A program made the translations under genes and the position numbers. Shown here in pieces: positions 1-64,000 of a DNA stretch of 64,000 bases; position 1 is the first letter of the stretch; each line of letters starts with the position of its first letter. Source of the DNA: an uncultured delta proteobacterium (GTDB lineage: Bacteria; Myxococcota_A; Polyangia; Fen-1088); NCBI GenBank assembly GCA_963767925.1, contig CAVYGB010000008.1, positions 448,001 through 512,000 on the forward strand. The letters run 5' to 3'. The notes under the pieces were generated by a model, which worked only from the letters and a program-made list of their open reading frames with translations, did not search any database and was not told where the DNA came from.

Positions 1-711
1 GTCCGGGGGGCGGTCGAGCTGAGCAACGCCCTGCCGGCGGTGGTGGGCGGCACCGCCACGCTGGGCGGCGGGACCTGGGGCTTCGGGGCCAACGTGGGGC
101 TGCTGTACCGGACGTTGCCCGACCGGCTGCACCTGGCCTTCACCTACCGCAGCCGGGCCAAGCTCTCCTTCGACGGGCGGGTCGACTTCGACCCCCACCC
201 CGACTTCGAGCCCAGCCTGCCCGACCAGGGCGGCGACGCGGAAATCACCTTGCCCGACATCCTCAGCCTGGGGCTGATGTGGCGGCCCGTCCCCTCGATC
301 ACCCTGACCTTCGATCCCAACCTCGTCCTGTGGAGCACCTTCGATCAGCTCGTGATCGACTTCGAGAGCGCGCCCGACCGGATCCTCGAGCGCAACAGCC
401 GCAACACGGTCACGCTGCGCCTGGGGTTCGAGTGGGCCACCCCTCAGCCCGGCCTCTCGGCGCGAGCGGGGTTCATCTTCGACCAGAACCCGGCGCCGGC
501 CGAGACCCTGGCCCCCTCGTTGCCCGACGGCAACCGGCTCGACTTCGGGATCGGCCTGGGCTATCGACAGGGGTGGCTCAAGGCCGACGTGGGCTATCTG
601 TTCGTGTATTTCCTGCCCGCCGAGGCGCGCGGCGGGCGCGAGGGTCCCGAGGGGACCTACAAGTCCATCGCCCAGCTCATGGGCCTCACCCTCTCGGCGC
701 TGTTCGACTGA
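1..711 (+). CDS. Outer-membrane long-chain fatty acid transport protein, FadL/OmpP1/TodX family (5'-partial)
   Basis: Frame is open from base 1. Amphipathic beta-strands with FadL-like segments (LPDILSLG, W-S-x-F, RAGFIFDQNP, PSLPDGNR) and a near-terminal Phe. Confidence 0.8.
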   Translation, partial: VRGAVELSNALPAVVGGTATLGGGTWGFGANVGLLYRTLPDRLHLAFTYRSRAKLSFDGRVDFDPHPDFEPSLPDQGGDAEITLPDILSLGLMWRPVPSITLTFDPNLVLWSTFDQLVIDFESAPDRILERNSRNTVTLRLGFEWATPQPGLSARAGFIFDQNPAPAETLAPSLPDGNRLDFGIGLGYRQGWLKADVGYLFVYFLPAEARGGREGPEGTYKSIAQLMGLTLSALFD

Positions 712-727
712 TCCCGTCCGGGGTCAG
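708..727. terminator. Short hairpin between convergent stop codons (possible bidirectional terminator)
   Basis: CTGATCCC-gtcc-GGGGTCAG inverted repeat with one G-U pair/mismatch. No U-tract. Confidence 0.3.
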
Positions 728-1158
728 GCCCGGCGGACGTAGTCGTAAAGGTCGTCGATGGTGCGCTGCTGATCGCGCACCATCCAGCGGGTCAGATCGC
801 CGATCGAGACCAGGCCGAGCACGCGGTCGTGTTGCACCACCGGGAGGTGGCGCTTGCGCGTGTCGGTCACGACCATCATCGCCTCCTGCACGGTGGTGCT
901 GGGGCCGATGACCACCGGCTTGCGGGTCATCACCTCGGCGACCGGCGTGCGGGCGGGATCGAGCTTGGCCGGCAAGACCCGCGTGAGGACGTCGCGTTCG
1001 GTGAAGATCCCGGCGAGGCGATCCCCTTCCATCACGAGGACCGATCCGATCTGCCGGAGATTCATCCGCTCGACCGCGTCCATCACCGTCGTGCTGGGAG
1101 AGACAACTTCCAGCTTCTCTCCCTTCTGCGCGAGGAGCTTCTCCACTGGCTCGTTCAT
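724..1158 (-). CDS. Tandem CBS-domain protein
   Basis: Two CBS repeats (GIFTERD, RHLPVV, GLVSIGDL). GGGAGGG RBS-like sequence upstream. Confidence 0.92.
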   Translation of the reverse strand: MNEPVEKLLAQKGEKLEVVSPSTTVMDAVERMNLRQIGSVLVMEGDRLAGIFTERDVLTRVLPAKLDPARTPVAEVMTRKPVVIGPSTTVQEAMMVVTDTRKRHLPVVQHDRVLGLVSIGDLTRWMVRDQQRTIDDLYDYVRRA

Positions 1159-1292
1159 GTCACCCTCCCTGCTCCGTTGTCCAACCGACGAGCATTCAAG
1201 CTTGACACCGGATCGAGGGGTCGGGCTTACAAATCGGAGGTAGGCCCCGGCGGGGTGGCGACCAGAGCCGGGTTTTCACGTAGCCTGCGGCG

Positions 1293-2795
1293 GTGACCTC
1301 GACCGAGCGACGCCGCGCCTTGCCGCTGGTGATCGGGTTGATGTTGCTCGGGATCGGCAGCGGGGTGGCGCGCCGTCACTTCATCCGCGCCTTCTTCCGC
1401 GACGCGCCGGCCGGCGCCCCGCCACCAGTGGCCCAGCCCGCGGCCGGGCAAGCGACCGCCGCGCAGCCGCTGCCAGCGGCGGCCGGCCTGCCGCCGGCGC
1501 CGCGCACGCGCGTGCTGCTCATCGATGGCCTGGACGCGGACACGGCCCGGAACCTGCCGGCCCTGAACCACCTGTGTCGAGACGGCCTCGATCTCACGGT
1601 GGACGTCGGGTTTCCCACCGTCTCGCTGCCGGTGCAGTCGGTGCTCTGGACCGGGCGCACCCAGCACCAGTCGGGCCTGCTCTACCGCATCGCCCCCCTT
1701 GCGACGCCGCCGCCCGGGGCCTTACCCCACCGGCTGCCGGGCAGTCGGGCGGCGAGCGAGGACCAGCCGTTCATCGCTCGATCCTTCGGGTTCCAGATGC
1801 TGGCCGGCGACTTCCCGGCCGCCGCCCGCGAGGCGGTCTCCGGCTCGGCGCGGCTGGCCTTCGTGCACGTCCTGCGGGTGGATAAGGCCGGGCACCGGGG
1901 CGGGTCGGCCAGCGCCGCCTACCGGGAGGCGGCCGTCTGGTCCGACGACTTGCTGGGCAAGCTGCTGCGAACCGCGCCCGCTGGCCCCGGCACCCGCTGG
2001 TTCGTGCTGTCGGATCATGGTCACCGGGGCGCGGGCGGTCACGGGGGGGCCGAGCGGGAGATCCGGCTGACCCGGGCTTGCATCGCCGGCGGCCCGTCCG
2101 CCCGTCGGGGTGATTCCCCGGGCTCGGAGATCCACCTGATCGACCTGGCGCGCGCGCTCGGGGATTCCCTGGGGCTGCCCCCGCCGGCGGGCGCGGTCGG
2201 GCGCCCGCTCCCGTTCGCCCGGGCCCACCCGGATCGGGGGGCCACCCTGCCGGGCGCGGGCTGGCTGCGGCAGGGCCTGGCCGTCCTGGTGTTCCTGGGG
2301 GCGCTGGCCCTGGGCCTGGCGCGGCCACGCTGGCGGCGCCGGTCGCTCTGGCCGCTCTGGCCGCTGCCGCTCCCGCTGGCGTACCTCGGCGTGCTGGTCA
2401 TCCGGGGGCTGCCGACGCTCTCGAACCCGATCGTCTATCCGCCGCTGGGCATCGGCGCCGTGCTGGCCGCCGTGCCCGGGCTGCTGCTCCTCGTGGTGGC
2501 GATGGGATGGCTCCTGCGCCACGACCCCGGCCGGCTGCCGGACTTTTGCCGGGTCCAGCTCGTGCCGCTGGCGGGCCTGGTGGCCGCCTGCCTGCTCGCG
2601 TGCGGCGGGGTCCAGGCCATCGTCCGGGGCGGTCCGCCCCCGCTCTACCCGATCTGGACGGCCCACGCCGCCGTGTTCATGTCGCTCTTCGCGGCGGCCG
2701 CGCTCCTGCTGGCGCTCGTGCTGCTGCTGGCCGTCGCCGGCTCGTTCGCGCTTCCGCTCCTGATCAGGGCGCGAACTCGACGAGCGGCTCGATGA
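1293..2795 (+). CDS. Membrane-anchored alkaline-phosphatase-superfamily enzyme (phosphoethanolamine/phospho-transferase-like)
   Basis: N-terminal TM, then LLIDGL, FPTVSLP, VDKAGH and SDHGHRGAGGHGG metal-site motifs, followed by several C-terminal TM helices. Confidence 0.7.
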   Translation: MTSTERRRALPLVIGLMLLGIGSGVARRHFIRAFFRDAPAGAPPPVAQPAAGQATAAQPLPAAAGLPPAPRTRVLLIDGLDADTARNLPALNHLCRDGLDLTVDVGFPTVSLPVQSVLWTGRTQHQSGLLYRIAPLATPPPGALPHRLPGSRAASEDQPFIARSFGFQMLAGDFPAAAREAVSGSARLAFVHVLRVDKAGHRGGSASAAYREAAVWSDDLLGKLLRTAPAGPGTRWFVLSDHGHRGAGGHGGAEREIRLTRACIAGGPSARRGDSPGSEIHLIDLARALGDSLGLPPPAGAVGRPLPFARAHPDRGATLPGAGWLRQGLAVLVFLGALALGLARPRWRRRSLWPLWPLPLPLAYLGVLVIRGLPTLSNPIVYPPLGIGAVLAAVPGLLLLVVAMGWLLRHDPGRLPDFCRVQLVPLAGLVAACLLACGGVQAIVRGGPPPLYPIWTAHAAVFMSLFAAAALLLALVLLLAVAGSFALPLLIRARTRRAAR

Positions 2796-5199
2796 AATCG
2801 ACCTCCGGCTCGCTCGGGTCGACCCACTCCCGCGGGCGCCGCACCCGTCGGGCGACGGGGTCTCCGCCGGGCTTCGGCCGGCGCGCCTCGAGCCGGGAGC
2901 GCTCGGGCCCCCCGACGCGGCCCACGGTCGGCCGCCAGGGGGTCGCGGCGTCGACCCGCCGGAGCTGCTGCGCCAGCCGCTGGAGCTGCTCGGGCGCCGG
3001 GGTTGCGGCGCGGGCCCGCGCCTCCCAGCGGCGGCGGCCCTCGGCGGTCCGATCGAGCCGGACCTGGGAGAAGCCCCGGTAGGCTCGTCGCAAGGAGCGC
3101 ACCAGGTCCGGCCGGGCCTCGGCCCGGTCGGCCCGCTCCTCGAAGTCCTTCGACAGGTCGTAGAGCTCGGTCAGGTTGGCGCCCGGGCGCACCAGCAGCT
3201 TGTGGGGCCAGACGATCACCCCATATTGGTCGCTCTCGTTCATGGGGAGCGGGCGGGGGGCCAGCAGCGCCGGCGGCGCCGAGGGGAACATGAAGGGCAG
3301 CAGGCTGTGGCCGTCCACCTTCGGCATCGCGCTCGCCGTGTTCGTCAGATCGCTGAGGGTGGCGGGCACGTCGAGCAGGCTCACCCCCTGGGAGACCTCG
3401 GCCGGCTCCACCCCGGGCACGATCACCGCCAGCGGGACGTGGACCAGGGCGTTGTACAGGAAGCGGCCGTGGTTCTCGGGCAGGCGGGGATCCTCGAGCA
3501 GGCTCTCGCCGTGATCGCTCATCACGACGACGATCGTGTTGTCGGCCAGGCCCCGGTTCTCGAGGGCGGTCATCAGCCGCCCCAGCGCGCGGTCGACAAC
3601 GCCGACCAGGATGCGGTAGCGATCCCGGTGGCTGTCGGCGGGCACGCCGCCGTTCAGGTTCAGCATGGTCTCGCTGAAGTAGGGGAGCTGGAAGTGCTCG
3701 TGCACGTCGAGATAGTGCAGCCAGAGGAAATAGGGCCGATCGGGGGCGCGCTGCCAGTCGTCGAGGAAGGCCAGCCCGCGGTCGGTCACCCGCCCGGAGC
3801 TGAGACCCCGGGGCACCCCGCGCAGCTCCGGGTCGGTCACGACGGTGTCGTGGGTGGCCAGCCCCCGGGTTAGCAGCGCGCCGTTGCCCGCGCGCAGCAC
3901 CTCGGAGGGCAACACGCCGTGGGTCCGGTACCCGGCCGCCGAGAGCACCTCGGGCAAGGTGATCTCGGCGCCGGCCATGGGGTTGACCTGCCCGGTGAGG
4001 ACCGCGCCCATCGACAGGTCGGTCCCCGCGGCCGAGGAGAAGGCGCGGTTGAACCAGCGGGCTTTCTTGCGGATGGCGAAGAAGTTGGGGAAGGCCCGCC
4101 GGTTCTCGGGGGCGAGGCGGAAGGGATCGGCCCGCAGGGCATCGATCACCACCAGCAGCACGTTCATGCGCTCGGTGCGGGCCCGCAGGGCGCTCACCTC
4201 GGGCGTCGCGCGCCACTCCAGGCCGACCTGGCTCGGAGCGCTGGCGGCCCGGCGCCCTCCATTGCCCCGGGGGCTTCCGTCGGCAGCGGCGGCCTCGCCG
4301 CTGGGCTCACCGTCCTGACCGTCGCAGTCCTCGTCGACCCCGTTGCCCGGGATCTCGTCGGCGCCCGGTCGGACCGCCGAGTTGAGATCGTTGCAGTCGG
4401 CTCCCCCGAGCACCGCCGGCGCGCCGTCGCGATCGAGATCGACGAGGGCCTTCGTCGCGCGATCGAGCAGGCGGGCGTGCATGCCGGAGTCGGCGATGAC
4501 CCGGCGGCTGTCGCTGTCCCGCAGGCCCCCGATCAGGGTGAGCACCACCAGGGCCAGGGCCCCACCCCGGACAATGGACAGCCGCAAGGCGGGCTGGCCC
4601 CAGGGCCAGGCGAACCAGGAGAGGTCGAGGCTCTCGGTGAAGAACCGCAGGCCCAGGCCGGCCATCAGGCAGCAGGCCACCAGGGCCAGGGTGTGCAGGT
4701 CCGGATATTCGCTGCGCACGGTGGTGCGGTTGAGGAGATCGACGGCCAGGGCGCCGACCACCAGCACCACGCCGAGGGCCCAGCGTCCCAGGCGGAGGCC
4801 GGCCAGTGGCCGGGCCAGCCAGACCACCAGCGCGGTGAGGCCCAGCCCCACGGCGGGCACCCAGAAGATCCCGAAGCGTGCGCCCGGCAAGGTGCTGGCG
4901 AACGCGCCGTCGAAGATCGTCCTCGCGGCCGGCACCAGCACCGCCAGCGCGGGCAAGCTGGCGAGCAACGCCGAGACCTGCGAGCGCGCGGAGAGGAGAG
5001 AGAGCCGGGCGCTCACGCTGAGGGCCAGCCCCAGCAGCAGGCCCAGACCGGCGAACAGGCCGGCCACGGGCCAGATGACTGTCAGCCAGGCGCCGCTCCC
5101 GTCGAGCTGGGTCAGCTCGACCACGAACAGCACCAGCGCTCCTGCCAGCCCGGCGGCGGCATCTTGTGCGCGCAGGAGTGGCGCGCGCGGGGGCCTCAT
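2764..5199 (-). CDS. Multi-TM sulfatase-like / LTA-synthase-like hydrolase-transferase with a Cys/Asp-rich metal-binding repeat
   Basis: Several N-terminal TMs; DCNDxNxAVRPGAxEIPGNGVDEDCDG motif; NVLLVVIDALRAD, LWLHYLDVH, SDHGE, HG, VHVPL and ELYDL motifs. Lacks the canonical (C/S)xPxR. Confidence 0.82.
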   Translation of the reverse strand: MRPPRAPLLRAQDAAAGLAGALVLFVVELTQLDGSGAWLTVIWPVAGLFAGLGLLLGLALSVSARLSLLSARSQVSALLASLPALAVLVPAARTIFDGAFASTLPGARFGIFWVPAVGLGLTALVVWLARPLAGLRLGRWALGVVLVVGALAVDLLNRTTVRSEYPDLHTLALVACCLMAGLGLRFFTESLDLSWFAWPWGQPALRLSIVRGGALALVVLTLIGGLRDSDSRRVIADSGMHARLLDRATKALVDLDRDGAPAVLGGADCNDLNSAVRPGADEIPGNGVDEDCDGQDGEPSGEAAAADGSPRGNGGRRAASAPSQVGLEWRATPEVSALRARTERMNVLLVVIDALRADPFRLAPENRRAFPNFFAIRKKARWFNRAFSSAAGTDLSMGAVLTGQVNPMAGAEITLPEVLSAAGYRTHGVLPSEVLRAGNGALLTRGLATHDTVVTDPELRGVPRGLSSGRVTDRGLAFLDDWQRAPDRPYFLWLHYLDVHEHFQLPYFSETMLNLNGGVPADSHRDRYRILVGVVDRALGRLMTALENRGLADNTIVVVMSDHGESLLEDPRLPENHGRFLYNALVHVPLAVIVPGVEPAEVSQGVSLLDVPATLSDLTNTASAMPKVDGHSLLPFMFPSAPPALLAPRPLPMNESDQYGVIVWPHKLLVRPGANLTELYDLSKDFEERADRAEARPDLVRSLRRAYRGFSQVRLDRTAEGRRRWEARARAATPAPEQLQRLAQQLRRVDAATPWRPTVGRVGGPERSRLEARRPKPGGDPVARRVRRPREWVDPSEPEVDFIEPLVEFAP

Positions 5200-5226
5200 C
5201 TGAACAAGCTACCATATATGACGCGA

Positions 5227-5243
5227 GTTCCTCGACGAGGAAC
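5227..5243. promoter_or_regulatory. Perfect 8-bp inverted repeat upstream of the sulfatase-like gene (candidate operator)
   Basis: GTTCCTCG-A-CGAGGAAC, about 28 bp upstream of the ATG at 5199. Adjacent palindrome CATATATG at 5213-5220. Confidence 0.35.
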
Positions 5244-5285
5244 CCATGAACAGGCGCGGCAGGCGTAATCCGATCGCGCTGCGCT

Positions 5286-5360
5286 GCTGCAGGTCTGGCT
5301 GCAGGTCTGGCTGCAGGTCTGGCTGCAGGTCTGGCTGCAGGTCTGGCTGCAGGTCTGGCT
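5286..5360. repeat. Perfect 12-bp tandem repeat (GCTGCAGGTCTG) x6.25
   Basis: Read directly: six exact copies plus GCT. Confidence 0.97.
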
Positions 5361-5496
5361 AAAGGCCCGGCTGCCGGCCTGGCCGCACGCGCAGAGCGCG
5401 AGATACCGAGAGACCAGGAGGCGCATTTTTCTCGCCGGGCGGATTCTGCACGGCGCGCGCGTGCTGGCGGCACCGGGCGTCGGCCGGCAGGCAACG

Positions 5497-5550
5497 TGTT
5501 CGCTCATTTGCTCGTTCATTTGCTCGTTCATTTGCTCACTCACTTGCTCG
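5497..5550. repeat. Degenerate 12-bp tandem repeat (TGCTCGTTCATT-like), about 4.5 copies
   Basis: tgttcgctcatt, tgctcgttcatt, tgctcgttcatt, tgctcactcact, tgctcg. Overlaps the stop of the DUF1080 gene. Confidence 0.85.
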
Positions 5551-6286
5551 CTCCGGTGCTCACCCTGGTGAGCTCCTTGAGCTTCATGTTGCGGAACTCC
5601 GCCCGGTGGAACTCGCCCTCGAGGCCGATGTGGCCGCGCAGGGGGGCCACCCCTTCCCACTCCGAGGTGACGGCGCCGTTGACCCAGAGGGTGAGCTTGT
5701 CGCCGCGCGCGGTGATCTCGTAGCTGTTCCACTCGCCCACCGGCTTGACCCGGTTGGCCCGCGGGCTGAGCTGCTTGCGAATCATCCCGTCGGGGCCGTC
5801 TTGCACGTATCCGAACCAGTAGCCGCCCGAGGCGTTGCCCACCTGGGCCTGGTGCCAGAAGCGCCGATCGGGCGCGATGCGGGCGTAGATGCCGCTGTTC
5901 CAGCCCCGCTTCTCGGGATCGACGAAGCGCCACTCGACGTGCCAGACGAAGTCGCCCAGCTCGCGGTCGTAGCGCAACATCTCGTGGGTGCCCGAGCGGC
6001 CCGGCGCCGGCACCTCGGGCAGATCGGCCTGGCAGAGCAAGCGGCCGGCCTTGCGGTCGACCTTCCAGACGTCGAAGTCCTGCCGCACCTCGGTCCGCAG
6101 GGGGTAGCGCGTCCAGCCGCTGAGCTTGTTGCCCGGCAGGATGTCCTTCCAGCCGCGGGGCTCGCTCTCGAGCGCGCTCGCGCTCTCGACCACCGGGGCC
6201 TCGCCCCCCTGGGCGAACGCCGGCAGCGGGAGCAAGGCAAGGGAGCCAGCACAGGCGAGGAGGCGCGTTACGGTCTTGCCGTTCAT
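5540..6286 (-). CDS. Secreted DUF1080 (3-keto-disaccharide hydrolase-like) protein
   Basis: Start re-called at MNGKTVTRLL with a signal peptide. LSGW, DFVWHVEWR, NSGIY, GEWNSYEI, GHIGLE and FRNMKLKEL are typical DUF1080 motifs. Confidence 0.85.
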   Translation of the reverse strand: MNGKTVTRLLACAGSLALLPLPAFAQGGEAPVVESASALESEPRGWKDILPGNKLSGWTRYPLRTEVRQDFDVWKVDRKAGRLLCQADLPEVPAPGRSGTHEMLRYDRELGDFVWHVEWRFVDPEKRGWNSGIYARIAPDRRFWHQAQVGNASGGYWFGYVQDGPDGMIRKQLSPRANRVKPVGEWNSYEITARGDKLTLWVNGAVTSEWEGVAPLRGHIGLEGEFHRAEFRNMKLKELTRVSTGASK

Positions 6287-6332
6287 GCAGGGGGGGGCCT
6301 TTCTTGTCAGGCGTCCGGGACGCGGGGCGGGT

Positions 6333-7220
6333 TCACTTGCCGAGGCGGTCGACCCGGTCGAAAAACTCCTTCTGCAGCTCGAGCGTCTTCTTGTCGGCCT
6401 TGACCGCCCGCAACGTACTGACCAGCGTCTGGATGGTGTGCTCGACCTGGAGCTGGCCGAGCTCGCGGGTGGCCACCTCGGCCTGCCCAGCATAGTGGTT
6501 CGGGAAGCTCGCGTACCACCAGATGCCGGTGTACACGTTCGGCAAGGCCAGCCGTTTCTGGTCGGCGCCCGACTCGTTCTTGGCCCGGGCCTGTTGCACG
6601 AGGTCGGGGCGCAGGTAGAGCAGGCCCGAGGTCTCGTTTTCGCCGCCGTGCTGGTCGCTCGCCGGATCGGACTTGCGCGCCTGCTTGACCCGCTCGACCT
6701 GGGCCGGATCGGGGGCCGGGTCGAAGAAGTAGACCGCGTAGCTGCGCCGGCGCTCGAGCTGGGCCTGGGCGAAGTAGCGCAGCAGGTTCGGGTTTCCCCC
6801 GTGCCCGTTGATGATGACGATCTTCTTGAAGCCGTTGCGGCCGATCTCCTCGACGGTGGCCTCGAGCAGGTCCCACACGACCCGGGAGGGCAGGGCGAAG
6901 GTGCCCGGCTGGTGTTTGGCCTCGTAGATCTGGCCGTAGAAGTAGTCGGGGAAGACCACCGCGTATTCCTGCTTGGTGGCGCGGGCCGCCAGCTCGCGCA
7001 CCTTGACCAGGTCGGAGCCCAGCGGGGCGTGGGCGCCATGTTTCTCGAGGATGCCGATCGGCAGGATGCAGGTGGCGTTCGAGCGCTCCATGGCCTTCGG
7101 CCAGTCGCTGGCGGTGAGCTCGTCCCAGCGGCTGGGGAGCTGCTGCGCCGACGCTGAGCCCGCCGCCGCCAGCACCAGGAGGGCAGCGAACGCGGACCGC
7201 GAGTGACGAGGCTGGATCAT
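6333..7220 (-). CDS. Creatininase-family amidohydrolase with signal peptide
   Basis: LPIGILEKHGAHAPLGSD, NGHGGN and HGGENETS motifs. AxA signal peptide. Start re-called at MIQPRH. Confidence 0.9.
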   Translation of the reverse strand: MIQPRHSRSAFAALLVLAAAGSASAQQLPSRWDELTASDWPKAMERSNATCILPIGILEKHGAHAPLGSDLVKVRELAARATKQEYAVVFPDYFYGQIYEAKHQPGTFALPSRVVWDLLEATVEEIGRNGFKKIVIINGHGGNPNLLRYFAQAQLERRRSYAVYFFDPAPDPAQVERVKQARKSDPASDQHGGENETSGLLYLRPDLVQQARAKNESGADQKRLALPNVYTGIWWYASFPNHYAGQAEVATRELGQLQVEHTIQTLVSTLRAVKADKKTLELQKEFFDRVDRLGK

Positions 7221-7312
7221 GGGGCCGGCTCCGTTCGGGGTGGGGTGGGACCGTTTTCGGGTCCGCACTCTACCGATTGAAAGCCGGTTCGGCTATGCCC
7301 TATCGACCCGCG

Positions 7313-10300
7313 TCAGACTTTTTCCGGAAGGTCTTCCCACTGCTCGAGGATGACGAAGTGGGGCTCGGTGGTCTCCTCGGGCAACAGGTCCTCGTAAGGC
7401 TCGCTGGTGCCGCCGGGGACTGCCGCGTCGAGTGGGCTCAGGGTGTCGGTCGGAGCGGCCTGCTCCTCGGGCTCGGCGGTGATCCACTCCTGCTCGCGCA
7501 TGATCTGCCAGGCCTTGCGGATCACTTTGTTGCGCAGGTTCTCGCCGCTGGCGTCGCCGGTGGCCGGGGCGGGCGGGTCGACCAGGGGCTCGACCCCCAG
7601 CCGTTTCAGCTCCCGAGCCACCCCGTCCATGATGCCGTCCTTGTCCCGGAAGAACTGGGTGGCCCGCACCTGGATGAAGCGCCAGCCGACCCGCTCGAGC
7701 ACGGCCTGGCGGGCCATGTCCTCGGCGATCCGCTCGGGGGACTTCAGGCGGTCCCCCTCGCAGGCGATGGCCACGTGGCGCTGGCCGTCGGACACGACGA
7801 TATCGATGCGGTGCCCCCCGATGTCGACGAGCGGCTCGATGCCGTAGCCCTGGGCCCGCAGCCGCTCGGTCACCTCGGCCTCGAAAGGGGACTGGGCCCG
7901 GGGGCGCATGCCCGGGCTGGCCGTGCGCACGGCCGGGTTGCGCACGTGCTCGATCAGGCGCCGCCGCAGGTCGCCGGCCTGCAGGTCGCGCCCGGGGTCC
8001 AGGCAGTGGATCAGCCAGAGCTGGTCGCGGGCCCGGCTGGCCCCGACGTTGTAGCGCTGCTTGAAGCTCAGCCGCTCCTGCATCGGCAGCACGTTGCCGT
8101 CTGACACGTCGACCATCGACAGGAAGACCACGTCGCGCTCGTCGCCCTGGAACTGGGCGGGGTTGCCCGAGACGAAGCGGCGCCGGTCGAGGTCGGCCAG
8201 GGGAGTGAGCTGCTGGATCAGCTCCTGGATGCGGCCGGCTTGCTCGTCGCCGAGCAGGGAGATGGCCCCGAAGGTCTTGTTGTCGTATTCGGGGAGGCTC
8301 ATGGCGGCGGCGGCCAGGGCGGCGACGACCTTGGCCTCGGCGTCGTTGATCTTGCCGCGTCGGGCAGGCTCGAGCAGGGGTGGGACCTGGTATTCGACGA
8401 GGTGGGGGCGGCGAGCGGCGTTGGGATCGCGCAGGGCGCGGATCTCGCCGTTGTAGGAGAGCTGGTTGGAGAACTCGATGATGTCGGGGACGCAGCGGAA
8501 GTGCTCGCGCAGACCGATGGTGCCGCCGAACGACTGGCGGGCCAGATCGTAGACCGAGGTCTGGCCGTCGTAGAGGTGGCTGTTGGGGATGCCGCCGAGG
8601 AACTGGCTGATGAGGGCCTGGGTGTCCTCCACCGTCTCGCCGATGGCCGAGGGGCTCACCTGCTCGTGGTCGCCAACGATGACCGCGCCCCGGCCCAGCG
8701 ACAGGGCCAGCAGGCCCAGCAGGTCGCACTGGCTGGCCTCGTCGACGATGACGACGTCGAACTTGGCGTGGCGGGCGTCGAAGCTCTCGGCCACCCGGGC
8801 CAGCGGCATGATCCAGACCGGCACCGCCTCCCGGGCCCGGGTGAGCAGCTCGCGGGCCTTGCGCTGCAGGGCGGGGGCCCGCTTGCCGGTCCCCTTGCCG
8901 ATCTTGCGCTGGGTGTCGGCCCAGCCGATGAGGGCCTGCCGCGACTCCAGGCCGGTGCGGCGGAGCTGGGCCAGCCAGGCCGAGTGGTCGACCAGCTCGA
9001 TGGTCACCTCCCGGAGCTGCTGCTGCTTGGCCTCGAGCCGCCCGGCCAGGGTGCGGTCGTCCAGCTCGGCCCGCCGGTCGAGCTCCTGCTCGATCTGGCG
9101 CCAGCGCCAGGCCGAGGCCAGATCGCGGGGCGCGATCGGGGCGCCGTGCATGCCCCGGCGGCGCTCGAGGGCGGCCGCCCACTGGGGGGCGGTCTGGGCC
9201 ACCTTGGCGAGCAGCTCGCGCCGCCGCTTGAGCACGGCGGTCTTGCGCCACAGGTCGTCGAGCCGGCGGTACTCCCGCTCGTAGGCGTGGGGGTCGAGCT
9301 CGTTGACCGCCTGGCGGAGCGACTGGCAGACGCCGAGCTTCCAGCCGCCCAGCCGTTCGGCCAGGGCCTTGAGCTTGCGCAGCGACTCGAGCCGGCCCAC
9401 CCCCTGCAGCCGCTCGTCGAGGGCGGTGCGCAGGGGACCGGCGGCGATGTGCAGGTCGCTCTCGAAGGGGACGCTGGGGGTGGAGCGGGCGATCTCGTCG
9501 GCCCGGAAGGCGGGCCAGTTGAGCCCCAGGGCGTAGAGCAGCGGCTCGGTCTGGGCCCAGCGCTCCGACCAGAGGCCGAGCAGCCGCTCGAACTGCTGGA
9601 CGTATTCGGCCAGGGTGGGCTCGGGCGGGTCGGGCAGGGTGGCGAAGGCCGGCAGGCCGGCCGGCTCGGCCTGGCGCGACCAGCGCAGCGCCAGGTCGGC
9701 GCGGGCGGCCTCCACCTCGGCCAGGGCGGCCAGGGCGGCGAAGTGGTCCGGCTCCCGGGGGGGCTGGCCGTTGACCCGGCAGCCCTCGAGCACCGTGCGC
9801 CAGTTCATGCGAAACAGGGTGGTGAGCCCGCTGAGGCTGCGGTGGGAGATGACCCGCCCGTGCAGCTCGGCGAACACCGCCGAGAGGCCCTGGCGGGGCA
9901 CCCGGGGATCGATCTCGGGGGCGTGCTCGAGCAGCAGCAGCTTGGCTTCCTGCCAGAGGGACTGGGCGGCGCGCACCTGCTCACCGAGCTGGCGCCAGAG
10001 GGCCTCCTCCGAGCCGCCGGCGTGTCCGGCGGCCACGATCTGGCGCTGCCAGGGGGTCAAGGCGGCGATGGCGCCGGCGAGCTGCTCGACCGCGCGCTTG
10101 GCGTTGGCCAGCGAGGCGGCGTCGCCTTGCATGGGGGCCCGCCGCCAGTAGCGCCCGCTCTCGATCCGTTTCTTCGACTGGATGAGCTCGATGTCGGTGC
10201 GCAGCTCGTTGGGGTGAGGCAGGTCGCCGGTCTCGGGCAGGCGCCCGCCCAGCTCCTGCTCCTCGTCGGCGGAGATGGTGTCGTTGCTGGCGTAGAGGTC

Positions 10301-12028
10301 GCGCAGCTCGGCCTCGCTGAGGGGGACGGGGGCGTCGGGGGGGATGGGGCCCGGCAGCCAGCCCAGCCGGTGGCCCTGCTCGCCCACCAGGCGGGCGGCG
10401 TCGGCTGGCGTGACCTCTTCACCGCCCAGCACCAGCGGGACGTATTCGGCGTCGCGGGCCGCCCGCAGCTCGCGGGTCAGGCGCTCGACCTCGTCGGAGA
10501 GCTGGCGCCGCTCCTTGGTGAGCGAATCCAGCTCGGCCGCCAGCCGCTCCTCGGTGCTGGTCGACAGCCGGTGGACGATGCCCCGCACGGCCTGCTCCAT
10601 CTGGGCCCGGCCCTCGAGGTCGTTGTCGAGGACCGACACGCACAGCGGGCGCAGCTCCTCCACGATCTGATCGCGCAGCACGCGCAGGGCCTTGGTGGTG
10701 TAGCTGGTGACGAGCACCCGCTTGCCGTGCGCCACCAGGTGCCCGACCAGGTTGGCGATGGTGTGGCTCTTGCCCGTGCCGGGAGGGCCCTGCACCAGGA
10801 CCGCCCCGTGGCGCTCGAGGGCCCGGGCGATCTCGATCTGCTCGGCGTTGGCCAGCTTGCTCAGCAGCAGGTCCTGGGTGCCGCCGCTCTGCCCGTCGCC
10901 CCAGGATCCCGGGCGGGGCTCGACGCCCACGATGCGGGTCAAGGCGGGGGGCAGCTCCTGCTCTCGATCGAGGTCCTCGAGCACCCGGTCGCAGGCCTCG
11001 GAGAAGCCGGCGGCCCGGTCGCGCACCAGCAGCCAGGCGTCGCGCACGATGACCGGTCCCTCGTGCTCGCCGGTCTCGTCGACGTCGGGGCGGAGCACGC
11101 CGGTCGGGCCGAGCTGCGAGACCAGCCGGCGCAGGAATACGCTCGTCTCGTCGCCGGCCAGGGGGTGAAAGCCGCCGGTCTCCAGCTCCTCTTGCAGCTC
11201 GTTGAGCTTGTCGCCCGAGAGGGTGCCGCCGGCCAGCAGCAGGGGGCCGGCCAGCTCGGCCGCCCGGTCGGAGTCGACCACCCGGAACTCGGGGATGTTG
11301 GGATCGAACACCAGATCCACCCGCTGCAGCAGGACGGGGTGATCGATGCGCCCCTCGGGCGTGGTCCAGAGCAGGCGGCCGTCGCCGAGCACGAGCTCGA
11401 TCCGCTCGCCTTCGCGTTCGATGTCGCTGTGGAGGGCGTAGAGCGCCTCGAACACCCGCATCGCCTCGCGGGCGGGGCGCTCCTCCTCGGCCCAGCGGTT
11501 CCAGGTGCGGGTCCAGGCGGCGAAGGCCCGGGTGCGGTTGGGGTCGTCGGCGAAACGCTCGGGGCCGACCTTGCTGCCGCGCACCCGGCGCGTGCGCATG
11601 TTCCAGACCGCGACCTTGCCGTCGGGACGTTCCCAGCCCTTGGCCACCCAGTCGGCCAGCAGGTCGGGCGGGGAGGGCGCCTTGGTGAGGGTCGGGCGGC
11701 GCACGCGCAGGAGCGGCTCGTTGAGGCGGCTGTCCTCCTCGTCGAAGATGCTGGTGGTCAACGTGCGGGAGCCGCCGGCCGTGCGCTCGCCGCGCAGCGT
11801 GACCGCGCCGACCCGGATGCTGGCGTGGCGGGGCAGGTCGCGGATGCGCAGCTTGCGCGGGACCTCGGCCAGCGAGCGCACGTTTGGCTCGCGCCGCTCC
11901 GCGAAGGCCCGCAGAAAAGAGAAGACCCTGCGAACCCGACGTCTTCCCTCCTCGTCCCGCCGGGCAGACGTGGGGCCCTGATCAAGGGCTGTTGACTCTA
12001 ATGTCACATGCGCCTCACACGGCCCCAT
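7313..12028 (-). CDS. Large SF1 (UPF1/DNA2-like) helicase with C-terminal Vsr/MTES_1575-like restriction-fold domain
   Basis: QGPPGTGKS, DEASQ, GDHEQ, LREHFRC, FQGDERD and NVGASRARD helicase motifs; SPFE...RIDIVV...RQAVLERVGWRF tail. Long helical insert. Exact start uncertain. Confidence 0.88.
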   Translation of the reverse strand: MGPCEAHVTLESTALDQGPTSARRDEEGRRRVRRVFSFLRAFAERREPNVRSLAEVPRKLRIRDLPRHASIRVGAVTLRGERTAGGSRTLTTSIFDEEDSRLNEPLLRVRRPTLTKAPSPPDLLADWVAKGWERPDGKVAVWNMRTRRVRGSKVGPERFADDPNRTRAFAAWTRTWNRWAEEERPAREAMRVFEALYALHSDIEREGERIELVLGDGRLLWTTPEGRIDHPVLLQRVDLVFDPNIPEFRVVDSDRAAELAGPLLLAGGTLSGDKLNELQEELETGGFHPLAGDETSVFLRRLVSQLGPTGVLRPDVDETGEHEGPVIVRDAWLLVRDRAAGFSEACDRVLEDLDREQELPPALTRIVGVEPRPGSWGDGQSGGTQDLLLSKLANAEQIEIARALERHGAVLVQGPPGTGKSHTIANLVGHLVAHGKRVLVTSYTTKALRVLRDQIVEELRPLCVSVLDNDLEGRAQMEQAVRGIVHRLSTSTEERLAAELDSLTKERRQLSDEVERLTRELRAARDAEYVPLVLGGEEVTPADAARLVGEQGHRLGWLPGPIPPDAPVPLSEAELRDLYASNDTISADEEQELGGRLPETGDLPHPNELRTDIELIQSKKRIESGRYWRRAPMQGDAASLANAKRAVEQLAGAIAALTPWQRQIVAAGHAGGSEEALWRQLGEQVRAAQSLWQEAKLLLLEHAPEIDPRVPRQGLSAVFAELHGRVISHRSLSGLTTLFRMNWRTVLEGCRVNGQPPREPDHFAALAALAEVEAARADLALRWSRQAEPAGLPAFATLPDPPEPTLAEYVQQFERLLGLWSERWAQTEPLLYALGLNWPAFRADEIARSTPSVPFESDLHIAAGPLRTALDERLQGVGRLESLRKLKALAERLGGWKLGVCQSLRQAVNELDPHAYEREYRRLDDLWRKTAVLKRRRELLAKVAQTAPQWAAALERRRGMHGAPIAPRDLASAWRWRQIEQELDRRAELDDRTLAGRLEAKQQQLREVTIELVDHSAWLAQLRRTGLESRQALIGWADTQRKIGKGTGKRAPALQRKARELLTRAREAVPVWIMPLARVAESFDARHAKFDVVIVDEASQCDLLGLLALSLGRGAVIVGDHEQVSPSAIGETVEDTQALISQFLGGIPNSHLYDGQTSVYDLARQSFGGTIGLREHFRCVPDIIEFSNQLSYNGEIRALRDPNAARRPHLVEYQVPPLLEPARRGKINDAEAKVVAALAAAAMSLPEYDNKTFGAISLLGDEQAGRIQELIQQLTPLADLDRRRFVSGNPAQFQGDERDVVFLSMVDVSDGNVLPMQERLSFKQRYNVGASRARDQLWLIHCLDPGRDLQAGDLRRRLIEHVRNPAVRTASPGMRPRAQSPFEAEVTERLRAQGYGIEPLVDIGGHRIDIVVSDGQRHVAIACEGDRLKSPERIAEDMARQAVLERVGWRFIQVRATQFFRDKDGIMDGVARELKRLGVEPLVDPPAPATGDASGENLRNKVIRKAWQIMREQEWITAEPEEQAAPTDTLSPLDAAVPGGTSEPYEDLLPEETTEPHFVILEQWEDLPEKV

Positions 12029-12403
12029 GCCTCGGCGCCCAATGGGGGTGTGCGCCCGGCCTGGCGGCCCGATCCAAAAGGTTCAGGTTGCCCAAACCTC
12101 GCGCGCCGGTCAAGGCGATGGGTTCGTGAGTCAACGCACCGGCTCCGTTTCCGCGACCTGTTGTGGGCGAGGCTTGCTGTCCGCTTCGTTTCGATCGGTG
12201 CCTGCGAACGCGCTGGCCGCCCCCGGCGGGGAGCCGTCCCGGCCGGTCGCCGGGTGGGGAGCCGTCGCTGCGGGCGTGCGCGTATGGCATGGGTGCTGAC
12301 CCTGGATCACGGTGGTGTCGGTTTGACGCTCAAATAGCTGTGGCTGGAGATCGCGGAAGGCAACCGCCTCGCCGGCAGCGGTCATAATGCGCCCGGGACC
12401 ACC

Positions 12404-13297
12404 ATGCACTACCTCCTGCTCTACGATCTGGCCCCGGACTACCTGCAGCGCCGGGGCGCCTTCCGGGACGAACATCTGACCCTGGCCTGGCACGCGCACG
12501 ATCGCGGCGAGCTCCTGCTGGGCGGCGCGCTGGCCGATCCGGCCGACGGCTCCGTGCTGCTGTTCCAGGGGGAGACGCCCGCCGCCGCCGAGGCCTTCGC
12601 CGCCGGCGACCCCTACGTGCGCCACGGGCTCGTCACCCGCTGGCGGGTGCGGCCCTGGACCACGGTGGTGGGGGAGGAGGCCTGCAGTCCGGTGCGGCCC
12701 AGCGGCTTCGAGGAGGTGCTGCGCTTCTGGTTCGGGGAGCTCGACGCCAGCGGCCAGGCCGACGCGACCCACAGCGGGCGCTGGTTCCGCAAGGACCCCG
12801 CCTTCGATCAGCTCGTCCGCGATCAGTTCGGCGAGCTGCACAGCGCGGTGGCCCGCGGCGAGCGGAACCACTGGCTGGTCAAACCCCGCGGCCGCCTGGG
12901 CGCGCTCCTCGTGCTCGACCAGTTCTCGCGCAACATGTTCCGCGACACCGGCGGCTCCTTCGGCCAGGACAGCCGGGCCCAGACCATCGCCAGCGAGGGG
13001 CTGGCCCTGGGCCACGACCGGCAGGTGGCGCCGGCCGAGCGCATGTTCTTTTACATGCCGCTGATGCACGCCGAGGACCGGGAGGCCCAGGAGCGGTGCG
13101 TGGCGGCCTTCGGGCAATGGCGCGACGAGAGCACGGGGGCCGAGCGGGACCGGGTGGCGGGCCTGCTCCGCTACGCCGAGCAACACCGGGACATCGTCCG
13201 CCGCTTCGGCCGCTTCCCCCACCGCAACGGTCTGCTCGGTCGCGAGACAACCGCCGAGGAGGCGGCCTTCCTGAAGGGCCCCGACTCGTCGTTCTGA
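12404..13297 (+). CDS. YciI-DUF924 fusion protein
   Basis: N-terminal YciI (R..FRDEHL, GGAL, DPYV, WRVRPW). C-terminal DUF924 (LRFWF, LDQFSRNMFR, FFYMPLMHAE, RFGRFPHRN..LGR). Confidence 0.85.
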   Translation: MHYLLLYDLAPDYLQRRGAFRDEHLTLAWHAHDRGELLLGGALADPADGSVLLFQGETPAAAEAFAAGDPYVRHGLVTRWRVRPWTTVVGEEACSPVRPSGFEEVLRFWFGELDASGQADATHSGRWFRKDPAFDQLVRDQFGELHSAVARGERNHWLVKPRGRLGALLVLDQFSRNMFRDTGGSFGQDSRAQTIASEGLALGHDRQVAPAERMFFYMPLMHAEDREAQERCVAAFGQWRDESTGAERDRVAGLLRYAEQHRDIVRRFGRFPHRNGLLGRETTAEEAAFLKGPDSSF

Positions 13298-13325
13298 TCG
13301 AGGCCTGCCGGGTCAGGCCTCGATC
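13296..13325. terminator. Perfect 12-bp hairpin between convergent genes
   Basis: GATCGAGGCCTG-ccgggt-CAGGCCTCGATC, overlapping both stop codons. No U-tract. Confidence 0.5.
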
Positions 13326-14671
13326 GCGGCCAGGCCGCTGGTGAGGCGGCCGTCGGCCTCGCCGAACTCCGGGACCCGGGCCCCGGTGGCCCGGGCCAGG
13401 CTGAGCAGTGCGCGGCAGGCGTTTTCACCCGACCCGCGCACGTGCAGGCCGGTCCGGATCCGCCCGCCGGCCTTGCCCAGGACGAGCATGGGGAAGTCCT
13501 TGTGCCCGTGGGTCTTCGGCGTGGTGCAGTCGCTGGCCGCGAGGATGCCGCAGTTGTCGAGCAGGGTGCCGTTGCCCTCGGGTACCGCCTCCAGGGCCTG
13601 GATCAGCACGAGCAGCTCGCGCATGAAGAACTTTATCGTGGCGGTGCACTTGGGCTGATCGCCCGGCTCGTTGTGGGTGATGTCGTGGTAACGGCCGTAG
13701 CCGATCGAGCCGAGGGCCATCCGGGAGCCGGGCTTGGTGAGCTGGTAGGTGAAGACCCGGGTGAGGTCGCAGGAGAGGGCCAGGGCCAGCAGCTCGGCCA
13801 TGGTCTTGTTGACCAGGGGGCCGCGCGGCTCGTAGTCGACGCCGAGGGTGGGGCCGTGCAGGTCCTCGCCGGGGAGGCCGGGCGCCCGGCACACGACGGC
13901 GCCCCGCTGCATGATGCGCCTCTCGACCGAGCGCACCGCCTCGAGGTGCTGCTCGAGCCGGGGGCGATCGGCGCTGCCGAGGCCGCGGGCGAGCCGCCGG
14001 GCGTCGGTCATCACGGCGTCGAGCACGCTGCGCCGCTCGCGGATGGCCTGGGCGGCGGCGTCGGCGTCGCCGCCGGCCAGGTCGCCGAACAGGCGGTTGA
14101 AGACGTCCCGGCAGTTGAAGGCGCAGCGGTTGGGGCTGTTGGGCCCGTTGTGCGACCACCAGTGGAAGGCGGTGCCCCGCTCGTGGGCCTCCCCGTCGTC
14201 GATGCCGATCTCGATCGAGCGCAGGGGGGTCTCGCCGGCAAGCTCGCGGGCCACGAGCTGATCGATCGAGGCGCGGCGGGCGGTGTAGGTCGCGTCGTCG
14301 ATGCCGGCGATCTTGGCCGAGGTCATGAGGACGGTGTTGCCAGCCGCGTGGGGGCGCCCGTCGTAAGGCAGGTCGAAGCCGCTGACAACGGTGAGGTGCT
14401 TCTTGATGGGGGCCAGGGGGGTGAGCTCGTCCGACAGCTCCCAGCTTGCTCCGGTCTGCTTGGGGACCCAGCGGTCGAGGTGGACGCCGTTGGCGAAGGC
14501 CCACACGCCGAAGCGGCGGGGCAGGGGCTTGCCGCTGGCGTAGGCCTGACCGCTGTCGTCGAGCATCGCCGCCAGACGGGGCAGGCCGATCGCGACCGGC
14601 ACACCGGCCAGCGCCCCGCGCAGGAGGTGCCGCCGGCTGAGGTGCTTTCCGCGGGCGCTTCGGTGCAACAT
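13313..14671 (-). CDS. DUF1552-domain protein with Tat-type signal
   Basis: LSRRHLLRG...LP.LAAM N-terminus; NGV, SIDQ, HLEAVRSVERRI, CDLTRV, YHDITH and GTLLDN motifs. Confidence 0.88.
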   Translation of the reverse strand: MLHRSARGKHLSRRHLLRGALAGVPVAIGLPRLAAMLDDSGQAYASGKPLPRRFGVWAFANGVHLDRWVPKQTGASWELSDELTPLAPIKKHLTVVSGFDLPYDGRPHAAGNTVLMTSAKIAGIDDATYTARRASIDQLVARELAGETPLRSIEIGIDDGEAHERGTAFHWWSHNGPNSPNRCAFNCRDVFNRLFGDLAGGDADAAAQAIRERRSVLDAVMTDARRLARGLGSADRPRLEQHLEAVRSVERRIMQRGAVVCRAPGLPGEDLHGPTLGVDYEPRGPLVNKTMAELLALALSCDLTRVFTYQLTKPGSRMALGSIGYGRYHDITHNEPGDQPKCTATIKFFMRELLVLIQALEAVPEGNGTLLDNCGILAASDCTTPKTHGHKDFPMLVLGKAGGRIRTGLHVRGSGENACRALLSLARATGARVPEFGEADGRLTSGLAAIEA

Positions 14672-14688
14672 GGGGTTCCTTCCGTGCT

Positions 14689-16320
14689 TCAGCGCAGGTC
14701 GACGAAGGCCGGGCTCAGCGCCAGGGCCACCACCGCGTCGAGGACGCGGTACCGGGAGTCCTTGAACACGCGGCGCAGGTCCTGCAGCGACCGCTCGTCG
14801 GCCGGCCCCGGGATACGCCCGGTGGCGTAGCTGTACAGGTTGCGCATCAGGCAGTCGGGCACCCGCTCGTCGCGGCTCAACAGCTCGGCCAGCTCGACCG
14901 GGCTGGCGAAGGCCTTGCCGTCGAGGTCACCGCTGGGATCGATCGGGAGCCCGCTCTCCTCCTGGCGGTATTCGGCGAACTGGTCGAACTGCTCGAACGC
15001 CAGGCCGATGCCGTCGATGGCCCGGTGGCAGCGGGCGCAGCCGAAGTCGAGCCGGTGCTCCTCGAGTCGCTCGCGCACGGTCTTGGGCTCGCCCTCGGCC
15101 GGCTCGGGCAGGTTGGTGTCGACCGAGGGCGGCGGGGGCAACACCGGCTCGCACAGCATCACCTCGCGCACGAACTTGCCGCGCGCGGTGGGCGAGGTCT
15201 TGTCGGGCGCGGAGGTGCCGGTCAGGAACGAGCCCTGGCCGAGCAGGCCCCGGCGGGGTGAGTCGGCGGGGAGCATGATCTTGGTGAACATGCCGCCGTC
15301 GACGACCTTGGCCTGGTAGATGGCGGCGAGATCCCGGTTGAGGAAGGTGTCGCGGGTGACGAACAGCTTCCGGAAGTCGTCCCGCTCGACGAAGATGTTG
15401 TGCTCGAGCCCGAGCAAGGTCTCTTCCTTCATGAGGCGGCCCACCGCCCGGGTCGAGACCTTGGGCTCCTTCGCCTTGTCGCGCGAGACCCGCTCGACGG
15501 CGTCCAGGCGGTAAAGCTCGGAGAAGAAGTCGCGCAGCCCCTGGCGAGCCCGGGGCGAGGCCAGCAGGCGGTGCAGGTGGCGGCGCAGCCCGGCCTCGTC
15601 GGCCAGCTCGTCCCGCTCGGCGGCGTCGAGCAGCAGGGGATCGGGCGAGGTGTTCCAGAGGAAGAGGGACAGCCGGCTGGCCAGCTCCCAGCTCGTGAGC
15701 CGGTAACGTCCGGCGGGGTCGGGCTGGGGCCGTCCCCGCTCGACCACGTAGATGAAGCTCGGCGAGGCCAGGATGGCGGTGACGGCGACCCGCAGGCCGG
15801 CCCAGAAGTCGTCCCGCCGGCCGGCGGTCGTGAGGGCCAGAGACAGGAAGCGGGTCCGCTCCTCGCCGGTGAGGGGCCGGCGGAAGGCGGCTCGGCCCAG
15901 GCGCACGAGGAAGGCCTCGGCGCAGGGCTGGTCGGTGGCGCTGCGGGGGACGCAGCCCACCACGGTGTAGCGGCGGGCCTCGTCGTTCAGGACCTGGCGG
16001 GCGAGCACGTCGGCGGCGTTGAGGTAAAGCTCGGTCCCCTGAAAGGACGTCCCCACCTGGGCCGCGCCGGTGGTCGAGAAGCCGCCCACCGCCGGCTCCT
16101 CGTCGAGCATCGGAAAGACCAGGCCCGGGCCGAACAGGTCGGTGAGGGTGTTCTGGTACTGTCGCATGGTCAGCCGGCGCACGGCGGGGGCCGGCGCGGC
16201 GGTGGCCCTCCCCGACGCCGTCCCGGCCGTCCCCGAGCGGCTGGCCGGGCAGCCTGCCGACAGCAGGAGGAGCGCGAGCGCGCAGCCGGAGCCCAGAGCG
16301 CGGGGGAACGAGGTTCTCAT
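14689..16320 (-). CDS. DUF1592/DUF1588/DUF1595-family lipoprotein with one CxxCH motif
   Basis: Lipobox LSAGC; RRLTMRQYQNT, AFRRPL, ELASRLSLFLW..SPD, RRGLLGQ, TSPTARG and CARCH. Start re-called at MRTSFP. Confidence 0.88.
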   Translation of the reverse strand: MRTSFPRALGSGCALALLLLSAGCPASRSGTAGTASGRATAAPAPAVRRLTMRQYQNTLTDLFGPGLVFPMLDEEPAVGGFSTTGAAQVGTSFQGTELYLNAADVLARQVLNDEARRYTVVGCVPRSATDQPCAEAFLVRLGRAAFRRPLTGEERTRFLSLALTTAGRRDDFWAGLRVAVTAILASPSFIYVVERGRPQPDPAGRYRLTSWELASRLSLFLWNTSPDPLLLDAAERDELADEAGLRRHLHRLLASPRARQGLRDFFSELYRLDAVERVSRDKAKEPKVSTRAVGRLMKEETLLGLEHNIFVERDDFRKLFVTRDTFLNRDLAAIYQAKVVDGGMFTKIMLPADSPRRGLLGQGSFLTGTSAPDKTSPTARGKFVREVMLCEPVLPPPPSVDTNLPEPAEGEPKTVRERLEEHRLDFGCARCHRAIDGIGLAFEQFDQFAEYRQEESGLPIDPSGDLDGKAFASPVELAELLSRDERVPDCLMRNLYSYATGRIPGPADERSLQDLRRVFKDSRYRVLDAVVALALSPAFVDLR

Positions 16321-16484
16321 CGCCGGCCAGCACGCTACATCTTGGCGACCGGCGGCGCCAGACGGACGCCGGTCGATGTGCCCTCGCGCACGTCGCGTCA
16401 TCGACGGGGACGGTCCCGAGCCAGGGGGCCTGGCCGGGGGTGCTAACATGCCCGGCCCAGCCGGCCACCACAGGCCTCCCTCCC

Positions 16485-17633
16485 ATGAAGATCGCGCTAC
16501 TGGCAGAGAACTATTTCCCGACGCTCGGGGGCATTCAGGAGCACATCTATCACCTGGCGCGCAACATGATGGCGCGCGGGCACGAGGTGCGGGTGTTGAC
16601 CGGGATGCCCGAGGTGGAGGCCTGGCGGGGCCCCCCCGACGAGCCCTGGGTCCGGCGGGTGGGCCGGGCGCGTCGCTACTCGGTGATGGGCTCGCGCACC
16701 ACCTTCACCTTCGGTCCAGCGGTGGCCTGGCGCCTGCGCAAGGCCCTGCGCGAGGAGAGCTTCGACCTCGTCCACGTGCACGCCCCCTGCGACATGGGGC
16801 TGCCGGCGTTGCTCTATCCGCTGTACCGCGGGCCGGTGGTGGCGACGCTGCACTCGCCGATGAACGACCCCTCGATGTTTCGCTGGCTGGCCTCGCCCTA
16901 TTACCAGTGGGTGTTGCGCCGCTGCTGCGACGCCGTCATCTCCGTCTCCGACGCCGCCCGCACGGCGATGGGGCGCTACGCCCGGTTCGACAGCCGCCTG
17001 GTCCCCAACGGGGTGGACGGGGCGGCCCTCGCGAGCGGCAAGCCGATCCCCCGTTTCCTCGATGGCATGACCAACATCCTCATGCTGGGCCGGCTCGAGC
17101 CGCGCAACGGCCCCGACATCATGCTGGCCGCCTTGCCCTTCATCCTGGCCCGGCGGCCGGACGTCCGGCTGCTGGTGGCGGGCGACGGGAAGAACGGCAT
17201 CGCCGACTACCAGGCGCTGGTCCCGGCCAACCTGCGCGAACGGGTGGTCTTCCTGGGTCCCGTCTACGACGAGCGGCCCGACGTCTACGCCAGCGCCCGG
17301 CTGTGCGTGCTGCCGGCGCGCAGCGGATCCTTCTCCATCATCATGCTGGAGGCCCTGGCGGCGGGCGTGCCCGTGGTGGCCACCCCCTTCGTGGAGGGCT
17401 GGCGGCACGAGCGGCACTGGCAGCCGGCCCGGGTCTCGCCCGACTTCTCCCCGGAGGCGCTGGCCGGCACCGTCCTGCAGGCCCTGGGCGAGGACCCGGG
17501 GGCGCGCATCGCCCAGGGGCGCGAGGTGGTGCGGGCCTTCGACTGGAAGGAGATCAGCCGCCAGGTCGAGATGGTCTACGACGACGTGATCGCCTCGCGC
17601 GCCCGCTACGCCAAGGCGGTGGGCAGCCTCTGA
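16485..17633 (+). CDS. GT4 glycosyltransferase, PimA/PIG-A-like
   Basis: YFPTLGGIQEHIYHLA...GHEVRVLT, DLVHVH, VPNGVD, GRLEPRNG and LEALAAGVPVV. Confidence 0.88.
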   Translation: MKIALLAENYFPTLGGIQEHIYHLARNMMARGHEVRVLTGMPEVEAWRGPPDEPWVRRVGRARRYSVMGSRTTFTFGPAVAWRLRKALREESFDLVHVHAPCDMGLPALLYPLYRGPVVATLHSPMNDPSMFRWLASPYYQWVLRRCCDAVISVSDAARTAMGRYARFDSRLVPNGVDGAALASGKPIPRFLDGMTNILMLGRLEPRNGPDIMLAALPFILARRPDVRLLVAGDGKNGIADYQALVPANLRERVVFLGPVYDERPDVYASARLCVLPARSGSFSIIMLEALAAGVPVVATPFVEGWRHERHWQPARVSPDFSPEALAGTVLQALGEDPGARIAQGREVVRAFDWKEISRQVEMVYDDVIASRARYAKAVGSL

Positions 17634-17663
17634 GAGGCGACGGTTCGACGGACGGCCCCTGGC

Positions 17664-18743
17664 TCAACCGCGGCGGGTGAGGATCTGGCCGGCGGCGACG
17701 ACGGAGAGCGCGAGGGCGAGCAGGGAGGCATAGGCCAGCACGACCGGCGTGAGGCCGAGCAGGGCCAGCACCAGCCAGGTGAACACGAAGAAGTCCCGGC
17801 GGGCCAGGGTCCCGAGCGCGTTGAACAGGGTCCCGCGGGCCCGGCCCCCGGCCAGCACCCCCTTCAGGCTGGCCCCCCGGGTGAACCACCAGCGGACCTT
17901 GAGCACCTCGCCGCCCTCACCCTGGCGGATGAGCTCCCGGTAGACCACGGCGTTGTAAAACAGGAGCAGGCCTGTGGCGCACAGCCCGATCGCCAGGTAG
18001 GCCGGCCGATCGTGGGCCCGCCAGAGCCCCACCCCGATGGCGGCGGTCAGCACCAGGTTGAGGGCGTCGTCGACAAGGGTGTCGAGCCATTCGCCGATCG
18101 CCGACTGCTGCAGGCGCACGCGCGCCAGCTCGCCGTCGCAGCCATCGAGCACCGACTGCAAGTGGGCCAGCAAGAACCCGAGGGGCATCGCCCAGGCCGA
18201 GCCGGAGGCGATGCAGGCGGCCCCCAGCAGGCCGACCAGGCCCGCGCCCACCGTGACCTGGTTGGGGGTGAAGGGCAGCCGGCACAGCAGGTGGCGGGTG
18301 ATGCGAAAGGAGATCGGTTTGTTCAGGGTGCGCGCGACGATCCCCAGGTCGCCCCGGAGCAGCTCGGCGAAGACCGCGTCCTCGGCGCGCTTCCGGCTGG
18401 CCTCGTCCTCCACCCGGTGGGGCTCGGCGTCCAGGCGGGTTGTGGCGCGGACCACGTCGGCGCCCACCTCGAGGGGGTGGCGGAGCCGGGCGCGCAAGGC
18501 GTCCAGCGCGGCGGCGCCGTCGATCGGCACCACCTCCGGCGCCACCTCGACGGCGGTGGTGGGCGGGGGGACGTCGGGGCCGGCCGCGACGACGACCTCG
18601 AAGCCCAGGCGCTGGAGCTGTTTTATCGATCGATCGATGACGGTGAGGCCCGCCACCTGCAGCGCGGCCCCCGGCGCCTCGGCGGCGGTGGCGCGCACGA
18701 GCGCGAGGGGGCGCGCGGCGGGAGCGTGGGGGGCGGAGGTCAT
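17664..18743 (-). CDS. CDP-alcohol phosphatidyltransferase family protein with N-terminal degenerate nucleotidyltransferase-like region
   Basis: TPNQVT and DGCDGELAR...GEWLDTLVD signature; LNKPIS preceding it, as in DIPP/PIP-synthase-like proteins. Confidence 0.88.
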   Translation of the reverse strand: MTSAPHAPAARPLALVRATAAEAPGAALQVAGLTVIDRSIKQLQRLGFEVVVAAGPDVPPPTTAVEVAPEVVPIDGAAALDALRARLRHPLEVGADVVRATTRLDAEPHRVEDEASRKRAEDAVFAELLRGDLGIVARTLNKPISFRITRHLLCRLPFTPNQVTVGAGLVGLLGAACIASGSAWAMPLGFLLAHLQSVLDGCDGELARVRLQQSAIGEWLDTLVDDALNLVLTAAIGVGLWRAHDRPAYLAIGLCATGLLLFYNAVVYRELIRQGEGGEVLKVRWWFTRGASLKGVLAGGRARGTLFNALGTLARRDFFVFTWLVLALLGLTPVVLAYASLLALALSVVAAGQILTRRG

Positions 18744-18877
18744 CTCGGGAGGGCGTGTGGTAAGGGGTGCCGGGGGCCACGACCGGTGCTGCCGGCGAGC
18801 ACACCGGCGACGATTCTGGCTTCATTTTCTGGGGCGGTCATCGGTGGCGCAGCCGGCGGGCACTTTATACTCGTCAC

Positions 18878-20461
18878 GTGCGCAAGCTGACGTCGATCGG
18901 CTGGGTGCTCGCCGTGCTCGCGTGCGGTGTTGTGCTGCGGCTGCCCACCTTTGGCCAGCCCCTGCTGTCCGACGACGAGGCGATCTACGCGGCGACGGCG
19001 GATGCCATGTCGAAGGGGGATGTGCTCTATCGCGACGTGGTCGACCACAAGCCGCCGCTTATCTATCACGTCTATCAGGCCGGGTTCGCGCTGTTCGGGG
19101 ACTACGAGACCCACGGGGCGCACCTGTTCGTCGTCCTGGCGGTGCTGGCCACCGCCGGCCTGCTCTGGCGCCTGGCCGCCCGGGGGCCCGCCGGCTTCCT
19201 CGGCGGTGCGGTGGCGGCGCTGCTCTGGCTCGTGTTCTCCACCACCTGGCACGCCTACGACGCGCTGGCGGCGAACTGCGAGCTGTTTCTGCTGGTGCCG
19301 CAGGCGCTGGCCGCTCTCGTGTTGCTGTCGCTGCACGATCGCCCGCGCGAGGGGGTGCGCTGGGGCTCGCACCTGATTGTCGGCTTCCTGATCGGTGTGG
19401 CGGCGCTGTTCAAGTATCAGGCGCTCACCTTCCTCGGTGTGTCCCTGGGCATGCTCCTCTACGGTCTCTTGCTGGGGATGCAGACCCGCCAGCGGGTCGT
19501 GATCGCCATCGTCCTGCAGGTGGCGGGCGCGCTGCTGCCGCCGATCCTCTACCTGGCCTACGCCGCCTTCCAGGGCAGCGCCGCCGACGCGGTCCGCTGG
19601 TTTCGCTTCAACTTCCTCTACGTCGACGCCGGGCTGACCGGCGGCGAGGCCCTGAGCCGAGGGGCCAGGCGCCTGGCCCTGATCGGCGGGGTGGCCCTGG
19701 TCCCCTACGCGCTCGGCCTCGGCGGGGCGGTCACCACCCTGCAGGCGGTGGTGCGGGCCCAGCGGGCGGCAGCCCGGGCGCGGGCGGCCCGGATGGCGCC
19801 GGCGCCCCACGAGGTGCTCGCCGTGCTCTGGCTCGCGACCTCGGCGGTGGCGGTGTGCGCCGGCGGGCGGTTCTTCGGGCACTATTTTCACCTCGTGCTC
19901 CCGCCCCTGTGCCTGCTGGCGGCGGGGCCGTTTCTCCGCCTGTGGCGGGCCTCCCGCACGCTGCGCCGCTGGTTGATCGGGCTGTGCGCGGCGCCGGCCC
20001 TGGTCTTCCTGCTGCTGGCCACGGTGGCGCGGCCGCTCGCCGCCCGCCTGGATCACGCCGATCCGGCCTATGGGCCGGTCGTCGAGCGCATCGTCGCCCT
20101 GTCGCCCGCCCGGGGCCGGGTGTTCGTCTGGGGCAACTCGCCGCAGCTCTACGTGCTGTCCCGGCGGCCGATGGGCACCCGCTTCTCCTTCTGCAACTAC
20201 CTCACCGGCGAGAGCCCGGGCACCCCCACCGAGACCGGCGCCCGCGACGCCAGCGCGAACAGCTACCGGCCGGCCTGGGAGATGCTCTTTGCCGACCTCG
20301 AGGCGCGGCGGCCGCTGCTGTTCGTCGACGCCGCGGCGGCCGGCTGGGACGGGTACGACAAGTTCCCTGTCGATCGTTATCCCGAGCTGGCCCGCTACCG
20401 GGCCGAGCACTACCGCCCGGTCGAGGCCGAGCAGGGCGTGGTCATCTACGTGCGCCGCTGA
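18878..20461 (+). CDS. GT-C fold polytopic glycosyltransferase (ArnT/PMT_2-like)
   Basis: DDEAIY in the first loop, LYRDVVDHKPP, ANCELF, FKY, FGHYF; many TMs. GTG start at VRKLTS. Confidence 0.82.
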   Translation: MRKLTSIGWVLAVLACGVVLRLPTFGQPLLSDDEAIYAATADAMSKGDVLYRDVVDHKPPLIYHVYQAGFALFGDYETHGAHLFVVLAVLATAGLLWRLAARGPAGFLGGAVAALLWLVFSTTWHAYDALAANCELFLLVPQALAALVLLSLHDRPREGVRWGSHLIVGFLIGVAALFKYQALTFLGVSLGMLLYGLLLGMQTRQRVVIAIVLQVAGALLPPILYLAYAAFQGSAADAVRWFRFNFLYVDAGLTGGEALSRGARRLALIGGVALVPYALGLGGAVTTLQAVVRAQRAAARARAARMAPAPHEVLAVLWLATSAVAVCAGGRFFGHYFHLVLPPLCLLAAGPFLRLWRASRTLRRWLIGLCAAPALVFLLLATVARPLAARLDHADPAYGPVVERIVALSPARGRVFVWGNSPQLYVLSRRPMGTRFSFCNYLTGESPGTPTETGARDASANSYRPAWEMLFADLEARRPLLFVDAAAAGWDGYDKFPVDRYPELARYRAEHYRPVEAEQGVVIYVRR

Positions 20462-20509
20462 TGTCGCGCGCCTTGCGCGCCGGCTCGCGATCGCGGAGAA
20501 GGTGACCCG

Positions 20510-21541
20510 TTGCCCGTCACCGAGGTCCCTCCGCCGCGCCGGCGCGATCGCCGCCGCTTCGCCCTGCGCGCCGCCCTGGTGATCGCCGGGCTGGGCGCGA
20601 TCTTCCTGTTGCTGCACTACACGGGCTGGCCGGTGATCCTGCGCAGCTTCCGCCAGGTCGGCCTCGGGGTTTTCCTGCTCGTCACCGTGCTGGGATTTTG
20701 CGAGCACCTGGTCGACACCATCGCGTTGCAGGCGGCGATGCTGGGCCGGGTCGACCTGCCGGGGACGCTGATCAGCAACAGCACCGGGGCGCTGGTCAAC
20801 ACCTTCATCCCGCTCGAGGCGGGCGAGGTGGTCAAGGGGGCGCTGCTGCGGCAGCGGTCGAGCCACCCGCAGGTGCTGGCGGGGCTCATCGTCTGGAACT
20901 ACGTCTGGAAGGTGGCCAAGCCCTGCGCCCTGCTCGCGCTGTTCGGGCTGGCGATCGCGCTCGGCAGCGTCTATCCGGAGGACCTGCGGCTGTCGCTGCT
21001 CGGCGGGGTGCTGATCTCCTTCCTGCCGTACCTGATCCTGCGCATGTTGATCCGGCAGCGTCCCGCCGAGCGGCTGACCCGGCTGCTGTCGCGCCTGCCC
21101 CGCTTGCAGCCCTACCTCGGCGGCTGGGTGGAGGGGGCGATCCACCTCGATCAGGGGGTGCGGCACTTCTGGCGCCACCAGCCCGGCGCCTACGTGCGGG
21201 TCTTCCTCCTGATCTTCGCCGGCCGCTTCTTCGGCCTCGCGGCGCTGGCGGTGCTGGCCGGTCCCCTCGGGCTGCCCGCCGACGCCGGCAGCGTCGCCTT
21301 CCTGTACGTGGCGACCATGGTGACCGAATACGTGACGATGGTGCTGCCCGCGCGGCTCGGGGTGACCGAGGGCAGCTCGTTCCTGCTGTTCAAGCTGATG
21401 GGCCTCGACCCGGCGGCCGGCCTGGTGCTCGCGGTCATCATCCGGATCCGGGCGGTGCTGATGCTGGCCCCCACCGGCCTGCTCGGCTGGGTCCGCCTGC
21501 ACGATCGGCCGGCGAGGCGGACGGAGCGGCCGGCCCCATGA
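20510..21541 (+). CDS. Lysylphosphatidylglycerol-synthase TM-domain (UPF0104, flippase-like) protein
   Basis: NTFIP..AGEVVK and PARLGVTEG motifs; multiple TMs. TTG start. Confidence 0.78.
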   Translation: MPVTEVPPPRRRDRRRFALRAALVIAGLGAIFLLLHYTGWPVILRSFRQVGLGVFLLVTVLGFCEHLVDTIALQAAMLGRVDLPGTLISNSTGALVNTFIPLEAGEVVKGALLRQRSSHPQVLAGLIVWNYVWKVAKPCALLALFGLAIALGSVYPEDLRLSLLGGVLISFLPYLILRMLIRQRPAERLTRLLSRLPRLQPYLGGWVEGAIHLDQGVRHFWRHQPGAYVRVFLLIFAGRFFGLAALAVLAGPLGLPADAGSVAFLYVATMVTEYVTMVLPARLGVTEGSSFLLFKLMGLDPAAGLVLAVIIRIRAVLMLAPTGLLGWVRLHDRPARRTERPAP

Positions 21542-23811
21542 TCGTGTCACCGCCCGCGGCGACCGCACCGGCGACCGCACCGACAATGACGGATCGCCCC
21601 GGCCTCACCCAAACCACTTTCCGCACCTGGGCGGTGCTCGACGCGATCTACGGCCTGCTGATCGGGGCCCTCGCCATCTGGGCGGTGCCCTGGAAGTGGC
21701 CGCCCGCCAACCTGACCCTGCTGGCCTACGCCGGCGCCATCGCCGCCGGCGCCCCCGGGCTGTGGCGAGGCGCCCGCTGGGCCTGGCGGCTGGCCTCGGT
21801 CACCTGCCTGCTCGGGCTGGCGGCGGCGGTGCTCGCCGTCTCCGGGCTCGTCGCCTCCTGGGCGTATCTGCGGGCGGTCTACGGCGCCTTCGGGGCGGGG
21901 GCCTCGATCGCCAGCCTGCTGATCGCCGGGATGGCCTTCCAGCTCCTCGGGCTGTACCCGGCGGTGCGCCTGCGGGCCCTGCTCCGACGCGAGGTGCGGG
22001 CCTCGGTCCGGGCCGGGCGGTCGGTCGCCCTCGTCACGCTGGCGCTGGGGCTCGTGCCGCTGGCGGTGGGCGGGACGGTCCACGCGCGGTTTGCGCTCGA
22101 GCCGCTGCCGCCGCTCCCGGACCCGGCGCTGGCCGGATCGGTTGCGCTGGTGCGGGCCCGGGCGGAGGGCCGCGCGCCCGCGCCTGCCCCTGACCTGGCC
22201 GGCCTGGACCCGGGGCTGGGCCCGCTGCACGTGACGCTCTGGCACGAGGGTGAGCGGGTGGCCCGGGCCCGGGGGACCGGGCGGGATCTGGCGGAGGCCG
22301 CCGAGGCAGCGGGGCGAGCGCTGCAGGCGGCGTTGCAGGCGAGCGGCCGGCCGGCGCAGGGCCAGATCCGGGTCGACCGGGTCGTGGCGCGGGGGCCGGT
22401 GGCGCGAGGCTGGCGGACGGCCTTCTCGCTCGGGCTGGACCCGGGCCTCGACGGGCTGGCGGCCGGTGACCGGCTGGTCTTCCTCCCCGACGACGTCCTG
22501 CGGGCGGCGGTGGCCGGGACGGCGGCACCCCTGGCCCAGCTCGACGAGCTGCGGGCGGGGATCGACGTCGACTGGATGGAGGCGCGCATCGCCGACGCCG
22601 GCGCGCAGGCGCCGCTGCAGCGACTGCGCACCGAGAGCTGGATCGAGGGGCAAGGGGGCGCCGGCGTCAGGCGCCTGCACCGGGGCAACCCGCTGGGCGG
22701 CCCGGCGCTGTCGGCCCGGCGGGCGGCCGTCTGGGCGGGGGACTTCATCTTGCAGCAGCTCGAGTCCGACGGGCGCTTTCGCTACCGCTACCAGCCCTAC
22801 CAGGGCGGCGGCGCCAGCACCGGCGAATACAGCTTGCCCCGCCACGCGGGCACGGCCTACGCCCTGGCCCTGCTGTTCGGTTACACCGGGGAGATCCGGT
22901 TTCGCGAAGGGGCGGAGGCGGCGCTGCACTGGCTGGCCCGCCTGGTCACCGCCCACTGCGGACCCGGCCGGGCCTGCCTGGTGGAAGATGGGCGGGCCCC
23001 GGTGGGCCACGCCGCGCTGGCGGCGATCGCGATGTTCACCTACCAGGCGCAGACGGGCGACCGCCGCTACGCCGCCCTCGCCGGCGAGCTGGTCGCCTTC
23101 CTGCTGGTCATGCAGCGGCCCGACGGCGAGCTCCACCACGTGTACGACGTCACCGACGCTCGGCCGCTCGACGAGCCACCGCGGATGTTCGCCTCCGAGC
23201 AGGCCGCCCTGGCCCTGGTGCTCGCCCACGGGGCGCTCGGTGACGGGCGGTACCTCGCGGCGGCCGAGCGGCTCCTCGATCACCTGACCCTGCGCAAGCA
23301 CGACCACTTCCTGGGGCGATTCGTCTACGGCGCCGACCACTGGACCTGTCTGGCGGCCGACGCGGCGGTGCCCGGGCTGGCCCACCGCCGCTACCTGGAC
23401 TTCTGCCGCGGTTACGCCGCCTTCATGAGCCGCCTGCAATATCCCCGGCAGCCCGGGGCGCCGGCTCGCGACTTCGCCGGTCACTACGGCTTCGGCTACC
23501 TGATGGTTCCGCAGGCGCCGGCCACCGCCGGCTTCGCCGAGGCGCTGCTGGCCACCCTGGCGCTGGCCAACCACCACCGGGTCCCGGCCGAGGATCTGAA
23601 GGACCAGGCGCAGGCGGCGCTGCAGGCGCTGGCCCGCGACCAGCTCCGCCCCGACAACAGTTACCTGACGCGCAGCCCGGCCCGGGCCCTCGGCGGGTTT
23701 CGCCGCTCGCTGGTCGAGCCCGAGATCCGGATCGATTTCGTCCAGCACGCCGCCAGCGCCCTGGCCCGGGGGCCCTCGCTGGGGCTCGAGACGCTCGGGG
23801 CGTCTCCCTAG
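21538..23811 (+). CDS. Membrane protein with AMMECR1-like region and C-terminal (alpha/alpha)-barrel-like domain, function unknown
   Basis: ATGA overlap with the upstream gene; N-terminal TMs; DGRFRYRYQP..YSLPRHAGT, QRPDG, DHW and IRIDFVQH motifs. Alternative start at 21586. Confidence 0.6.
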   Translation: MIVSPPAATAPATAPTMTDRPGLTQTTFRTWAVLDAIYGLLIGALAIWAVPWKWPPANLTLLAYAGAIAAGAPGLWRGARWAWRLASVTCLLGLAAAVLAVSGLVASWAYLRAVYGAFGAGASIASLLIAGMAFQLLGLYPAVRLRALLRREVRASVRAGRSVALVTLALGLVPLAVGGTVHARFALEPLPPLPDPALAGSVALVRARAEGRAPAPAPDLAGLDPGLGPLHVTLWHEGERVARARGTGRDLAEAAEAAGRALQAALQASGRPAQGQIRVDRVVARGPVARGWRTAFSLGLDPGLDGLAAGDRLVFLPDDVLRAAVAGTAAPLAQLDELRAGIDVDWMEARIADAGAQAPLQRLRTESWIEGQGGAGVRRLHRGNPLGGPALSARRAAVWAGDFILQQLESDGRFRYRYQPYQGGGASTGEYSLPRHAGTAYALALLFGYTGEIRFREGAEAALHWLARLVTAHCGPGRACLVEDGRAPVGHAALAAIAMFTYQAQTGDRRYAALAGELVAFLLVMQRPDGELHHVYDVTDARPLDEPPRMFASEQAALALVLAHGALGDGRYLAAAERLLDHLTLRKHDHFLGRFVYGADHWTCLAADAAVPGLAHRRYLDFCRGYAAFMSRLQYPRQPGAPARDFAGHYGFGYLMVPQAPATAGFAEALLATLALANHHRVPAEDLKDQAQAALQALARDQLRPDNSYLTRSPARALGGFRRSLVEPEIRIDFVQHAASALARGPSLGLETLGASP

Positions 23812-23918
23812 AGCGAGGCCCGCCCGGGACGCCAGAAACCCCGGGATGTGGGGCTCTTCCCGGCGCGGCAGTCGGGTCGCGACTGGACGGCGGGGCGGGG
23901 GGAGGCGAGAATCCTTTC

Positions 23919-24281
23919 ATGGAGCTCGTCGATCTCAATCAGGACGAACGGCTGGCGCTGGTGGCGCTCATCGAGGCGACCGCCCAGGCGGATCGCAAGG
24001 TGTCCGACGAAGAGGAGGGTGTCCTGGAGGAGGTGGTCGAGGCGCTCGGCCCCGACGCCTACCAGCAGGTGGTGGAGCAGGCGGACCAGCAATTTACCGG
24101 CGAGAACGACCTCAAGGTGTTCCTGCGCGGGATCGACCGCCCCGAGGCGCGCGAGATCATCTACGGGACGGTGCTGGAGCTGGCGATGGCCGAGGTTGTC
24201 ACCGGCCACGAGCCGGCGCTGCTGAGCTGGCTCGCCGAGACCTGGCAGCTCGAGTCCTCGATCGCCGCCCCCAGCGACTAG
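23919..24281 (+). CDS. Small acidic TerB-like protein
   Basis: AQADRKVSDEE and LAMAEV...E..LL..L...W pattern; host-like codon usage; GGAGG upstream. Confidence 0.6.
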   Translation: MELVDLNQDERLALVALIEATAQADRKVSDEEEGVLEEVVEALGPDAYQQVVEQADQQFTGENDLKVFLRGIDRPEAREIIYGTVLELAMAEVVTGHEPALLSWLAETWQLESSIAAPSD

Positions 24282-24306
24282 ATCCAGAGCGGATGCGGGC
24301 CCGTGC

Positions 24307-25878
24307 TCAGGCGGAGGGCGCCGCGCGGGCCCGGGCCAGGGCGGCGTCGATCCGGTGCAGGCAGGTGGGCTGGCCGATCAGGGACAGCGACTCGTAAAAG
24401 CCGGGGCCGGTGCCCGAGCCGGTCACCGCCACCCGGACCGCGTGGACGATGTCGCCGAGGGCGAGGCCCCGTTCGGCGAGGTAGGCCTGGGTCTCGCGCT
24501 CGAGGGTGGCGCTGTCGAAGGCCGCGCGGCCGGCCAGCCAGGTCCGGTAGTCGGCCAGCCGCTCGGCGGCGCCGGCGGCCAGGATCCGCTTGGCGAAGGC
24601 CTTCTCCTCGTAGGCCACGTCTTGCCCGAAGAAGAACCCGGCCTGCAGCACGATGTCCCCGAACACCTTGAGCCGGTCGCCGAGCACCTCCACGAGCTGG
24701 GCGACCTTGACCTCGACCTCCGGCGTGACGGGGGCCGCGATGAGGCCCGCCCGCTCCAGGAAGGGCAACATGCGGGCGACCTTCTCGGTCGAGGGCAGCT
24801 CCTTCATGTAGTGGGCCTGGAAGGCCACCAGCTTGGTGGGGTCGAAGCTGGCCGGGGCGGGGTTGACCCGCTCGAGGGTGAAGCTCTCGACCATCTGGGC
24901 GCGGGTGAAAAACTCGGTGCGGTCGTCGAGCGACCAGCCCAGCAGCAGCAGGTAGTTGACGATCGCCTCGGGCAGGTAGCCCACCTGCTCGTAGAAGTCG
25001 ACGGTGACCGGGTTGAAGGTCTCGGCCGAGGTGGGCAGGCGGAGGGCGGCGGCGATCGCCATCCCGTGCTGGTGGACCCGGGCGAAGTCGGGGTTCTTGA
25101 GGTAGGCCTCGAGCTTGCGCTTGGACAGCTTGCGCTTGGAGCCCGGCTCGGCCACGTAGGGCAGGTGGGCGTAGCGGGGCATGGGGTAGCCGAGGGCCTG
25201 CACCATGAAGACCTGGCGGGGGGTGTTCGACAGGTGCTCCTCGGCCCGGACGACGTGGGTGATGCCGAAGTCGTTATCATCGACAACGTTGGCCAGGTGG
25301 TAGATGAATGACCCGTCCGTGCGCTGGATGACGTGGTCCGCCTCCTGGACCCACTCGAACTCGACGGTGCCGCGCACCAGGTCGGGCAGGGCCAGGCTGC
25401 CCGCGCGGGGCATCTTCAGCCGCACCACCGCCGCCCGCCCCTCGGCCTCGAAGCGGGCCCGCTGCTCGGGGGTCTCGGCCATGAAGCGGCGGCTGTACTG
25501 GAACTGGACCTTGGCCGCCTCGGCGGTCTTGCGCTCGGCGTCCATCTCGGCGGCGCTGGCGTAGTCCCGATAGGCGTGGCCCTCGGCCAGCAGGCGATCG
25601 ACGGCGGCCTGGTAGCGGGCGCTCCGTTGCGACTGGAAGTAGGGGGCGCAGGGTCCCCCCACCTCGGGGCCCTCGTCCCAGTCGAGCCCCAGCCAGTGAA
25701 AGCCGTGGAGGATGGGGGCCAGGGCCGCCTCGACGTTGCGCTGCTGATCGGTGTCGTCGATGCGCAGGATGTATTTGCCCCCCGCGTGGCGGGCGAACAG
25801 CCAGTTGAACAGCGCCGTGCGCACGCCGCCGATGTGGAGAAAACCGGTCGGGCTGGGGGCGAAGCGGGTGCGGGTCAC
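24307..25878 (-). CDS. gltX: Glutamate-tRNA ligase
   Basis: RTRFAPSPTGFLHIGG, LRIDDTD, VVRAEEHLSNT and KLSKR. GTG start overlaps the metG stop (GTGA). Confidence 0.96.
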   Translation of the reverse strand: MTRTRFAPSPTGFLHIGGVRTALFNWLFARHAGGKYILRIDDTDQQRNVEAALAPILHGFHWLGLDWDEGPEVGGPCAPYFQSQRSARYQAAVDRLLAEGHAYRDYASAAEMDAERKTAEAAKVQFQYSRRFMAETPEQRARFEAEGRAAVVRLKMPRAGSLALPDLVRGTVEFEWVQEADHVIQRTDGSFIYHLANVVDDNDFGITHVVRAEEHLSNTPRQVFMVQALGYPMPRYAHLPYVAEPGSKRKLSKRKLEAYLKNPDFARVHQHGMAIAAALRLPTSAETFNPVTVDFYEQVGYLPEAIVNYLLLLGWSLDDRTEFFTRAQMVESFTLERVNPAPASFDPTKLVAFQAHYMKELPSTEKVARMLPFLERAGLIAAPVTPEVEVKVAQLVEVLGDRLKVFGDIVLQAGFFFGQDVAYEEKAFAKRILAAGAAERLADYRTWLAGRAAFDSATLERETQAYLAERGLALGDIVHAVRVAVTGSGTGPGFYESLSLIGQPTCLHRIDAALARARAAPSA

Positions 25879-27776
25879 GGGGTGGGCTCCAGGCCGGGGG
25901 GGACGGGGAAATACGGCTGCTTGGGTCCGACGGCGTGGCCGCCCGGGATGGGCACCCCCAGCTCGTCGATCCGGAAGACCGTCTCGGGCAAGCGCAGCGA
26001 CTCGCGCAGCTTGTCCATGGTCGTGGGGACGAAGGGGTAGAGCATGATCATGAGGTTCTTGAGGACGTAAAACGCCGAGTAGAGGGCGTCCTTGCGCGCC
26101 TCCAGCGGGTGGCGGTCGTCGTGGGGCTTGTACTGGGCGAACAGGCCGTTGACGATGCGGGCGTAGTTTTCCAGCTCGAACAGCAGGTTGGGGAAGTCGG
26201 ACCGCTCCATCGATTTGACGTAGCGCTGGACCATGCGGACCGTGTCCTTGACCACCCCCTCGAGGAGCTTGCCCTCGGGCACCTGGCCCTCGAACTTGGA
26301 GTGGGCGGCGGAGATGGGCCGTTCGAAGGCGGCGTTGAGGGGGCCGGCCAGGAACCGGTTGCGCTCGTCGAGCTTGGCGAGGTCGAAGTCCGAGGACTTG
26401 TCCGACAGGCCCAGCAGGGCCAGGTAATACCGGATCTGGTCGGGGGCGTAGCCCTTCTCGTCCAGCAGGTCGTCGCCCCGGTAGAAGTTGCCCCGGCTCT
26501 TGCTCATCTTCTCGCCCGCCACCAGCAGGTGGAAGCAGCCCACGATGTCGGTGAGCTGGAGCTCGCCGGGCAGGGGCAGCCGGTGGGGGTCGGCCTGGGT
26601 GCCGAGCCAGAGGGCCCCCTGCATCAGCACGTAGAAGAAGACGTTGTCCTGCCCGAGGAACTGGGTGATGCGGGCCTGGGGGTCCTTCCAGAACTCGGCG
26701 TAGCGCCCCGGGTCCTCGCCCCGGTTCTGCAGGGCCACCTGGGTGAAGGCGATGGGGGCGATCAGCGAGTCGGGCCAGACGTAGAGGGTCTTGCCCACCA
26801 GATCGGGGTCGAGGTCCGGGACCGGGATGCCCCAGGCGATGTCGCGGGTGATCGAGCGGTGGGCCCAGTCGTCGGCCAGGGTCGACTCGATCCCCGCCGC
26901 CGCCAGCGCCTGTTGCCCGGTCTGCAGATCCGGCTTGTTGTTGAACTGCAGGACCATCTTCTTGCCCGGGGCGTATTTGCTCTTGTGCGCCGGGAGGGTC
27001 GCCTTGAGCTCCTTGTAGCGGGCCTCGTGTTCGCCCTCGAAGCGCAGGGCGGGCAGGACCTTCTCCAGGGTGTCGGCGATGACCGAGGGGCGCCAGGTCT
27101 TCTTCTTGCCCTCGATCCAGACCCGCAGGGTCTCCGAGACCGACCACATGTCGAGCCACCAGTGCACGGTGTCGCGCATCTCGGGGGTGACGCCGCTGAG
27201 CACGCTGCGGGGGTTGATGAGGGCGGTGGGCTCGTGCTGGTGCCCGCAGCGGTCGCACTCGTCGCTGTAGGCGCTCTCGTAGCCACACTTGGGGTTGGGG
27301 CAGGTGCCCCGCACCAGCCGGTCGGGCAGGAAGCGGGCGAGCTGGGGGTCGTACCACTGCCGGCTGGTGCGCTTCTCCAGGAGGCCGTTTTCGTGCAGGC
27401 GGCGCAGGAAGAAGTCGCTGAGGGCCTTCTGCAGGGGGAAACAGTCGGGGCGGGAGGTGCCGCTGTAGACGTCCACCGAGATGGCGTAGCGCTGCAAGGT
27501 GCTGCGCTGCTGGTCGTGGATGCCGTCGATGAAGTCCCGGATCGGCACCCCCGCCGCGGCCGCCGAGACCTCGCTGGTCGAGCCGTGGTCGTCGGTGCCG
27601 TTGACGAACAGGACCTTGTCCCGGCCGATCAACATGCCCATCCAGCGGGCGTGGATGTCCGCCGGCAGGTGGGCCCCCGCCAGGTGGCCCAGGTGCAGGG
27701 GGCCGTTGGCGTAGGGCATCCCCGAGGTGACGAGCGCCCGGGAGGGTCGTTGAACGTTCTTCAGGACCGACGCCAC
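25875..27776 (-). CDS. metG: Methionine-tRNA ligase (no C-terminal tRNA-binding appendix)
   Basis: [17 protein letters not shown], zinc knuckle CPNPKC...CDRC, YVWPD and KMSKS. Start uncertain (GTG at 27776 or 27839). Confidence 0.93.
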
Positions 27777-27921
27777 GTCGGTCGGGACGTGGGGATTTTT
27801 GCCCGCCGCGGGGTCTCGGGGTGGTTTTCCGTCTGCCACAGGAGCCGGAGAGCTTGCCTCGTACGGCGCGCCGGTACAAGTTTCTCCCAGCGGGCCCCCG
27901 CTTCGGCTAGGCTTGGGCGTC

Positions 27922-29325
27922 ATGTCCGAGACGGTGAGCATCTCCCAGGCGCTGGCCGGGAAGGTCCCCCCTGCCACCCCGGTGACCGTTCGCGGCTGGG
28001 TCCGCACGCGCCGCGACTCGAAGGCCGGGGTCTCCTTCGTCCACCTGCATGACGGGTCCTGCTTCGATCCGCTGCAGGTCGTCGTCTCCGGGGAGCTGGC
28101 CAACTACCAGAGCGAGGTGCTGAAGCTGACCGCCGGCTGCGCCCTGGTGGCCAGCGGCGTGCTGGTGCCCAGCCAGGGCAAGGGCCAGGCGGTCGAGCTG
28201 CAGGCCAGCAGCGTGCAGGTGGTGGGCTGGGTCGACGACCCCGAGAGCTACCCCATCTCGCAAAAGCGCCACACCCTGGAGTACCTGCGCGAGGTGGCCC
28301 ACCTGCGGCCTCGCACCAACACCATCGGGGCGGTGACCCGGGTGCGCCATTGCCTGAGCCAGGCCATCCATCGATTTTTCCACGAGAACGAGTTCTTCTG
28401 GATCCACACCCCCATCATCACGGCCAGCGACTGCGAGGGGGCGGGGGAGCTGTTCCGGGTCAGCACCCTCGACCTGGCCAACCTGCCGCGCGATCCGGCG
28501 GGCAAGGCCGACTTCTCCCGGGACTTCTTCGGCAAGGAGGCCTTCCTCACGGTGAGCGGGCAGCTCAACGTGGAGACCTATTGCCTGGCGCTGAGCAAGG
28601 TCTACACCTTCGGGCCCACCTTCCGGGCCGAGAACAGCAACACGAGCCGCCACCTGGCGGAGTTCTGGATGGTCGAGCCCGAGATCGCCTTCGCCGACCT
28701 CGCCGCCGACGCCGACCTGGCCGAACGCTTCCTGAAGTACATCCTGCGGGCCCTGCTGAACGAGCGGCAGGACGACATGAAGTTCTTCGTCGAGCGGGTC
28801 GACAAGGACGCCATCTCCCGGGTCGAGAAGTTCGTCGAGGCGAGCTTCGAGCGCATGACCTACACCGAGGCGGTGGCCGCCCTGGAGAAGAGCGGCAAGA
28901 AGTTCGAGTACCCGGTCCGCTGGGGCATGGACCTGCAGTCCGAGCACGAGCGCTGGCTGACCGAGGAGCACGTCGGCCGCCCGCTGGTCGTCACCAACTA
29001 CCCCAAGGAGATCAAGGCGTTTTACATGCGCCTCGACGAGGGGGAGAAGACGGTGGCGGCCATGGACGTGCTGGCCCCCGGGATCGGCGAGATCATCGGC
29101 GGCTCGCAGCGCGAGGAGCGGCTCGACGTGCTCGACCGGCGCCTGGTCGAGATGAAGCTCGATCCCAAGGTCTACTGGTGGTACCGGGACCTGCGCCGGT
29201 ACGGCACCGTCCCCCACGCCGGGTTCGGCCTGGGGCTCGAGCGGACCATCCTCTACGCCACCGGGATGGGAAACATCCGGGACGTCATCCCCTTCCCCCG
29301 CGCCCCCGGCCAGGCCGCCTTCTGA
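27922..29325 (+). CDS. asnS: Asparagine-tRNA ligase
   Basis: [50 protein letters not shown] and GFGLGLER. Confidence 0.97.
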
Positions 29326-29345
29326 GGGCGGTCGTCGGGCGGGCT

Positions 29346-32705
<3,360 letters not shown>

Positions 32706-32935
32706 CGCGACCGGAGCCCCGGGAAGGCTCCCCGCCTCCCGCGACGAGAGGCTCCGGCGGCGCCGCGTGCGCCTCCACGCGGTTGCGACGAAGGCACGGA
32801 CAGTCTGGCCGACACGGTGAAAGCTACTATGAGTCAGGGTCCGAGCATGTCAACCCTGGGCCTGCGGACGCTGCCCGACGGAGATCGTGCGCGCCGGGCC
32901 TCGCCCCTGGCATGGGTGTGTCGTACATCTTCGGG

Positions 32936-34773
32936 ATGGGCTCGGTGGCTCGGCCGGAGGGAACCGCCCGCGTCGCCTCGGCGCTGCAGGCGCTGGGGAT
33001 CGACCGGCTGCTGCTGACCGTCCACGACGCCAGCTTCCCGCTCTCGCCCGGCGAGGACGTGGGGCGGGGGTCGCCCTATTCGGGGGCGGCGGGGCGCTTC
33101 CTCGGCTTCGTGCGCGCGCTGGGGTTCACCGGCGTGCAACTCGGGCCCCAGGGCAAGACTTCCCTCTACAACCCCTCCCCGTTCGACGGAACGCTGTTCG
33201 CCCGCTCATCGGCCTCCATCGCGCTGGGGGAGCTGGCCGCCGGCGAACGCTGGCAGGGGCTCCTGTCCCCCGAGCTGCTCGCGCGCCTGACCGCCGGGCT
33301 GCCCGAGGAAGCGGCCGAGCGGGTCGCCCACCGCTACGCCTGGCAGGCCCAGGAGGAGGCCCTGGCCGCCGCCTTCGCCGAGCTGCGGGCGCGGGGCCGG
33401 GGCGGGGCGGCGCTGGCGGCCGAGCAGGCGGCCTTCGCCACCGAGCACCGGGACTGGCTGCCGGCCGACGGGCGCTACGAGGCGCTCATCCGCCGCTATG
33501 GCACCGACGACTGGCGGGTGTGGCCGGCGCAGCCGGAGCCGCTGCGGCCCGAGGAGGAGGTGCTCGCCGCCCGCAACGGGTTCGGCCAGCTCGTGGCCCA
33601 CACCCAGCACCAGGCGCTGCGGGCGCGGGTGGCGGGCCTGGGGCTCAAGCTTTACGGCGATCTCCAGGTGGGCACCTCGCTGCGCGATCTCTGGCTGCAC
33701 CGGGCGCTGTTCCTCGGCGACTACGTGATGGGCGCGCCCCCCAGCCGCACCAACCCCGAGGGCCAGCCCTGGGGCTACCCGGTGCTCGATCCGGCCGGTT
33801 ATCAAGCCGGGGGGGAGAGGGGGCGCTGCGGTTCTTCCGGGCCCGGCTCGACAAGGCCTTCGTCGAGTTCGACGGCCTGCGCGTCGATCACCCCCACGGG
33901 CTGTGTTGCCCCTGGGTCTACCGGGCGGGCACGCCCGATCCGCTGCGCGCGGTGCAGGCCGGGGCCCGTCTGCACGACTCGCCGGACCTGCCGGATCACC
34001 CGGCGCTGGCCGCCTTCGCCATCGCCCGGCCCGAGCAGCTCGACGCGCGTCCCGGACACCCCCGCTACGCCGACGACTGGGTGCGGGCGCTGACCCCCGA
34101 GCAGGTCGCGCGCTACGGCGTCCTGTTCGACGCTCTGCTGGCCTCGGCCGAGCGGCACGGGCGCGATCGGGGCGACATCGCCTGCGAGGTGCTCAGCACC
34201 TGCCCCTTCCCGCTGGCGGCGGTGCTCGGCCGCCACGGGCTGGGCCGCTTCCGGGTGACCCAGAAGGCCGACCCGCTCGACCCGGGCGATCCCTACCGGG
34301 CGGCGGAGGCGCTCCCCGCCGACTGGGTCATGCTCGGCACCCACGACACGCCCCCCATCTGGCAGGTGATGCCGGGCTGGGCCCGCACGCCCCGCCTGGC
34401 GGCCTGGGCCGGGTACCTCGCCGATCGGCTGGCGTCGGGGGCCGGGCGGGCCGCGTTCGCCGCCGAGCTGGAGCGGGACCCCGGTCGGCTGGCCACCGCG
34501 CTGATGGCCGACCTGTTCCTGGGACCCGCCCGCCAGGTCTCGGTGTTCTTCCCGGACCTGTTCGGCATCCGGGAGATCTACAACCGCCCTGGCGTGGTCG
34601 ATCCGGCGAACTGGAGCCTGCGGGTCCCGGCCGAGTGGGAGGCCGCCTACGCCGCCGGCTGCGCGCGGGGTGAGGCCCTCGACCTGCGGGCGGCGCTCGC
34701 CCTGGCCCTGCGCGCCCGCGCAGCGGGCAGCGAAGGTTCCCTGACCGCCCTGGCCAGCGCCCTGGAGACATGA
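32936..34773 (+). pseudogene. malQ: 4-alpha-glucanotransferase (GH77) split by a frameshift in a G-rich tract at about 33809-33823
   Basis: Frame 1 has [13 protein letters not shown] and [16 protein letters not shown] different frame continues with [16 protein letters not shown] and NRPG...NWSLRVP. May be a sequencing error rather than a true pseudogene. Confidence 0.82.
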
Positions 34774-35001
34774 AAGCGGCGAAACCCGGGGGGACGGGTT
34801 GGTGTTGGGTGCTGTTTGCGTCAGGCGGGGGGGCGCGTCAGGGGCATAATTACCCGGGCCTGGCTGGACCACCCTCGGGGCTCCATGCGATGCTTGGCGC
34901 GAAGCCTCATGTGAGGTTGGCGCGAGCTGCTCCGGCGCCGACCATCAAATGGAGGGGCGGCAAGGGTCCCTCGAACTTCGCGATGTAAGGAACGGATACA
35001 G

Positions 35002-36735
35002 ATGGGCGAATTCGCGCCACTGAGCTTGAAGTCGGCACCCTGGAAGGTGGTCAGCCTCGCGACGCTCAAGCGGGACGGTCGCCTGCACCTGCCCGATCTG
35101 CAGCGTGGCTTCGTCTGGACGGCAGAGCGGGTGCGGGCCCTGCACGACTCCCTCTACCGGTCGTACCCGGTGGGCGCCCTGCTGCTCTGGGAGCCGACCT
35201 GGGAAGGGCCGGAGGCCCCCTTCTCCACCCGCCCCTGGGACATCTGCCCGCCCGACGAGACCACCGGGCGCGGCGTCCCCGAGACGGGCAAGGCGATCTC
35301 GCCCGGCTCGCTGTTCGTGCTCGACGGGCAGCAGCGCCTGACCTCGATCTTCCGGATCATCTTTCGCAGCCGGATCCGCAGCAGCAACACGCCCGACCCC
35401 GATCTGCTGGTGGCCCTGTCGCCCGAGCCCGAGTGGGTGGAGAACCCCTTTCAGCTCCGCTCGCGCAGCCTGCACAAGAAGCGCAAGGACGGGCTGCTGG
35501 TGCCGGCGGAGATCCTGTTCGAGGGCGTGCGGGGGGGCAACGAGAGCATGGCCGTGCAGCGGGCCCTGGGCGAGTGGATCAACCCCACCGACGAGCGCTT
35601 CTTCCGGGCCCTCGATCGGGCCAACGCCATCCGCACCGCCATCTTGCACGCCGAGATCATCGCATACGAGGTGGACGCCGAGGCCAACGACGAGAACGTC
35701 ATCGAGATCTTCGCCCGCCTCAACCAGCAGGGCGTGCGCCTGCGCCCGGGGGACCTGGCGGCTGCCCGCCTCACCGGGCAGATGGCCAACTTCCGCCGCC
35801 AGGCCCGCCAGGTGCTGGCCATGCACGAGCTGCGGGGGTTCGCGGTCGTCGAGGGGCAAGAGGAGGGCAGCCGCAGCGGCGCCTTCGTCGACACGGATCT
35901 ATTGATCCGGGCGGCGATGTTCCTCGGCAGCGGCGGGGTCCGCTACCGCGACGCCGAGAAGAAGAAGGCCGCCGCCAACTATCAGAACATCGAGGCCGCC
36001 TGGGAGCCGGCGGTCGAGGGGTTCAAGAAGGCGGTGGCGATGTTCCGGCGGGCGGGGGTCCCCTCGGGCGACTGGCTGCCCTACCGCTACCTGCTGTTCG
36101 CCCCCGCCATCGCGGTGGCGCGCGGTCACCGCCTGGGCGACAAGTGGGTGGCCTGGGCGCTGGCCGCCAGCCTGTGGCGCCACTACAGCGGCGAGGTCGA
36201 CACCAAGCTGCAGAAGGACGCGGTGCTGGCCGAGCAGGGGGACATCGACGGGCTGATCGAGCAGGTCAAGGTGCGGGCCAAGCGCGCCGAGAGCGCGCTG
36301 CCCGAGGACGAGGACGTCACCAAGAACATCCTCAGCGAGGGGGCGGTCTCGCTCTGCCTGCTGATGCACTTCGCCCAGGTGGGGGCCCGCTCGTTCCCGG
36401 GCGGCAAGCTGCTGCACGGGACGGAGGAGCCGCTCGAGCTGCGCTACATCTTCCCCCGGGCGGTGATCGACCGATACCCCGAGCGGGACAACGAGTTCGT
36501 CCCCGACCGGCTGGGCAACCTCACCATCGTGACCCGCTCGGACAACGAACACCTGGGAGAGACCTCTCCCGACCGCTACCTGCCCCGGGTAGACGTGCGC
36601 GAGCGCGCCACCCACCTCATCCCCGAAGATCCCGTCCTGTGGCGGGTCGAGGACTTCAAGACCTTCTGCGAGACGCGCGAGGGTGAGCTGGGCGGCATGA
36701 TCCGCGGCCTGCTGACCCGCCTGGGGCTGGTCTAG
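35002..36735 (+). CDS. GmrSD-like protein: DUF262 N-terminal domain plus degenerate HNH-like C-terminal domain
   Basis: LPDLQRGFVW, YPVGALLLW, LDGQQRLTS and IFARLNQQG (DUF262). C-terminal RYIFP...LGNL....N. AAGGA upstream. Confidence 0.85.
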   Translation: MGEFAPLSLKSAPWKVVSLATLKRDGRLHLPDLQRGFVWTAERVRALHDSLYRSYPVGALLLWEPTWEGPEAPFSTRPWDICPPDETTGRGVPETGKAISPGSLFVLDGQQRLTSIFRIIFRSRIRSSNTPDPDLLVALSPEPEWVENPFQLRSRSLHKKRKDGLLVPAEILFEGVRGGNESMAVQRALGEWINPTDERFFRALDRANAIRTAILHAEIIAYEVDAEANDENVIEIFARLNQQGVRLRPGDLAAARLTGQMANFRRQARQVLAMHELRGFAVVEGQEEGSRSGAFVDTDLLIRAAMFLGSGGVRYRDAEKKKAAANYQNIEAAWEPAVEGFKKAVAMFRRAGVPSGDWLPYRYLLFAPAIAVARGHRLGDKWVAWALAASLWRHYSGEVDTKLQKDAVLAEQGDIDGLIEQVKVRAKRAESALPEDEDVTKNILSEGAVSLCLLMHFAQVGARSFPGGKLLHGTEEPLELRYIFPRAVIDRYPERDNEFVPDRLGNLTIVTRSDNEHLGETSPDRYLPRVDVRERATHLIPEDPVLWRVEDFKTFCETREGELGGMIRGLLTRLGLV

Positions 36736-36745
36736 CGGCTGACGG

Positions 36746-39445
36746 CTATTCCTCGCGGAGGGCGGCGCAGGGGTCGATCCGGGTCGCGCGGCGCGCGGGC
36801 AGCCAGGCCGCCAGCAGCCCGACCGCCATCAGCAGCAGCGTGACGGCGGTGAAGGCGATCGGATCGGTCGGCGTCACCCCGAACAGGAACCGCTGCAGCA
36901 CGCGCGTCACGCCGGCAGCCCCGGCGAAGCCGACGAGCAGGCCGGCGGCGACGATGAGGAACGCGCGCCCGAGCACGAGGCGGAGGACGTCGCGGCGGCC
37001 GGCGCCGAGGGCCATGCGCACGCCGATCTCGCGGCGGCGCTGGGTCACCGCATACGCCATCAAGCCGTAGATCCCGAACGTCGCGATCAGCGTCGCGGTC
37101 AGGGCGAACAGCGCCAGCAGCAACATCCGGAAACGCGGCTGCGCCAGCGACGCCGCCACCGCTTCGTCCATCGTCACCGTGCTCTCGATCGCCAGATCGG
37201 GCACCGCGCGGCGAATCTCGGCCCGGATACCCTCGATCACGCTGGCGGGGGTGGCCGTGCGGGCGACGAACGACACGAACCGCAGGAAGAAGGCGCCGGA
37301 CTCCTGCTGGAAGGGGACGTAGACCATGGGCTGTACCTCCTGATCGAGGCCCATCTGATGGATGTCCGCGACGACGCCCACCACCGTCCGCCACGCGTCG
37401 CCATCGCCCAGGCGCACGCGCCGGCCCAGCGCCGCGCCCGGACCACCGGGAAAATATTCGCGCACGATGCGGGCGCTGACGATCGCCACCTTCGGCGCCT
37501 CCGCCGTGTCCCGGGCGGTGAATTCGCGTCCCGCCAGCAGCGGAATCCCCATGGTCTTGAAGTACTCCGCGTCGATCTTCGGCCGGCCGGCGTCGAGCTC
37601 CGGCTTCGGCTGCCCTTCGATCTCGAAGTCGCTGCGGATGAACATCCGGCCGAAGGGCGCCGAGTTGATCAGGCTCGCGGACTTCACGCCCGGCAGATAG
37701 TGGATGCGATCGAGCACGCCCCGGGCGAAGGCCTGGATGCGCTCGGGCTGGTCGGAGAGCCGTTCGGGCAGCGTCACCTTGACGGTCTGCACGACGCCGT
37801 CGCGCCCGCGCGCTTCGAAGCCGGGCGACACCGACGTGAGGCGCACGAAGCTGTGAATCAGCAGGCCGGCGCCGATCAGGAGGACGAACGTCATCGCGAT
37901 CTGCGCGGCGACGAGCACCGTCCGCAGCCGCTCGCCCTGACTGTCACCCGTCGTGCGCGCGGCGCCCGCGTGCAGCGCGAGGCCTTCCCCGAACGCCACC
38001 CCGCTGACGCGCAGGGCGGGCAGCAGGCCGATCAGGAGCGTCGAGACCAGCGAAAGGCCGAGGCAAAACGCCAGCACCCGCCCGTCGATCACGATGCCGC
38101 CCAGGCGGGGAAACACGGAGGGCGGCACCAGCGGCAGCGTGACGTGGATCGCGATCTGGGCGAGCAACACGCCGAGGGTCGCGCCGCCCAGGGACAACAC
38201 GACCGCCTCCGTCAGCAACTGACGCACGATCCGCCGGCGTCCCGCGCCGAGGGCCATGCGGACGGACAGCTCGCCCCGGCGGGCGGTGAGGCGGGCCATC
38301 TGCAGGTGCGCGACGTTGACGCAGGCGATCAGCAGCACGAACGACACCGCCCCGAGCAGGATGAGCAGCAGCGTGCGCACCGACTCCGATCCGTAGGCCC
38401 GCAAGTCGACCACGCGCGCGAGCCGGCGGACGTTCGGGGCGAAGGCGCCTTCGAGCCCGAGGGCCCCGGCGGGGGCCACCGACGGATCGTTCACCAGCGC
38501 GGTCAACTCCGCTACCGCGCGCTCCCGGGTCAGGCCTGGCTTCAGGCGGCCCAGCAGGAAGAGAAACGCGCTCTGGCCGGTGTCGCCGGGCCAACGATTG
38601 GGCAGGAAGATGTCCGCTTCCGGCAGCGCGCCCTTCCGGATCACCGGCCGGAAGCTGAAGTCCGGCGGCAGCACCCCGACCACGGTGCGGGGGAGGCCAT
38701 CGAGGGTGATGGACCTTCCGACGATCGCGGGATCGGCGGCGAGCGTCGTGCGCCAGAGGCGATCGCTGACGATGGCGCTGCGGTCGTCCTGTGGCGCGGC
38801 GGCGCCGGTGAAGAAGGCGCGGCCGCGCGCGGGGCCGACGCCCAGGGTGGCGAAGAAGTTCGGGCTCACCTCGACCGCGGGCACCAGCAGCGGCTCGCCG
38901 CGTCCGGTGAGGGGCGCGTCGATCGGGGCGTAGGCCGCGAGCTGATCGAGCGCGCTGACGCGCGTGCGCAGCGCCTCGTACGACACGGGCGGCCAGGTGG
39001 AGAACGTCCTGAGTCCCGTCCCGGTCTGCTGCGAGGACGAGACGATGACGAGGCGATCGGCAGCGGGATAGGGCAGCGGACGCCAGAGCACGCCGTAGGC
39101 GACGGAGACGATCGCGGTGTTGAGGCCGATGCCGAGCGCGAGGGTGGCGAGGGCGGTGAAGGTGAACGCCGGGGCGCGCCCCATCAACCGGAGCGCGTGA
39201 CGCACGTCCTGGGCGAACGTCTCGACCGTCGCGAAGATCCAGGGATCGCGGGCCTGCTCGCGCAGCCGCAGCGGACTGCCGATCCGCCGCCGGGCGGCCG
39301 TCCGCGCCTGGTCGCCGCTCAAGCCCTCCGCCTCGGCCAGGGCGTCCGCCTTCATCTCCTCGTGAAAGCGCAGCTCGTCGTCCAGATCCCGATCGAACTG
39401 CTTCCGCCGGAAGAAGAACAGCAAACGTCGGAGCAGAGAACCCAC
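36746..39445 (-). CDS. Duplicated MacB/FtsX-type ABC permease (ADOP family)
   Basis: LDDELRFH prefix, QDVRHALR, LALGIGLNTAI, LLIACVNVA, two RMALGA repeats and PARRA..IDP..ALR terminus. AGGAGG RBS. Confidence 0.93.
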   Translation of the reverse strand: MGSLLRRLLFFFRRKQFDRDLDDELRFHEEMKADALAEAEGLSGDQARTAARRRIGSPLRLREQARDPWIFATVETFAQDVRHALRLMGRAPAFTFTALATLALGIGLNTAIVSVAYGVLWRPLPYPAADRLVIVSSSQQTGTGLRTFSTWPPVSYEALRTRVSALDQLAAYAPIDAPLTGRGEPLLVPAVEVSPNFFATLGVGPARGRAFFTGAAAPQDDRSAIVSDRLWRTTLAADPAIVGRSITLDGLPRTVVGVLPPDFSFRPVIRKGALPEADIFLPNRWPGDTGQSAFLFLLGRLKPGLTRERAVAELTALVNDPSVAPAGALGLEGAFAPNVRRLARVVDLRAYGSESVRTLLLILLGAVSFVLLIACVNVAHLQMARLTARRGELSVRMALGAGRRRIVRQLLTEAVVLSLGGATLGVLLAQIAIHVTLPLVPPSVFPRLGGIVIDGRVLAFCLGLSLVSTLLIGLLPALRVSGVAFGEGLALHAGAARTTGDSQGERLRTVLVAAQIAMTFVLLIGAGLLIHSFVRLTSVSPGFEARGRDGVVQTVKVTLPERLSDQPERIQAFARGVLDRIHYLPGVKSASLINSAPFGRMFIRSDFEIEGQPKPELDAGRPKIDAEYFKTMGIPLLAGREFTARDTAEAPKVAIVSARIVREYFPGGPGAALGRRVRLGDGDAWRTVVGVVADIHQMGLDQEVQPMVYVPFQQESGAFFLRFVSFVARTATPASVIEGIRAEIRRAVPDLAIESTVTMDEAVAASLAQPRFRMLLLALFALTATLIATFGIYGLMAYAVTQRRREIGVRMALGAGRRDVLRLVLGRAFLIVAAGLLVGFAGAAGVTRVLQRFLFGVTPTDPIAFTAVTLLLMAVGLLAAWLPARRATRIDPCAALREE

Positions 39446-39468
39446 GGCACCTCCTGGGAGTCAGGACA

Positions 39469-39813
39469 CTACGTCGTCTTCATCACGCGCATGATCGCGC
39501 CGAACATCTCGGAGAGCCGCGACTCCTCGAGGCCGAGCTGCTTCTTTCCGGTAGACGTGAGCGTGTAGAAGCGCGCGCGCCGGTTGTTCGCCGAGAGCTT
39601 CCACCTGGCCAGCACCCATCCCTTGACCAGCATCCGCTGCAGGGCCGGATACAGCGATCCCTCTTCGATCTTCAGCACGTCCGCCGACAGGAGCTGGATG
39701 TGCTGGGCGATGCCGTAGCCGTGCATCGACTCGATCGACAGCGTCTTGAGAATCAACATCTCGAGGGTGCCGGGAAGCAGCTCGTTCTTGCCCTTGGCCC
39801 TGGTTTCTTTCAT
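39469..39813 (-). CDS. PadR-family transcriptional regulator (type typically found upstream of ADOP permeases)
   Basis: GTLEMLILKTL, HGYGIA, EEGSLYPALQR and NNRRARFYTLT..GKKQL. Confidence 0.95.
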   Translation of the reverse strand: MKETRAKGKNELLPGTLEMLILKTLSIESMHGYGIAQHIQLLSADVLKIEEGSLYPALQRMLVKGWVLARWKLSANNRRARFYTLTSTGKKQLGLEESRLSEMFGAIMRVMKTT

Positions 39814-39819
39814 CAGCTT

Positions 39820-39847
39820 CTCTTTGCATAGACGAACTATGTAAGAG
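39820..39847. promoter_or_regulatory. Imperfect inverted repeat immediately upstream of padR (candidate PadR operator)
   Basis: CTCTTTGCATAG-acgaa-CTATGTAAGAG, AT-rich relative to the genome, 6 bp from the start codon. Confidence 0.55.
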
Positions 39848-39927
39848 GGCAGTCTCCTCCCTCTGCGGAGAGGCTGTCAACGGTTGACGATAGGCGTCGT
39901 CCGACGCGGCGAACCGGGCTGGGGCCT

Positions 39928-40476
39928 TCAGTTGGGGAAGGTGGGGAGGTCGAGGTCCTCGCACTTCGAGTCGACGGTCTTGCAGGAGGCCGGCTGCTCG
40001 AGGTTGGAGGGGAGGCTGGGGATGCCGCCGGTGAACTCCTGGCAGGTGGGGAGGGCCCCCTTCACCTGATCGAGGATCGGGACCATGTCGTTGATGCAGG
40101 CCTCGAGCTCGCCCACGGTGGCCCGGCAGGTGCTGGCGGGCTTCTCGCACGACGAGCCGATGGGATCGTTGGCCGGCCGGGCCAGGCACTGGTCGTAGGC
40201 GGTGGTGCAGGCGGCCTGCTTCTGGGGGAGGCCGCCGCTCACGAAGGCCCCCGCGGTGAGGCCAGCGCCCCGGCAGGACAGCTCCTTGATGTCGGGGGCG
40301 AAGTTGTCCGTCAGGAAGGTCTGGAGGGCGGTGCACACCTTCCGGGCGTCGTCCTCGCTGAGGCTGCCCAGCTCGGCGTCCTTGTTCACCCCGCTGGTGA
40401 AGGCCGCGCCGTTCCCGCCGCAGGTCACCGCCATCGCCGCCACGGCCAGCCCCGCCACCAGCAATCTTTGCGTCAT
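39928..40476 (-). CDS. Secreted Cys-rich hypothetical protein (probable lipoprotein)
   Basis: Signal-like N-terminus ending AVTC; many spaced Cys residues; host-like codons. Confidence 0.7.
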   Translation of the reverse strand: MTQRLLVAGLAVAAMAVTCGGNGAAFTSGVNKDAELGSLSEDDARKVCTALQTFLTDNFAPDIKELSCRGAGLTAGAFVSGGLPQKQAACTTAYDQCLARPANDPIGSSCEKPASTCRATVGELEACINDMVPILDQVKGALPTCQEFTGGIPSLPSNLEQPASCKTVDSKCEDLDLPTFPN

Positions 40477-40552
40477 CCTCAAGCTTGGCCGACCGCCTCC
40501 GGGGCAGCCAAACCGACCCCGGGCGGGCCTGTGATCCGCTGTGGGTGCGGGC

Positions 40553-41665
40553 TCAGTCGCGGGCGGGTCCCGCTTCCTGGACCAGCAGGCGTCGCTCGAC
40601 GAAGGCGGCGCCGCCCCGCTCGTCGCGCACCACGATCCAGATCGTCACCTCCTGCTGCCGCCGCCCGCTGCCAGGATCGCGCGGGAGGTCGGCGGCGGCG
40701 GGCGGCTCGTAGCGGGACTCGAGGGGCAGCCGCTCGGTGGGGGCGGCGCCGAAGGAGAGCGCGCTGCGGGTCTCGGGTGGGACGAACCGCCCCGCGGTGG
40801 CGAAGAAGCTGAAGCGCAGGGTCTCGGCCGGGATCTCGGCGAGCTTCACCTGGTCGGTGAAGCGATCGATGACCGGCGTCAGGTAGGGCTCGGCGGTCGC
40901 GCCGGCCGGCTCGAGCCAGAGCGGCTCGCCGGCGGCGATCGGCCGGGGGGCGTCCGGGGCCAAAAGCTCGATCGGGCCCTGCGGGGCGAGGCTGCGGGGA
41001 TCGCGGGCGGCGAAGGTCCGCACTTCGAGGATCTGCGGGTTGCGGTTGGGCCGCTGATCGGCGCGCAGAGGGCCGGGCCAGAACACAACCCGCTTGATGC
41101 CCACCGCGCTTTCGTTCCCAGCCCGGGCGGTGATCTCGAGGGCGATCGGCAGGCCCAGATCGAACCCGCCGTGCGGGCGCCCGAGGTGCCCGGGGAAGAC
41201 GTCGGCGGCGAAGGCGGCGGCGAGCTGGCTGGCGGTCAGCGCGAACCGGAAGCTGGCCCCGGCGGGCCGCGTCTCCCCCTCGGGAAGGAGCGGCCAGCTC
41301 GTCGGCCCGGGGGGCGGGCAGCGGGCGCTGCCGACGGTGCTGCGGGCGCCGCCCGCCGGATAGCTGGCCGCTCCCTCGGTGCCGGCGCCGGGGGCGCTGG
41401 GGGCCAGGGGGTCGTTGCCGCAGGCCCGCGCCGTCCAGGTGACCGGCCGTCCGCCGCCGGCCGGGTCGGCCAGCAGGGGGCGCACCTCGATCTCGGGGCC
41501 GGCGGCCTCGGGGGCCGCGGGATCGAGGATCACCTCGGGCGGCTCGACGACGACCGCCAGCAGGCGCAGGTCCCGCACCGTGCTGGGGTGCTCGAGCTCC
41601 TGGCAGGCGGCGGCCGGCAGCAGCAGGAGGCCCCCCAGCAGGCCGGCGCGCAGGTGGCGGCGCAT
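40553..41665 (-). CDS. Lipoprotein accompanying the TonB-dependent receptor
   Basis: Lipobox AAAC; LRLLAV..EPPE, NRNP, FATAGRF and IWIVVRDERGG motifs. Starts 1 bp after the receptor stop. Confidence 0.78.
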   Translation of the reverse strand: MRRHLRAGLLGGLLLLPAAACQELEHPSTVRDLRLLAVVVEPPEVILDPAAPEAAGPEIEVRPLLADPAGGGRPVTWTARACGNDPLAPSAPGAGTEGAASYPAGGARSTVGSARCPPPGPTSWPLLPEGETRPAGASFRFALTASQLAAAFAADVFPGHLGRPHGGFDLGLPIALEITARAGNESAVGIKRVVFWPGPLRADQRPNRNPQILEVRTFAARDPRSLAPQGPIELLAPDAPRPIAAGEPLWLEPAGATAEPYLTPVIDRFTDQVKLAEIPAETLRFSFFATAGRFVPPETRSALSFGAAPTERLPLESRYEPPAAADLPRDPGSGRRQQEVTIWIVVRDERGGAAFVERRLLVQEAGPARD

Positions 41666-41666
41666 G

Positions 41667-44333
41667 TCAGAAGGTCCCCCGCAGGCCGAGCAGCGGCAAG
41701 ATCGGCAACCCGCGCACGGGGGCGCTGCCCCGGTAGCGGTAATCGTGCAGCACGTCCTCGGCGTTCACCGCGTTCGTCACGTTCTGCACGTCGAGGTAGA
41801 GCCCCAGCTTCAGCAGCGGCAAAGTGAAGGTGCGCTCGATTCGTAGATCGAGCTGGGAGAAGGCGGCCTGCCGGGCGGAGTAGGGGAGACCCCGTTCGGG
41901 CGAGAAGGCCCCGAAGTCGAGGTCGGCGAAGGCGCCGGTGATGGGCGTTATCGGGCGGCCGCTCACCAGGCGGTAGCGCAGGCCGAGCTCCCAGCTCTGC
42001 CGCCGGTAGCTGGCCACCGCCACCAGGTTGTGGGTCTGGTCGAAGGTGGCCGGGCGCCAGCGGGCGCGGACGCCCTCGTCCTGCTGGGCGCCCCGGGGGC
42101 TGGCCAGGCCGGCTTCGATCTCGTCGGCGAAGTCGGCGCTCTGCTCGGCGCGCGAGAGGGTGTAAGCGATCCAGCCGTAGAAGTGCCGGGTGAGCGGCCA
42201 GCGCAGCAGGAGCTCGATCCCGCGGGCCCGCGCCTGTCCCAGGCTGGAGAAGCGCTCGGCGCTCGGCACCGGGATGTGCGTCCGGGTCAGGTCGAACAGG
42301 GTGGCGCCGACCTGCAGCGCGCGGCCGAGGTCCCCGTCGACACCGAGCTGGAGCTGGCGGGCGCGGGTCAGGGCCAGGGCCGGGTTGCCGAACTCGTCGT
42401 CGAGGTAACGGGGGTTGGGGAGCTGGTGGTAGAGGCCGGCGCCCGCTCGCAGGGCCAGGTGGGCCCCCACCTGCCAGCGCAGCAGCAGCCGGGGGTCGAC
42501 CGAGTGGCGGCGGGTGTGCACGACGAAATACGAGTCGGCGCGCACGCCGGGCACGATCTGCAGGCCGGGCAGGGGCGAGAGGCGCGCCTCCATCCAGAGG
42601 GCGGGGGCGAGGTCGACGAAGGCCCGGCTGGCCACCACCCGATCGGGGCGGGCCAGGCCGAAGGTGCGGCCCTCGCGGGGGAAGGCGAAGTCGAAGCGGG
42701 CCCAGTCGTAGCTGAAGACGCCGTCGAAGCCGAGCGACAGGCCGAGGCGGGGGCCGAAGTCGCGGCTCAGATCCTCGCGCAGGTACAGGCGGTGGTTGCG
42801 GATGGTGCCGCGATCGCGGGCGGCGGCGAAGCCGTCGTCGCCGTAGCCGTAGGCCGGCTGCAGCCGCGAGCGCCAGGCTCCCAAGGTGGTGGTCCAGGTG
42901 AGCAGGGCCCGGTGGAAGCGGACGTGGGTGTCGAGCTCGATGCGCCGGTTGGGGTCGGCGCTCACCACATCGAGATCGTCGTCGGAGCCGAAGGCGAAGA
43001 ACGACAGCCGGCCGCCGCCGGCGGGTAGATGATCGATGCGGGCCTGGTAGTCCCAGTAGGCCGGGACGGCGGTGCTGAAGGTGGAGCCGGGGCGCTCGGG
43101 GACCACCGCCGGCAGGATGAAGTCGATGGCGCTGCGGCGGGCGGCGACGGTGATCGAGGTGGCCCGGCCGACGGGGGTCTCGATCAGGAAGGAGCCATCG
43201 AGCGGGCTGAGCTCGACCGCGCCGTGGACCTGGCGGGAAAGGGGCGGCTCCCGGCTGGTGACGTCGATGACCCCCGCGGTGATGCGGCCGTAGCGGGCGC
43301 CGAAGCCGCCGGGGAAGAAGTCGATGCGCCCGACCAGCGCCGCCGGGATCACCGAGGGGCCCACCAGGAAGTGGTAGAGGGCGGGCAGGGCCAGCCCGTC
43401 GAGGAAGACGCCCGAGTCGACCGGGGAGGCGCCCCGCACCACCAGGAGCCCCAGGCCGTAGGGCGGCCGGGCCACGCCGGGGAGGCTCTGCACCGCCCGC
43501 AGGGGATCGCCCATCGTGCCCGGGACCGACCGGGCCTCGGCGGGGGCAAGCACGTGCCGGGCCTGTTCGGGGCCGGGCGGCGGCGGCGTCACGACCGTCT
43601 CGTAGCCGGGACCCTGCAAGGCCCCGGTCAGGCAGCTCCAGAGGGCGGGCGCCTCCCACACCAGCTCCATCGGCTCGAAGTCCCGCACGCAGGGCGCGTG
43701 CCCGGGATCGAGGACGGTGACCCGCAGGCCGGCTGCCCAGGGCATCCCCGCCGGCAGCCGCAGGTCGAACCGTCCCTCGGCGTCGGTCTCGCCAGCGATC
43801 GCGCCCGCGGGCACGAGGTCGCCGGCCCGGGGGGCGACAAGGACCTGGGCGCCCGGAAGCGGCGCCCGGGTCCCCCGCTCGCGGACCCGGCCCCGGATCA
43901 CCACCCGCCCCGGCTCCGGGGCGCGCGGGGTGGCTCGCGAAAGCGGCGCGACCGCTGGCGGGGCGGAGGTGGGCCGCGGCGGGCGAAAATGAACCACGTA
44001 CTGAAACCGGATGGAAGAGGGACGGCCGTCGACCTCCGCGGGCAGAAAGCGGGTCTCCTGGATGGCCACCAGCGCGGCCTCGTCGAAGGCCTCGCCCGCC
44101 GAGGTGAGGACGGTCGCCCGGGTCACGCGCCCGTCGGTGTCGATGTCGACCTGGAGGGTGACGTCCGCGCCGAGTCCCCGGGCCAGCGCCTCGGCCGGGT
44201 AGACCGGCGCGGGCGGGCTGAGGGCGGCCGGGGGTCGGGTGAGGCGGAGGGTGCTCGGAGCCTGGGCGCGCGCGGTCGCGCCGGCGGCGATCAGCAACAG
44301 CCCGAGGAGCGCCCGCCCGGCCCGCCCGCGCAC
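41667..44333 (-). CDS. TonB-dependent outer-membrane receptor with N-terminal TonB_C domain
   Basis: PVYP...FDEAAL...F.PA.VDG TonB_C; plug motifs GDPLRAVQSLPGV and PGGFGARYG; GWIAYTLSR, FDQTH, LDLRIE; C-terminal Phe. Confidence 0.9.
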   Translation of the reverse strand: MRGRAGRALLGLLLIAAGATARAQAPSTLRLTRPPAALSPPAPVYPAEALARGLGADVTLQVDIDTDGRVTRATVLTSAGEAFDEAALVAIQETRFLPAEVDGRPSSIRFQYVVHFRPPRPTSAPPAVAPLSRATPRAPEPGRVVIRGRVRERGTRAPLPGAQVLVAPRAGDLVPAGAIAGETDAEGRFDLRLPAGMPWAAGLRVTVLDPGHAPCVRDFEPMELVWEAPALWSCLTGALQGPGYETVVTPPPPGPEQARHVLAPAEARSVPGTMGDPLRAVQSLPGVARPPYGLGLLVVRGASPVDSGVFLDGLALPALYHFLVGPSVIPAALVGRIDFFPGGFGARYGRITAGVIDVTSREPPLSRQVHGAVELSPLDGSFLIETPVGRATSITVAARRSAIDFILPAVVPERPGSTFSTAVPAYWDYQARIDHLPAGGGRLSFFAFGSDDDLDVVSADPNRRIELDTHVRFHRALLTWTTTLGAWRSRLQPAYGYGDDGFAAARDRGTIRNHRLYLREDLSRDFGPRLGLSLGFDGVFSYDWARFDFAFPREGRTFGLARPDRVVASRAFVDLAPALWMEARLSPLPGLQIVPGVRADSYFVVHTRRHSVDPRLLLRWQVGAHLALRAGAGLYHQLPNPRYLDDEFGNPALALTRARQLQLGVDGDLGRALQVGATLFDLTRTHIPVPSAERFSSLGQARARGIELLLRWPLTRHFYGWIAYTLSRAEQSADFADEIEAGLASPRGAQQDEGVRARWRPATFDQTHNLVAVASYRRQSWELGLRYRLVSGRPITPITGAFADLDFGAFSPERGLPYSARQAAFSQLDLRIERTFTLPLLKLGLYLDVQNVTNAVNAEDVLHDYRYRGSAPVRGLPILPLLGLRGTF

Positions 44334-44343
44334 GAAGCGCCCT

Positions 44344-45174
44344 TTACAGCCGGTCGAGGGGGATCGGCCAGCTTCCGCCGGCGGGGCCGAAGCCGGCCGC
44401 GACCCGGCCCAGCGAGCCGGCGTCGGCGAACACGGTCCCCTCCAGCCGGTAGGGGATCTCGCCCGACATCGCCCGGCCCGCCCTGAGCTGATCGACGGAC
44501 TGCCGCGCGAGCTGCTCCAGCACGGGCGCCAGGGCCGAGGGCAGGAGCGCCAGGCGGGCGGTGACGTCGATGCTGGAGGCGGCCAGGACCCGGGGGGCGG
44601 AGAACCCGGAGGGCTGGCCGCCCGCCGCGCCCACGCCCCGGGCGACCAGCAGGTTGGCCACCGCGCCGGGGAAGTCTCCGATCGACTTGATGTCCCCGGG
44701 CGCCTCCCGGCAGCCGGCGGAGTTGCTCCCCCCCTGGCAGCTCGCGTCCCCCGGCTCGCACATCCGGAGGCAGACGGCCCCCAGGCTCTGGTTGACCCGC
44801 TCGGGGAAGACCGTCACCGCGGTCAACAGCTCCGACAGGGGCAGGGGCAGGCGGTTGGGGTTGGCCACCCGGAAGGTCAGGTCGAAGCCGATCTCCATGG
44901 TCGAGGCGTCGGGCGGCCGGCCGAAGAGCTGGTTGCAGACCAGGTTGGCGGCGATGCCCAGGCCGGCCCGCTCCTGCAGCACCTTCGGGCAATAGAAGGC
45001 CGACAGATCCTTCTGCGACGGGGACTTGACCAGGGAGGCGCCCAGAAAATTCACCTCGGGTGGCCGGACGAGCCCGCTGGCCAGCAGCTGGTCGAGGCCG
45101 GCGCACGACGAGCTACCGAGCAGCGCGACGGTCAGGCCCAGGAGCGGAAGGACGAGGCGGCGTGGAGGGTTCAA
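44344..45174 (-). CDS. Lipoprotein with LEA_2-like beta domain
   Basis: Lipobox-like SSSC; P.V.F, FRVANPN..PLP and IPYRLEG..F motifs. TTG start. Confidence 0.62.
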   Translation of the reverse strand: MNPPRRLVLPLLGLTVALLGSSSCAGLDQLLASGLVRPPEVNFLGASLVKSPSQKDLSAFYCPKVLQERAGLGIAANLVCNQLFGRPPDASTMEIGFDLTFRVANPNRLPLPLSELLTAVTVFPERVNQSLGAVCLRMCEPGDASCQGGSNSAGCREAPGDIKSIGDFPGAVANLLVARGVGAAGGQPSGFSAPRVLAASSIDVTARLALLPSALAPVLEQLARQSVDQLRAGRAMSGEIPYRLEGTVFADAGSLGRVAAGFGPAGGSWPIPLDRL

Positions 45175-45292
45175 GCACCGCCGAGCTTATCAGCGCCGCC
45201 CGGGAGTTGGGACAGGGTTCGGACCAGTCGGGCCCGAGCGAAGCGAGGGAACCCGGCTACTCGAAAACAGCCCCTAGATCGGGACGGTGGGG

Positions 45293-46813
45293 TCAGCGGG
45301 GGGTGCGGCCGGAGGGCGTGCGCCGGCGGCCCGGCGTCCTGAGTGGGGTCGGCCGGGTGCCGGCCGGCTTGCTCGGGGGAGCGGCGGCAGACGGGACGGC
45401 GGGCGGGGCGGTCCTTGTCCCGCTGGCGGCCGCGGGGAGACGGGCCGCCGGCCGTGATGGGGCCCCGTTGCGCCCGACGGGCACGGGGGGGGCCGGGGCC
45501 TCGATGCGCTCGACGACGGCCCGGGCGGGGGGAGGCGGCGGGGGGCCCGGTCGCAGCAGGGCCCGCTCGAGCCGCCGCCGCTGCCAGATGGCCCCGGAGG
45601 CGAAGCCGAGGGCGGCCAGGACGCCGGCCTGGACGAACCGCAGCCGGGATCGATCGATGGGCGGCCCGTCGAAGATGCTCCAGCGCCGCCAGCGGACGGC
45701 GGCCGTCTTCTCGGCGGGCGGCGCCGGAGGCAGCGAGGCGCGCCGGGGAGGCGGGGCGGCGCCGCGCGGCCGCTCGGGGTCCGCGCGCTCCGGCAGCGGC
45801 GAGGAGCCGGAGACGGCCACGTCCATGGTCGCCTCCACCAGCAGCGCCACCCCCCGGGCCATCAGCTCGCGGCCCGGGGTGCAGCGGCCGAGCTCGGCGG
45901 CCATCTCCTCGGCGGTCTGGAAGCGGCGCTGCGGGTCGCGATCGAGCGCGCGCCGGACCGCGGCCTCGAGCGCAGCCGGGATGTCGGAGCGGAGCGAGGC
46001 GAGCGGAGGGATGGGACCCTCCAGCACGGCGGTGGCGGTCTCCTGATCGCTCTCGCGCCGGAACAGGCGCCGCTGCGCCAGCATCTCCCACAGCGCCACG
46101 CCCAGCGAGAACAGGTCGGCCCGCCGGTCGACCGGGTGGCCGGCCACCTGCTCGGGCGCGAGGTAGGCGGCGGTCCCCGCCTCCAGGTCGAGCTGGGTGC
46201 GCCGGCGTCCCAGCCGCCGGTCGGCGGCCCGGGCCGCGCCGAAGTCGACGAGCTTGACGGCGCCCGAGCGGAGCAACATGACGTGCCCCGGGCGCACGTC
46301 GCGGTGGACGAGCTCGCTCGGGCTGGTGCTGCCGAGGGTGGCGCGGTGCACGTGGGCCAGGGCCAGGGCGATCTCGGCGGCGACGTGGGCGGCGACGTCG
46401 GTGGGCATCCAGCCCCCGGTCAGCGACAGCGCCGTGAGGAGCTGCGAGACGCTGCGGCCCTCGAGCAGCTCGAGGGCCAGGAAGATCGAGCCGGCCACGT
46501 TGCCGTGGTCCTCGAGCCGGACGATGTTCGGGTGGTCGAGCTGCGAGAGGACCTCGATCTCGTGCGACAGCTCGCGGGCCGCCTCGAGGGCGGCCTCCCC
46601 CTCGCCGCGCGGGATCTTCACCGCGCAGGGGACCGGCGCCCCCTTGTCGGTCGAGCGCTCGGCCCGGTAGAGCTCGGTGCGTCGCCCCCGCCGGATGAGC
46701 TGCAGCAGGCGGTAGCGGCCCAGCAGCCGGCCCCGCCCCAGCCGCATCGTGATCTCCTCGTCCCCCCCGGCGGCCTGCCCCTCGCTGTCTGCCCGTGAGC
46801 CCGCTTTGTCCAC
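45293..46813 (-). CDS. Ser/Thr kinase-like protein with degenerate motifs (candidate pseudokinase), single TM, Pro-rich tail
   Basis: AVK, HPNIV, HRDVRPGHV, DFG, YLAPEQ and ADLFSLG. Gly loop reads IRRGRRTE. Start may be at 46747. Confidence 0.8.
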   Translation of the reverse strand: MDKAGSRADSEGQAAGGDEEITMRLGRGRLLGRYRLLQLIRRGRRTELYRAERSTDKGAPVPCAVKIPRGEGEAALEAARELSHEIEVLSQLDHPNIVRLEDHGNVAGSIFLALELLEGRSVSQLLTALSLTGGWMPTDVAAHVAAEIALALAHVHRATLGSTSPSELVHRDVRPGHVMLLRSGAVKLVDFGAARAADRRLGRRRTQLDLEAGTAAYLAPEQVAGHPVDRRADLFSLGVALWEMLAQRRLFRRESDQETATAVLEGPIPPLASLRSDIPAALEAAVRRALDRDPQRRFQTAEEMAAELGRCTPGRELMARGVALLVEATMDVAVSGSSPLPERADPERPRGAAPPPRRASLPPAPPAEKTAAVRWRRWSIFDGPPIDRSRLRFVQAGVLAALGFASGAIWQRRRLERALLRPGPPPPPPARAVVERIEAPAPPVPVGRNGAPSRPAARLPAAASGTRTAPPAVPSAAAPPSKPAGTRPTPLRTPGRRRTPSGRTPR

Positions 46814-46936
46814 CTGCCCCGTGATTGTAGGTGGCAGGGGGAGGATTTCAAGCAGGAAATGTATCTTAACTTACTGTTTAGTGCGCGGCGTAAGCGGCGT
46901 CAGAGCGTCCATTGCAGGTGGGGTCCCGGCCAGCCG

Positions 46937-48836
<1,900 letters not shown>

Positions 48837-48865
<29 letters not shown>

Positions 48866-49829
48866 CGTGTTTGGCCGGGGCGGCCCGGCTGCCCAGGGCG
48901 CGGGCGATGGCCCGCTCGGCGAGGGGGGCCATCACCGCGTAGCCGGCGGCGTTGGGGTGCAGCCCATCGTCGGTGAGGGGCGCCTTGAGGCGGCCCTCGG
49001 CGTCGGCCAGGGCGGCGTGGTAGTCGAGGTAGACGTGCCCCTTGGCCCGGGCCTGGCGCTCGAGCCAGGTGTTGAGGGCCCGCACCTGCTCGGGTGGGCG
49101 GTCGCGGCTGCGCACGATGGGCGCGCCGTCGGCGCCCTTCTTCTCGTCGGTGATTGGGAGGACCGAGGCGATGACGACCTTGATCCGGTTGGCGCTGGCC
49201 AGGTCGGCCAGGCTGGCCAGGTTGTTCTGGATCGCCTCCGGCGTGGTGGGGCCGCTGTTGCCGGCCAGGTCGTTGGTCCCGGCGAGGATCACCACCGCCG
49301 CCGGCTGCAGGGCCACCACGTCGGCCCGAAAGCGGACCAGCATCTGGGCGGTGGTCTGCCCGCCGATGCCCCGGTTGAGGTACGGCTTGCCGGGGAAGAA
49401 GCCGCCGTAGCCCTTCTTGGACCAGTTGTCGGTGATCGAGTCGCCGAAGAACACGACCCGCTTCTCGCCGGGCCGGGCGGGGGTCAGGGCGGTGTTGGCC
49501 GCCTGGAAGCGGCCGAGCCGGGGCCAGTCGACCAGGTTGTAGTCGGCGCAGGCCTGCCGCTCGGCGGGGGCGGTCAGGCGGGCGCAGCCCTTGGAGAACA
49601 CGGGGTACTTCTCGCCGGGGGCGCGGGCGGCGTATTGCCCGGGAAAATCGACGATGGGGGTGGGGTCGGGCGGGGGCACCGCCGGAGTGGGGGCCGGCGC
49701 GGCCGGGGCCGGGGCGGTCGCCGGGGCGGGGGCAGGGTCTCCCGGGCGGGGCTGGGCGTGAAGCGAGCTGCCCGTGAGGGTCAGCGTGAGCGCGGTGGCG
49801 AGCCACCCGCCGTGTCGTCTCGGGTTCAT
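48837..49829 (-). CDS. Secreted SGNH/GDSL hydrolase
   Basis: FGDSIT, NRGIGGQTT, GTND and DGLHPN. Signal peptide and AGGAGG RBS at MNPRR. Confidence 0.92.
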
Positions 49830-49867
49830 CGGACCTCCTGTTGCTGCACGGGTCATCATCGTCGGTC

Positions 49868-50344
49868 TCACCTGCGGGCGGCCTCGTCGAGGGCCGCGCC
49901 GCTGAGCCGGAAGCGGGTCCACTGCGGGACCGCCACCGCTCCCAGGCTCTCGTAAAAGGCGATGGCCGGCTGGTTCCAGTCGAGCACCGACCACTCCAGG
50001 CGGCCACAGCGGCGCTCGACGGCGAGCCGGACCAGGTGGAGCAGGAGGGCCTTGCCGACGCCGCGGCGGCGCAGGGCCGGCCGGACGAAGAGGTCCTCGA
50101 GGTACAGGCCGGGCCGGGCCAGGAAGGTAGAGAAGCTGGTGAAGAACACGGCGAAGCCAGCCGCCTCGCCCTGCCACTTTGCGATCAGGGCCTCGGCGGC
50201 CGGGCGCGGTCCGAAGAGGCACTCCGCGAGCTCGCTCTCGCTGGCGACCACCTCGTGGGCCAGCCGCTCGTATTCGGCGAGCTCGCGGATGAACCGGAGG
50301 AGGAGCGGAACGTCCGCCGGTTGCGCGGCGCGGATCGCGATCAC
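49868..50344 (-). CDS. GNAT acetyltransferase (diamine/polyamine acetyltransferase-like)
   Basis: ELAEYE, FSTF..RPGLYLEDLFV, RRRGVG and VLDWNQPAIAFY. Confidence 0.92.
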   Translation of the reverse strand: MIAIRAAQPADVPLLLRFIRELAEYERLAHEVVASESELAECLFGPRPAAEALIAKWQGEAAGFAVFFTSFSTFLARPGLYLEDLFVRPALRRRGVGKALLLHLVRLAVERRCGRLEWSVLDWNQPAIAFYESLGAVAVPQWTRFRLSGAALDEAARR

Positions 50345-50368
50345 GCCCCGGTCATACCACGGGGCCCC

Positions 50369-51277
50369 TCAGTTGAAGGTGGCGGTGAAGGCGAGCGAAA
50401 AGCCGAACAGGGTCCAGGTCGGTTTGCTGTTCATGAGGACCTCCGAGTCCTTGACCCGGGCGGCGAAGAGCTGGCCGGCCACCCCGAGACCCCAGTTGTC
50501 CGAGACCCACCACTCCTTGCCGCCCACCAGGTTCAGGCCCAGGCCGGCGTCCGACTCGCTCACGGTGACGCTCTCCTCGCCGGTGGTGTCCTCGAGCGAG
50601 GACCGGGCCACCAGGAGCGAAGCGGCGAGGAAGGTGTTGGTCGGCATGAAATAGTAGGCCGCCCCGACGCCGAAGCCAGTCGCGTCTGCCGTCCGGTTGC
50701 TCAACGAGCTCGTGCTGGCGCCCCGCTTGACGTCCGGGTTGACCGCCGAGTCGACGAGGAGCTCGCCGAACAGGGCCAGGTTCTCGGTCACGGCGGCGCC
50801 GACGGCGATGTCGATGCCCAGGCCGGCGCCGCTGATCGAGCTGTCCACCCCGGCGAGGTCGGCGCTCATGTGCGTGTACCCGGGCCCGAGCATCATGCGC
50901 AGGTAAAAGCCGTCGTGGCGGTGGGCGCCCGGATCGAGCGCGATGGCGCCGAGGCCCGGGTACTGGGCGGCGGGGTAGCCGGGAGGGGGCTGCCCGGGGG
51001 CGGGGTAGCCGGGCGGCGGATAACCGGGGGCGGGGTAGCCAGGTGGCGGATATCCAGGGACGGGCGGCGGGGCCTGGACCGGCTGCGCCGGGTAGGGGTA
51101 AGGCGCGGGTGCAGCGGGAGGTGGCGCCGGGTAGGGCGCGGGCGGCGGTGGCGGCTGAGCCCCGGCCGTCGCGGGGGCGAAGGTCGCGAGCGAGATCGCG
51201 AGGGAGATCGCGAAAGAGCTCCCGAGGGAGGACCCCCCCCGGACGATCGCAAGCTGGGTGAGGGCGTGGCGCTTCAT
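50369..51277 (-). CDS. Outer-membrane beta-barrel protein with Pro/Gly/Tyr repeat linker
   Basis: PPPGYPAPGY repeats; HRHDGFYLR, GKEWWVSDNWGLG and terminal ATFN. Confidence 0.75.
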   Translation of the reverse strand: MKRHALTQLAIVRGGSSLGSSFAISLAISLATFAPATAGAQPPPPPAPYPAPPPAAPAPYPYPAQPVQAPPPVPGYPPPGYPAPGYPPPGYPAPGQPPPGYPAAQYPGLGAIALDPGAHRHDGFYLRMMLGPGYTHMSADLAGVDSSISGAGLGIDIAVGAAVTENLALFGELLVDSAVNPDVKRGASTSSLSNRTADATGFGVGAAYYFMPTNTFLAASLLVARSSLEDTTGEESVTVSESDAGLGLNLVGGKEWWVSDNWGLGVAGQLFAARVKDSEVLMNSKPTWTLFGFSLAFTATFN

Positions 51278-51399
51278 GAAGCGCACTCTGGCACCGGGCT
51301 GCGCGGGACCTGCGATTTGATTTTGACGCATTTTAGGACAGGCCGGCCACCCCTCAAGGGCCCTGACCGATCCGTCGAACACCAGAGGTGCGAGCCACG

Positions 51400-51903
51400 A
51401 TGGCCAAATACGTTGCGGACTACGTCGACGACCTGCGCGCCCACGGGGCCAGCAAGATGTCCACGGAGACGATTCATCCTGCCCTGGTGCTGACCGGGGT
51501 GGTGGGGACCCTGCGCGAGCAGAAGCGCGCTTCGGGCACGATGGCCACCGACATGACCGAGATGTTGACCCTGAGCAAGCTGGTGGGCAGGGTCTTTCCG
51601 GTCAGCAAGCGCAAGGACTCGCCCCCCGGACCGGTGGTGGTGGGGCGCAGCTCCGAGAACGACGTCTCCATCGCCGACTACTCGATCTCCAACCGCCACT
51701 GCTTCTTCGTCATCGGGGGCCGCGAGCCCCAGCTCATCGATTGTGGCTCCACCAACGGAACCCTGATCAATGGTACGAAGGCGCCCGCCAAGCAGCCGGT
51801 GTCCCTCAAGGGGGGCGAGACCGTGGTCATCGGCCGGTTCGCCTTCCTGTTCTTCCGTCCGGTCGGATTCCTCGAGTACCTGGTCCAGCAGCAGCAGGGC
51901 TGA
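51400..51903 (+). CDS. Stand-alone FHA-domain protein
   Basis: GRSSENDV...SISNRHC and D.GSTNGT.ING: the conserved phosphothreonine-binding residues are present. Confidence 0.92.
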   Translation: MAKYVADYVDDLRAHGASKMSTETIHPALVLTGVVGTLREQKRASGTMATDMTEMLTLSKLVGRVFPVSKRKDSPPGPVVVGRSSENDVSIADYSISNRHCFFVIGGREPQLIDCGSTNGTLINGTKAPAKQPVSLKGGETVVIGRFAFLFFRPVGFLEYLVQQQQG

Positions 51904-51986
51904 GCGGTCGCCTCTCTCGGACCTCGCCGGGGTCCGAGACACGGATTTGACTCAAGGTTCTTCCGCCCGGATCCGATGCTTGCGAC

Positions 51987-53198
51987 ATGGACCTGACACG
52001 GACGTTCGCCGGTGACCCCGGGTCATCGGCGTCCGCCGCTAAGACCACGTTCCAGGATGGGCTGGTGTGCTCCCCGGTCTCACCGCTGGTCGACCTGCGG
52101 CGGACCTGCATCCGGGTAGCCGCCACCCAGGCGACGGTGCTCCTGACCGGGGAGACGGGCACCGGCAAGGAGGTCTTCGCCCGGCTCATCCACGCCAACA
52201 GCCCGCGGGCCAAGCACCCCTTCGTGCCGGTCAACTGCAGCGCCATCCCCGAGGCCCTGCTGGAGAGCGAGCTGTTCGGGTACGTCAAGGGGGCCTTCAC
52301 CGGCGCGACCCATCCCCGCCGGGGGCGGGTGGCGCTGGGCGAAGGTGGCACCCTCATGCTCGACGAGATCGGCGAGCTGCCCCTGGGCCTGCAGGTCAAG
52401 CTGCTGCGCCTGCTGCAAGAGCGCACCTACGAGCCGGTGGGCAGCTCGGAGTCAGTGGTGGCCGACTTCCGCCTGGTGGCCGCCACCAACCGCAACCTCG
52501 TCGAGGAGGTGCGGCTGGGCCGCTTCCGCAAGGACCTCTACTACCGCCTCAATGTCTGCCCCATCCACCTGCCGCCGCTGCGCGAGCGGCGGGGCGACAT
52601 CGCCGAGCTGTTCTTTCACTTCTGGCAAGGCCGCGGCGAGCGCCGCGAGATCGACGCCGCCGTGATCGAGCGCCTGCAGCTCTACGAGTGGCCGGGCAAC
52701 GTGCGCGAGCTCGAGAACCTCGTCGAGCGGCTGTCGGTGATCGCCGAGGGGGACGTGATCCGGCTGGAGGATCTGCCCTCGCCGCTGTGGGAGCCGGTCG
52801 AGCACGCGGAGTCGAGCTCGCTGGAGACCACCTCGCTGCTGACCAGCGGCTACTCGATCGCGGTGCCGCCGGCCTCGACGCCGGAGCCGAGCTTCCCCTT
52901 CGAGCGGCCGCTCCCCCTGACCACCCCGACGCCGGCCCCCCTGGATCCGGAGGGGGTGCGCGAGCTCCTCACCGACGCCGAGGGGGGGACGCCCCGCCCC
53001 GAGGTGCTGCCCCGGCCCCACCTGGCCTTACCGGTAGACCTGCCTGGCTACCTGCGCGACCTGGAGAAGGCCTACATCGACGAGGCCCTGACCCAGACGG
53101 GAGGCAACAAGAAGGAGGCCGCCCGCCTGCTGGGAATGGGGCGCACGACCCTCGTCGAGAAGCTCCGCCGCCGCAACGCCGGCACGTCAGCGGCCTGA
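51987..53198 (+). CDS. Sigma54-dependent enhancer-binding protein lacking an N-terminal sensor domain (FleQ/FlrA-like by position)
   Basis: [33 protein letters not shown] and [10 protein letters not shown]; Fis-type [23 protein letters not shown]. Confidence 0.93.
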
Positions 53199-53255
53199 CC
53201 GCGACACACCCCTGACGAGATCGGGGGCGGCACACCGCCTGCAGCGGCCCTGGCC

Positions 53256-54617
53256 GTGACCATCGCCGCAGCGCTGCTCCTGACAGGCTGGCTGGCCGCC
53301 GAGGCTCCCGGCGAGGCCGCGGGGTCCCCCGACCCGACCGTGCCCCTCGTGCTGACCGCCGAGCGGCTGGCGCTACCCCGCCTGCGCGGCCCGCTCGAGC
53401 TGCGGGTGGACGCCCTGGGGGCGGCGATCGAGCTGCAGGCCCCGCGCGATCTCGGCGCCCTGGCGGCGGCCGTGGCCCGGGGGGCCCGCAACATCTGCCC
53501 GAGCTGGGAGGTCGGCGAGGGCCGCATCGTGCTCCGCTGTCGAACCCGGCGGCTGCGCGCCCGGGTGACCGGCGAGCGCAAGGGCGGGCAATTCCTCGAC
53601 CTGCAGGAGCTGCGAGGGCTGCCCCGGGACGAGGAGGTCGACCGGCTCGACCTGTTTTACGATCCGATCCCCGCCGGTCTCGGTGGCCCCTGCCCGGGGA
53701 CCACGCCGGGGGTCCAGGCCGAGTGCAGCTTGCGCGACGGCAAGACCGACCAGGCAGAGGCCCTGTTCCGGCAGGCGCTGGTGGGCGCTGACCAGACCAT
53801 GGCGGTGCTGCGGCTGGGGGATCTCGCGGCCGCCCGCGGCGACTTCCCGGGGGCGGCGCTCATGTGGAGTCGGGCGGGCTCGCGGGGGCCCTTCGGACGG
53901 CTGGCCGCCACCCGGGTCTGTGAGCTGAGCGGGTCCTGTCTGGGCAGCAAGGATCCCGGGCGGCTGTTCGACGCCGGCGAGGTGGCGGAGCCGATGCGGA
54001 CCGAGCTGGCCATACGCGGCGCCCGCGCCGAAGCCTTCGTGGGGAGGCTGCAGGCGGCCGTGCTCCGCCTGCGGGCGATGGTGGCGCTGGGATCGGTGAG
54101 CGGCGGCTGCGTGACGGTGGGGGCCCACATGTGCCGGCGCGTGCTGCAGGTGGCGGTGGAAGAAGGCGATCCCGAGGTCGCCCGCCTGGCCATCGAGGTC
54201 TACCTGTCGCTGCCCGACCGCGAGGAGGGCCCGGACAACGTGACCCTGGCGCGAATCGTCGCGGAGCGGGCGTTGCGGCTGGGCGCGCCCGCCTTCGCGG
54301 CCAACCTGCAGGCCTCGGTGGCCGCCGCGGTCTCCGACAAGGAGATCCCCGAGCACCTCCTGCGCACCGCCGAGCTCTATCTGCTGAGCGGAGACGGCGC
54401 CCGCGCCCAGCTCATCGCCGACTACGCCGACTCGCGCCTGACGCCCGGCCAGCTCCGCAGCCGGCGCTGGGCGCAGGTGCGGCGGACCCTCCTCGAGATG
54501 GCCCAGTCCTCGCCCAACGATCTCCGCCTCGCGCGCGAGCTGATCGAGGGCGAGGCGGCGCGCGACCTGGCCGACGCCATGATCTCGCTCTCGCGCGCCC
54601 GGACGCGGCAGCCATGA
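53256..54617 (+). CDS. Secreted TPR-like helical protein upstream of flgB
   Basis: Signal-like N-terminus, several Cys, and Ala/Leu helical repeats (AEALFRQAL..LRLGDLA..RGD). Confidence 0.55.
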   Translation: MTIAAALLLTGWLAAEAPGEAAGSPDPTVPLVLTAERLALPRLRGPLELRVDALGAAIELQAPRDLGALAAAVARGARNICPSWEVGEGRIVLRCRTRRLRARVTGERKGGQFLDLQELRGLPRDEEVDRLDLFYDPIPAGLGGPCPGTTPGVQAECSLRDGKTDQAEALFRQALVGADQTMAVLRLGDLAAARGDFPGAALMWSRAGSRGPFGRLAATRVCELSGSCLGSKDPGRLFDAGEVAEPMRTELAIRGARAEAFVGRLQAAVLRLRAMVALGSVSGGCVTVGAHMCRRVLQVAVEEGDPEVARLAIEVYLSLPDREEGPDNVTLARIVAERALRLGAPAFAANLQASVAAAVSDKEIPEHLLRTAELYLLSGDGARAQLIADYADSRLTPGQLRSRRWAQVRRTLLEMAQSSPNDLRLARELIEGEAARDLADAMISLSRARTRQP

Positions 54618-54653
54618 ACCTGACTCGGAGGGCGCTCCCGACGTCCTCCGGGC

Positions 54654-54669
54654 TGGCATGACGTTGGCA
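54654..54669 (+). promoter_or_regulatory. Sigma54 (-24/-12) promoter of the flagellar operon
   Basis: TGGCATGACGTTGGCA has exact GG-N10-GC spacing, 14 bp before the flgB ATG, with an EBP gene nearby. Confidence 0.72.
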
Positions 54670-54683
54670 ATGGGTTCCCGGCC

Positions 54684-55013
54684 ATGAGGATCTTCGACGC
54701 TACTTTGACTATTCTCGAGCGGTCCCTCGACGTACGCCTCGCGCGCCACAGCGCGCTCTCCGGGAATCTCGCCAATATCGACACGCCCGGGTACGTGCCC
54801 AAAGACATCGATGTGACGGACGCGATGGTGAGCGGCGAACCCGCCGCCCTCGCGGTGAGCGCGGCGATGATCACCGGGGAGCGGGACAGCGTCGATCTCG
54901 ATCGCACGATGGCCACCCTCGCCGAAAACGGCATGCAATACGGGGCCGGCGCGCGGGCGGCTGGCAAGAAGCTGGCGATCCTGCGCTACGTGGCCACCGA
55001 CGGCAACGGCTAG
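54684..55013 (+). CDS. flgB: Flagellar basal-body rod protein FlgB
   Basis: NLANIDTPGY.PKD and VDLD..MA.LAEN.MQY. Confidence 0.93.
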   Translation: MRIFDATLTILERSLDVRLARHSALSGNLANIDTPGYVPKDIDVTDAMVSGEPAALAVSAAMITGERDSVDLDRTMATLAENGMQYGAGARAAGKKLAILRYVATDGNG

Positions 55014-55028
55014 TCAGGGAGGTGACAC

Positions 55029-55439
55029 ATGGACTTTTTCACGGCTTTGCGAATCAGTGGCTCGGGGCTGTCCGCGGAACGCACGCGGGTCAACATCGCG
55101 GCTTCGAACCTGGCCAACGCGGAGACGACCCGGACCGCGCAGGGTGGGCCCTACCGCCGCCTGGATCCGGTGTTCAGCCCGGTGCAGGTGACCGACATGC
55201 CCGAGGGGCCCGAGGCGGTGCAGGTGACCCGCATCGTGAGCGACGACTCGCCCGGCCGGCGGGTCTATAGCCCCGGGCACCCCGACGCCGACGACGACGG
55301 CTACCTCAGCTTGCCCAACGTCAACCCGATCCACGAGGTGGTCAACCTCCTGTCGGCCTCGCGCGGCTACGAGGCCAACTCCACCGCGGTGGAGACCCTC
55401 AAGCAGATGGCCGGCCGGGCCCTGGACATCCTGCGCTGA
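55029..55439 (+). CDS. flgC: Flagellar basal-body rod protein FlgC
   Basis: ISGSGL.AER, SNLANAETTR..GGPYRR, PGHPDA, PNVN and ASRGYEAN. Confidence 0.97.
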   Translation: MDFFTALRISGSGLSAERTRVNIAASNLANAETTRTAQGGPYRRLDPVFSPVQVTDMPEGPEAVQVTRIVSDDSPGRRVYSPGHPDADDDGYLSLPNVNPIHEVVNLLSASRGYEANSTAVETLKQMAGRALDILR

Positions 55440-55451
55440 GGGAGGTGACCC

Positions 55452-55865
55452 ATGGCCAGTGAAACCGAGCTCCGGCTGATCAGCCCGATCGAGTCCGTCG
55501 GTCCGCAGCGGCTGCTGCAGCCCAAGATCTCTCCCCTCGCCGAGGGGTTCTCCAGCGAGCTGGGCCACGCCATCCAGGGGCTGGAGAGCCGGCGCCCGGA
55601 TCCCGCGGTGGCCCCGGTCGAGGCCATGCCCGGGGTGGGCGAGGTCGGCGAGGGCTTCGGCGGGCAGATCAAGCAGGCCGTCCGGGCCCTCGACGACCTG
55701 CAGCTCGCCGCCGACCGCCAGGCCGACGCCGTGGCCCTCGGCTCGGGCAACCTGCACGAGACCGCCATCGCCTTCGAGAAGGCCGACGTCGCCATCCGTC
55801 TGGCCAGCCGCATCCGCAACAAGATCGTCGAGGCTTACAACGAGATCATGCGGATGAGCGTGTAG
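55452..55865 (+). CDS. fliE: Flagellar hook-basal body protein FliE
   Basis: LHET.IA.EKA...IRNKIVEAYNEIMRM. Confidence 0.95.
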   Translation: MASETELRLISPIESVGPQRLLQPKISPLAEGFSSELGHAIQGLESRRPDPAVAPVEAMPGVGEVGEGFGGQIKQAVRALDDLQLAADRQADAVALGSGNLHETAIAFEKADVAIRLASRIRNKIVEAYNEIMRMSV

Positions 55866-55869
55866 AGGT

Positions 55870-57435
55870 ATGGAACCTCTCTTCAAACAGCTTCGCGAGC
55901 TGCCGGCGCGCTTCGCGGCCCTCGCCGCCGGCACCCGCTACCTGCTCGCCGGCGGCGCGGCGCTGGTGGTGCTGGCGGTGGCCGTCTGGATCACCCTCCG
56001 GGGTGACGGCAGCTACGAATACGCCTTCAGCAACCTCACGCCCGAAGACAGCAGCGAGGCCTCGGCGGTGCTCAAGGGGGCGGGGATCCCCTTCCGGGCC
56101 GAGGCGGGCGGCACCGCCCTGGCGGTGCCGGCCGGGCGGGTGCACGAGGTGCGGCTGATGCTGGCCGCCTCCGGCCTGCCCCGCGGCGGAGGGGTCGGCT
56201 TCGAGATCTTCGACCGCGGCGATCTCGGCGTCTCCGAGTTCACCCAGAAGGTGAACCTGCGGCGGGCCATCGAGGGGGAGCTGGCCCGCACCATCTCCCG
56301 GTTGGGTCCGGTGCGCTCGGCGCGGGTGCACATCAACCTCCCGGAAAAAGGCGTCTACAAGAACGAGGACCGCAAGGCCACCGCGGCGGTGGTGCTGAAC
56401 CTGCAGCCGGGCCGGGTGGTCGAGGAGCGTGAGCTGGCCGGCATCCGCCACCTGGTCTCGGCGGCGGTGGCGGGGCTGTCGCCCGACGCGGTGGCGGTGA
56501 TGGACGGGCGGGGGACCGTGCTGGCCGGGGAGCGCGCGGAGGGGGAGAAGCAGAGCTCGGTCCAGCGCGACATGGAGGCCTCGCTCGAGGAGCGCCTGCG
56601 CGACTTGCTGGAGCCGGTGGTGGGCCGGGGCGGGGTGGTGGCCAAGGTGACGGCCACCCTCGACTCCCGTGAGGTCTCGACCACCGCCGATGCCTACGAC
56701 CCGGAGAGCGCGGTGGTGCGCAACGAGCGCAAGACCACCGAGCTGACGACGGCCGACAGCGACTCCCGCCCGGGAGTGGCGGGGGCGGCTTCCGTCGATC
56801 CGCCGGAGGCGGTGGGCGGCCCGGTGGGCAAGCGCCACCAGAGCAGCCGCGAGGACACCCAGAAGAGCTACGACATCAGCAAGACGACAACCCAGACGGT
56901 GTCGCGCACGCCCCGGCTGGTGCGGCTGTCGGCCGCCCTGCTGATCTCGAGCGTGGAGGGCAAGCCCCGGCCCGAGGCCGAGCTCAAGCGCCTCTCCGAC
57001 CTGGCCAAACACGCCATCGGCTTCGACGCCGAGCGGGGCGATCAGCTCGAGATCTCGAGCGCCCCCTTCGTGCAGGACCCCGAGACGGCGGGGGTGACGG
57101 CGCCCATCTGGCAGCGGCCGGAGCTGGTGCGCTACGGGACGGGAGGGCTGATCGCCCTGCTGGCCCTGGCCGCCTTCTTCATCTTCGTGATGCGGGGCCG
57201 CCGCCGGTTCAGCTCGGCCGAGCTGGCGATGATCAAGCCCGGGTCCAAGGTGGCCCAGATCGAGGCGGAGATGCGGCGAACCGAGACCGCGGCGGTCGAG
57301 GGCGCGGCGGCGAACAAGGCGCTCGCCAGCCAGACCCGGGCCCGCCAGCTCGTGGAGGCCGATCCAGCGCGGGCGGCCCACCTGCTGCGGGCCTGGATCG
57401 CCACCGACAGCGAGGCAGGAGAGCGCGGTGGCTGA
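55870..57435 (+). CDS. fliF: Flagellar MS-ring protein FliF
   Basis: GLP.GGGVGFEIFD...GVSEF, RAIEGELARTI, SARVHI, GFDAERGD and two TMs. Confidence 0.96.
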   Translation: MEPLFKQLRELPARFAALAAGTRYLLAGGAALVVLAVAVWITLRGDGSYEYAFSNLTPEDSSEASAVLKGAGIPFRAEAGGTALAVPAGRVHEVRLMLAASGLPRGGGVGFEIFDRGDLGVSEFTQKVNLRRAIEGELARTISRLGPVRSARVHINLPEKGVYKNEDRKATAAVVLNLQPGRVVEERELAGIRHLVSAAVAGLSPDAVAVMDGRGTVLAGERAEGEKQSSVQRDMEASLEERLRDLLEPVVGRGGVVAKVTATLDSREVSTTADAYDPESAVVRNERKTTELTTADSDSRPGVAGAASVDPPEAVGGPVGKRHQSSREDTQKSYDISKTTTQTVSRTPRLVRLSAALLISSVEGKPRPEAELKRLSDLAKHAIGFDAERGDQLEISSAPFVQDPETAGVTAPIWQRPELVRYGTGGLIALLALAAFFIFVMRGRRRFSSAELAMIKPGSKVAQIEAEMRRTETAAVEGAAANKALASQTRARQLVEADPARAAHLLRAWIATDSEAGERGG

Positions 57436-58456
57436 TTCTCGATCGGATGGACGGGGCGGCGATCCCGTCGGGCTGGGCGCCCGGCGGGCGGCGGCGGTGC
57501 TGGTGGGGCTGGGCCGGGACACAGCCGGCCAGGTGTTCCGCCAGCTCGACGAGGCGACGATTCGCCAGCTCGCCCTCGGGGCGCGCGAGCTGCGGCGCAA
57601 TCCCAACCTGGTGGCCGAGGCGCTCGACACCTTCGTCCAGGCGATGGAGAGCCTGGTCGGAGACGCCGCCGCCAGCGACGGCCTCCTGCGCGAGTTCGCC
57701 ACCCGGGCGCTGGGCCCCGAGGCGGCCCGGCGGGCCTTCGACGGGGTGGCTGCCCCCCCGCCTGTCGATGAGGTGCTGGGCCCGGTGGCCCAGGCCGACG
57801 CCGAGGCCCTGGCCATGATCCTCGGGCGCGAGCAGCCGCAGACGGTGGCCCTGGTGCTGGGGTCGCTCGAGCAGCAGCGGGCGGCCGCCGTGCTCAAGCT
57901 CTTGCCCGAGCGGTCCAAGCCGCAGGTGCTGCGCCGGCTGGCCACCCTCGAGTCGGTGGCGCCCGAGGTGCTGCGCGAGGTGGGTCAGGCCCTCTCGTCG
58001 GAGCTGCGGGCGGCCCACGGCGGCGGCACCCGCCGGGTGGACGGCAAGGCGGCCGCGGTGTCGCTGCTGCGGCGCTGTCCCGCGGTGCAGCAGACCGAGG
58101 TGGTGGGCGAGATCGAGAAGGACGATCCCGAGCTGGCCACCGAGCTGCGCACGAAGCTCTTCACCTTCGAGGATCTCGTCAACCTCACGGACCGGGACAT
58201 CCAGACCTTCCTCCGGGAGATCGACAGCGCCCGGCTCACCGTGGCCCTCAAGGGGGCCAGCCCGTCGGTCACCGCCAAGGTGTTCAAGAACATGTCGAGC
58301 CGGGCGGCCGAGATGCTCAAGGACGAGATCGCGGCCATGGGGCCGGTGCGGGTTGCGGCGGTGGAAGAGGCCCAGAACGAGCTCGTCAAGACGGCGTTCG
58401 CCCTGGCGGAGCAGGCCCGCATCACGCTGGTCGGCCCCGCGGACAAGATGGTCTAG
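57428..58456 (+). CDS. fliG: Flagellar motor switch protein FliG
   Basis: EQPQTVALVL, LFTFEDL, ALKGA and NMSSRAAEMLKDE..MGPVR. Confidence 0.96.
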   Translation: MADSRSDGRGGDPVGLGARRAAAVLVGLGRDTAGQVFRQLDEATIRQLALGARELRRNPNLVAEALDTFVQAMESLVGDAAASDGLLREFATRALGPEAARRAFDGVAAPPPVDEVLGPVAQADAEALAMILGREQPQTVALVLGSLEQQRAAAVLKLLPERSKPQVLRRLATLESVAPEVLREVGQALSSELRAAHGGGTRRVDGKAAAVSLLRRCPAVQQTEVVGEIEKDDPELATELRTKLFTFEDLVNLTDRDIQTFLREIDSARLTVALKGASPSVTAKVFKNMSSRAAEMLKDEIAAMGPVRVAAVEEAQNELVKTAFALAEQARITLVGPADKMV

Positions 58457-59161
58457 ATGGCGGCGCCCCCCTTCAAGCCCCGGCGTCCCAGCTTCATGGG
58501 TCAGGCCGATCCGGCCGTGCCCCAGATCCGGCGCGCCTTCATGCCCGCAGAGTCGGACCAGGTCGGCGAGCCCCTGCCGGTGGTCTCGGCCGAGGTGGTG
58601 TCCAGTGTGCCGGTGCTGGGGTCCGGCCACCCGTCGATGGCCCTGCCGGCGCCGCCGTCCCCGCCCCCGCTGTTGCCCCCGCCGACGGGGCCGGGGTCGG
58701 CGCCCGCGGACGCGGCCGCTCACGCCGACGCGCAACGCCTGGAGCACGCCCTCGATCGCCTGCAGATGCTGGGCGATCGGCTGGCGGCCGAGGCCCGGGC
58801 CGACGCGGTCGAGGTGGCGCTGCTGGTGGCGCGCAAGATCGTGGAGGGGGAGCTGGAGGTCAACGTCGACCGCTTCCTGGCCATGGTGCGCTCGGCGGTG
58901 CGCCGGCTGGGTGAATCCCGGCGGGTCGTCATCCGCCTGGCCCCCGCCGACGCCGAGGTCGTCGAGTCGATGCGCCAGCGCAACGGCGGCGAGCTGGCCG
59001 GCTTCAGCTCGATCCAGATGGAGATCACGGCCGACCCAACCCTCAAGCGCGGCGACGTCGTCGTGGAAGGCGATCTGGTGGCCATCGACGGACGACTCGA
59101 CACGCGGATGGCAGAGATGCGGCGGGCCCTGGCCGAGCAGGCCATGGAGGAGACGACGTGA
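58457..59161 (+). CDS. fliH: Flagellar export protein FliH
   Basis: Position between fliG and fliI; VARKIV, IRLAPAD and ADPTLKRGDVVVE....IDGR. Confidence 0.85.
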   Translation: MAAPPFKPRRPSFMGQADPAVPQIRRAFMPAESDQVGEPLPVVSAEVVSSVPVLGSGHPSMALPAPPSPPPLLPPPTGPGSAPADAAAHADAQRLEHALDRLQMLGDRLAAEARADAVEVALLVARKIVEGELEVNVDRFLAMVRSAVRRLGESRRVVIRLAPADAEVVESMRQRNGGELAGFSSIQMEITADPTLKRGDVVVEGDLVAIDGRLDTRMAEMRRALAEQAMEETT

Positions 59162-60599
59162 GCCTACTGGACGTGAGCCGCATCGAGCGGGCCCTGGTCG
59201 ACCTCGATCCGGTGGCGGTCTCCGGCCGGGTCACCCGGGTCTCGGGGATCGTCGTCGAGGCGGCCCTGCCCCAGGTGGCGGTGGGCACCTCCTGCGAGAT
59301 TCATGCGGTGGGGGGCAAGATGATCGCCTCGGAGGTGGTGGGATTCGTCGGGGCCCACGCCCTGCTGATGCCCTTCGGCGAGGTCAAGGGCATCGGCGAG
59401 GGCTGCGCGGTCCGACCCCGCACCAGCGCCGGGGAGATCCTGGTGGGCCAGGCCCTGCTGGGGCGGGTGGTCAACGCGGCGATGGTCCCGCTCGACGGGC
59501 TGGCGCCGCTGCACCTTGCGCTCGCGGGTGCCCCTGCACGCCGCGCCTCGCCGCGGCCATGGGCCGGCGGCGGATCGCCGCCCCGCTCGAGCTGGGGATC
59601 CGGGCCCTCGACGCCTTCCTCACGGCGGGCGAGGGGCAACGGCTGGGGATCATGGCCGGCCCGGGGGTGGGCAAGAGCGTGCTGCTGGGGATGTTGGCCC
59701 GCAACGCCGCCGCCGACGTCATCGTGGTGGGGCTGGTGGGCGAACGGGGCCGCGAGGTGCGCGAGTTCGTCGAGCGGGACCTGGGCCCCGAGGGCCTCCG
59801 CCGCTCGGTTGTGGTTGTCGCCACCGGCGACGAGTCGCCGCTGGTGCGGGTGCGGGCGGCGATGGCCGCCACGGCGGTGGCGGAGTTCTTCCGCGAGCGG
59901 GGCAAGAAGGTGCTCCTGCTGGTGGACTCGCTGTCCCGGGTGGCGATGGCCCAGCGGGAGATCGGGCTCGCGGCGGGCGAGCCGCCCACCTCGCGCGGGT
60001 ACCCGCCCTCGGTCTTCGCCCTGCTGCCCCGCCTGATCGAGCGGGCGGGCAACGACGCGGGACCGGGGAGCATCACGGCCCTCTACACGGTGCTGGCGGA
60101 GGGCGACGATCTCAACGAGCCGGTCTCCGACGCGGCCCGCGCCGCCCTCGACGGTCACGTCGTGCTGTCGCGCAAGCTGGCCAACGCGGGCCACTTCCCC
60201 GCCATCGACGTGCTAGCCAGCATCAGCCGGGTGATGACCGACGTGGTGACCGCCGGTCACAAGGAGCTGGCCCTCAGCGCCCGCGAGCTGCTGGCGGCTT
60301 ACCGCGAGTCGGCCGACCTGATCGAGGTGGGGGCCTACGCGGCGGGGAGCAATCCCCGGGTCGATCGGGCCATCCGCTGCCGGGATACCCTGAGCGCCTT
60401 CCTCCGCCAGCGCGGCGACGAGCGGCCGGCGCTGAGCCAGACGCTGAGCGAGCTCAAGCGGGCCCTGGCCCCCGCCGGCGGCCCGGCGCCGGGCGCGCCC
60501 GGCGTCGCGGGGATGCCGGGATTCCCGGGCGCGCCGGGAGCCACGGGAGCGTCCGGAGTCCCGGGCGCGCTGGGAGGAGGCAAGCCAGACCATGTTTGA
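59158..60599 (+). CDS. fliI: Flagellar export ATPase FliI, interrupted by apparent frameshift(s) at about 59515-59548
   Basis: First frame has GRV.RV.G, EVVGF and LLGRV. A later frame has GIRALD, GQRLGI.AGPGVGKS, GERGREV, DSLSRVAMAQRE and GHFPAID. Confidence 0.93.
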
Positions 60600-61356
60600 G
60601 ATCTTGATACCGCTCTGCCTGCTGCTCACCTCGGAGGGGCCTCCCCCGGCCCAGCCGGCCCACGGAGAGGCGAAGGGCGAGGCCGCCAAGAAGGAGGCCG
60701 CGCCACCCCGCAAGGCCCCCGAGCCGCCGCCGGCGGGCAAGAGCGACAAGGCCGAGGGCCGCGCGGCGGCGCACGCGCCCGGGCGCCCGGGCGACAAGCC
60801 CGCCACCGAGAAGCCACCGGGCGAAAGGCCGGTCCCGCCGACCTTGACCGGGACCGCCTTCCGGCAGGAGCTGTCCCAGGGCAAGCGGGTGGGCGACCTG
60901 GAGCACCCGCCCTCCGAGCGGGAGCGGATGCAGAACCTGGCCGCCGACCTGGCCCGGACCCGCGAGGCCCTCCGGGCCGAGACCGCCCGGCTGGAGGCCT
61001 TGATTCGACAGGCGCCCGCGGAGGCTGGCCGGCCGGTGGGATCACCCGCGACCGGCGCCGCCCCGCCGGCCCCCCTGGGGTTGGGTCCGCCGGGTGGTCG
61101 TCCGGTCGACCCCAGCCAGGTCGAGCTCGTCGCCAAAACCTTCCGGGGGATGAAGCCCGAGCAGGCGGCGGCCCTCATCGGCCACCTCGATCGGGCACTG
61201 GCCGCCGAGGTGCTGGCCCGCATGCGCCCGCCCGACGCCGGGGCGATCCTCGGCCTGCTCCGGCCCGAGCTCGGCGCCGCCTTGACCACCGAGATGGCCA
61301 ACCGGCCGGCAGCGGCTGGCGGCGGCAAGAAGAAGGCCGAGAAGGGGACACCATGA
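60592..61356 (+). CDS. MotE/FlbB-like (MgtE N-terminal-like) flagellar protein
   Basis: N-terminal hydrophobic segment, coiled coil, and K.F..MKPEQAA.....LD...A..VL..M....AG.IL repeat. Confidence 0.78.
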   Translation: MFEILIPLCLLLTSEGPPPAQPAHGEAKGEAAKKEAAPPRKAPEPPPAGKSDKAEGRAAAHAPGRPGDKPATEKPPGERPVPPTLTGTAFRQELSQGKRVGDLEHPPSERERMQNLAADLARTREALRAETARLEALIRQAPAEAGRPVGSPATGAAPPAPLGLGPPGGRPVDPSQVELVAKTFRGMKPEQAAALIGHLDRALAAEVLARMRPPDAGAILGLLRPELGAALTTEMANRPAAAGGGKKKAEKGTP

Positions 61357-62423
61357 ATCCAGCACGTGGTCCGGGACCTGCCGGAGCTTCGCGGGCGTCT
61401 CACGGCGAGGGCGTGGGCGGCGGGCGGGGGTCCAAGGGCGCGCGGGGTCCCAAGGCTCCCGACTTCGCCAAGATGCTGAACGAGCCCGCGCAGGCCAGGG
61501 CCGGCGAGGACGCTCCGGACGAGCCCGAGGTGTCGGAGATGAGCGCGGGCGAAGACGGGATGGCCGCCACCGGGGTCCAGCGGGGCAACGCGCAGGGCCG
61601 GGACGAAGAGACCGATCAGGACGAGACCACCGAGGCCGAGCTCGGTGGCGAGGGGTCGCCCGATCGCTACTTCGGGCCCCAGGTGCCCGAACTGCCCGAG
61701 AAGCCCGAGGACGGTGAGAAGGGCGACAAGGGGGAGGGCGGTCCGGGCCGAGGGGGGCCGGGGAACCGGTCCGAGCAGCCACGGTTCGGGCTGCCTGCGC
61801 GGTCGGAGCCGGCCGGCCAGGCCGCGCCGCCCGGGTTCTCGGTGACCAGAGGGTCCGCGGGCGCAACGAGCAACGAGGCGCCCGGCCGGTCGTCGCCGCC
61901 AGCGAAGGGTCCCCGCGCCGCCGAGCCCGGGGCGGAGTCGTCCGCGCTGCTCGAGCTGTCGGGCTTCCGCGGCCTGAGCGGGCCCCCGCTCGAGACCGCG
62001 GCCAACGCTCCGCCGCCGCCGCTGCCACCGGCGGGCGCGTTCCTGCTGGAGCAGGCCGTGCGGGACGAGGGCTTGATGGTGGCGGTGCTGCCCCGGGCGG
62101 CCCACATCTCCATCCAGACCGACGATGGCCGGGCCCTCGAGCTGCATCTGCGGCTGTCGCCCGAGGGGGCCCATATCCGGGCCTCGGGCGCGCTGGCGCC
62201 GATGATCGGCGCCCAGCTCCCGGCCCTGGGGCTCGAGCTGGCCGCGCAGGGCTTGACCCTCAGCGGCTTCGAGCTGGGCGGTGGCGAGCGCCGCTCCGGT
62301 CTCGACCCCGAGCCGGCCGATGAAGACGCGGGCACGTCCCGTTCGGTCCGCCCGCTGGCGGCCGCGGCTGCCGAGCCCGCTCCGGCGGCACCGTTGCCGG
62401 GGCGCATTCACCTCAAGCTCTGA
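61353..62423 (+). CDS. fliK: Probable flagellar hook-length control protein FliK
   Basis: Low-complexity acidic/Pro-rich N-terminus; compact C-terminal domain (L.L.L......L...LAAQGL.L); lies immediately before flgD. Confidence 0.65.
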
Positions 62424-62434
62424 AAGGAGAGGCG

Positions 62435-63124
62435 ATGAATTCAGCGAACAACACGGGGCGGGTCGAGGGCCAGACCATCGGCCGGGGCAACGAGATCCCC
62501 ACCGCCGGCTCGAACACGCTCGGCAAGGACGAGTTCCTCCGCCTGCTGATGACCCAGCTCTCGCAGCAGAATCCCACCTCGCCGGCGAGCAGCGAGGCCT
62601 TCGTGGCCCAGCTCGCGCAGTTCGCCAGCCTCGAGCTGGCCCAGAGCACGAACGCCCGCCTGGAGAGCCTGCTGCTGGCCCAGGCGGCGGCCAACCAGAC
62701 GGCGTTGACCGGCTTCGTGGGCAAAGACGTCACCTTCCGCACCGACGGGCTGACGCTGGAAGCGGGGCTGCCGGCCAGCTCCGCCGCCCACCTCGACGGG
62801 CCGGCCAAGAGCGTGACCGCGGTGATAAGCGACGCCCAGGGCAAGACCATCCGAACCCTGCAGCTCGGCCCCCAGGCGGCCGGCGTGCTGGCCATCGGCT
62901 GGGACGGGCGCGACGACCGGGGCAACACGATGCCCCCGGGGTCGTATCGCCTGCGGGTGACCGCCGTCGATGCGGCGGACAAGAGTGTGGGCGTGGAGCA
63001 ACGGGGGACCGGGCACGTGACAGGCGTGGCCTTCGAGAACGGCACCGCTCAGTTGAAGGTCGGTGATCTGACCGTGAAGGTCGCGGACGTTCTGGAAATC
63101 AAGGAAAGGACAACAGCACCATGA
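62435..63124 (+). CDS. flgD: Flagellar hook cap protein FlgD
   Basis: [27 protein letters not shown] and WDGRDD.G..MPPGSY. Confidence 0.96.
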
Positions 63125-64000
63125 GTCTATTGACGGCACTGTATTCGGGAGCCAGCGGCATCGACAACAACAGCACCGAGCTGTCGGTGGTCGGCGACAA
63201 CATCGCCAACGCCAACACGGTCGGCTTCAAGGCCAGCCGCGCTTCCTTCGCGGATGCGGTGGCCCAGACGCTGGTGGGTGGGTTGCCCACCGGGGGTGGG
63301 CAGCGCGGAATGGGCGTGCGGCTCCAGTCCGTGCAGAAGATCCTCACCCAGGGCTCGCTGCTCAACACGGGGGTGTCGACCGACTTCTCCATCCAGGGCG
63401 GCGGGCTGTTCGTCGTGCGGGACAACGTGAGCGGCCAATCGATGAACACCTATACCCGGGCGGGACAGTTCACGGTGAACGCCCAGGGCCTGCTGGTGAA
63501 CCTCGACGGCCTGCCGGTCCAGGGCTACCTGGCCGACGCGGCCGGGCTGGTCAACACCGCCTCGCTGGGCGATCTGCCCCTCGGCAGCATCAGCGATCCG
63601 CCCCGGCCCACCGCCAACGTCGCGATGCGGGCCAACCTGCAGTCGGACGCCGCGATCCCGGCGCTGCCCTTCGATCCCCTGGCGGCGGCGACGACCTCGA
63701 ACTTCTCCTCGAGCACGACGGTGTACGACTCGCTCGGCAAGCCCCACCAGGTGGACACCTACTTCCGCCGGACGGGGGTGGGCACCTGGGAGTGGCACGG
63801 GCTGACCGACGGGGGGAACCTGACCGGCGGCGTCCCCGGGACGCCGACCGAGATCGCGACCGGCACCCTGACCTTCGACGCCCAGGGGCGCCTCGCGGCC
63901 AACACCGCGACCAGCAACTTCAGCCCCCTCAACGCCACCAGCCCCCAGGCGCTGACCTTCGACTTCGGGACCCCGGTCGGCGGCGGGGGGACCGGCCTCG
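63121..64000 (+). CDS. flgE: Flagellar hook protein FlgE (3'-partial; absent from the ORF track)
   Basis: Manual translation: [14 protein letters not shown]...[36 protein letters not shown] and VYDSLG..H. ATGA overlap with flgD. Confidence 0.95.

Follow-up and report, generated by a model that had tools for sequence, protein, structure and literature searches.

In textbooks, myxobacteria are gliding bacteria that do not swim. In Bacillus subtilis and Borrelia burgdorferi, 'fla' operons of the flgB type run in the order flgB-flgC-fliE-fliF-fliG-fliH-fliI, a gene for an MgtE_N protein of the YlxF/FlbB type, fliK, flgD, flgE, flbD and motA-motB. Sigma-54 master regulators of flagellar genes are FleQ/FlrA in Pseudomonas and Vibrio and FgrM in Geobacter, and flagellin glycosylation islands with Maf proteins occur in Campylobacter, Helicobacter and Aeromonas. 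Flagellar genes in Myxococcota are not new, having been reported in 2008 (PMC2330069) and again in MAG studies (10.1101/2021.07.06.451402; PMC11937823). The accessible part of the 2008 report describes a 55.7-kb flagellar cluster in Anaeromyxobacter, in which chemotaxis genes lie between motAB and the fli genes and which was judged ancient and not recently imported, and records swimming of strain K (PMC2330069). In the available excerpts of later work, Myxococcota MAGs from Zodletone encode flagellar assembly (10.1101/2021.07.06.451402), flagellum and pilus genes were among the most highly expressed in a pooled set of 23 MAGs of Myxococcota and 12 of Bdellovibrionota (PMC11937823), and a 2026 preprint counts the Myxococcota among the motile phyla.

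The window (the whole stretch of 64,000 nucleotides that was analysed) holds the densely spaced genes flgB-flgC-fliE-fliF-fliG-fliH-fliI-(MgtE_N/FlbB-like)-(FliK-like)-flgD-flgE at positions 54684-64000, all on the + strand, and the operon runs on beyond the window end into flbD-motA-motB. Judging by which genes are present and in what order, by the conserved promoter, and by taxonomy and phyletic pattern, we regard it as very probably the class II operon (for basal body, hook and export ATPase) within a complete flagellar regulon that a large-genome member of the Myxococcota inherited vertically. The gene order is the one given above for the B. subtilis and B. burgdorferi 'fla' operons; unlike these, it has a putative sigma-54 promoter and an adjoining activator, it is accompanied by L- and P-ring genes, its FlbB-like gene follows fliI without an intervening fliJ, and the fliL-to-flhF half is inverted and ~65 kb distant. 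The features are, in window coordinates:

51987..53198, + strand: sigma-54 enhancer-binding activator (AAA+ and Fis-type HTH); Sigma54_activat 220.9 bits, AAA_lid_14, HTH_8
53256..54617, + strand: uncharacterised protein between activator and flgB, weak TPR-like match (TPR_16, E=0.005, under cut-off)
54654..54669, + strand: putative sigma-54-type promoter, TGGCAT-N5-TGGCA, read from the sequence
54684..55013, + strand: flgB, proximal rod protein, 109 aa; sub-cut-off Pfam/NCBIfam matches and alignment with relatives
55029..55439, + strand: flgC, rod protein; Flg_bb_rod and Flg_bbr_C
55452..55865, + strand: fliE; PF02049, 74.5 bits
55870..57435, + strand: fliF, MS-ring protein; YscJ_FliF 182 bits and YscJ_FliF_C 119 bits
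57428..58456, + strand: fliG, rotor protein; FliG_N, FliG_M, FliG_C; motif NMSSRAAEMLKDE
58457..59161, + strand: fliH; PF02108, 66.6 bits
59158..60599, + strand: fliI, export ATPase, frame-broken in the assembly; ATP-synt_ab 280.5 bits and T3SS_ATPase_C (frame of 58353-60599)
60592..61356, + strand: FlbB/YlxF-like protein ('motE/flbB'); MgtE_N 24.0 bits, under the cut-off of 25.9
61353..62423, + strand: FliK-like protein (hook-length control), 356 aa; Flg_hook E=0.19 and position
62435..63124, + strand: flgD, hook cap; FlgD, FlgD_ig, FLgD_tudor
63121..64000, + strand: flgE, hook protein, clipped by the window end; Pfam match above cut-off

Calls for flgC, fliE, fliF, fliG, fliH, flgD and flgE were made by Pfam matches above the curated cut-off, and the full flgE gene (433 aa) ends at contig position C8:512422, equivalent to window position 64422. 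Neighbouring genes of the operon are spaced at -8 to +15 nt (overlap to gap), which together with the Pfam calls confirms the contiguous, tight flgB-to-flgE flagellar operon of the preliminary description; the operon GC of 0.71-0.76, against 0.68-0.77 over the whole window, bears out its remark on host-like composition, and the charged C-terminal helix of FliG that it had noticed is retained (motif NMSSRAAEMLKDE). FlgB stayed below the cut-offs of both Pfam (18.1 bits; cut-off 20.7) and NCBIfam (TIGR01396, 54.8 bits; cut-off 59.05); it aligns end to end with the FlgB proteins of relatives and misses only a variable linker of ~36 aa. The names 'motE/flbB' and fliK, which had been given to the two genes after fliI, fit by position, whereas their MgtE_N and Flg_hook matches are sub-threshold or weak. 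The former gene encodes a hydrophobic N-terminal segment, a Pro/Ala-rich linker and an MgtE_N-like domain, and is kept at the same position in 12 same-family loci. The latter product has no Pfam match at E<=0.01 (Flg_hook alone appears, at the value listed), so that the name fliK rests on position and weak similarity: in 5 of the 13 same-family loci it is similar to the homologue at the C-terminus, and the 970-aa counterpart in the relative locus L010 matches Flg_hook at E=2.7e-4.

A second flagellar cluster lies ~46 kb farther along the same 3.3-Mb contig and comprises fliL-M-N-O-P-Q-R, flhB-A-F-G, fliA, flgF-G-H-I-K-L, fliC, fliD and fliS. A scan of 65 downstream ORFs matched flbD, motA, motB, fliS, fliD, fliC, flgL, flgK, flgI, flgH, flgG, flgF, fliA, flhF, flhA, flhB, fliR, fliQ, fliP, fliO, fliN, fliM and fliL, and FlhG was identified in addition. 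The preliminary description had proposed looking through the genome for fliC, motAB, flhAB, fliPQR and flgKL, and had entertained a relic or export-only apparatus should fliC and motAB be missing; the whole set, fliC and motAB included, is on the operon's contig. The set includes the rod and hook proteins (FlgB, C, F, G and E) with FlgD as hook cap, the rotor proteins FliG (charged helix retained) and FliM/FliN with the stator MotA/MotB, a flagellin that has both the N and the C domain, with FliD as cap, FlgK/FlgL as junction and FliS as chaperone, and, of the export apparatus, FlhA, FlhB, FliP, FliQ, FliR, FliO, FliH and the frame-broken FliI. Profile matches are near full-length for all flagellar genes but fliI (e.g., FlhA 1-654 of 657; FlgI 1-343 of 343). 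No fliJ was found above the Pfam cut-off, the best candidate reaching 24 bits against 28.4 (C8:568962-569453, on the opposite strand) with a model that at the same threshold also matches archaeal control genomes. With rod, hook, FliG, MotAB, L/P-ring, flagellin and cap genes all there, the earlier view of a flagellar system and not an injectisome holds, and the gene set is, as far as sequence can tell, that of a full flagellum, neither relic nor injectisome.

The second cluster would supply the export gate, C-ring, distal rod, L/P rings, hook junction, flagellin, cap and FliS, as well as sigma-28 (FliA) and FlhF/FlhG, and the genes as a whole predict a glycosylated flagellum for swimming, driven by MotAB and probably polar, the expression, assembly, polar placement and glycosylation of which we infer from the genes. 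Between the two clusters and next to the second lies a flagellin glycosylation island (sialic-acid-type sugar genes and a Maf-like protein). Like the islands of Campylobacter, Helicobacter and Aeromonas, it adjoins fliS-fliD-fliC and encodes NeuB, a CMP-sugar cytidylyltransferase, DegT aminotransferases, a UDP-GlcNAc 2-epimerase and an MptE-like (Maf-type) protein; unlike in those, several of its genes are frame-broken in the assembly. The regulon resembles that of Anaeromyxobacter dehalogenans 2CP-C, as far as the accessible text describes it, in its Myxococcota host, in its large clustered set of genes with motA, motB and fliC, and in having no recognisable fliJ (PMC2330069). Unlike in Anaeromyxobacter, the motAB-fli interval is occupied here by signalling genes of the HDOD/GGDEF type, genes for ParA-like ATPases and the glycosylation island.

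The host was placed by a marker domain and by RpoB. To our knowledge, and according to its family description, MYXO-CTERM (TIGR03901) is limited to myxobacteria; it gave 22 matches above cut-off in the host genome, 12 in another family member (G015), and 23 and 50 in G042 and G043 (titled 'Archangiaceae bacterium' and 'Deltaproteobacteria bacterium'), against none in the two Acidobacteriota genomes G423 and G424 and none in 14 control genomes. The C-terminal 607 aa of RpoB are 70-72% identical to G042/G043, 71-73% to same-class genomes and 57-65% to genomes of five other phyla. In the RpoB tree, which is based on one partial gene and in which a long-branch Bacteriovoracaceae sequence lands within the Myxococcota-side group, the Acidobacteriota, Nitrospiraceae and SAR324 sequences fall beyond a branch with a support of 97. 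The Myxococcota lineage suggested in the preliminary description thus agrees with both markers, and the host is, judged by these sequences, a large-genome member of the Myxococcota, the names being taken from record titles and the marker domain and not from formal classification. An Acidobacteriota host was suggested by an ADOP permease (818.7 bits) and a padR_acidobact regulator within the window, and by seven full-length ADOP copies in the genome; it was rejected on an RpoB identity of merely 63-64% and on the lack of MYXO-CTERM in Acidobacteriota genomes.

The same two window families, of 'acidobacterial' type, could be read as traces of a recent import of the flagellar genes from another phylum, or of a chimeric or contaminated contig, and two features of the flagellar proteins point the same way: among the matches listed, FliG of the family matches same-class homologues at 30-34%, no better than those of Synergistota, Nitrospirota or Acidobacteriota (35-38%), and in the trees of FliF+FliG the host family together with L028 sits on a long stem branch (0.67-0.76). 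We consider such an origin highly improbable. In those trees the host family forms one clade (support 97-98) with a 'Myxococcota bacterium' MAG as sister (100), and both nest among six further families of the class (95-99), a grouping that, on sequence evidence, argues for inheritance and against recent import; the RpoB tree of the family is partly resolved and neither contradicts nor strongly confirms this topology. A chimeric contig is unlikely because rpoB and five MYXO-CTERM matches lie, with rpoN, on the operon's own 3.3-Mb contig, and the GC of the operon is host-like. The flgB-to-motB order is identical in the 10 same-family loci whose stretch spans flgB through motB. FliF identity is 49-64% inside the family and drops to 30-42% for most of the class's other families, and since 64%, within the family, is the highest in any sampled genome, nothing points to a recent donor. 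Trees, gene order and FliF identities thus side with the earlier suggestion that the flagellum is ancestral and not newly imported.

It is also unlikely, if somewhat less so, that the system is decaying towards the flagellum-less state of many relatives, with fliI truly frame-shifted, FliK truncated and fliJ lost. The preliminary description listed fliI, and the gene is present, but not as a single open frame: the N-terminal domain is read in the frame of 59158 and the ATPase domain in that of 58353-60599, with the short stretch RVPLHAAP in a second frame between them. Two apparent single-base frame shifts, both within ~59515-59560 and so within ~40 nt of each other, are compatible with decay, as are the FliK-like protein at about one third of its length in relatives (356 aa vs ~970 aa) and the sub-cut-off result for fliJ. 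Absences among relatives fit as well: FliF is missing from genus g2 (0 of 26 genomes) and genus g11 (0 of 8), FliG_C and FlgH occur in none of five FliF-negative family members, and G001, the sole other genome of the genus, has no FliF, FliG_C or FlgH. G001, however, is 86% complete and lacks even an rpoB match, so that its absences carry little weight. Relatives' FliI proteins match both fliI pieces, and the break is probably an assembly error, because genes as essential as rpoB (three pieces) and rpoN (two) are broken in the same assembly, as is a pilT paralogue (two; the same genome encodes PilT, a type IV pilus component); breaks are thus expected from assembly error alone. The remaining flagellar genes match their profiles at near full length, and Anaeromyxobacter too has no recognisable fliJ or fliK in the accessible account, yet its strain K swims (PMC2330069).

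An inherited, complete regulon is, moreover, no exception among the sampled relatives. Of the family's 88 other genomes, 42 encode FliF, as do 151 of 401 sampled genomes of the class and 160 of 401 of the phylum (~40% in both class and phylum), so that the preliminary description, with a precedent in print since 2008, overrated the rarity of the locus. The find is real but ordinary, because flagellar genes are common and inherited in Myxococcota, and the non-swimming picture stems from the cultured few. We see an even chance that the flagellum is ancestral to the class, perhaps to the whole of the Myxococcota, and was lost many times, with at least three to four separate losses in the family, one of them possibly within the genus. 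If so, the cultured flagellum-less gliding myxobacteria would be the derived exception, and large-genome, MYXO-CTERM-bearing myxobacteria would combine swimming with pilus-based surface movement. The locus adds a clean contiguous example on a 3.3-Mb contig, complete with a conserved putative sigma-54 promoter, and together with the pattern of repeated losses across the family it could be of use in work on the exchange of motility systems.

As for its regulation, the receiver-less activator encoded upstream would switch on the sigma-54 promoter just ahead of flgB, which would drive flgB through flgE and probably flbD-motA-motB too. The putative promoter retains the GG-N10-GC spacing, with 15 nt from the -12 GC to the flgB ATG. 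A consensus scan (TGGCAC-N5-TTGC, <=1 mismatch) gave no match near flgB; 12 of the 13 same-family loci carry the form [T/C]GGCA[C/T]-N5-TCGCA upstream of flgB, and the 13th has a degenerate form. Against this reading, no Shine-Dalgarno sequence precedes flgB, and the promoter leaves nearly no leader ahead of the ATG. The features of a sigma-54 class II operon thus appear to be assembled here: a -24 GG/-12 GC element at the operon head, an adjoining activator, and rpoN, which was found in the genome. Like FleQ/FlrA/FgrM, the activator is an AAA+ protein with a Fis-type HTH encoded beside early flagellar genes, its presumed targets; unlike them, it lacks a FleQ or receiver domain at its N-terminus, the AAA+ domain beginning at residue 36. 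FlbD and FlgR are among its NCBIfam matches, and no specific cut-off was reached (FlbD 273 bits vs 750). In 10 of the 13 same-family loci a homologue of the activator gene immediately precedes flgB, and homologues of the TPR-like gene are found at the same position only in L008 (G012) and L011 (G010).

The flagellar operon recognized in the preliminary description is real: eleven tightly packed genes were called on the plus strand (window 54684-64000), and flgC, fliE, fliF, fliG (all three domains), fliH, flgD and flgE passed the curated cut-offs of Pfam. The quoted FliG motif was found in the sequence, and the GC content of the operon is in line with the remainder of the window, in agreement with the host-like composition reported. 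flgB remained slightly under the cut-off in Pfam and NCBIfam, and its product aligns end to end with the FlgB of relatives, missing only a variable linker of ~36 aa. The gene read as motE/flbB gave a sub-threshold match to MgtE_N, its product showing a hydrophobic segment at the N-terminus and a Pro/Ala-rich linker, and the ORF read as fliK matched Flg_hook faintly (E=0.19; E=2.7e-4 in the 970-aa counterpart of a relative).

Both the N-terminal and the ATPase domains of FliI were found, but not in one open frame: three different frames carry, in turn, the N-terminal domain, the short stretch RVPLHAAP and the ATPase domain, and both switches fall at ~59515-59560 of the window, where the FliI of relatives has the intact sequence ...DARVPVHALAPRAMTRRRI.... 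The assembly of the studied genome (9.34 Mb, 71% GC, contamination 5.0%) contains further broken genes, three of them on C8, the 3.3 Mb contig that carries the window at positions 448001-512000:

C8:2030930-2034994, rpoB, in three frame pieces
C8:278763-279240, rpoN, in two frame pieces (gene present in the genome)
C8:2043960-2044995, a pilT paralogue, in two frame pieces

Broken essential genes, together with a completeness of 83.8% in only 13 contigs, point to widespread consensus insertion/deletion errors, which in turn help to explain that completeness; the fliI shifts are therefore read as probable artefacts.

Downstream ORFs were called by third-position GC, and 65 of them were scanned against Pfam. 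The operon continues beyond the window with the rest of flgE, flbD, motA and motB, followed by REC-HDOD, PAS kinase, HDOD-GGDEF and ParA-like genes. A second cluster on the minus strand comprises, in order, fliS, fliD, fliC, flgL, flgK, flgI, flgH, a weak FlgA-like ORF, flgG, flgF and fliA, and then flhG, flhF, flhA, flhB, fliR, fliQ, fliP, fliO, fliN, fliM and fliL, the flagellar matches spanning nearly whole profiles. Because genes for the filament, the stator and the L and P rings were all found, the absence of fliC or motAB, which the preliminary description had held to count against its reading, does not apply: both lie downstream and, like flhAB, fliPQR and flgKL, for which it had proposed a genome search, are present on C8. 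Three features of this region deserve separate mention:

C8:530000-558500, beyond the window and between the two flagellar clusters, putative flagellin glycosylation (sugar) island
C8:568962-569453, plus strand, between the minus-strand flgF and fliA, FliJ candidate of 163 aa (120 of 123 profile positions, sub-cut-off)
C8:577033-578247, minus strand, fliO, product of 404 aa whose FliO domain is confined to residues 268-318

No match to FliJ exceeded the cut-off (24 bits for the best candidate, on the opposite strand, vs 28.4); the third-position GC of this ORF is coding-like (0.93), and it may be the missing fliJ. The long N-terminal extension of the fliO product had no Pfam match; LysM or AMIN domains are described on some domain-bearing FliO proteins of Myxococcota in a FliO survey (PMC12248157). 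The sugar island contains NeuB, a CMP-sugar cytidylyltransferase, three DegT aminotransferases, UDP-GlcNAc 2-epimerase, radical SAM genes and an MptE-like (Maf-type) protein of 771 aa; several of its genes look frame-broken, being truncated or overlapping in different frames. The flagellar clusters are flanked (C8:514376-523646 and C8:580405-581997) by four HDOD proteins (one REC-HDOD, two HDOD-GGDEF and one with HDOD only) and two ParA/MinD-like ATPases, through which motility may be tied to c-di-GMP signalling or to cell positioning.

Two regulatory features precede flgB:

Window 51987-53198, sigma-54 activator lacking a receiver domain (Pfam)
Window 54654-54669, predicted sigma-54 promoter TGGCAT-N5-TGGCA, read from the sequence

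This element, in the form [T/C]GGCA[C/T]-N5-TCGCA, also precedes flgB in 12 of the 13 same-family loci (degenerate in the 13th) and is visible in two of six same-class loci. The distance from the -12 GC to the flgB ATG is only 15 nt in the studied genome and 13-15 nt when its nearest relative G012 (locus L008) is included (window 54654-54686); in other members of the family it is 25-45 nt, and a GGAG motif is present. This short spacing, shared with G012, and the lack of a Shine-Dalgarno sequence between promoter and ATG in the studied genome suggest that the flgB transcript may be nearly leaderless in this sub-lineage.

The myxobacterial affiliation of the genome was borne out by RpoB and MYXO-CTERM, which indicate a Myxococcota host. 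Over the C-terminal 607 aa, RpoB identity was 81-90% within the family, 71-73% within the class and 70-72% to two genomes labelled 'Archangiaceae bacterium' and 'Deltaproteobacteria bacterium'. It was only 63-64% for two Acidobacteriota genomes, and 57-65% for SAR324, Desulfobulbus, Nitrospiraceae and Bacteriovoracaceae. MYXO-CTERM exceeded its cut-off 22 times on six contigs including C8 (12 in a family member, 23 and 50 in the two labelled genomes, none in the two Acidobacteriota or 14 control genomes). The same data reject an Acidobacteriota host, which had been raised by an ADOP duplicated permease (TIGR03434, 818.7 bits) adjoining a padR_acidobact regulator (TIGR03433; window 36746-39813, minus strand). 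These families are named for Acidobacteria, yet occur in a Myxococcota genome, with seven full-length ADOP copies plus fragments.

Inheritance rather than import of the flagellum, as originally proposed, is supported by synteny and by the FliF/FliG trees. Gene order from activator to motB is kept in the 10 same-family loci for which the retrieved sequence spans flgB through motB, and largely kept in same-class loci. A FastTree phylogeny of concatenated FliF and FliG (65 rows, selected from 100 loci by requiring the two genes to share a strand and FliF to have a query span of at least 330 aa, with four dropped by hand) recovered the family as a single clade (97), with a 'Myxococcota bacterium' MAG as its sister (100), and a wider clade adding six same-class rows and one further labelled genome (95). 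In IQ-TREE (LG+G4, short search; 37 rows hand-chosen from the 65) the family, the MAG sister and the wider same-class grouping received 98, 100 and 99, with the long-branch labelled genome L046 left outside. No recent donor is visible among the sampled FliF, since none exceeds 64% identity. In an RpoB tree of the family, resolved in part only, the FliF-negative genomes G002, G011, G016 and G006 stand beside FliF-positive ones, which would imply several flagellar losses. A second FliF/FliG pair of the same-class genome G039 (L022), grouping inside Burkholderiales in FastTree, is likely bin contamination because its contig is so short (3,079 bp). A FliG gene (L094) was also found on a 1,857-bp contig in a MAG with the title 'Candidatus Bathyarchaeota archaeon'; this archaeal bin has almost certainly been contaminated with bacterial sequence there.

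Genomes with FliF matches
Order (one single family), other genomes; FliF, E<=1e-30: 42 of 88
Class sample including the studied genome; FliF, E<=1e-30: 151 of 401 genomes, 74 of 162 genera
Phylum sample including the studied genome; FliF C-terminal domain, E<=1e-10: 160 of 401 genomes, 124 of 255 genera

Within the family, FliF presence tracks genera (g2 0/26, g11 0/8, g8 8/13, g16 9/11, g9 5/5, g15 5/5). FliG_C and FlgH were likewise missing from five FliF-negative members, including G001, the only other genome of the genus; G001 is 86% complete and had no rpoB match, so its absences carry little weight. The feature is unexceptional, being shared by many uncultured Myxococcota and already on record. 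Anaeromyxobacter has a 55.7 kb flagellar cluster, for which an ancient origin was argued, and swimming was reported for its strain K (Thomas et al. 2008; PMC2330069); genes for flagellar assembly occur in Myxococcota MAGs from Zodletone (10.1101/2021.07.06.451402); flagellum and pilus protein genes were among the top expressed in a seamount study pooling 23 Myxococcota and 12 Bdellovibrionota MAGs (PMC11937823); and Myxococcota are listed as one of the motile phyla in a 2026 preprint that maps flagella across GTDB (10.64898/2026.06.16.732483).

Elsewhere in the window, a helicase-like protein of 1571 aa (7313-12028, minus strand) matches the anti-phage families ProA and Hhe (DUF4011) far under their cut-offs and may be a defence gene, and a TreS (trehalose synthase)-maltokinase fusion of 1119 aa (29346-32705, minus strand) has both halves over the cut-off.
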